A DNA stretch of 43,374 nt, the filler included, from Jimgerdemannia flammicorona (taxonomy: Eukaryota), in the NCBI GenBank assembly GCA_003990765.1. It is 2 parts of 2 records of this genome, joined end to end, with 100 filler letters (N's around TTAATTAATTAA, not from the genome) between each part and the next. Parts side by side here need not be neighbours in the genome. Positions count along the whole stretch, not along the records: positions 1 to 21,644 come from RBNJ01001416.1; 1 more part is not named here. One strand, 5' to 3'. The notes under the pieces are model-generated. The model did not search any database, was not told the DNA's origin, and saw nothing but the letters and a program-made list of their open reading frames with translations. Shown one piece after another: positions 1 through 43,374 of the stretch (position 1 is its first letter; every line of letters begins with the position of its first letter). A program made the translations under genes and the position numbers.

Positions 1-3000
1 AGAGATTCAGCTCGGTCAAGTTCGTGTTCTGCTTCAGAGCCTCGGCTAGAGCGCATGCCCCCTCGTTGCCAATTCTATTATCTTTAAAATGAACAGGGAA
101 TGAGCGAACAAGCACAGACCGTGAGTTTCATTCCATCACGCAGCTGCACAATGCTTCACACAGTTCTGACATACAGAAGAGATTCAGCTCGGTCAAGTTC
201 GTGTTCTGCTTCAGAGCCTCGGCTAGAGCGCATGCCCCCTCGTTGCCAATTCTATTATCTTTAAAATGAACAGGGAATGAGCGAACAAGCACAGACCGTG
301 AGCTTCATTCCATCACGCAGCTGCACACAATGCTTCACATAGTTCTGACATACAGGAGAGATTCAGCACGGCCAAGCTCGTGTTCTGCTTCAGAGGCTCG
401 GCTAGTGCACGTGCCCCCTCGTCGCCAATGCTACTATCTTTAAAATGAATAGGGGATGAGCGAACACGCACAGACCGTGAGCTTCATTCCATCACGCAGC
501 TGCACACAATGCTTCACACAGTTCTGACATACAGGAGAGATTCAGTTCGGTCAAGGTCGTGTTCTGCTTCAGAGACCCGGCTAGGATGCGTGCCCCATTG
601 TGGTCAATGATATTATCTTTAAATGAACAGGAGATGAGCGAAGACGCACAGATCATGAAACCCATTCCATCATGCAGCTGAACACCATGCTTCACACAGT
701 TCTGACATACTGGAGAGATTCAGCCCGGTCGAGGTCATGCTCTGCTTCAGAAACTCGGCTAGGGCGCGTACCGGTGAGCGAACATGCACAGATTGTGAGC
801 TTCATTTCGTCATGCGGCTGAACACAATGCTTCATACAGTTCTGACATACAGGAGAGATTCAGTTCGGTCAAGGTTACGTTCCGCACAAACTCGAATAGG
901 GCGTGTGCCACCTTGTCACCAATTTTATTTCCTTTGAAATGAATAGGGAGTGAGCGAACACGCATAGATCATGAACTTCATTCCATCACACAGCTGTACA
1001 CAATGCTTCACACAGTTTTGATATACCTTCGATATTCAGCACGGTTGAGGCCGTGTTCCGCTTCAGAGACTCGGCTAGGGCGCATGCCCCCTCGTAGACA
1101 ATTATATTATCTTTAAAATGAATAGGGGATGAGCGAACACGCACAGATCGCGAGCTTCATTCCATCATGCAGCTGCACACAATGCTTCACACAGTCCTGG
1201 TATACCGGAGAGATTCAGCTCGGTCAAGGTCATGTTCCTCACCAACTTGAATAGGGCGCGTGTCACCTTGTCACCAATTTTATTCCCTTTAAAATGAATA
1301 GGGGATGAGCGAGCACGCATAGGTCGTGAACTTCATTCCATCGCGCAGCTATACACAATACTTCACACAGTTCTGATATACCTTCGAGATTCAGCACGGT
1401 CAAGGCCGTGTTTTGCGTCAGAGACTCGGCTAGAGCGCATGCCCCCTCATAGCCAATTCTATTATCTTTAAAATGAATAGGGGATGAACGAACATGCACA
1501 GATTGTGAGCTTCATTCCATCATGCAGTTGCACACAATGCTTCACACAGTTCTGACATACTGGAGAGATTCAGCTCGGTCAAGGTCGTGTTCTGCTTCAG
1601 AGACTCGGCTATGGCGCGTGACCCCTCGTCGCCAATGTCATTCCCTTTAAAATGAATAAGTGATGAGTGAACACGCACAGATTGTGAGCTTCATTCCATC
1701 ATGCAGCTGCACACAATACTTTCATACTGTTCTGACATACCGGAGAGATTCAGCTCGGTCAAGGTCATGTTCTGCATCAATTTGAATAGGGCACGTGTCA
1801 CCTTGTCACCAATTTTATTCCCTTTAAAATAAATAGGGGATGAGCGAGCACGCATAGATCGTGAACTTCATTCCATCGCGCAGCTATACACAATACTTCA
1901 CACAGTTCTGATATACCTTCGAGATTCAGCACGGTCAAGGCCGTGTTTTGCGTCAGAGACTCGGCTAGGCCGCATGCCCCCTCGTAGCCAATTCTATTAT
2001 CTTTAAAATGAATAAGGGATGAACGAACATGCACAGATTGTGAGCTTCATTCCACCATGCAGTTGCACACAATGCTTCACACAGTTCTGACATACTGGAG
2101 AGATTCAGCTCGGTCAAGGTCGTGTTCTGCTTCAGAGACTCGGCTATGGCGCGTGCCCCCTCGTCGCCAATGGCATTCCCTTTAAAATGAACATGGGATG
2201 AGCAAACATACACAGACCGTGAGCTTCATTCCATCTTACAGCAGCACACAATGCTTTACACAGTTCTGACATGCTGCACACCTCCTTGCAGTCCTGACAT
2301 GCCGAAGAGATTCAGATTGGTGAAGCTTGTATTCTTCTTCAAAAACTTAGCTAGGGCACGTGCCCCATCGTCGCCAATGTAAATCACTTAAAAACGAAAA
2401 GGGTATAAGCAAATACACACTGATTATGTCAGGTAGTTGTATGCAATGCTTCACAAAGTTACGATGTATAGAGGATGAAGAAATAAGCAGAGATTATGAA
2501 CATGATTACATCACATGGCTGCAAATAACTGTTCATACAGTTCTGACATACTTTGGAGATTCAGCTCGGTCAAGACCGTGTTCCGCTTCAGAGACTCGGC
2601 GAGGGCGCGTGTCCCCTCGGCGCCAATTACATTCCCTTTAAAATTAATAGGGGATAGGCGAACACGCGCAGATTGTGAGCTTCATTCCATCACACACAAT
2701 GCTTCACACAATTCTGACATACTGAAGTGATACAGCTCGGTCAAGTTGGCTATGGCGCGTGCCACCTTATCACCAATTTTATTCCCTTTAAAATTAACAG
2801 GAATGAACGAACATCAACAGATTGTGAGCTTCATTCAAGCATGCAGTTGCACACAATGTTCACACAGCTCTGACGTACCGAAGAGCCTCAGCTCGGTCAA
2901 GGTCGTGTTCTGCATCAGAGAATCTTCTAGGGAACATGCCCCCTCATCGCCAATGCTATTGACTTTAAAATGAACAAGAGATAAGCGAACAAGTACTAAT

Positions 3001-4150
3001 ATAGCTGCACACAATACTTCATAGTTCTGACATACTGGAGAGATTCAGCTCGGTTAAGGTCGTGTTCTGCTTCAAAGACTCGGCCAGGGCACGTACCCCG
3101 TCGTCGCTAATGCTATTTCCTTTAAAATGAACAGGGGATGAGCGAACACGCACAGATCGTGAGCTTCATTTCACCACACAGCTGCACACTATGCTTCACA
3201 CAGTTTTGACATACCTTCGAGATTCAGCTCGGTCAAGATCGTGTTCTGCTTCAGAGACTCGGCTAGGGCGCGTGCCCCTTCGACGCCAATGCCATTCCCT
3301 TTGAAATGAATAGGATATGAGCGACACGCTCAGATCGTGAGCTTCATTCCATCATACTGCTGCACAAAATGCTTCACACATTTCCAACATACCTCCGAGA
3401 TCCAGCTCGGTCAAGGCCGTGTTCGGCTTTAGAGACATGGCTAGGGCGCGTGCCCCCTCGTCACCAATACTATTCCCTTTAAAATGAGTGAGCACGCACA
3501 TATTATGAGCTTCATTCCAACACACAGCTGCACACAATGCTTCACACAATTTGACATACTGAAGAGATTCAGCTCGGTCAAGGAAATATTCGTTGTCAGA
3601 GAATCAGCAAAAGCTTTGGCCCCCTCGACGCCAATGCTGTTTTCTGGAGTGAGGAAACACATGCAGATCATGAGTTTCGTTCTATATTACATCTCAGAAC
3701 AATGGTTCACGTTCTCATATACCTTGAAATTTAAGAGTGATCAAAGTTGTGTTCTGCTTCAGAAACTCCGCCAAGGCGCGGGTCAACAGAATGCCAATTC
3801 CGTTTTCTGAATATGATGAGAGGATGTGAGTACACCTGGATCACAACTTGCTTATATCCTACAACTATAAAACAATGATTCAGATAGTTCTGACTCACGG
3901 CTGAGATCAAGCTTGGTCACGTTTGTGTTCTGCTTCAGAAATTCGATTAGTGTGCGCGCTTCTCTATCACTTCTGTACTTTCCTGAAGATGGACAGAGAT
4001 GAGCAGATGTGCATATATGTGAACTTGATTTCTGTAAACAATAGTCTGCATTGTTTCGACATACCGGAGAGATTTAACTCATGTGAAATTTTTTCCTGCT
4101 TTAGAATCTCTGCTAGGATGCCTGCCTCCTCATCGCCTGTCCTGTTTTCT
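1..4150. repeat. Tandem array of about 179-bp exon+intron units (at least 24 copies)
   Basis: Recurring plus-strand words GAGATTCAGCTCGGTCAAGG, CTTTAAAATGAA, GAGCTTCATTCCATCA and CACAATGCTTCACACAGTTCTGACATAC at roughly 177-179 nt spacing. Units at 1-177 and 178-356 are nearly identical. Confidence 0.97.
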
Positions 4151-4265
4151 ATAAATAAACAGATATTTAGCATATACAAAAAGACTATAAGCTTAATTAT
4201 ATAACACAGTAGCAAATAATGATTCAACATACTGGCTGTATTCAGTTCTGTCCTGATGCTCTTCT
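1..4265 (-). CDS. Leucine-rich-repeat region (RI/NLRC3-like 28-aa LRR), one LRR per exon; runs off the window edge
   Basis: Exons read manually, all phase 1 at both ends: 4265-4233 (33 nt cap), 4148-4065, 3982-3899, 3806-3723, 3643-3560, 3476-3393, 3298-3215, 3119-3036, 2962-2879, 2785-2723 (63), 2635-2552, 2386-2303 (GC donor), 2179-2096, 2000-1917, 1821-1741 (81), 1644-1561, 1465-1382, 1286-1206 (81), 1110-1027, 931-851 (81), broken unit ending at 711, 616-533, 437-354, 258-175, 81-edge. Unless noted they are 84 nt. Consensus xNxIGDEGARALAESLKQNTTLTELNLS. Donors are mostly GTATGT/GTATAT and acceptors mostly TTTAAAG. No in-frame stops seen. Confidence 0.9.
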
Positions 4266-4556
4266 CTAAACACAGATTCAGGATTAATATGTATTAACCA
4301 ATATTATTTATAAGCAAAATACAGTATGTTACAAATGTGATGACTTCTGATTTCCACTCGCCAACGTTATCTTCGATGCTACCATAGCCTGATAAATGCG
4401 ACAAAAAGCAAGAACACAAACGCCTGCTTCATACACAATAATAATTATGTGTCCTGTGAAGCTATCTTACCTTGATTTGGTTGTCGCACGAGAGTGGCAA
4501 GCGTCAATCGCGAATGTTCTTTGGTAATTTGCTTGAGTTGTAAATGTGTGTAAAAT

Positions 4557-5814
4557 TTACTGCCGGTGTGGTATATACGCATCCACGAATCCGAAGACGT
4601 TGTCACTGTTTATAGATTCCAGCTCTTGCTGATGAGTGACCCGTCTTGCCTTGATGAATGACTGCATCTCGAGTGGAAACGGCATAGGTTTAATTGCAAG
4701 TCCCCCTAAGACTTGATATTCTATTTTTGATTGCAAGATGAAAGGAATGCCAACTAAACCAGCTGCACATTCTAACAATTGATGGTAGACTTTAAGAGCA
4801 CTAGGTCGCTGGTTGGGGTCGATGTGCCAACAGCTCCGGATGATATCATTGAACGTTTGTGGTGCGCCATGGATCAACTCCTCTCGAAGGCCATCGGGAT
4901 TACTGGAGACGGCCGCCGATGCATCGGCTTGTGGTGGAACGCCAACGATCAGCTGCCACAACAGAGTTCCCAAGCAGTAGACATCTGACTTCTGTGTATA
5001 TTGTTCGCCCTCGAAAATCTCTGGAGGGAAGTATGCTATCCGACCATAGACACCTCTCTCGGAATTTGCATCTTCTACAGCTTGACTAAGTCCGACGTCG
5101 ATCAGGAGTGCGATACGAGACTTGTGGAATACTATGTTGCCGGCATGGAGATCCTTATGGCTGAAGCCCATATCGTGGAGACTGGCCAAGCGGCTGGCAA
5201 GTTTTATGGCATATGTAAAAGTTGTATACCAATCACCATCTTGTTCACATGGCTGCTCTTCAAGAGTGCCGATATCAGCAAATTGCATGATCATCAGATA
5301 CTCTTCGGTTTCAGGGTGTTGTGACACAGCAACAATATCCATTGTAGGAGTATTAGTGGTATTATTTCCACAGTGATTCAAATAAACATTCAGAACCAAC
5401 TGTATTTGTGGGATAAAACCATAGCAAGGTTACTGATAATTGATGTAATGTGGAAAATATTGCATATATCACACCAACCGAACTTACCTCTTCGATCATT
5501 GACAATTTCAATTCTTTGGCAGCCACCTGGTAAAATTCTGACTTCAAAATAACATATGCCTGGTAAACTTTGGCAAACCCGCCTTTGGCAAGTACATTAA
5601 AAGAAAAGAGGCTACTGGGCGGAATCCAGACAAGGTATGGCTCCAGCAGCGGCACGGCCAATTTGTCGAGGCAAGCACGGAGTTTGTGGTCGTATCTGGA
5701 AAATTGGTTCTTCCAGGTCAAGATTTCAGTTTGGTGGGCACTGTCCAGGTATTCGAAGGGCTTGAGTCGGGCTAGTAGTCCCTGTATGCGCTGTTGGCGG
5801 ATTTGGGCGGACAT
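4557..5814 (-). CDS. Tyrosine-kinase-like (TKL) protein kinase domain, N-terminal part of a kinase-LRR gene. Exon 1 is 5814-5488, the intron is 5487-5400, and exon 2 starts at 5399.
   Basis: Kinase motifs in order: LAKGGFAKVY (Gly loop), VAAK, HKDLHAGN (catalytic loop), IDVGLS (DFG position), YFPPE, KSDVYCLGTLLWQL, CWHIDPNQRPSA. A GTAAGT...TACAG phase-0 intron joins ORF 5362-5814 to ORF 4557-5399 in frame. The frame stops at TAA 4559-4557. Confidence 0.93.
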
Positions 5815-5881
5815 GGTTTTGTAATGGTTCGTTGGGTCGTCGGGTCGTCGGGATAGGGGCGTTGGGGCTGTGTCATATTAC

Positions 5882-6181
5882 ATATAGTTATGAATGCAAT
5901 TCAAACTTCAGCAAAGTGGCTGAGAGCCGCTTAACATTATGCGGAACAATCATGCAATTTCCCCTTGGTGGACTTAGTTTAGCTCATTTCATGCAGTTTC
6001 TTGTCCCTTTCTATGCCAAAGATAACTTAGCTAGTGGTGTTTTAAAAATATGCCAACCATTAATGCAAGTTAGTAACAATGTAATCAGTCCAGCAACTGA
6101 GTATTTGTCACATCTCAGCTAGTCAGGCGTATACTATGCCAAGTTGCAATTAGTCGCTAGTATTTACAATCAGTTCGCATA
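5882..6181 (+). repeat. Ngaro repeat A1 (copy of A2)
   Basis: ATATAGTTATGAATGCAATTCAAACTTCAGC...TTTACAATCAGTT recurs at offset +4477. Confidence 0.95.
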
Positions 6182-6192
6182 CCACATTCACA

Positions 6193-7390
6193 ATGCCCCC
6201 AATTCGCACTTGGTCTCATGGTCCTTTGGAACCAGCTATAGCCCCAAGACCGGTTGCCCCCCTAGCCCCCTTACATGAACCTCACCCCTCCCCCATTCCC
6301 AATCTATCTGGCCTACATGCTTGTCACAAAGAACAGCTAGTCGCACTGTGTTGTGAACATCATCTGCCAGTCAAAGGTCAAAAAGCCACACTAGTTATGC
6401 ATCTCAACTCACACCATCCAAGTCCTGACTCTCCACCTTAGCTGATTATTGGAGAGCAAGCTGAAGATGCCCTTATTGAATGCTTAATCCCTACTTTAGT
6501 TGAGCACCTTGCAACACATCCATCCATCATACTGATGGGCCCCAACTTAATTACTCTGCCAGTATCAGGGCTACCAGTGGGCTTGTCACAGGCAATTCCT
6601 CTACTGGCCACTACTCCTCCCTCAGCCATGGCCCCCTTTATGCCGCCACCTCCTATGACAAGGTTGATATCACAATTGCTGCCAAATCTGCAAAGTGGTG
6701 AGTCTTCCTCGTCTCTCATTTCGGATGCCATGCTTCGACAGAATTGGGTACTGCCCAACTTGCTGGCATCACTAGATGTGGGCGACTATCAGATTCTATC
6801 CGAATGGACTGGCAGCGCTCTTATTTCATGATCAAGCAGCCACAAAAAAGCAGATATACACATACCCAACCATGAGCTAGATCTACCACTGTGGCTCGAA
6901 GCCATCTTTAACATCTGAGGTGCTCTACTGGCTCTGGGTACCATCTGATCGACCTCGCATGCATCCCATGCTCCTCAACTTCTTGCCCATGCAATCTTTA
7001 TCATTAAAGCAATAAATGATCATTATGACTGGGTGGCACTTCAATGCTTCGACCATCAAGTTCATACACTCAAGGCCTCCTTCCCTGACTTGGACATTGG
7101 CAATCCAGACATAGTTTACTGTACATTCGAGACAATCATTGGCCAACCTTCCTCAGCACCCTTAGCATATCAACATTGCTCTACGTTCTCCTATGCTGGA
7201 TCTCATGTGGTGGGAAGTTCATCAACTGCCCACCTGGCTGGTGGCCCAAAACCAGTCTTGTCCACCAATCTCTTGTGCTTTTGATGTGGGGTGCGGAGAC
7301 ATGCTGTCAGCTCCTATATCCAAACCCCACTCCAGCATCCTACTTTCCCATCTAAGCCAGACAATCCTATTTACCCAGATGGTGCAGTAA
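6193..7390 (+). pseudogene. Ngaro gag-like ORF1 with N-terminal SAP-like motif, interrupted by stops and frameshifts
   Basis: ATG just after A1. LHACHKEQLVALCCEHHLPVKGQKATLVMHL fits the SAP consensus. Pro-rich linker. Occupies the ORF1 position; the 3' boundary is approximate. Confidence 0.65.
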
Positions 7391-7411
7391 GCTTGATCTG
7401 TCATAACTTTA

Positions 7412-9100
7412 ATGGCTCTGGTTGCTCCTATTGAAACTGTGGTCAAGCACATGTATGCCTCTTCTGCTATGGATCTCACACAACCCTGGCTTGCTCTGCT
7501 CACTGCGGCTAATCTCTCAATTCCCCTCACTTCTAGTCATCCAACCACTCTGTACCATATTAAGAAGTGGAAAAGGGTACTGCATTCATATCCAAACCAA
7601 TCACTCATTCAGTACCACCTAACAGGTCTCTACCATGGTTATCAGTATGGAAATCACTCTCACCCTGAGCTTCACATCGACCTCATATCTGACAACCTTA
7701 CCTCTACTTACCAGTACCAAGAAGTTCTCTCCACCAACATTCTCACTGAGCTAGCTGCGGGTCGCTATCTTGGCCCATTTTCGTCTCTCTCCTCCATACT
7801 ATCAGAATTCTGCCCCTTTCACAATGCACTCTTTGGTGCCATTCCTAAGAAGCACTCGTCCAAATTTCATACTATACAACATCTATTCTTTCTCTACAGG
7901 AGTTCAGTCAATGATGGAATCAATCCTGAGGAGTTCTCAATCCAGTACCAGTCCATTCAAGCCATCATTCTCCTTCTCCTCTCAGTCAGCTCTACTGTGC
8001 TCTTCTGGAAGACCAATGTAGCTGACGCCTTCTGCACCATCTCAGTATACTGCTCCGATTGGGCTATGCAGGGTATCTACTGGCTTGGTCTTTTCTTCCT
8101 TGACATATTCCTCCCCTTTAGTCTTCGCTCTGCTCCCTTTATCTTCACATCTCTCATGGACCTCTTTACCTGGATCTGTATTCAACTGTACGATCTTCCT
8201 AACTTGGGCCATTTCATTGATGACTTTATCTACATCACACCTCTGTCCAGTACATTCTCCTCCTATAATCAATTTCATGCTACCACATCTCGATTCGGCC
8301 TCCCACTCAAACCCTCCAAAGATATTCCTCCTACTCCAACTATAGAGTATGTTGGCTTCATTCTCGACGCTCCAACAATGATGATTAGTCTCCCAATGGA
8401 GAAACACATACACATTCTCACCTTACTAGTATCATGGCTTATATCAACTCAGTAGACTCGATTATACTGTCTATGTCTGCATTCACACCATGAAGCTCAA
8501 TCACTCTTGGGCCATCTTATGCACATTGTTCAAATACTTCTAGATAGGAAGGTGTTTTGTGACAGCATCATTCACTTCGCTTCCTCTTGGAAACTGCCCT
8601 ATGTGGGGCAGTGTTTTCCACCTCCTTGACTAGCCACCGACTTATAGTAGTGGTATGATATTTTACACTCATGGCTAGATCATCGCCTGCTCTGCCATTC
8701 TGAGTGGCTCAATTGTGGTCTGTTTACAGATGCATCTGGGACACTTGGTACTGGTGACCTGCTGGGCCAATGCTAGTGGAGTACTCGTTGGGCTCCCTCC
8801 TTCTTAGATCTGAATAGCTATGACATATTCTGGAAAGAAATGTTTGCCATTTGGGTCTCGTTGGTGCTCTGGGGCCCCTTGTTTCATTCTCAATGTATTA
8901 TTCTCTGGTGTGATAGCCAGCCCTATGTCAAATCATTGACCAGTGGTCAGGCATGCCATCATCCTCTTGTCAATGACTTACTTCATCGTATCATTCTCTT
9001 ACATCTCAAAATCAGATTCGAAATTCAAGCTTATTACATCCCTTCAGCATCTAACTCTACAGACCCCTTATCTCACCATATACTTCCTCCACATCTCCAG
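7412..9100 (+). pseudogene. Ngaro reverse transcriptase + RNase H (degenerate)
   Basis: RT motifs GRYLGPF, GAIPKK, SVNDGI, WKTNVADAF (catalytic D>N), LPFSLRSAPFIF, HFIDDF. RNase H motifs LFTDASG (~8720), WKEMFAI, CDSQ, YIPSASN. Premature stops after 8455. Confidence 0.92.
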
Positions 9101-10041
9101 GACCCATTGCCTATATTAATCACATCTCTCTTTGGCTTCGCCATCAATTCGACACCTGCCTCTACCAATGCACCCATACTCGAATGGGTAACTTCTAGTC
9201 AGGCACCAATTCTCTACACCGATTTCTCAACTCCTGCAATATCGTAGAGGCTGCTGCTTTCCCTCTTCAAGATGAATTACTCAGTTATTGGACTCTTTGG
9301 CTTGTCCAAGATGGCAAGCCCTACTCTACCATCAAGAACTACTTCTATGATCTCGCAGCCTATCAGGTCACTCACTGGCATGGTCCTCCACTCCAGCGCC
9401 TTTCTCTACCCCTCTTCAACACCATTATGAAGTCTATTCAGACTCACCCACCACCTTCCAGTTCACTTGACCAGCTTCCTATTACATACCAATACCTCTG
9501 GTCTATCCGTCTCTCTCTCCATATAGACACTCCTTTTGGTGCTACTATTTGGGCAGTGGTGTGCTCTGCTTTTTATGGCTTAATGCATGTTGGTGAATTT
9601 ACTACTCGAGATGGCTCCATATTTAATCTGAATTGGCAAATTTGTCATCGCCATCTTCATCGCCGACAGGATGACACCCTTTCTCGACCATTCTGGGCTC
9701 TATATCTTCCCCGAACAAAAACAGGCAGAGCAGGCGACATCTTTCTTGGCTTCTCTGGCACCTTTGATTGCCCATGCACTGCAATTGACAACATGGTCCA
9801 TATTCTCCCAGTGCAACCTCATGACCCTGCCTTCTGCCTTGGCCTGAGTCAACCACTTTCTCGATCTACATTCATTGAAGTGATTCGATCTCTGCTCACA
9901 GACACCTCTCTAGCTGTCAGTATTTATGGTCACTCCTTTCGAATTGGTGGTGCCATGCTTCTGGCAGCTGGGGGCTATCCTGATCATGTCATTCAACTCG
10001 CTGGTCGATGGAAATCCACTGTATTTCTCCACTACATTTGA
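9100..10041 (+). pseudogene. Ngaro tyrosine recombinase (degenerate)
   Basis: AFYGLMHVGEF (catalytic R>H), LPRTKT, GHSFRIGGA (HxxR), LAGRWKS...Y. The 5' boundary is approximate. Confidence 0.92.
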
Positions 10042-10203
10042 CACCTCGACCACATTCTCCCCAAAACCATGGCAACACTAGCAGGACTCCCTCTTCCTGA
10101 TCTTCAGTGGGCCATAGGTTTGGCTAGTAATAGCCAAATTTCACCCATAAGTAGTTTATGGCACCATTAAGAGCCTAAAACCACTTCCCAGACCCACAGT
10201 TTT

Positions 10204-10359
10204 GGCCCCCTTTGCTAATGCGAATGGCGGGCCTTGGAGGCATATGCTTCTATATAGCCAAACCTACCCTGCTTCATCCTCTATACATATTCTACATTTT
10301 ACGCTTCATAATCCCCCCTTTTCTACTTTGTTGAATTGGTCACTCGATAGACACTTTGA
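10204..10359 (+). repeat. Ngaro repeat B1
   Basis: GGCCCCCTTTGCTAATGCGAATGG...CTCGATAGACACTTTGA recurs at offset +497. Confidence 0.95.
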
Positions 10360-10658
10360 TATAGTTATGAATGCAATTCAAACTTCAGCAAAGTGGCTGA
10401 GAGCTGCTTAACATTATGTGGAACAATCATGCAATTTCCCCTTGGCAGACTTAGTTTAGCTCATTTCATGTAGTTTCTTGTCCCTTTCTACACCAAAGAT
10501 AACTTAGCTAGTGGTGTTTTAAAAATACGCCAACCATTAATACGAGTTAGTAACAATGTAATCGGTCCAGCGACTGAGTATTCGTCACATCTCAGCTAGT
10601 CAGGCATATACTACACCAAGTTGCAATTAGTTGCTAGTATTTACAATCAGTTTGCGTA
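10359..10658 (+). repeat. Ngaro repeat A2
   Basis: Direct copy of 5882-6181, abutting B1. Confidence 0.95.
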
Positions 10659-10700
10659 ACCCTCCCACCCATACCCTTTTAGTAGTATATAATAAAAGAA

Positions 10701-10856
10701 GGCCCCCTTTGCTAATGCGAATGGTGGGCCTTGGAGGCGTATGCTTCCATATAGCCAAACCTACCCCACTTCATCCCCTATACACATTCTACATTTTATG
10801 CTTCATAATCCCCCCTTTTCTACTTCGTTGAATTGGTCACTCGATAGACACTTTGA
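10701..10856 (+). repeat. Ngaro repeat B2 (right terminus)
   Basis: Direct copy of 10204-10359. Confidence 0.95.
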
Positions 10857-11299
10857 CATCACATGACAGGTCAATCGGAATTATGAATAGCTAAGGACCA
10901 GCCCTTACAAAAAGATTGGTCGAATCACATCTCAGAAGAGGCTCCTTACGACCTTATGACAAACAGCGCGCTCGGAGGATCTTCCTCCGGGATTTGCTTG
11001 ATGAGCCTTGGCTTTTTAGCTTTGCGCATTAACTATCTACGGTTAGCTGACTCAATCCATCCGTGCAACCAAACAGGTATCCTTGGAGGCTTGTATACCA
11101 CCTATTATTAATTCGAAAACTCCCAATGCCTAACTCTTTACTCAATTCACCTTCGTTTATTTCGCTTTTGATTTCGTAAGACCTATCGCACACCCCCGAA
11201 AATCCACCATATTCAACCACGGGCACGGAAGCAAAAAAGACGAATAAGAAACACAATATGCAATTTGCAACGCCCGACCGCTTCACTTCTTGAAGGTAC

Positions 11300-11961
11300 T
11301 GATGATGTCAGAGGGTGCGTATCATCTAGCCCACCACGCACAATCGTCGGGATTGCTAGCTTCCCGAACCAAAACTCATCGAAACATACCACTTGTGTCC
11401 CTCCCAGCGTACAGGAGGATGCTCTCCTTACCACCGGGATGGTCAGGCAAGAACTTCGTCATATCCAACACCCTCCCATTGACGACAACCTAGCAATCAC
11501 TCTCAGTATTATGCTTAGCGACATCCTCGAGCGAATAGTCGCCGGCCTGCTTCTTCTTAGGCTCAGTAACGACGGATGCGGCATCAGAGTACGCATCAGT
11601 CTACGAAGGTTTGGCCTGATCGGTGGAGACGCCACCCTGGCCGTCGAACGAGACCTCGACGGTAACCTCAACATTTGTTTCCCAGTGGCTGCTGCGTGCT
11701 GTTCACCAGGCGCGAGAACAGGTGGCGTGCCGCAGAGTGCGTCCAAAAACAACACAGCCTAGTAGAGAGGAGCCACAAAGAGGGTTGGCGCTATGTACGT
11801 TGCCGCACATCTCGCCCATAGCGAAGAGGCCGGGGACAGGCTTGCTGGAGGATGAGTTGATCTCGGATTCGGAGGTGATTTCAACGCCATCCTGTTGAAG
11901 TCGAAAGCGGTTAGGTTAGGTGATGTGGCAGTCAAGAAAGAAAATGCGAAGTAGGCAAAAC

Positions 11962-11999
<38 letters not shown>

Positions 12000-13025
12000 A
12001 GGTACCATAGTATAAAGCATCAACGCGACATAGAAATCGTCCGTCATCTTGATGGGGACGTTCTGGGAAACCCTTGTCCCAGGGATCCTTCCTCTTCCCG
12101 GCCGCGATCTCACTGTACGAACGTCTTTTCGAGCTTCTTAGGGCTAATTCCCATCTCCGTCGCGAGTACCTCGTCATTTTCGGATCTCCTCATCAGCCCC
12201 CACCGGTGTAATACTTGCAACGCCACTCAGTCTCGTTGGAGGCGTCGGTGTGCAGCATGAGGTGGATGGGGAACTTTTATCTCGCCTGTCACGTAGTCGC
12301 GATGCCTGAGTTCGTCGCAGAACCGGTCGCCGCCCGTCTGGAGAAGAAAACCACCCACATCGCGGAGCGCCTCGGCGGCAAGGAACTTCCCGTCGGGCTC
12401 CTTCGGGTAAACGAGACCAGTGGGGTGAACCTGGACCTTCGCAAGGTCGATCGTCTTGGCCCCGATCACGGCGAACATTTTGATGTCATCGCCTGTGCAG
12501 TGGTCACCATTGGTAGTAGAACTTTAGGGGGAGGGGGGTTGGAAGTAGACGGAAGAAGAGAGTTGATTGGGCAATGTTGTGCGCAGGACAAGCTCAAAAA
12601 AATAGGTGACGCTAAACGAGAGAGGGTATACGTACAGGTTCCACAGCTCAGGCCTATGCTTCTTTACGAACGAGTGCTCGGTGAAATCCGCGGCAATACC
12701 AACCCGGCCTTCGTGACGACCTACTCGATGCCCACCTCCTTGTTCGCGTCGATCTTGACGCAGTCGGTCGGGGTGCTCCTCAGTCATCTCCAACGCTTCC
12801 ATATATGTACGTGTTCGTCATGCCGGGGAATTTTTCCTTGCCATGGTGGGTGCGCGGGTGCGAGTGGCCACACAGGTGGGACACAAGTGATAGGTCAAGG
12901 CTGAAGCCCCTCGACGACAGATGGCGATTGGCCCGTTAGGACCTTAACTAGCTCCGGATGTAGAAGCTCTCGACGGAGTCGGCAGCGCTGATGCCAGAGG
13001 TGGCTTTGGGACAGTTGCCGCTGGT
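11300..13025 (-). pseudogene. Soluble fumarate reductase flavoprotein (Osm1/Frd1 family) with C-terminal cytochrome b5 domain; fragmented pseudogene
   Basis: Minus-strand peptides in the expected order: GNCPKATSGISAA (~13020), PELVKVLTGQS, AADFTEHSFVKKHRPEL, IDLAKVQVHPTGLV, FLAAEALRDVGG, RFCDELRHRDYVT, LYTM|intron|DGVEIT, PGLFAMGEMCGNVHSANPLCGSSLLGCVVFGR, then YSLEDVAKHNTESDC*VVVNGRVLDMTKFLPDHPGGKESILLYAGRD (cyt b5 HPGG). Contains frameshifts, a stop and large internal deletions. Confidence 0.88.
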
Positions 13026-13699
13026 GACGGGAGGAGTGGTCAAAGCACCTCCTTTGAGGTCGTCGACGGTGTTGGCGTTGATGGTCTTGACAGAGAAGGG
13101 ACACCTGCTGGGTCGTCGCCATGAACAAAACAGAAGAGAGTTACAGTGGTAGCACGTAGTATTTTATTCATTTATTCATATAGTTTCAATGTGCTTCCTC
13201 TCGTGACCCTTTTCCTCTGTTTCTGTCATGTGAACCCAAAAAATTGGCGACAAAAAAATACATCCTCTCCCTTCCATATAATAATCTGCAGTGGAATGTG
13301 GTTGAAACCAAAAGTCAAAAATGCCCTCGCACAAGTGCCCTCGCCATGGAGATTAAACATTTTGCATTTTTCGGCGTGGCCGATCGACACTGGTGTTGCT
13401 TGTTTTGGACTGGGTATCGTCACCAACTGCTTGTGGCTTTTGCTTGGTGGAGCGCGAAAACACTATGACTTTATCAGCATCTTCGTTCTACCTCTTTTTT
13501 CCACCATCCTTTACACTTACATGGCGTTCTTACATACTATTAGTTAGCAAAAAGATGTATAAATATGAGGGTCTATTTAACGAATAAAGCCATCGATCAT
13601 CTTATTGGCTAGAACTAGCAAGAAGTCGTGTAATCCGAGGGAACTACATAAATTCAGAAGAACTCAGGAGAACGCATACAAGGAAGGATGCGATGGATC

Positions 13700-14505
13700 A
13701 GGCAACAGAGTTCCTGCTGATAGGCTTCTTCGACACCATGACCCATTCTCCTCACATTAATATTTGGTGGGTGCAGTTCAACATTATAAACACGTGTCCT
13801 CTTCGATAAGTGCCTGGCTGAGGGATTTTCTTCAAAGTGCTTTCTCATCAACCCCGGCTCTTACACATTCCGCCCTCGCTGTATCTCTCCTGTCCACACA
13901 GCAACTTCCATGACGAGATCCTCTGCGGCATTCTTTGTCATGCATGCTGATGTTGCCTGCAGCTTTCTGCTTTACTCAATGCAAAAGAATTACATGAAGT
14001 ATTGCGGGTTGCGCACCAAGGTACGTGCCGCCGGGGAAAACGGGGACTGTGTTTCTGGCTCGCGCGTTGGAGAAGGTTTTGGGAATGGAGGCTTTGGTGG
14101 GGGAGTCTATGTGTCTCGGGCCCTATTGAGTGTTCATGCAAGAAAACATGTTAGATTGGTGTGCGCACCGTACCTATATCTCAACTCTCTCCCTCTTCCT
14201 CCCTACCAGATTCCGCCCGACGAACAATGCGTTTGGGCTTCCTTGTGCGCAATCCCTCTACACACAAGGTGTTCCACTACGTGAAGAAACCGCAGGCATT
14301 TAATCTCGTGCGGTGTGTATCTGTTCGACGCTGCCCTCTTTGACAAAATCCGCAGGCCCTCGATCGCAAGATGGACATTCAGATCGAAGACAATGACTAT
14401 CTGTGGTCCTCGCACAACTCAATAGCAGGAGCTGTTCGCCGAGGCGATGAAGCTTTATATATATGAGGCTGGTGATTTTTTGGAGGCAAACCAAAACGGC
14501 AGGTA
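13700..14505 (+). pseudogene. Mannose-1-phosphate guanylyltransferase alpha (GMPPA-like) pseudogene fragment
   Basis: Peptides EFLLIGFF, FHDEIL, FFVMHADVACSF, intron GTACGT...TACCAG (14021-14209), GFLVRNPSTHKVFHYVKKPQAF, CGVYLFDAALFDKIR, IYEAGDFWRQTKTAG, spread over shifting frames. Confidence 0.8.
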
Positions 14506-14799
14506 GGTTTTTTCAATGGTATTACAGATCGGGGTATGGAGAGAGCGGCCAGAATGAGATTGTTGATATAGCAGGAGAGCGATTGGAGCACGTACCTGGC
14601 GAAACCATATTTATCCCACATCAGTTTTGTATGATCTTTTCTCTTGAACTCTGAGACTTACTCATCTCCCTTTCCTGCCTACCTCTCTTATCCATTCTGT
14701 TTACACCAACTGTCATACACTCTTCCAATGCCACCTACCTTAAGCAATTCATCTGCATTTTGCCCAGTAGTCTGACTAAAAATATTTCTAGCAGATCTG

Positions 14800-15880
14800 A
14801 GATAATTGATATATACTATCTATATCTATCTGTTGGTGCATATTGGTCTGATACATATATTGTAAGAGAGTAGTGTGGTATTTAGAGAGATAGCAAAATA
14901 TATTTGAGATAGAAGAAAGATGGACAAGAGTATTACTTTTGATAATTATATCAAAAGTAAGAGAATGATAAGAGTTTTAGTTTATATTTTCTATTTTTAA
15001 TCAATTGATCCTTATTAATATTTACTCTATCTCTTATACTCTCTCTCTTTCTCTTTTTTCTTATCTTTCAATATATATATTAAATTAGTCTCAATATCTC
15101 AATTAACTCTATTATATAATTAATAAGTATATATTAAAAATATTATTATTCTTATTAATAAGAGAATATATAAAATATATTATTATTTTTAATATTACAG
15201 TACTTTATATATATATAGATTTTAATTATATTTTCAATTTTCTAACTAATATTATATTTTCTTACTCTCTAAAATAATAATATCTTTACATTATATATAA
15301 TATTCAACTAGATCTTTAAGAATATAAATTATGAAAAATATTATTATAAAATATTAATAAAAATAAAATTAAAAGATCATTTTAAATATATATATTTTTA
15401 ATAAGTTTAAAATTATTTTAATAAGATCTATTATTAAAATTTAATATATTTAAAGATTTATATATTTAAAATAATTAAATATAGCTAAATAAAATAAAAA
15501 TTTATATATTTATTAATAAATAAATAAATTATTAAATTTATAATAGTTTCAAATATATTTTATAATAATAATATATTTATAATTATTTCTCCTTTCTCTA
15601 ATTTATCTTTAAAATAAAAAATATATAATAATTATTAAATTAAATTAAATAATGGCTTTATTTAATTAAGTTTATTAAAAATACTAATTTAGAATATTAT
15701 TAATTCTAATCTTGGTTAGTTTATATATACTAAGTATTTAATAAAATATATCTCTCTTTTAAAGTTAATATTTAAAAAGTAGGTTTATTCTTATTATTAA
15801 TCTTTTTTTTATTTTATTTTATATTTTATTTCTCAAACTTGTCCATATTTTAATAGTAAAGAGAAAGTGAAATAGCCAAT
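14800..15880. other. Extremely AT-rich tract, probably a hypermutated transposon relic
   Basis: Almost no C/G, TpA-rich, no ORFs. Same texture as the recognisable Copia relic at 34.5-36.5 kb. Family not identifiable. Confidence 0.55.
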
Positions 15881-16823
15881 TATATTCAGCCGATTTCCAA
15901 CATGTTCGTCAAGTGACAACTGTCTACTAGGTTAGGTTTATTAAATGTGGTCTCATCGATTATCATCGATTATCCTCAAATACACGCCATCTACGCTCGT
16001 ATAAAAGATTCGCATAAATCATAATTGCAACAAACCGTGGGGCAGTCTGGAGAATTCACAGCGGTTCGAGGGTAAGCAAGCCGACCGGTCAGTTCAACAA
16101 TGTGGTCTTTACTCTTGGGAAAAGCCATTCAACAAAATGCAGGATAATACTGTAGCAGCTCCACACATTTTGACATGACACTGTGCAATGGATAAACGCT
16201 GTGCCATCGGGAGTATGCTGTTAACATCGAGTAAACTGTGTAACTGTGTTGGGCAGGATATTTGTGTATTACAAAATATCAACGTTTGAAGCGATGCGCG
16301 ACTTATAATTATGATATCCAAACATTCGTCGAATAATTTCCCCATACTGATCTGCTGTCGATCAGCTGTCAAAACAAAACCATACGGTGTGGGACAAAGG
16401 AATTTTGCTAACATTTTTTCTTGTTCTGGAGTCGTGACTAGATGTGCGGCACTGTAAACCTTCAGGTGGCGTTGCCGGAAAAGCATGTGATGTTCACACT
16501 CCAAAACGTATTTGTTTGTTTTATGCCTCTAGGCCCTTCCGTCCACGTTACCGTGGGATATGAAAGAAGCTTCGGGTCCGATCAAGACAAAACCTGTTGT
16601 AAGTGTTTCTAGACGTTTGTGTCAATAATAAATAAACTACCGAGAGAAGCAGTTCGACGCCAGCGCTTTCTATATCGACAATACTGGTGCTCTCTATGTT
16701 CTCTCGGTCTCTCGTGCTTGGACCCTGCCGCCTCCGTCTCTCTCGCGTCAGGAACTACCATGGCTTGACAAAAATATAATTTCCACGTTGTCAGAATAGG
16801 ACACCCGCAAAAAGGTGGTGGCG

Positions 16824-17210
16824 AGTTATCTTGTCAGGTCACCTGGAGAGACTGATAAGAATATGCCTCTTTTAGCCTCGAAAAGACTGGGCCACGGTAT
16901 TAATTCCAAAAGCGGAAGGACATTACCTTTTTGCTTCGTAGCCATGCGGCACACTATATGGGGCAGGTCTTGGCATAACGTGATTTTTGCACCATGTAAA
17001 ATACAACTTCACTGCCTGTCTGGTACCAAATGTTTCCATTTCCGCTTCCGAAAGAGTGATTTTCATCAAAGAGTTGATGCAGTTAGAGTTGGTATTCTGC
17101 ATATTAAGATTCAGGCGCAGAGTTTCGGGAGTGTTTAAGGTTACACTGGTGTAATAATCGGTTAATCCAAACACCATCCAAAAAAACAGTGACGCCTATA
17201 TATATATGAC
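16824..17210 (+). promoter_or_regulatory. Putative promoter of the ammonium transporter: GATA sites and TATA-like run
   Basis: TTATCT at ~16826, GATAAG at ~16854 and TATATATATA at ~17197, upstream of ATG 17375. GATA-factor control of fungal MEP genes is established, but these short motifs may occur by chance. Confidence 0.3.
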
Positions 17211-17374
17211 CTATAGGTCGTCCGCACAGTAGAACAGACCCAGCACAAGCATATATTTGTCGTCAATATCACAATTCCCTTGATATCTGTTCAGCACCGC
17301 AATTCATTCCTGAACTTGCGGCATTAAAGAATCGGCCATCTCCTTTTTCCCATCATCGAAGAGTAAAAAAAAAC

Positions 17375-18800
17375 ATGGCGGACCCAACCTACAACCCCGG
17401 CGATATTTCCTGGGTCTTTGCCTCAACTGCGCTTGTATGGCTTATGATTCCTGGTATTGGTTACTTCTACTCTGGTTTGTCCCGGAGTAAGAACGCCCTG
17501 TCGCTCATCACACTTAGTGTTATATCCGTCGCCATTGTATCCGTTCAGGTAACGTTTGTTCCTTTTTCTCACCTCGTTTGGCTTCGCAAAGTCTCGCTAC
17601 GTAATTATTTTATATGTGCTAATCGATTGTGGTTTTCGAAATACCCTTAATTCGTGTGTGCAGTGGCTCATTTGGGGTTACAGTTTAACGTTCTCCGAGA
17701 CGTCGTCCAGCCCCTTCATTGGTGACTTAAGCAATGCCTTCTTCCGCGGAGTCAATAGTTCGCCTTCCATGGGCAACACCAAAATCCCTAAAATCGTCTT
17801 CGCCATCTTCCAATCCATGTTCGCCTCTCTCACCCCCGCCCTCGCCATTGGCTCGGCTGCCGAGCGCGCTCGCATTCTCCCCATGACAATCTTCCTCTTC
17901 GTCTGGCCAACCATCGTCTACGATCCGATCGCCTACTGGTCGTGGAATTCCAACGGTTGGTCAAAAAGGCTGGGCGGTCTCGACTTCGCGGGCGGCACTC
18001 CCGTCCACATCAGCTCCGGTGCTGCTTCTCTCGCATACGCTCTTATCCTCGGCCAACGTAGGCCTGACGAAAACGATGAGTTCAAGCCCCACAACATGGC
18101 CCACGTCGCCCTCGGTACCGCCTTCCTGTGGTTCGGCTGGTTCGGCTTCAACGGCGGCTCCGCCGAAGCCGGCAACATCAGGGCTGCCATGGCCTGCTTC
18201 GTTACCAACCTTTCTGCATCTGTCGGCGGACTCACATGGATGCTCATGGACTACCGCCTCGACCACAAGTTCTCCGTCGTCGGTTTCTGCAGCGGCGCCG
18301 TTGTCGGCCTCGTCACCATCACCCCCGCCTCCGGTTATGTCGGGCCCGCATCGGCCGTCGTCTTTGGTGTCGCTGGCGGTATTGTCTGCAACTTCGCCTG
18401 CAAGCTGAAGTTGGCGTTCAACTACGATGACGCTCTTGACGTTTTTGCAGTTCATGGTGTTGGTGGCCTCATTGGCGTCCTTCTCACTGGTGTCTTCGCC
18501 GATTCTAACATTGTCGCGCTCGACGGCTCCGTCATTGCCGGTGGGTGGCTCAACGGGCACTTCATTCAGATCGTCTACCAGCTTGCCGATGGTTGTGCTG
18601 GAATGTTGTACTCCTTTGGTGTCACCTACATTCTCCTGTTTCTCATGGACAAAATTCCTGGTCTTTCATTGCGTGTTACTAAAGAAAGGGAGACCATAGG
18701 TATCGACGCCTCTGAAATTGGCGAGTTGGCGTACTACCACGTTGAAAAGCTTCAAGTCGTCGATCTCAGGGTAATTAGATTAACACACACATCTCTGTGA
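17375..18800 (+). CDS. amt: Ammonium transporter (Amt/Mep family), join(17375..17548,17664..18800), about 436 aa
   Basis: [78 protein letters not shown] (both pore histidines present). Phase-0 intron GTAACG...TGCAG at 17549-17663. The C-terminus might instead be spliced at GTAATT 18771. Confidence 0.96.
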
Positions 18801-19232
18801 CTACGTAAGTGGATTGCTTGCACAAAATTTTAACTCTACCTTCTATCATCAATTAGCCTCAGATAATCCCGTCGCCGACCACTCACGTCTAAACATCCGC
18901 ATCACCCGTTTGCACAAAGTTTTGCAGTTGTGCCCTGGTAAACTTATATACAACCCAGCACAATTATATATGAGAATAGCCCAGCGAAATTTATAGCTAG
19001 CATGCTAGCTCTGTAAATGTTTTCTCTTCACCAATCCCGGAATTTGTAAGAGGGACTCAATCTCGCCTCGCTCTATATAAATAATACGTCATGATTCAAC
19101 GAGGCGCTGGTAGATACGATAAAACGCGCAAGCCAAAAAATAAAAATAATAAAACTCATATAATTCTAATTCTTGTCTGTGGGAACCACAAATCCAGTGT
19201 AAAGAGATGGCATGTGTCCCGATTTTTTTCCG

Positions 19233-19545
19233 ATCCACCTGACTGACCTCTTGCTATTAAGCTCAAACGATCTCAGGTTGAGGTCCTCTCAAGCGTGTCA
19301 AACCTAATGATATCGATCTAGATAGTTTTCAAGTAAGTATTCTTATTTTTATTTTTATTTTTGTCCTTGATGCGAGGGCCACTGAATAGTTGGTATTCTG
19401 AATAAGGTAGATTTCCGGTCAATTCTAATCCACCTGACCTCTTTACTTTTAGGTTCAGATTAAGGTCCTCCCAAACGTAATAAACCTAATGACGATATCG
19501 ATCTAGATAGTTTCCAAGTGAGTATTCTTTTTTTTTTTTTTTTTT
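19233..19545 (+). repeat. Diverged direct repeat of about 100-115 bp (19233-19350 and 19428-19545)
   Basis: Both copies contain ATCCACCTGAC...AGGTCCTC...AAACCTAATGA...TATCGATCTAGATAGTTTYCAAGTRAGTATTCTT followed by a T-rich run. Confidence 0.8.
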
Positions 19546-20189
19546 TTGGAATAAGAGCAGGCAATTATGCCACTACAGGGACACTTCCAACTATATGCTT
19601 TCTCTTTCGCACTTTTAAAATGTTAAACCAAAACGCTCCTCATACTTATACTATAATGCAATTAAATTACATGCTCAGATAAATCAAAATCCTCGCCACA
19701 CTCCTGTTACATCTTGCATTCAACTTTTACCACATCGGGCCCGATCACGTGCACATTTGAATGTCGCAATTTTCTTGAAACCCAGAATAGATATAAAGAG
19801 AATATCGGATTTGGGGTAAAACCGATCTTCGAGTTCACGGATTCAACCAGATTGTAATATAGATTGTAATATATATTGTCTGTGATGAAACTGATTTCTT
19901 TCGCTTATGCCAGAAGCACTTTAGGCAATGACCCCCAACTTGGTATGGTTTCAGTTAGGGGAGACTTTCGTTTGGGAGAATAAAGCATGGTTTGCATTCG
20001 ATAACTTTGTCGAAACAATGCCTTTGGGATCGAGGATGCAATTTTTTTTTTTTGGCAAATCGAATTGATGTCTCGTGAATTGGACATTGGGTACCGAACA
20101 TAGAATACAGAAGAGTTTGGTCGGAACAAGGGATATGGTCACGACCAATCATACCGCTACGCATTGTTCAAAAACTTGATGCTCTTTGT

Positions 20190-20532
20190 TCTCAAGTTCC
20201 AAGCTGCTGGATCTGCAGGGCCCTAAAGTCAGCGGCGTGCTTAGTTCTCAAGTGATGGGTATACTGGCGTACACAAATTCGCAACAGGCGCACTCCAACG
20301 TCTCCTCCCACAATTGGGACGCTTCGGGCGAGCATTTGGTTATGTGCGTTTGCCGCAAACAGCTGTGGGAAGATATAATTATATCAGGTGCCATTTTAGG
20401 CACCGACTGAGGACGATGGTGGCGCAGCAGGAACATTTGGCGGGATCCCACTAAACGCGTCCTTTTGGACGTGAAGGTGATCGGGCAGTTATGGCAGGTG
20501 TACTGTCCTTCGGGTGCGTTGGCGGACGCCAT
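20190..20532 (-). pseudogene. Possible degenerate C2H2 zinc-finger protein fragment
   Basis: YTCHNCPITFTSK and LECACCEFVYASIP followed, after a frameshift, by HLRTKH. Confidence 0.3.
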
Positions 20533-21644
20533 AATTTATGGTGGGAGCTTGAGAATTGATGGGAGAGCGCGTAGAGAGGTGGCGTTGGCGAAATATTTGT
20601 TGGGTTTAAATACTGTGGAGGACTTCCTTAACTTTGGTGGTCAGCTTCCTTTATGTTCTCGGAACACCCTGTCTGAATTTTGGATGTTTGGCTTGAAGAC
20701 TCGCGTGTGGGCATGTATAATGCACGGTTCTTTATGCATCGGATGAAATAGAATGCAATCAATCACTTGAATTTGGGTTGATCCACCGCTCATCCCCACG
20801 AACTCCACGTGGCGTCCAAAGCAACGAGCCGGACCTTTGCTTCGGTCGGTGGTTGGTTTATGATTGAAGGTTCGCCCACTACTTAGAGCCACACTACCCT
20901 TACCTCCTCACGAGGTGTATATAGGTTGAAAGCAGTATATACCAGAAATGAAAATAGGCCAGGATCAAATTCCATCTTTAACATCTTTCTATTTAAAGCC
21001 CTTCCGTGAATACATTTTTGTAAATCTAACAATTCTACACCCCCCGCTCTTCACACCGCAACCAATCCCACCTCAGTAGCGCCGTCTCCCGTATCGAGCA
21101 TCTCATCGCCATTATGGACGTCACCGAGCAGCTCAAAGAAGGCGACGTCGAAGGCCGCGCAGCTCATCGGCAGTCTCGTCGATAAGGGTATGAGGAGGAG
21201 GGAACAGGTGCGGCTTTAGATTCGCTTTTGTTTGGCACGTTGCCTTTGTGAGTTTCTGGTTGCTAATGAATTTCCAACCCTCTTCAGATGGTCGTTTCAA
21301 GCATCAACACTCTTCGCCGGAAGTGTTGCGCCATCCAGCCTGAGGAATCGGACCACGACGAAGGAACGCCGCGACTACTCTCCCCGCTCTCATGGCCGGC
21401 TCGCCCCTCACCCGCCCCTCACCCGCCTCAAACCTGTCTGCCCACCGCCTGATCTCGGCTTCGACGTACATCGCTCCTGCACGTCCGTCGGGCAGGTCAA
21501 GCACAGCTGCCACATATTTGGCGAGTCGGGTGAGCGGAACAGGTCGTTCACCGACGGCCCTGAATGCCTAAGAATATGAAGACGAGGAGGGTGCCCACAA
21601 ACATGTCAGTTATCTGATTCTTGTCCCCCTATGACGGGAAAAAA

Positions 21645-21744
21645 NNNNNNNNNNNNNNNNNNNNNNNNNNNNNNNNNNNNNNNNNNNNTTAATTAATTAA
21701 NNNNNNNNNNNNNNNNNNNNNNNNNNNNNNNNNNNNNNNNNNNN
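21645..21744. other. Artificial assembly spacer: N44 + TTAATTAATTAA + N44
   Basis: Exactly 100 nt and symmetric. The central 12-mer gives stop codons in all six frames, a typical contig-joining linker. Confidence 0.95.
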
Positions 21745-21745
21745 G

Positions 21746-22689
21746 GAGTGCAAATCTTGCTACAATTGCCATTTTTGCCATCAAGTTTGCCCAAACACCA
21801 CCTGGAAGCATTGCCAAATCAATTTCCCAGATGCCCCAAACCTCACAGAGAAAAGGCCTTACAAATTGGACATTAGGCATGCTTTCGCTGTGGCCAACAA
21901 ATGCATTAAGAAAGTACATGATGACCAACTGAGGCAAGAAGTCATAAGAGTGATAGAAAACCATGCGAAAATTATAGAATATTCATCATACCACACCGGC
22001 TTCAAGGTGAATGCCAAAGCATGGAACAAGCGAGGTTGTCCAGATGGAATTGTCATCATGGATGAACACGAAAAACTGCTGGCCATATTTGAACAAGTAC
22101 CAGTAAAGAATGACAAAATGCTTTATATGTGACTGATGGATGGCAGACTTGTGCATTTTATTGAGGAGGGTGATGGTGGAGGAGTGGAGAGGTGGGAGAA
22201 GTCAGTACCGGTAGAGGAGTTGGTGGAGAGATCGGTGGAGAGGTCGGTGCAGGGGTGGTCGGTGTGGGGGAGGTTGGCGCAAGAGAGGTTGGCACGGGGG
22301 AGGTCAGCGTGGGGGAGGTCGGCATGGAGGAGGTCAGTGCAGAGGAGGTCGGCATGGGGGAGGTCGGTGTGGAGGAATATGGGGAGGTCGGCGTGGGGGA
22401 GGTTGGTGCAGAGGAACATAGAGAGATCAGTGCAGAGGAACATGGGGAGGTCGGCGCAGAGGAACATGGGGAGGTTGGCATGGAGGAACATGGGGAGGTC
22501 GGCGCGGAGGACGAAATGGAGGTTGGCACAGAGGAGGTCAGCCCAGAGGAGGATATGGAGGAGGAGGATATAGAGGAAAGCAGTTCGGAATATATGAAGG
22601 AAGATAGTTTGGAATATAAGAAAGAGGAGGATCAATTGGTTTATAGCAATGAAGAGGAGGATCAGTTGGTTTATAGTGATGAAGAGTAA
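21746..22689 (+). pseudogene. 3' part of an unknown gene with Cys cluster and acidic repeat tail, possibly transposon-borne
   Basis: The frame from 21746 reads ECKSCYNCHFCHQVCPNTTWKHC...DIRHAFAVANK... to TGA 22132. After a frameshift come EVG[VAM]xE repeats ending in EEEDQLVYS x2 and TAA at 22689. Confidence 0.45.
22200..22560 (+). repeat. G-rich coding minisatellite with 15-bp and 24-bp units
   Basis: Units such as GGGGAGGTCGGCGTG and GAGGAACATGGGGAGGTCGGCGCA. Confidence 0.85.
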
Positions 22690-22937
22690 GATCTGTTCAC
22701 ACCAGTAAGTTCTTTATTTTCCTGATTTACTTCCTATTTATTTCCGATTTCATTTTGATTTCTGATTCCTAATTATGTTTCTGTTTGTTTATTCTAAATA
22801 TATATCTTAGATGTGCAATATATTTTTTTTGGTGCCTTGTAGCTTAAAGGCAGATTAAAGATGGGTCTGTGTCGGGTTAAATATGGGTCAGGGTCAGGTC
22901 ACATATATTTCTCAGGTTAGGTCACATATATTTCTCA

Positions 22938-23180
22938 GGTTGGGTTAAAGACAGGTTATGTATAATTCCAGGTCAGGTTAAAGACAGGTAACATACGTTT
23001 CCAGGTCGGGTTAAAGATGGGTGACATATAATTCTGAGTCAGGTTAAAGATGGGTGACATATTATTCTGGGTCAGGTTAAAGATGGGTGATGTATTATTC
23101 CGGATTGGGTTAAAGATGGGTGACGTATAATTCCGGGTCAGGTTAAAGACAGGTGACGTATAATTCCAGGTTGGGTTAAA
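22938..23180 (+). repeat. 33-bp tandem repeat, 7 full copies plus a partial one
   Basis: Consensus GGTCAGGTTAAAGAYRGGTGACRTATAATTCCR, with units starting at 22938, 22971, 23004, 23037, 23070, 23103, 23136 and 23169. Confidence 0.92.
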
Positions 23181-23212
23181 TATGTACATGGGTTGGCTCA
23201 GGTTGTGATGTA

Positions 23213-26200
23213 CTAAGTGCAGGCCAATTCAGTGTGCTCCATCAGCCACTCTCCACCAAAAGCCCTTGAACTGCAGCCTCTGAATGCCATTCAGCCCCAC
23301 CAAGGAGAGCAGATCTCCAGAGGACCCTCAAGGGGATGTTCACATCTCCCATACCTTCTGCAGTAGAGGCACCCAACCTCCACCCTGCAATTCCACAGCT
23401 CTCTTCAACCACCAGGCTCGCAAGCAGTGTAGCCTCTTAGGGAAATCCACCAGGCCAAGACCTCCCCTGACTACCGGCCTCGCAAGAGTATCCCAACTAA
23501 CCTGGGACCTCCTCCCTGCCCAAATCCAATCCCTAGCCACCTTCAACAGCTTCTTCACCACCCATGCTGGAAAGTCGAGGTGATATGCTACATACTACAG
23601 CTTCAGGAACCAATATATATTCAGGATGGACACCTGCCCCACTAGAGAGATATAGCGGCCTCCCCAACCTCAAAGGACCTCCCCCCAACTATTCACCTTG
23701 CACTCCCACCATACTCGTGACAAGACAGACCCATATACAGAGAGGAAGATACTCAGATACCACACCATCTCACCAGTAGGGACAATTGTTCCAATGATGT
23801 CCCCATCCACTAGCCCATTCCCTAGCACCATCATCTCATACTTATGCCAGTTGAGCTTCACCCCCGAGTGAGCCTCATACCATTCCACAGTCTCTTGAAG
23901 TGCCTCAACATCTGCCACAGTCCCAAGTCCAACCACCATATCATCAGCAAAGGCCCCCACCTTCCACACTATACTATATATAGAGAGCTCTGCTACCTTC
24001 TGGCGAATCCTATCCATCAACGGCTCCAGTGAAAGGGCATAGAGAATAGGGGACAGAGGGTCCCCCTGAAGAACTCCTCTTCCCAAGGGAAACACCCTCT
24101 CATGGTCACTATTATATATCAGAGCTGCCCAACTACTTTCCAGCAGACTCAACATAGAGTCCTGAAAACTTGAGGGAATGCCAATTCGGTCCAATACCTT
24201 GCCCAGTCACACCCACCATATATGGTCATAGGCTTTCTCCTGGTCCAAAAAGACCAACCTTCCATCCAGTCCACAGGTCCGGGCCCCTTCAATGACACCA
24301 TGAACCCATACAGTCCTATCTTGTATTAGCCTGCCCACAACAAAGCCCCACTGCTCCTCCCCCAGTACCTGTTGGGCAACTTTCTGCAGCCTTGCAACCA
24401 CCACCTTAGTCACCAACTTCCTGTCCATATCCAGAAGCATGATCAGCCTCCAGTTCTTCCAGTCTTCTCTCCTTCCCTTATCTTTGTACAATAAGGTCAC
24501 CAGCCCCAGATCCTGCTCTCCAACCCACTCACCGCTCTGAAGGACATGGTCACAGAGAGCAGCCATCTCCCCCAGAACTCCGGAGATGTTTACCATCTTC
24601 TTCCAGAAGTCCCATAGCAATCCATCCTCCCCTGGCACCATCTCAAGTTTAGTTGCTACCAGGATGCTCTAGATCTCCTCTCCCTACACCAGTAAAATCA
24701 AGTCACCCAGGCCAGCTACCTGCAGTGGCCCCCACTCGTCAAGCGTATTCACAATCACTGCCTCATTCATGCTCCCTGCTTCCTCACTCCACAAGCCCTG
24801 CCATCGCTCCTTCAAGACCCCCAAGATTTGTTGCATGCCGTGTACCATGGTCCCATCAGTACTCAGGACCCCATCCCACTAATGATATACTCTCCTAGCT
24901 TTGAGAAGTTGCAATAAGTATCTAGTAGGCCACTCACCCTCCTCAAGCCCCTGCCACCATAGCCTAGCAGCCATGCTCTGCATATGAGTCTCCTCCTCTT
25001 CTCTCAGCACCTGTTGTAGTTCCACTATCTCCAATTTCGCCCTCTCTATCCGCCAATCCTCCACCTCTACAACAGTGAGCAAATTTGCCCAATCTATTTA
25101 TAGTCTCCTCAGCCTGCTGGAAGCACACCTTGTACGCCTCCTCTTCTGCCTCTCAGCCTCTCTACCAGCTTCTCTCCAATAAACCCTTGCAGCCTCTTTC
25201 AACCTCATCCAACAGACAGCCACAGGCAACCCCTCATGCTTCCAGATATAAACTTTTGCCTGAATGTCCTCCACCCACAATTCCCACAACCCCTTCTCAG
25301 CCAGTAGGGAGGAGTTAAGGTGCCAATGTCCAGGTCCATCTCCACTCCCCCCAAACTACCCCTGCCCCATCAGTCCCCAGTGATCAGACCATGGGCACTA
25401 CTCCACTTCCAATGCCTTCCAAACATCCAAACCCCAGCACTCCACCATCAGAATCCAGTCAATTCTTGTGCCCAAGCCATTCATCCAATGTATGTAGACC
25501 CTGGTGTCACCCCACCTTGTTCTGCCCATATCTCTTAAGGAGCTCAACGTCTCTACCTCCTCTCATGTATCCAGACCTCCACTCCTACCCCTGGCACTCC
25601 TCTCTCCATTAGTTCTGTCCAAATGCTGATCCCGAACCATATTAAAGTCCCTACTAAGAACATCAACCCCTTCCTCCAAGAGAACGCCCTCCTCCAGCAG
25701 CCCCTGAATCCATGCAGTTCTCTCACCCCTAGCCACAGGGCAGTAGCAAGAGCCCACCTTCACTAATTCCCACCCTGGCCGATGCCAATCTCCCCAGACC
25801 AAGCGATCGCCCCAGCTCCTGATTCCCCCCAAGTCTCCTCTACCCTTCCTCACCAGAATCGCTACCTTTCCAAACCAAGCAGCAGCCCCTCCCCATTCCC
25901 TAGCCCACTCTATCCTATCATCCTCATTCTCACACCAAACATCTTGTAATAAAAAGAGATCAGCCTCCAATCTCTTGAGCTAAGTAAAAATGTTCCTATG
26001 CTGCCCAGAGCCCCTTAGCCCATTCACATTCAAGGAAAAAATGTTAGTTGTACTGTTCATAAAGAATAATGATATATCAGAGTCCCATCCTCTACAAGTC
26101 TGCATTCCGCTCCTCCTGCACCAAGTCCAAGTCATGTTCAGCAGCTAGTTCCCTCTCCCTAGCTTCCCATGCCTTCAACTCTCTCAGAAGTTCTACCATT

Positions 26201-28188
26201 ACCCCATCTTCACGCTCCTCAAAGTTCTCGCAATACTCCAGACAGGCCTCCTGCCAGAGCTGCAGACCACGATGCTCTGCCCAACAGTAGTCTGCCTGCT
26301 TACTAGCGACCACCCCCAGCTCTGCCTTCCTCACCTCATCAACCTCATATCCCTCCTCCTCCAGTAAAATTGCCAGATCTCCACCTTCAGTGCCTCCACT
26401 ATTCCATCACCATGCAGAATCCTTGCCCAATGCTCCTCAGGCATTGTCTACAGGTTCACCTCCCCCAAAGCCTCTGCTGCAAAATTATCCATCACCTTGC
26501 GTATCCACAACAGGTTCCCCACCTCCTTCCCTCCCAGAGTCCCCAGTCACCCTGCATCCAACATCGTGGTGTCAGCTCCTATACTAGCAGCCTCATCCCA
26601 CTCCTCCTCAGGGACATCCACCAGCTCATCCTTGCCAACGGCAACCACCTGACCCTCTTGTGCCATATCAGAGATCCCAAAGCACACCTGCTGGGCCCCC
26701 TGCATCCATGTATCCTCTATCATCTCTCTCTTCCCAATTGGACCCCTCCTGATAAGTAGGGGGGGAGTGGCATCCAACACTGGCTCTCACACTTCGAAAG
26801 TACCATCCACAAATGGGTTCTTTTCCAGCCCCTTCCCAGCCTCTGCCTCCTTCGCCTCCACCTCCTCTCCTCTTTTACTAGCTCAGACACTGGCCTTAAT
26901 GCCTCCAGACTCCTCAGCTTCACCCAACTTCTTCTTCGCCCCACCTGTCATACTTGCCAACAGCTCCCTCTGCCTCTTGTGCCCCTGGGTTCACTCTCAC
27001 TGCTTCTTATCCATACAGATACACTTCCCGCCCACAACCTCCAAGTGCATCAACTCCTCATACAGTTTCCAAGCCTTTGCCCTCCTCTCCACAGCCCCAC
27101 TCAACTCCTCCAGCACCTCCAACAAGTCCTCCTCCTCTTCTTCACTCTCTTTCACTCTCGACACCTTGCAGATAATAGCCCTCCACATCAGCACCAAGGG
27201 CCAGTCACTTGCCTTCCCTGTGGCCTCCTTCCCCACTAACTGAATCCTGACATCAACATCATCTGTCCTGAAAGCCATCCCCTCCCACAGCTGAAAGCCA
27301 ATGTCCACCACATCACCATACTCTACCATCACCTCTTCCATCCTCCTCCTAGTCTCCTCCCTAGTCATCGTGGGCACCCCCCATACCAGAAGCTGCACCA
27401 CCCTGGGGTCCCACCTTAAGCACCTCACCATGGGGACCACTATCTCCCCAACCACCACTCCTGCCTTCATGGCCTCATCCAGTAGGCCTGCCTCCTCAAA
27501 GCCTACCTCAACCCCCTCCAGGCCCTTCAAGAACTTCACCAAGGCCGCACCAGCCACCTGCCTCGAAATAAGCCCCAGGACTATCCTTGCCATCACCACC
27601 AAGCCCCTGAAGTACAGATAGCTGCAAACTCCGAGATCGACTTCTTGAGTAATGGGGCCACTGCCAGTCCCATTACACCATCAGCAAGGTCCCCCTTCTG
27701 CATCAGGAACCCCTGCCCCCCCTGGCCATCAGCTGTCACATCTCTTTTTTTTTCCTGATCCACTGTCACACTCCCATCAGCAGTCCCACTACTACCCCCA
27801 GCCACTACTCCACTCCCTCCACCTCCCACCAGTGAAGGCCCAGCTCCCCCAGCATCTCCAACCTTCTGCTTCCCCTTTCCTCCTGCCTGTCCACTGCAGG
27901 CACCCCTCGGCCAGCCCCCAGCCCTAAGCACATCTGCAAAGCTCCCTCCCTACTGCCCTCCAGCCCCCCATCAGTGCTGCCTCTACCATCCGAGCTGCCC
28001 AGTCCACTCGATCCACTGAAAGACCCCATCCCCAGTCCATACCCTCTCCCAACATGCTGCCAGTCAAAGACCCCAGGTCCACCCAACCCAGGACATGTAT
28101 CAGCTCGCTTGCTGGTTGATATCTCCTTAGTATCTTTCTCTAATAAACAATTTGAAAGTATGTTGTAAAGTGTGTGTAATGTGAATTG
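23213..28188 (-). mobile_element. L1/Tx1-like non-LTR retrotransposon, copy 1 (5'-complete, 3'-truncated, degenerate)
   Basis: ORF1 RRM-like segment VVQLLVWGVP...YGDVVDIGF. ORF2 starts at 26060 (MNSTTNIFSLNVNGL) with APE endonuclease (FLLQD, DFNMV, SDH) and RT (NWRLIMLL, LDQEKAYD, QGDPLSPILY, AFADD, YLSI). Colinear with copy 2, but homology ends near 23213. Confidence 0.94.
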
Positions 28189-29532
28189 TAGTGGAGAGAG
28201 ATGGCTTCAGATGTAGAGAAGAAGGCCACTATGCAAAGAGTTGCATGACTGAAACAAGATATAAAGTCCAACCAAGCAATGCTAGCAGAACCAGAGAACA
28301 AACCAATACAGTAGTCATCGAGGAGATTGGTGACACTGATGATGAAGAATACTATGAGGAGCTTGAATTCTACCCTGCTACTGAAGGTACCAGAACCCAG
28401 TCCAAGCTCTATAACAAGAAGAGCAACAGCAAGCCAGTTGGAAGACCAAAGAAGACCCCAGCTGCTACTATTCAAAGCAAGATCCAACCCAAGGAGATTG
28501 ATCAAGACATAGAGTTAGATGAAGCTGTCTGCCAAATTATTGAAGGCACTACTCCAGTCTTAGGAGAAAGCAAAAGCAAGAAGGAACAGAAGCTGTGCAA
28601 GATCAAGATCCACTAGTATAATATTTATAAGGACCTCAAGGAGCAGAAGATCAATGCCACTTTTGGACAGCTAGCCAAAGTCCCTGCCTTCAGACAGTAG
28701 TTGAGAGTAGGACTTACAACTACTGCCAAGAATCAAGAGTACAAAATTGTAGAAGCTCACAATACACAGGAAGAATCCGAGAACTCAGGTGAAGAATCTG
28801 AAGACTAGTGCAAGACATCAGCCTATACCCTATGTCAGATTGAAGACTGTATCTTTGATGCCATCATTGATACTGGTGCTGGAGGATGTCTCATGAGTAA
28901 GAAGACAATTGACCACCTAGGCTGAGACATTGAAGAATCCACCAAGATGGTCTATGTTATAGCAGATGGTACATAAGCTACCCTCCTTGACAAAATCCGA
29001 GGAGTCTCTATCAAGATAGGAGGAGCTACCATCCCAGTAGATGTAATTGTTACAAGCACTACCAACTATGATATCCTCATTGGCAACCAATGGCTTCACA
29101 AGGCCAAGGCCATCATTGATCTCAATACCCAGAAAATATAGATCAACTATAGAGAAAGAAAGGTATGAGTCTCTATCAATGTCTATAAGAGAGTTCTACT
29201 AGATATGGGGGAAGGAGATGAAGAAGACACAGAGGTCTTTATGCACTCGGTGAACAAGAACAAGAACAAGACACCCAAACTCACAGATGAGCAGTGGTAT
29301 AATAAGATTATCAATGGCTATGCCCCTCAAGGAAGATGCCCCCATAGTACTAGGATGTACTGCTCCAAACACCTGAATGACTGCTGGTCCTGTATCAGTG
29401 AAGTCAGGAAAATCTGCCACAGAAACATGAGCAAGAAGCCACTGAAGTAAAAAGGAAAGCTGAAGAAGATGACCAGCCCCCAGAGCTTCAAGCTGATAGT
29501 GATGATGAGGAGGAACAAGAACCAGATATCAC

Positions 29533-29945
29533 TCTCAAAGTCAAGAAGTTTTCCCCCAAAGCTAAGATCCCAGAATACAAGACTGAAGGAGCTATAGGAA
29601 TGGATCTTGTCAGCATTCAAGATACTACCCTTGAACTACAGACCACCACCCTACTTGGCACTGGAATTGGAGTCAAGCTGCCAGTAAACTATGTCAGAAT
29701 TATCAAGACCAGGAGCAGTCTGGCCAAAAGCAAAATCTCAGTTAAAGGAGGAGTAATTGACCCTGATTACACTGGTGAGATCTTCCTCATAGTCAGAAAT
29801 CACAACTCCACCACCCCATTCAAAGTCAAGAAGTATGACAGGATTGGCCAGATGCTGATCCATGAAGTCAAGAAGCTCAAGATCATTGAAGCCATCAAAC
29901 TCATCAAGACCAAGAGAGGAGAATAAGGCTTTGAATCTACTGGAA
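29533..29945 (+). pseudogene. dut: Trimeric dUTPase domain inside Gypsy pol, between protease and RT
   Basis: Motifs I-V: GMDL, RSSLA, GGVIDPDYTGEI, DRIGQML, RGE*GFESTG. Confidence 0.92.
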
Positions 29946-32717
29946 GAGGAGCCTATGCTGTCACCAAGATTACCAAACTTGAGTAAAAGAAAGACAAGGA
30001 CCAGAACAAGTACATATATATCATTGGAGAAAACTTTCCCCTAGAGAAACAACTTCTCAAGATCCTGTACCAGAATGAAGGAGTACTTGCTACAGACTTC
30101 AGGGATATCCACAATCAAGAACCCAAGTACTACCATGAAGTTGACACTAGTAATATCAAGCCCATCTACCAGAAAGCCAGACCCATACCATCTACCTACA
30201 GAGAGTAACTGTGAGCAGAACTCAAGGAAATGGAAGAAGCCAGAATCATCAAGCAAGCTATTAGCCCCTGGGCCTCACCCATTGTCCTTGCTCTAAAGAA
30301 AGCAAGCAAGCCTGGAGAGTTTGCGCCAAGACTCTGCATTGACTACAGGAAGCTCAATGCCATTACCAAGAAGAATAGGCAGCCCTTGCCAAATATTCAA
30401 GAAATCCTTACCACCCTTGGAAGTGAAGCCAAATACTACACCACCTTGGATCTGTTCTCAGGCTTCCATCAGATTGATCTCACTTAAGATGCCAGTAAGA
30501 AATCAGCCTTCATCACATCTGACACCACCTATATCTACCTACGAATGCCATTTGGAATGTGTAATGCCCCAGCAAGTTTCCAGCAAATGATGAACAGAGT
30601 CTTCAGCAATGAGATTGGAAAATGGCTCTTTATCTATATTGATGATGTGATCATCTTCAGCAATACTGCACAGGAACATATCAATCATATATAGCTAGCC
30701 CTCAAGAAGCTCAAAGAGCATGGCCTCTACATCAAGCCTAAGAAATGTAAGTTTGTGGCCCAGGAAATTGCCTACCTAGGACATCTCATCAACCAGACCA
30801 GAATCTACACAGACCCCATGAAGATCAAGGCTGTTGCAGTCTACCTAAGACCCAGGATAACCACAGAAGTCCATGCCTTCCTTAGACTGGCCAGCTATTA
30901 TAGAAGATTCATCAAAGGATATTCCAACATTACAGTACCTATCTATGAGCTACTGAAGAAGGAGACCAAATTTGAATAGACCAAGAAGCACCAAGAAACC
31001 TTCAATAAACTCAAGACCAGATTGATCCAAGCACCTATTCTCAGAAGATCAGACAGGAATCTAGAATTCATCCTGCAGACAGATGCAAGTGCTATAGGAC
31101 TTAGAGCAGTCCTAGCTTAGAAGAAAGATAGACATAAATATGTCATCTCTTATACAAGCCAAGGTACCCATAGAGCAGAACAGAACTATGTGTCATGCAA
31201 GCTTGAATACTTAGCAGTAGTTTGGGCAGTAGACAATTCCACTACTACTTAGCCAGGAAACACTTTACCATTCAAACAGACCATTCTGCTCTTACCTGGC
31301 TATTCCACACTCTGAACCCCAAAGGAATATATATCAGATGGATCTACAGGCTGCAAGAATATGATTGTACTGTCAAGCACCACTCAGAAAAGACCAATAC
31401 CAATGCCAATGCACTCTCAAGGACACTCTGAAACACCCCCATCAAGACTATTCAATATGAATAAGGAGCTATATTATAGATTAATCAGCTACTTTGGGTA
31501 GTAAAGATGCCCAACCACCTCAAACTCTAGACAATCACCATCATCAACCAGACTTAGAAATAGTTTGAACTAGACAACACTATACTCAGAAAAGAAGGAA
31601 AGCTAGTAATACCTGAATATAAGAAGTATCAAGTAATGAAGGAAGTATATGAGCAAGGACACTTAGGAGGAACCAACACATATGACAGGGCAAGAAGAAC
31701 CATGTGATGGCCCAAGATGGAAGAAGACCTACACCAATTTGTCAAAGAGTGTGACAAGTGCCAAAAACAGAAATAAGATCAGCAAGACCAGGTACTTAGG
31801 TCATCAAGAATTGAGTCTATCCCCTTCCACCACATTGCAATAAATATCATTGGACTACTATCAGTAACACTATTAGAAAACTGCTATATTATAGTTATTA
31901 TAGATCTCTTCACCAAATAGATAGAGGCAGGAGCATTACAAGAAGCCAATGCTCTCTCTACAGCTGACTTCCTGACCAAGAAATCATCTGCCACTACAAG
32001 ACACTAAAGCAAATCACAACAGACTATGGAACAGAATTTGTCAATGGATTCCATGAGATAATATATCAGAAATATAAGATCCAGCACATCAAGACCACCG
32101 CATACCACCCTCAAGGAAATGGACAGACAGAGAGAACTAACAAGACCCTCAAGAACATTCTAGCAAAGATCTCAGAGATATATATATGAGAATTGGGATA
32201 ACTATCTCCCAACTGCCCTCTTTATTCTATGAGATATATGGTCATAGAGCACACACTTTACTCCAAGAGAGCTGCTCTTTAGAGAAGATGATTCTGATAG
32301 AACCTCAGTCACAAATCTAGATCTAACTTGGAAATGGGTTGATGCAGAAATCCAGAGACTATACCAAATCAGAAAGAAGGCTAAAGATTACATCACCAAG
32401 TTACAAGTACTGACAAGGAAGAATGCAGAAAAGAATCACAAGGCCCTAGAACCCATCTGAATCAGAGAAAAGGTTCTACTGTATCAAAATATGGTAGAAG
32501 CCTCATGGTCACAAAAACTGGAGCTCAAATGGGAAGGACCCTTCTATATATAAGATATCAAGGGAACCATCTTCTGGCTTAGAAAAATCTCAGAGATCAT
32601 ACTGCCTACCATAGTACATAGGAACAGACTCAAGAAGTACCATGAATCTATATAAGAGAAGCAAAATGTAATAACTACCCACAAGGTTCTAGTCCGTGAA
32701 TCGTAACAGCATGTCCC

Positions 32718-34050
32718 ATGACCAGCAGGCTATCTGTCTGGACCATTCTCTAAGAGATACAGCACTGGTAACTACTCATCTATGAGACTTTCAAAGTCAG
32801 AGAAGTTCAAACTGTCAACTGATTGGTCAAGATCAGAATCAGGTCCTTGCTCTATATGAAGGAAGCAACCCTTCACCATCATGCTAAAATACAAAGAGAA
32901 GATACTAGCCCATAAACACCACTTTTTAACCCCTTGCCAGAGGTTATGAGATCAGCAAATTTTTCAGAACTAGACTAATGAATAAGGGTGCTCAAGAAGA
33001 TCCTTATTCAGAAGGAAGATATAACAGTGACCTCAGAATGATGACATCAGCACAGGAGACAGTCTTTCCTTACAAGCCACCAGATTGGAGTACAAGAAGA
33101 TCATATGGTATATGAGATGAGCAATGATGGCCAACTGTAAGTCATTGTGACCACAGCACAAGCATCTTGAGGAATATAAAAGAAGGATCAAGGAACCACA
33201 GTAGCAGTAACCAATAGGACCCACCAATTCCAAAATAGCTCAAAGACTTACTATAAACAAAATGCCTGCTGCCTGCCAAACCTCAAGGTCAAGGAACCAC
33301 CAAGGTACTTCAGTCAAAGAAAGGATATTCCAAGACATCAGAAGAGCTATAAGGACCTGTTCAAAAAGGACTCCTAGTGTCAACCTGGGTACTGAAGACT
33401 CTTATCACTTTATTCTCTACTGCTATGAAATAGAAATAAGGATCACCATTGCTACCAAATACCTCTAAATATGGTAAGAGTATAAAATAAGAAACCTCCT
33501 TTGCCAGGAGTTTCTACAGGCCAGTACTCAAGAGCTACAAGATGCCACTCCCATGGATATACATAAAATAAGGATAGCTAAAAAGATCCATCAGATCTTC
33601 AGGCATGTACCATGGTCGATTCTCAACTTAGAGTATATTAGAGTCTCAGACTTCAGAGATCTGTCATCTTGCTGTATTAATGCACTAGAAGCCAGGGTGG
33701 CTACAGAAGCTCAGTTCACTATCACCCTCAACAGTAATGAAGTAGAAGACTTCTGGTACCCCATCCTTCAGGACAACCCAGACCAATTCCTGCAAAGATT
33801 GATCTCAGTATTCCAAGGCCCAAGCATCCAGGTTAGACCTCCCCAAGATTCCACATTTGTTCCTTATTTTGTGGAAGAGAACCTCATAGATTGGAGAGCC
33901 CCCAATTTCCCCACCAAATGTGATGACATCATCGGCGATGGTGTCATCCCATGCAACATCGAAGTATGCAAAAATGATGATTTGTGGATCTCATCTCCTT
34001 CAGTGATGATGATGATGATGATGAAGCCCCCATAGTCCTGAACTTTCTGC
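32718..34050 (+). pseudogene. Additional ORF(s) downstream of the Gypsy integrase, unknown function
   Basis: The frame from ATG ~32718 (MTSRLSVWTIL*EIQHW*LLIYETFKV...) is broken mainly by TAA/TGA stops explicable as CAA/CGA transitions. Includes the 160-aa ORF 33553-34035 and has the same A-rich style as pol. Confidence 0.5.
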
Positions 34051-34061
34051 TCTAAGTTCTC

Positions 34062-34364
34062 TGTTATACTGAATAATGCCAGTACTGGTATTTTGATGTA
34101 ATACTGGATAATGCCAGCACTGACATTCTGAGGTAATGCAAAATTATTCCAGCACCAGTATTCTGATGTGACACTGAATTATACCAGTATCCTGAACCTG
34201 TACAACTATCAGTACCAACCCTGGAACTTAGTAGTTTTAGTTATTGGAATTTATATTTAGCTTTATATCTTAGCAAGCATTGAATTATATTTTGTATAAA
34301 TATCTCTCTTATTTTCTCTGAAATAAAGTCAGTCTTCTCAGTATAATATACACAATCCCTTACA
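34062..34364 (+). repeat. Putative LTR with internal ~35-bp tandem repeats
   Basis: TGTTA...TTACA termini, AATAAA at 34322 and about four copies of ATAATGCCAGYACTG... at 34072-34190. No second copy in the window and no clear PPT upstream. Confidence 0.4.
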
Positions 34365-34529
34365 AGTAATCTAAGAGATAACAAGACAGTTAAAGATAAG
34401 AAGTTTGAGGACTATAAGACCTTAGGAAGGTACTTCAATAAGAACTTGCTTATAACAAACTTGAGTTAGTCTAAAAGATATATCTTGAAGAGAATCTGAT
34501 GTATTTGAAGGACTCAGCAACTACTACAT

Positions 34530-34804
34530 GATAATATATAAAATTAAATATAATAATAATAGTGATATAAAGCAGTACAAGATCTGATTTATAATAAAGG
34601 AGTATTTATAAGACTATAGTGTAGACTATGATAAAATCTTTTTCTTAGTATTCAAGCTTACTTTACTTAAAATACTTCTTGTAATTAGAGTCAAATATAA
34701 CTATAAAATCTACTAAATAGATATTAAGTTAGTCTTCTTGAATAGCAATATAAATATAGAGCTATATATCTATTAACTATAAGAATACAAACTATATGAT
34801 AATC

Positions 34805-34840
<36 letters not shown>

Positions 34841-36548
34841 ACTATATAATGATAAGCAAAAGGAGCTTATATGTAAATTATATAAAAGTCTCTATAACAT
34901 CAAATAAGCAATAAGGCTATAGAATTAAAATACTTCTTAGATAATATATTTAAGCATTATGAAGCTAATATATATATACTTAGTATATATTCTTAGAAAT
35001 AGTATATCTAGAAATTTGGATTAATAATATCATTCTGATTAGGATGGTAAGTGAGATTAATGATGTAAAGGTGACTCTATACTAGAAATTTAAGATAATA
35101 TATATAGATAATATATCCTATTTTCTTAGAATATCAATTACATATAATAGATACAAGTGTATTATATATTTATCACAAACTATATATATTTAGACTATAC
35201 TCAAACAATTTGATACAAGTAAATATAAATCTATTGAAATATCTATAGAGACATCTGTGAGACTAAAAAAGTCCAATATATCTAAAATAATAATATCTTC
35301 TATTGGTAAGCTATAGAATCTCTCATACATATATCTTATATTTGAGATAAGATCTAACATATATTATGTAGTCAACAAAGTAGCACAGTACTCATTCTGC
35401 TATAATAATTCATATTGGATTGCAATCAAGTATATTTTCCAGTATATTAAAGATATATTATACTTTATACTTAGTTTAGATAATAATTATAAGGAATAAA
35501 GCAGGAGTACTATAAGGTTATCTAGTATATATAATGTTAATTGAGCTGATAACCTGAATGACAGATAGTCTATAACTAGATACCTCTTTAAAATTAGTGA
35601 AAATGGAGTTATTTTATAGCAAATATATAAGCAATCTTTAGTAGTAATATCATTTATACAAGCAGAGTACCAAATATTATCTATAGTGATAAAAAAAGCT
35701 ATATAGCTTTGAGAACTGCTAAAGAAGTTAAGATATAATCAATAGTACTCTATACTACTCTAATAAGACAATCAATCTATAATTACTATAGCAAAGAACT
35801 CTATATATATATCATACTAAGACCAAACATTTTAATATATAATATTATTTCATATAAGAATATATAGAAAATAGTAGTATATATCTTGAATATACTCTGA
35901 TAGAGTATATGATAGTAGATTTATTGACTAAAGTTCTTTTAAAGATAAAGTTTGACTTATATATATGTATAATGAATAAAACTTATAGATAATTCTATAT
36001 CAGTAAACAGGAACTATATACTAGTAAGTAACAATTTTATACTAGTAAGTAGCAAGCAGCAAGCAATAGTAATAATAATAATATAAGTAATAATAGAAAG
36101 TTTTTCAGAGTATTAAAAAGTCTCTCACTATATCTTATACATATATATATCTCTATATTTTTATATATCTTATATATATTTATTAATATTGCTAGTTTTA
36201 TCTAGTTATAAGTGATATTCTTTTTTTAACATTGTTTAAAATTTCTATTTTTCACTACTTTGTTGATCTATTTTTATACTTATAAGTAGGGAATTTTGAT
36301 ATTTTTTTAATTATCTAAATAGTATCCTATTAATTATATTTAGTTTGCTCAATTAGTTATTTTATTTGTATATTCTGGGATATATCTTATTAAGTAAGAG
36401 TATTGAAATATCTTAGTTATAGCAACTCAATATATAGTAATATAGCTTGACTATAATATTATATAAATATTATCAATATATATAAGTATATAAATTATTA
36501 ATAAATAATTATAGCTTCTTCTCTCCATTCTTTCTCAAGTATTCTACA
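34530..36548 (+). mobile_element. Ty1/Copia relic (RT, RNase H, PPT, 3' LTR), heavily transition-mutated
   Basis: YKI*FIIKEY..VDYDKIF matches YKARLVAKGY..VDYDETF. Y*IDIKLVFLNS matches HQMDVKSAFLNG. Also LYKSLYNIK*A, WINNII, AEY, DNQS, TKHF, DLLTK. AAGTAAGAG|TATTG at 36392-36405 resembles a mutated PPT plus TGTTG. The LTR would be 36401-36548, ending CTACA. Confidence 0.88.
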
Positions 36549-37523
36549 ATACTATAGACTGTATAATAATTCTAGTTTCATTAAGAGAAAGTAACTAAAT
36601 CTGAAAGTTTTTAGTGAGTTTAAAGTAGCTCAGAGAGATACTAATAGATTTAAGTAAGTTTGAAGAAAATAAGTAGAGTTTTATTTACAATAAACTTTGG
36701 TTAAAACTTATTTGATAGATAGTTAATTTGAGATTATATCTTGAGATTCTTAGTAGACAATAAGACTTAATTACTAATGATATAGATAATATTATAGTAT
36801 TTCTTATCAGTATACTTTACTTGATACTATTAAGTCTTCTGAAGATTTTTTGTAGTAATTTTGAGTAGTTTATCCATCTTGTTTATAAGGTTCTTAATAG
36901 TAGAGACTTGGATTTAACTACTTTTCTAAAAGAGAACTAGACTTATAGAAGTCTTAGAATCTTAACTATAAAGTAATCAAAAGAGAAAAGACTAGTAGTT
37001 AATTGAACTATATTATTATATATAAATTTTATATAGATCAGATAGTAGTCTCAATTATCTTACTTATAAGAAATATAGTTTCTAAGTATCTATTTAAGAG
37101 TTCTGTTCATATACTCAGTTTATCTATCAGTTTAGAGTAGAGAATAGTAGATATTATAATTTGAGTTCTAAGAATCTTATTAAAAGTAACTGATAAACTT
37201 GAGATCTCAGTTACTAATTATAACTTATACATAGTAAATTATAATAGAAGAAGATTAACTTAAAGAAGATTCTTATAATCTCAGAGACTATAATATTAGT
37301 TATAGTAGGTTTAGCAATTATAATATTAGTTAGACAGTCAATGAATATAACTATAACATTAGTACTTGACTTGGACTAAGATAGTTATATTATAAAATCT
37401 ATTATAACTTACTTAAACTTCTTAACAGAAATTGACAAAGACTGAAGTAAACTAGCTGATACTTAGTTACTAGACTTATTATACTAACAAAGATTACAAC
37501 TAGTACAGATCTTTCTCTGGTAA
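36549..37523. mobile_element. AT-rich degenerate repeat relic, possibly the 5' leader/gag start of an LTR element, cut by LINE copy 2
   Basis: TpA-rich and CpG-free. The last ~270 nt translate on + to a semi-open frame ending QRLQLVQIFSG immediately before the LINE 5' end. Confidence 0.35.
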
Positions 37524-40500
37524 CATTCAGGTTACACAACCCTTTGGCAACACTTTCGACATAGTTTCTGGAGAAAAGCTACTAGTATCATGGTGACCAA
37601 CGAGTATCCGGAGGTGCATACTGGGCAGGGTGGCCCTGGAGCATTTGAATGGCAGTAAGTGGGGAGAGGCCCTGGCTTGGGGAGAAGTATGAGGGGCCTA
37701 CTGGTGGGGGGCCACAGTGGAAGAGGGGGCAGAACTGGAGGCCAAGGGTCTGGCAGGGTGAGCTTTGCGGAGAAGGTGAAGGGGGGTCGGCAGAGAGCTG
37801 GACTGGAGAGCTGGCTGAGAGGGGGGAAGATACTGGTGGCGGTTTCCAGGCAGCAACCTCTTGGGGGTGCCTCTCTGGAGGGCCATAGGAGTGGAGCTGG
37901 GGAGGGAGTGGCTGGGGCGGGGACTGCTGATGGGGTGTGACGGGTGATCTGGAAAAAAATCTAGATGGGACTACTGATGGTGGGCCGAGCAGTAGGAAGG
38001 GCACGAGGCCCGGGGACCTGGCGGATGGTGTAACGGGACTGGCAGTGGCTCCATTACTCAAGAAGTCGATCTCGGTATTCACAGTCACGCTGTGCTTCCG
38101 GGGCTTAGCAGTGATAGTGAAAATGGTATTGGGGCTTATTGCTAAGCAGGTGGTGGGAGCGGCTTCGGTGAAGTTTCTGAAGGGACTGGAGGGGGTGGAG
38201 GTTGGATTTGAGGAGGTGGAACCACTGGAGGAGGCACTGAAGATTGGGTTAGTGGTTGGGGAGGTGTGTGTTCCAATGGTGAGGTGTTTGAAATGGGATC
38301 CGAGGGTGGTCCAACTGCTGGTGAAAGGAGTACCCACAGTGATGGCGATGGAGATGAGGAAGAGAGTAGAGGATGTCATGGCAGAGTATAGAGAGGTAGT
38401 GGATATCGGATTCAGGGTCTGGGAAGGGACCACACTCAGGACTGGGGATGTGGATGTGAGGATTCAGCTGGCTGGGAAAGAGGCTACCAGGAAGGCGAGG
38501 GACTGGCCTTCAGTATTGGTCTGGGGGGCTTTCCTGTGCAAGGTGACACAGGTGAAAGGAAGTGAAGAAGAGGAGGAAGATTTATTGGAAGTGCTGGAGG
38601 AGCTGGATGGGGCTGTGGAACGGCGAGCTAAGGCCTGGAAGATTTTCGAGGAGTCGACGCTCCTGGAGGTGGTGGATGGAAAGAGGATTCGAGTGGACAA
38701 GGTGCAGTGGGAAAGGGCTCAGGGGCGGAAGAGGTAGAAGGATTTGCTGGCTAAGCTGGGAGGTGGACCACAGAAGGATGCGAGCATGAAGACGGGTACA
38801 GAAGGGACCAGAGCGAGTGTCTGGGCTGGTGAGCAGAGTGGGAATGAAGGGGCAGGGTCAGGGAAGGCTATGGAGGGAAGACTAGCGACCTATATACTGA
38901 CGGCACCTTGGAGGTGTAGGATGACAGCTGGGAGAACTCCCCCACCCCTTCCCCTCTAATCAGGCATAGCCCAGCTTCCAGGAACAAGCCTAGGGAGGAT
39001 GTGATGATGCTGGGGACCCAGCAGGTAAAATTCAGCATTCCAGAGGTGATGGATGGGGACCAAGTAGTGGTGGCAGGGGAGGAGGAACTGGTGGATGTCC
39101 CAGAGGTGTGGGATGAGGACGCGAGTGCGGGAGTGGACACCATGATGCTGGATGGAGGGAGGCCGGCGACCCCTGGTGGAAAGGAGGTGGGGAACCTACT
39201 TTGGATGTGCCGGATGATGAATAACCTGGCAGCAGAAGAGCTGGGGGAGGTGAACTTGCATGGGATGGGTGATGAGCACTGGATAAGGATTTTGCAGGGA
39301 GAAGGAGTGGTGATGGTGCTGAAGGCGGAAATTCTCGTGGTGTATCTGGAGGAGGAAGGGTATGAGGTGGATAAGGAGAGGGAGGCAGAGTTAGTGGTGA
39401 TTGCTGGGGAGAAGGCTGAGTACTGTTGGAATAGGCGTCATAGGTTGCAGCTTTGGCAGGAGACTTGCATCGAGTACTGAGAGGAGTTTGAGGAGAAGGC
39501 TGATGAGGAGATGAATGAGCTGTTGGCTGGACTGGAGGCTCAGAGGGCTGAAGAGGAGGAGGTGATGGCTGAACATAATCTGGACACAGTACAGGAGGAG
39601 AGGGGCATGGAGTAGTAGGGATTGATTGAGAACAAACCATATCTTATTATGAACAGTACAACCAACTTTTTTTCTTTGAACGTGAATGGGCTAAGGGGCG
39701 CAGTTAGATACAGGAACATTTTTATTTGGTTGAAGAGATTGGAGGCTGATCTCTTCCTCTTGCAGGATGTCAGGTGTAAGGATAATATTGATAGGATGGA
39801 ATGGACTAAGGAATGGGGTGGTATGGCGATTTGGAACAGCAAGGTTGGGATTCTGGTTCAGAAAGGCAGAGGGGAGATAAAGGATGTGAGGAGCTGGGGG
39901 GAGAGACTGGTCTGGGGTGAGTGGATTCAAGTAGATTGGGAGCTGGTCACAGTTGGCTCCTGTTACTGCCCTGTGGTACGGGGGGAGTATGTGGATTGGG
40001 TGAAAGGGCTCCTGGAGAGTGGGATCCTTGCTGAAGCTGGGTTGGATATACTTGGAGGAGATTTCAATATGGTTCGAGATGTACAGCTGGATAGAACTGA
40101 TGGAGGATGGGGTGCGGAGAGCAGGAGTGGGGGGTTAGTGACGTGGGAGGAGGTTGAAAGACTAGGAGCACTGGTGGATGCTGGTAGGGAGCACTGGGGG
40201 GAAAGGAGAGTATATACGCATTGGGCTGGAGGTCTGGGGACAAGGATTAACTGGATTCTGATGGCCGACTGTTGGGGCCACAATGTCTGGAAGGTGATAA
40301 AGGTAGAATGGTGTCCGTGGTCAGATCACTGGGGCCTCTTGGGACAGGGGTGTTTTGGGGGAAGTAGAGATAGGCCTGGACATTGGTGCCTGAATTCCTC
40401 CTTGTTGGATGATGAGGTCCAGTGGGAGGAGTAGGCAAAAGACATTTAGCTGAAGATGGCGAATTGGTGGCAGGAAGAGGCCGCGATTGGGGTTCGGTGG

Positions 40501-43374
40501 ATGAGGATGAAAGAGATGGCCAGGATGTATTAGAGCGAGGTTGGCAGAGTGGCTGGGAAGCAGTGAAGGCAGAAAGTGCATTGGGCTTCTACTAGATTGG
40601 CTAGGCTCCTGGAGGAGTGGGCGAGACTGGTAGCAGTGGAGGGAGATGAGGATTGGAGAATAACGAGGGTGAGGATGGAGGTTGGAGAACTGCAACAGGT
40701 GCTGTGGGAAGAAGAAGAGTCAAAGGTGCAAGGCCTGGTGGTATGGCTTTGTTGGCAGGGGGTGAAGGAAGGGGAGAGGCCTTCCAAGTTTCTCACAAGG
40801 ACACTTCGAGCGAGAAGAGTACAGCAGTGGTGGGAAGGGATACTTGACTCAGATGATGTACTAGTGCATGGTGTACAGGACATCCTTGGAATGCTGAAGG
40901 CACGATGGAGTGGATTGTAGAGTGAGGAGGAGGGTGGGGCAGATACTATAGCCATTGACCAAACATTAGAAGATTGGCACCCACCACAAGCTGAGGGACT
41001 AGGTGACCTGGTGATGCCTGTAAAGGAGGACGAGATCCACCAGGTTCTTGCCGCGACAGCCTTGGATACAGTGCCTGGGGAGGATGGCCTCCCCTGGGAT
41101 TTCTGGAAGCAGATGGTTGGAGTCCCGGGCATATTGGGGGAGTTGACAGCACTGTGTGACTCTATATTGCAGTCAGGGAGATGAGTGGGGGAGCAAGACC
41201 TTGGGCTGGTGATGCTGCTTTATAAGAACAAGGAAAGGTGAGAGGATTGGAAGAACTGGTGGCCGATAATGTTGCTAGATATGGACAGGAAGTTGGTGAC
41301 TAAGGTGGTGGTCGCAAGGCTACAGAAGGTGGCCCAGCAAATTGTGGGTAGTGAACAGAGGGGCTTCATAGGGGGTTGGCTTATTAGAGATAGCACGGCC
41401 TGGGTACATGGAGTTATTGAAGGTGCTTGAGCCTGTAGACTAGATGGGCATCTTGTCTTCTTGGATCAGGAGAAGGCTTATGACCGGGTGCAGCGAGTCT
41501 GGCTGGCGAAAGTATTAGATAGAATTGGAGTTCCGGCCCCATTTTGGTTGGCGATGGTCAGCCTACTGGAAAGGAGTAGGGCTGCGCTCATATGCAATGG
41601 ACATTGAGGGGTGGCTTTCCCTCTGGGTAGGGGAGTGCCTCAGGGGGACCCACTATCCCCCATTTTGTATGTTCTTTCCTTGGAATCTCTCATGGACAGG
41701 ATTTGGTAGAGGATCATAGGGCTCTCTATCTATGGAATTGGCTGGAAGGTTGGAGCCTTTGCGGATGACATGATGGTTGGTTTGGGAGTAACTGCGGATG
41801 TTGAGGAGCTCCAGAAGACAGTGGAGTGGTATGAGGAGAACTCTGGGGTGAAGCTGAATTGGCACAAGTGCAAAAAAATAGTGCTGGGCAATGGCATAGT
41901 GGGTGGAGAAGTTATTGGAACAATTGTTCCCACCGGAGAGACAGTGCAGTACTTGGGCATCTATTTGTTGGTCTATGGGTCTGTTTTGCCCAGGCTGTGG
42001 TAGGAGCAGAGGATTGGAATTTGGGAGGAGGACCTGTGGGGTTGGGGGGGTAGACACTTCTCTCTGGCAGGAAGGATCTCGATTTTGAATGTTTACTGGC
42101 TGCCGAAGCTGTGGTATTTGGCCTATCATCTGGACTTCCCAGCCTGGGTGGTGAAAAGATTGGTGAAGGTGGCCAAGAGATGGATTTGGGCTGGCAGATA
42201 GAGTCAGATTGGTTGGGAGACTCTGTCCCTACCGGTGGCAAGAGGTGGTCTTGGGTTGGTGGACTTTCCCAAAAGACTACACTGCTTGTGGGCTTGGTGG
42301 CTGAGGAGGGCAGTGGAGTTGCATGGAGGGGGCTGGGTCCCCTTGCTGCAGAAGATATGGGAGAGGAGGACATCACCTAGAGGCTTGACTAGTGATCTTC
42401 TTTCATTAGTTGGGCTTCAGAACACTACACAACTGAGATATAAAGACTTCTAGTGGGGTATAGCTGAGGGGGCACACCGTATTGGTATTCACTGGTGAGG
42501 GGATGAGGGGGAGAGGGCTTGGGGCCCAGCGATGTGGAGATGGGATAGCATTCTTCTGGGGGGCATGTCTTTACTGAAGTTCAACATTAGTGATGGCATC
42601 GAATGCTAAAGGGGACCAGGCCAGGATCTGTGGCCTAGTGGTTGGCAAGGAGTTGGAATTGGTAAGGAGTGGGACTGGCATGGGGTTTGGACCTGGAGTG
42701 CCGCAGTGAAAAATTGGATGCCACCAAAGTACTGGATAGTCTGGTGGTGTATGCTGAGGAGGAATGTGATGCTTAACTTCTGCTCAGGACACCTTGTTGT
42801 CAGGGGCTGCTTTGACTGCAAGGAGTGCCATAATGTAGGGCAGGAAGGGGGATTGGTACAGATGCTGGAACATTGGCTAGAGGAGTGTGAGGTGTTGGGA
42901 GACTTTTGGCAGACCATTGGGAACCGCTTGGGGGTAAGGCATAGAGGTGATGATGCATGGGGGAGGTGGGAGGACCTGAGGGATCGATTGATAGGAGGGG
43001 TAGGGGAAGAGTGGATTATGTTAGGCTGGATGTTGGCTATTTGGGTTGGGCTGGCTGGCCACTGGCTATTTGTATTTGAGGAGGAGAAGTGACAGAGCTT
43101 GGAGAGCCGTTTAACAAGGTGGCAGTTCCTTATGGAGGATACCTTGACAGGCTGGTGGCTTGGTTGGGGGCTGCAGGAGGGTCGGAGGCGCCACTTGGTG
43201 GTGAAAATCTGTGGTCAGAGTGGTGGGAGAGTTGGAGTTGTTGGTGAGAGGATAGTCTTTATACGTGAAGAGGTGGGGTGGAGCCCCCCGATGGGGATCG
43301 GTTAGTGGGTAGTGATATTGTATACTTATTCATAGACTGGTAATAAAGATGGAGTCCAAGAGACTATAAAAAAA
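37524..43374 (+). mobile_element. L1/Tx1-like non-LTR retrotransposon, copy 2, full length (~5.85 kb), degenerate
   Basis: 5' end CATTCAG aligns with the 5' end of copy 1. ORF1 ~37590-39616. ORF2 39649-43305 with APE (SLNVNGL, LLQD, GGDFN, SDH), RT (LDQEKAYDRV, GVPQGDPLSP, AFADD, YLGI) and C-terminal CKEC...EHWLEEC zinc finger. AATAAA at 43342 and poly(A) from 43368. Confidence 0.96.

What the first reader, a model, noticed from the sequence alone, without database searches (positions are those of the whole stretch)
1..5814. Kinase-LRR receptor with a modular one-LRR-per-exon cassette array and homologous introns: candidate diversifying fungal non-self receptor
Seen: at least 24 units, each a phase-1 exon (84 nt, or in-frame variants of 81/63 nt) plus a ~95-nt intron, downstream of a TKL kinase. 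The introns are about as similar to one another as the exons, so the exon+intron unit is what gets duplicated and homogenised. Established: 28-aa RI-type LRRs encoded by 84-nt exons occur in animal NOD/NLRC receptors, whereas characterised fungal NLR-like sensors mostly use WD40/TPR/ANK repeats. Inference: since every exon has the same phase and a length divisible by three, any skipping, unequal crossover or gene conversion yields an in-frame receptor with a new binding surface wired to an intracellular kinase. No transmembrane segment was seen in the visible part.
Basis: partly seen in the sequence, partly recalled or inferred. Interest (0 to 1): 0.88.

Follow-up and report, generated by a model that had tools for sequence, protein, structure and literature searches.

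The report
Fungal kinase gene with one-repeat-per-exon array
A gene from an Endogone-like soil or root fungus joins a protein kinase to at least 24 leucine-rich repeats, each on its own small exon followed by a look-alike intron; this modular layout is already known from brown algae and human immune receptors, and this copy carries a frameshift.

Summary
On the minus strand, a kinase gene (ATG at 5814) is followed by 24 leucine-rich-repeat (LRR) exons from 4148 to 1, and the array runs off the window. All exons are phase 1: 18 of 84 nt, 3 of 81, 1 of 63, 1 damaged and 1 cut by the window edge. Introns are homologous, and 12 of 23 are 94-96 nt. Splicing gives 648 open codons of RI-type 28-residue LRRs.

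Introns are more alike than exons (82.6% against 77.1%). Silent-site distance matches intron distance (0.205 against 0.192). dN/dS is 1.09, and variation sits at LRR positions x7, x8, x10 and x13.

The array keeps scars of unit gain and loss: a duplicated three-unit block, twin terminal exons, an exon-loss scar and a unit missing 38 nt.

The nearest named relative is a kinase-LRR protein of Endogone sp. Contigs of relatives in public runs lack two of the predicted introns.

New here: four extra bases at 4572-4575 frameshift the kinase-LRR linker. A 99%-identical public contig lacks them.

The receptor reading is plausible but untested. The design is known from brown algae and human NOD/NLRC genes, so this is a new variant, not a new kind.

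The parts
5488..5814 (-). Exon 1: start codon at 5814, N-terminal region with the glycine-rich loop and the ATP-binding lysine; donor of GTAAGT type at 5487
   Evidence: tblastn of P0001 residues 5-106 aligns to 5790-5494 at 50% identity.
5400..5487 (-). Intron 1 (88 nt), at a position conserved in relatives
   Evidence: The same break at P0001 residue 106 is seen in metagenome loci L001 and L002.
4557..5399 (-). Exon 2: kinase catalytic core. As assembled, the frame ends at a stop codon at 4557-4559, giving a kinase-only product of about 389 aa
   Evidence: Pfam PK_Tyr_Ser-Thr E 1.5e-25 and Pkinase E 9.6e-22. 62% identity to P0001 over 273 residues. Catalytic-loop, DxG and PPE residues are invariant in 5 family members. 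ORF listed.
4572..4575 (.). Four extra bases in a TA-dinucleotide run: the frameshift site between kinase and LRR
   Evidence: The tblastn frame changes from -2 to -3 between 4581 and 4576 with no room for an intron. An X1 contig of 377 nt covers 4669-4474 with 2 mismatches and leaves out 4 bases at 4572 (tables 4 and 8). Relative L001 reads P0001 residues 106-406 in one frame.
4471..4576 (-). Linker coding sequence in the shifted frame, homologous to the P0001 linker; ends in phase 1 at a donor at 4470
   Evidence: tblastn of P0001 residues 380-412 aligns to 4576-4478; sequence read.
4149..4470 (-). Linker region with small exons not resolved. Candidates are 4388-4333 plus 4260-4233 (84 nt in total, a degenerate LRR). 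The intron before the first LRR exon is already homologous to the array introns (4226-4158)
   Evidence: 58 stop-free chains were enumerated. nhmmer intron hit at 4226-4158, E 0.0034. An X1 contig of matching depth implies that about 225 nt are removed here; this is an inference.
1..4148 (-). LRR array: 24 phase-1 exons and 23 homologous introns; 648 open codons of 28-residue RI-type LRRs; runs off the window start
   Evidence: nhmmer gives 24 exon hits and 25 intron hits, all on the minus strand and none outside 1-4400. LRR_6 was the only Pfam hit for 6 of 7 single exons tested, all below the cut-off. tblastn to the LRR_6 region of P0001.
1111..2179 (-). Two copies of a three-unit (534/535-nt) higher-order block, 2179-1645 and 1644-1111
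   Evidence: 509 of 534 aligned bases identical. Exon pairs 12/15, 13/16 and 14/17 are 98, 96 and 94% identical.
1..258 (-). Two terminal units with identical exons (258-175 and 81-1)
   Evidence: 81 of 81 bases identical. The introns that follow exons 22 and 23 are 98% identical.
2387..2551 (-). Two intron copies back to back with no exon between them: an exon-loss scar inside a 165-nt intron
   Evidence: nhmmer intron hits at 2551-2460 and 2463-2387; intron length 165 nt.
2303..2386 (-). LRR exon followed by a GC donor (2302) and a 123-nt intron
711..772 (-). Damaged unit: about 38 nt lost across the intron-exon border, so the native acceptor is gone. Only a 48-nt in-frame cryptic exon (758-711) or skipping remains possible
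   Evidence: The nhmmer exon hit covers model positions 23-83 only, and the upstream intron hit ends at model position 79. Acceptor distances.
2723..2785 (-). 63-nt exon, an in-frame 21-nt deletion variant

Best explanation
This is a real nuclear gene of an Endogonales-like (Mucoromycotina) fungus. It encodes a soluble protein with an N-terminal protein kinase that appears catalytically competent. A short linker follows, then a C-terminal solenoid of at least 24 ribonuclease-inhibitor-type leucine-rich repeats.

Shown: each repeat sits on its own symmetric phase-1 exon, and each exon is followed by an intron homologous to all the others. The array grew and shrank by duplication and deletion of whole 179-nt exon-plus-intron units, singly and as three-unit blocks. 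Silent sites and introns have drifted at the same rate. Structural LRR residues are frozen, and variation piles up at the end of the beta-strand and the following loop (x7, x8, x10, x13).

Inferred: the LRR horseshoe is a ligand-binding or autoinhibitory sensor that controls the kinase, following the effector-then-sensor order of NLRs but without the NOD module. The unit structure lets unequal crossover, and possibly exon skipping, change the binding surface without breaking the frame.

The copy in this window has four extra bases in a TA run in the linker. As assembled, it would make only the kinase. This is either a young pseudogene allele or an assembly error.
For: Anatomy and open frame. 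Coding constraint: 0 stops where 4.5 are expected, P = 0.0096. Six positions are invariant (I4, G8, L16, N19, T20, L25) and positions 1, 3, 6, 21 and 28 are hypervariable.

Neutral baseline: pooled dS 0.205 against intron distance 0.192; dN 0.223; dN/dS 1.09. It is 2.2 at four codons chosen post hoc and 0.78 elsewhere. 14 of 84 exon columns exceed the 95th percentile of intron diversity. Exons differ from consensus at 155 of 1176 sites and introns at 131 of 1303, Fisher p = 0.017. Unit 21 has 13 of 84 exon differences against 1 of 95 intron differences, p = 3.5e-4.

Unit turnover: three-unit block 509/534 identical; twin terminal exons 81/81; fused introns and a truncated unit.

Architecture in a relative: P0001 of Endogone sp. 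FLAS-F59071 (769 aa) has PK_Tyr_Ser-Thr at 1.9e-22 and LRR_6 at 1.3e-33 and is collinear with the window.

Fold class: the best solved relatives of the P0001 LRR are RI-like proteins, LRRC34, RNH1 and NLRPs. The Atlas structure hit is a NOD2 cluster, TM 0.52.

Transcript-like evidence: X2, a root metatranscriptome, holds a contig whose spacing (31 letters between 3778 and 3902) fits removal of the 92-nt intron in a paralogue. It also holds a 171-nt kinase piece with 2 mismatches. X1 holds joints that remove the 83-nt intron 3559-3477, and a 99%-identical linker contig without the four extra bases.

Kinase motifs are invariant in 5 relatives. No transmembrane segment was found.
Against: - No ligand, isoform or population data exist.
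- dN/dS near 1 between repeats is also what relaxed constraint gives. The variable positions are the ones that vary in LRR proteins generally, and the four-codon figure was chosen after seeing the data.
- The copy as assembled is frameshifted and stops at 4557-4559. It has a repeat-flanked insertion-like element starting 68 nt upstream of the ATG, one damaged unit and one GC donor.
- Run X1 is only guessed to be RNA. Its intron-free LRR joints come from paralogues at 85-95% likeness and could be intronless DNA copies.
- The contig evidence for splicing of this very gene's linker rests on matching depth values, not on a listed joint.
- Only one other protein with this domain order was found, so nothing shows conservation of function.
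- The C-terminal end of the gene lies outside the window.
Confidence: 0.6

Rival explanations
1. This locus is a recently dead member of a large kinase/LRR family. The array's irregularities and high dN/dS reflect decay and relaxed constraint, not receptor diversification.
For: Four-base frameshift with a stop at 4557-4559. A repeat-flanked element lies 68 nt upstream of the ATG. Also a truncated unit, an exon-loss scar and a GC donor, and dN/dS of 1.09. Many paralogous contigs exist in X1: 359 were laid, of which only 12 are at least 99% alike.
Against: All 24 LRR exons are open over 648 codons; P(no stop) = 0.0096 under random change in the 14 core exons. Structural residues are invariant. 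Every exon length change that keeps its splice sites is a multiple of three, while intron lengths vary freely. A 99%-identical contig lacks the insertion. Any inactivation must therefore be very recent, or an assembly error.
Confidence: 0.3
2. The gene is functional, but the LRR is an ordinary regulatory or scaffolding domain that autoinhibits the kinase or docks fixed partners, as in many RI-like LRR proteins. It is not a variable recognition surface. Repeat turnover is a neutral by-product of tandem structure.
For: RI-like LRR proteins are a very large superfamily with many non-immune members. 136,898 library proteins match P0001 at E up to 0.001. Solved relatives include LRRC34, DRC5 and RanGAP. 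RNI-like proteins occur in Mucoromycota.
Against: Exon divergence exceeds intron divergence. Variation is concentrated at four or five surface positions, up to three times the neutral level. The array is more than twice as long as in the Endogone relative.
Confidence: 0.3
3. The long array is an assembly expansion of a shorter repeat.
For: The last two exons are identical, and 535-nt blocks are 95% alike. The window carries two 44-N gaps elsewhere. No read-level check of the array was possible.
Against: Most units differ from each other by 10-25% and have their own indels and scars, which collapse or expansion artefacts do not produce. Only the two terminal units are near-identical.
Confidence: 0.07

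Closest known systems
Ectocarpus (brown alga) LRR-ROCO and LRR-kinase genes with one LRR per exon (Zambounis et al. 2012, PMC3341825; Teng et al. 2024, PMC11378527; passages read)
   Same: Each LRR sits on its own symmetric exon of constant length. There are tandem arrays and inactivated exons, with evidence of positive selection on exposed positions. The proteins are cytosolic and proposed as immune receptors, and some family members carry a kinase.
   Different: The algal exons are 72 nt (24-residue LRR) and, per Teng 2024, phase 2, with the LRR N-terminal to Roc-COR or the kinase. Here the exons are 84 nt (28-residue RI type) and phase 1, with the LRR C-terminal to the kinase and no Roc-COR. 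The Ectocarpus LRR-kinases showed no shuffling, and algal ROCO introns hold reverse-strand LRR exons; none are seen here. Here the introns themselves are homologous throughout.
Human NOD/NLRC LRR exons (Hoss et al. 2019, PMC6642158; passages read)
   Same: RI-type 28-residue LRR, one per exon, with the border at the same place in every repeat. This permits in-frame exon skipping.
   Different: NLRs have a central NACHT domain, which is absent here. Whether the border position and phase are the same as in animals was not tested. Homology between animal introns was not examined here.
High-internal-conservation repeats of fungal NLRs (WD40, ANK, TPR; recalled from Dyrka et al. 2014 PMC4986451 and PMC12222747, both seen only in a search listing and abstract)
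   Same: A fungal candidate sensor domain made of tandem repeats that recombine and vary at surface positions.
   Different: Those repeats are not LRRs, are linked to a NOD domain, and (recalled) lie within exons, so no introns take part. Internal identity here is lower: 77% for exons, with a few pairs at 94-100%.
Protist LRR_6-kinase proteins (P0096 from Skeletonema marinoi, P0121, P0129, P0139, P0145)
   Same: They combine LRR_6 repeats with a PK_Tyr_Ser-Thr or Pkinase domain.
   Different: In all 5 of the 6 scanned proteins that have both domains, the LRR is N-terminal and the kinase C-terminal. The window gene and P0001 have the reverse order.

Membership tests
RI-like (RNI-like, Pfam LRR_6) leucine-rich repeats | Repeat of 28-29 residues with the pattern LxxLxLxxNxL followed by a helix-forming segment | tested here: met
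   18 of 24 exons encode exactly 28 residues. The consensus fits the pattern, with invariant I4, G8, L16, N19, T20 and L25.
RI-like (RNI-like, Pfam LRR_6) leucine-rich repeats | Significant match to the family profile | tested here: inconclusive
   Only single exons could be submitted. 6 of 7 gave LRR_6 as the sole hit, but all fell below the 23.4-bit cut-off (best 22.5 bits, E 1e-4). Indirect support: tblastn to the LRR region of P0001, which itself scores LRR_6 at 1.3e-33.
Eukaryotic protein kinase | Profile match plus glycine loop, ATP-binding lysine, catalytic HxD...N, DxG and (A/P)PE motifs | tested here: met
   PF07714 at 1.5e-25 and PF00069 at 9.6e-22. The catalytic residues are invariant in the 5-sequence alignment. 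The glycine loop and lysine were read in exon 1.
TKL kinase group | Clustering with TKL families in a kinome classification | not tested
   Only indirect evidence: PF07714 scores above PF00069, and the best solved kinase relative of P0001 is ABL1, 1.6e-16. No group-level classifier was run.
NOD-like receptors (NLR/STAND) | Central NACHT or NB-ARC NTPase domain between effector and repeats | tested here: not met
   Only about 100-130 residues of linker lie between kinase and LRR. No NTPase family was found in the window pieces or in P0001. LRR relatives such as P0009 do carry NACHT.
ROCO / LRRK kinases | Roc GTPase plus COR domain | tested here: not met
   No Roc or COR in the window pieces or in P0001. 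The LRR relative P0013 has them.
LRR receptor kinases (plant or algal type) | Signal peptide, extracellular LRR, transmembrane helix, then cytoplasmic kinase | tested here: not met
   The kinase is N-terminal, and no hydrophobic segment was found (maximum 19-residue Kyte-Doolittle mean 1.46). The C-terminus beyond the window is unseen.
One-LRR-per-exon shuffling arrays | Each LRR on a symmetric exon with length divisible by three, so that gain, loss or skipping keeps the frame | tested here: met
   All 24 exons are phase 1, with lengths 84, 81, 63 or 48 nt. 253 of 253 skip joins have no stop. Gain and loss scars are present.
One-LRR-per-exon shuffling arrays | Alternative splicing or copy-number polymorphism of the LRR exons | not testable with these tools
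   Only contigs of two public runs were available, and none covers the array of this gene.

The most novel reading that the evidence does not exclude
Endogonales fungi carry a lineage-specific, multi-copy family of cytosolic kinase-LRR sensors that skip the NOD module. Their recognition surface is rebuilt by unequal crossover between homologous introns, and perhaps by exon skipping. This would be a fungal, LRR-based counterpart of brown-algal ROCO receptors and animal NLRC LRRs, possibly used in dealing with plant hosts or endobacteria.
Probability: 0.25. Interest if true: 0.75.

Novelty: new variant of a known kind. Interest (0 to 1): 0.55.

Why it matters
Characterised fungal intracellular sensors use WD40, ANK or TPR repeats, so LRR-based candidates are scarcely described in fungi. 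This locus shows that an early-diverging, plant-associated fungal lineage has an RI-type LRR array built like those of animal NOD/NLRC genes and brown-algal ROCO genes, but wired directly to a kinase.

Because the introns are homologous, they give a built-in neutral yardstick for selection on each repeat, which is rare. Against that yardstick, a few surface positions change about three times faster.

If the family proves variable among isolates, it would be a tractable case of receptor diversification by exon-plus-intron cassettes in fungi. If not, it is a tidy example of repeat growth by unit duplication.

Tried and rejected
- No whole genome is held for this window, so the genome-wide census of arrays could not be done.
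- A first gene model joined the kinase exon to the linker through a 42-nt intron. It was rejected because the frame was wrong downstream, and homology shows a frameshift instead.
- The linker exons between 4470 and 4149 could not be fixed. 58 stop-free chains exist, and none has the 96-97 nt I estimated from the X1 contig.
- Intron function: four introns fold no better than shuffles (z from -0.63 to 0.87). Rfam gave only one sub-threshold chance hit in 1-6000.
- The metagenome scan with a kinase alignment found four 61-65% relatives (L001-L004). Their contigs are only 1.1-1.8 kb and hold no array.
- The all-against-library search with P0001 was swamped by giant LRR proteins and showed no further kinase-LRR protein. 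Only one kinase-only hit, P0263, appeared among the 150 listed.
- The public-run search found only two runs with a 0.05 share of words. Parts of the stretch without cover in them say nothing.
- No earlier notes exist for this genome.
- Literature searches listed no paper on kinase-LRR arrays in Endogonales or Mucoromycota. In the fine-root-endophyte genome paper (PMC12574304), the passage search found 'kinase' only in metabolic contexts and no mention of LRR. Its supplements were not read.
- No structure prediction was run, because a spliced product cannot be submitted by reference.

Full report
**Observation**

The feature is real and lies on the minus strand. Tandem Repeats Finder reports a 179-nt period over 1-2272 and 3003-3583.

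Reading the reverse strand, I placed 24 leucine-rich-repeat exons between 4148 and 1. Each is bounded by an AG acceptor and by a GT donor, except for one GC donor at 2302. All are in phase 1.
- Exon lengths: 18 of 84 nt, 3 of 81 nt, 1 of 63 nt, 1 damaged unit, and 1 cut by the window edge.
- Intron lengths: 12 of 23 are 94-96 nt; the range is 73-165 nt.
- Spliced, the array gives 648 codons with no stop. The unspliced frames are broken everywhere.
- If the 155 differences from the exon consensus had fallen at random in the 14 core exons, 4.5 stops would be expected. P(no stop) = 0.0096.

**The gene**

Upstream of the array:
- The start codon is at 5814.
- Exon 1 is 327 nt, followed by an 88-nt intron.
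- Exon 2 runs from 5399 to about 4561 and encodes a kinase catalytic core (Pfam PK_Tyr_Ser-Thr 1.5e-25, Pkinase 9.6e-22).
- The catalytic-loop, DxG and PPE residues are invariant in an alignment with four relatives. The glycine loop and ATP-binding lysine are in exon 1.
- No hydrophobic segment long enough for a membrane helix is present in the visible protein (maximum 1.46).
- The TKL label was not tested beyond Pfam.

**Relatives and organism**

The nearest named protein is P0001, a hypothetical protein of Endogone sp. FLAS-F59071. It is 769 aa and 62% identical over the kinase. It has the same order of domains: kinase, then LRR_6 at 1.3e-33. It is collinear with the window in tblastn.

Other Endogone kinases follow at 35-43% identity. 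Atlas neighbours of the kinase are Mucoromycota clusters. The window therefore most likely comes from an Endogonales-like fungus. I did not try to identify the record.

No second protein with this domain order was found. Five protist proteins combine LRR_6 with a kinase, but in the opposite order.

The best solved relatives of the P0001 LRR are RI-like proteins, LRRC34, ribonuclease inhibitor and NLRPs. LRR relatives in the protein database often carry NACHT or Roc-COR. The window gene and P0001 carry neither.

Homology to P0001 changes frame between 4581 and 4576 with no room for an intron. As assembled, the kinase frame stops at 4557-4559.

In run X1, a 377-nt contig covers 4669-4474 with 2 mismatches and lacks four bases at 4572-4575, which lie in a TA run. 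Without them the frame runs on into the linker and ends in phase 1 at the donor at 4470, as the array requires. Relative L001 also reads this region in one frame.

So this copy is either a very young pseudogene allele or an assembly error. A contig of the same depth covers 4097 near the end of the first LRR exon. This suggests the linker introns are removed in that molecule, but that is my inference from depth values, not a listed joint. The small linker exons remain unresolved.

**Exons against introns**

Introns are more alike than exons: 82.6% against 77.1% in 19 core units. Pooled over 105 pairs of 84-nt exons:

| Measure | Value |
|---|---|
| Synonymous distance (dS) | 0.205 |
| Intron distance | 0.192 |
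| Nonsynonymous distance (dN) | 0.223 |
| dN/dS, all codons | 1.09 |
| dN/dS, four most variable codons (chosen post hoc) | 2.2 |
| dN/dS, remaining codons | 0.78 |

Silent sites and introns therefore share one neutral rate, which fits duplication of exon and intron together.

Variation is very uneven. Residues I4, G8, L16, N19, T20 and L25 never change. Positions 28, 1, 3, 6 and 21 are hypervariable; these correspond to x7, x8, x10, x13 and the residue before the first leucine of the LRR motif.

- 14 of 84 exon columns exceed the 95th percentile of intron diversity.
- Exons differ from consensus more than introns do: 155 of 1176 against 131 of 1303, p = 0.017.
- Unit 21 is the extreme case, with 13 of 84 exon differences against 1 of 95 intron differences, p = 3.5e-4.

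This fits diversification of the concave-rim surface. However, these positions vary in LRR proteins generally, and comparisons between repeats are not a formal selection test.

**Array dynamics**

The array records its own history:
- A three-unit block is duplicated (2179-1645 against 1644-1111, 509 of 534 bases identical). The two terminal exons are identical, 81 of 81.
- Two intron copies lie back to back at 2551-2387 with no exon between them.
- The unit at 772-711 has lost about 38 nt across its intron-exon border.
- One exon has an in-frame 21-nt deletion (2785-2723).

All 253 possible exon-skipping joins avoid a junction stop, whereas 24 of 552 any-order joins create one. Profile searches find 24 exon and 25 intron copies, all on the minus strand inside 1-4400 and none elsewhere in the window. 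The introns are not unusually structured and match no Rfam family.

**Expression evidence**

Only two public runs held small shares of the stretch.
- X2, recorded as a root metatranscriptome, has a 171-nt kinase contig with 2 mismatches. It also has a paralogue contig whose 31-letter spacing between 3778 and 3902 fits exact removal of the 92-nt intron.
- X1 is only guessed to be RNA. It yielded 359 contigs at 85% likeness or more (12 at 99% or more, 47 at 95-99%, 144 at 90-95%, 156 below 90%). These include joints that remove the 83-nt intron 3559-3477.

This points to a large expressed family. It does not prove splicing of this locus.

**Comparison with what is known**

The design is not new in kind.
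- Ectocarpus ROCO and LRR-kinase genes have one 72-nt exon per LRR, with shuffling and positive selection. Alternative splicing of these exons has also been reported.
- Most human NOD and NLRC genes have one 28-aa LRR per exon, which allows in-frame skipping.
- Fungal NLRs use mainly WD40 or TPR repeats.

Different here are the fungal host, the kinase-then-LRR order without any NOD or Roc-COR, the 84-nt phase-1 exons, and the fact that the introns are homologous throughout and better conserved than the exons. My literature searches listed no description of such genes in Mucoromycota.

**Verdict**

This is a new variant of a known kind, of moderate interest. The sensor function and the diversification mechanism remain inferences. 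The copy in the window may be broken.

Noticed in passing
window 5882-10658: A 4.8-kb element flanked by 300-nt direct repeats (5882-6181 and 10359-10658, 94% identical) starts 68 nt upstream of the kinase gene's ATG. Its inner ORFs are 7412-8455 (no Pfam hit) and 9427-10041 (weak Phage_integrase, E 0.0039, below the cut-off). It may be a tyrosine-recombinase retroelement or a Crypton-like insertion.
   Followed up: partly
window 10204-10362 and 10701-10859: A second pair of 159-nt direct repeats, 94% identical, straddles the right-hand long repeat.
   Followed up: no
window 17556-18800 (+): An uninterrupted 414-aa ORF is a clear ammonium transporter (PF00909, E 8.6e-105).
   Followed up: no
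window 23293-27694 and 38012-42416: Two diverged copies (71-73%, one short arm 89%) of a non-LTR retrotransposon-like element lie in inverted orientation. They carry RVT_1 (23670-24194, minus strand) and an endonuclease/exonuclease/phosphatase domain (39622-40434, plus strand), and show strong opposite GC skew.
   Followed up: partly
window 22943-23206: A 33-nt tandem repeat; six overlapping 99-nt windows, stepped by 33 nt, were reported. A nearby ORF (22123-22635, minus strand) gives a Pentapeptide hit at E 8.6e-6, probably repeat-driven.
   Followed up: no
window 15001-16000 and 34001-37000: Very AT-rich tracts (GC 0.15 and 0.21-0.26) in a window that otherwise has 0.38-0.57 GC.
   Followed up: no
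window 21645-21688 and 21701-21744: Two runs of 44 N, which are assembly gaps.
   Followed up: no
L003 1035-1037: A metagenome relative of the kinase also changes frame inside the catalytic domain, from tblastn frame 1 to frame 2. This is either another broken copy or a read error.
   Followed up: no
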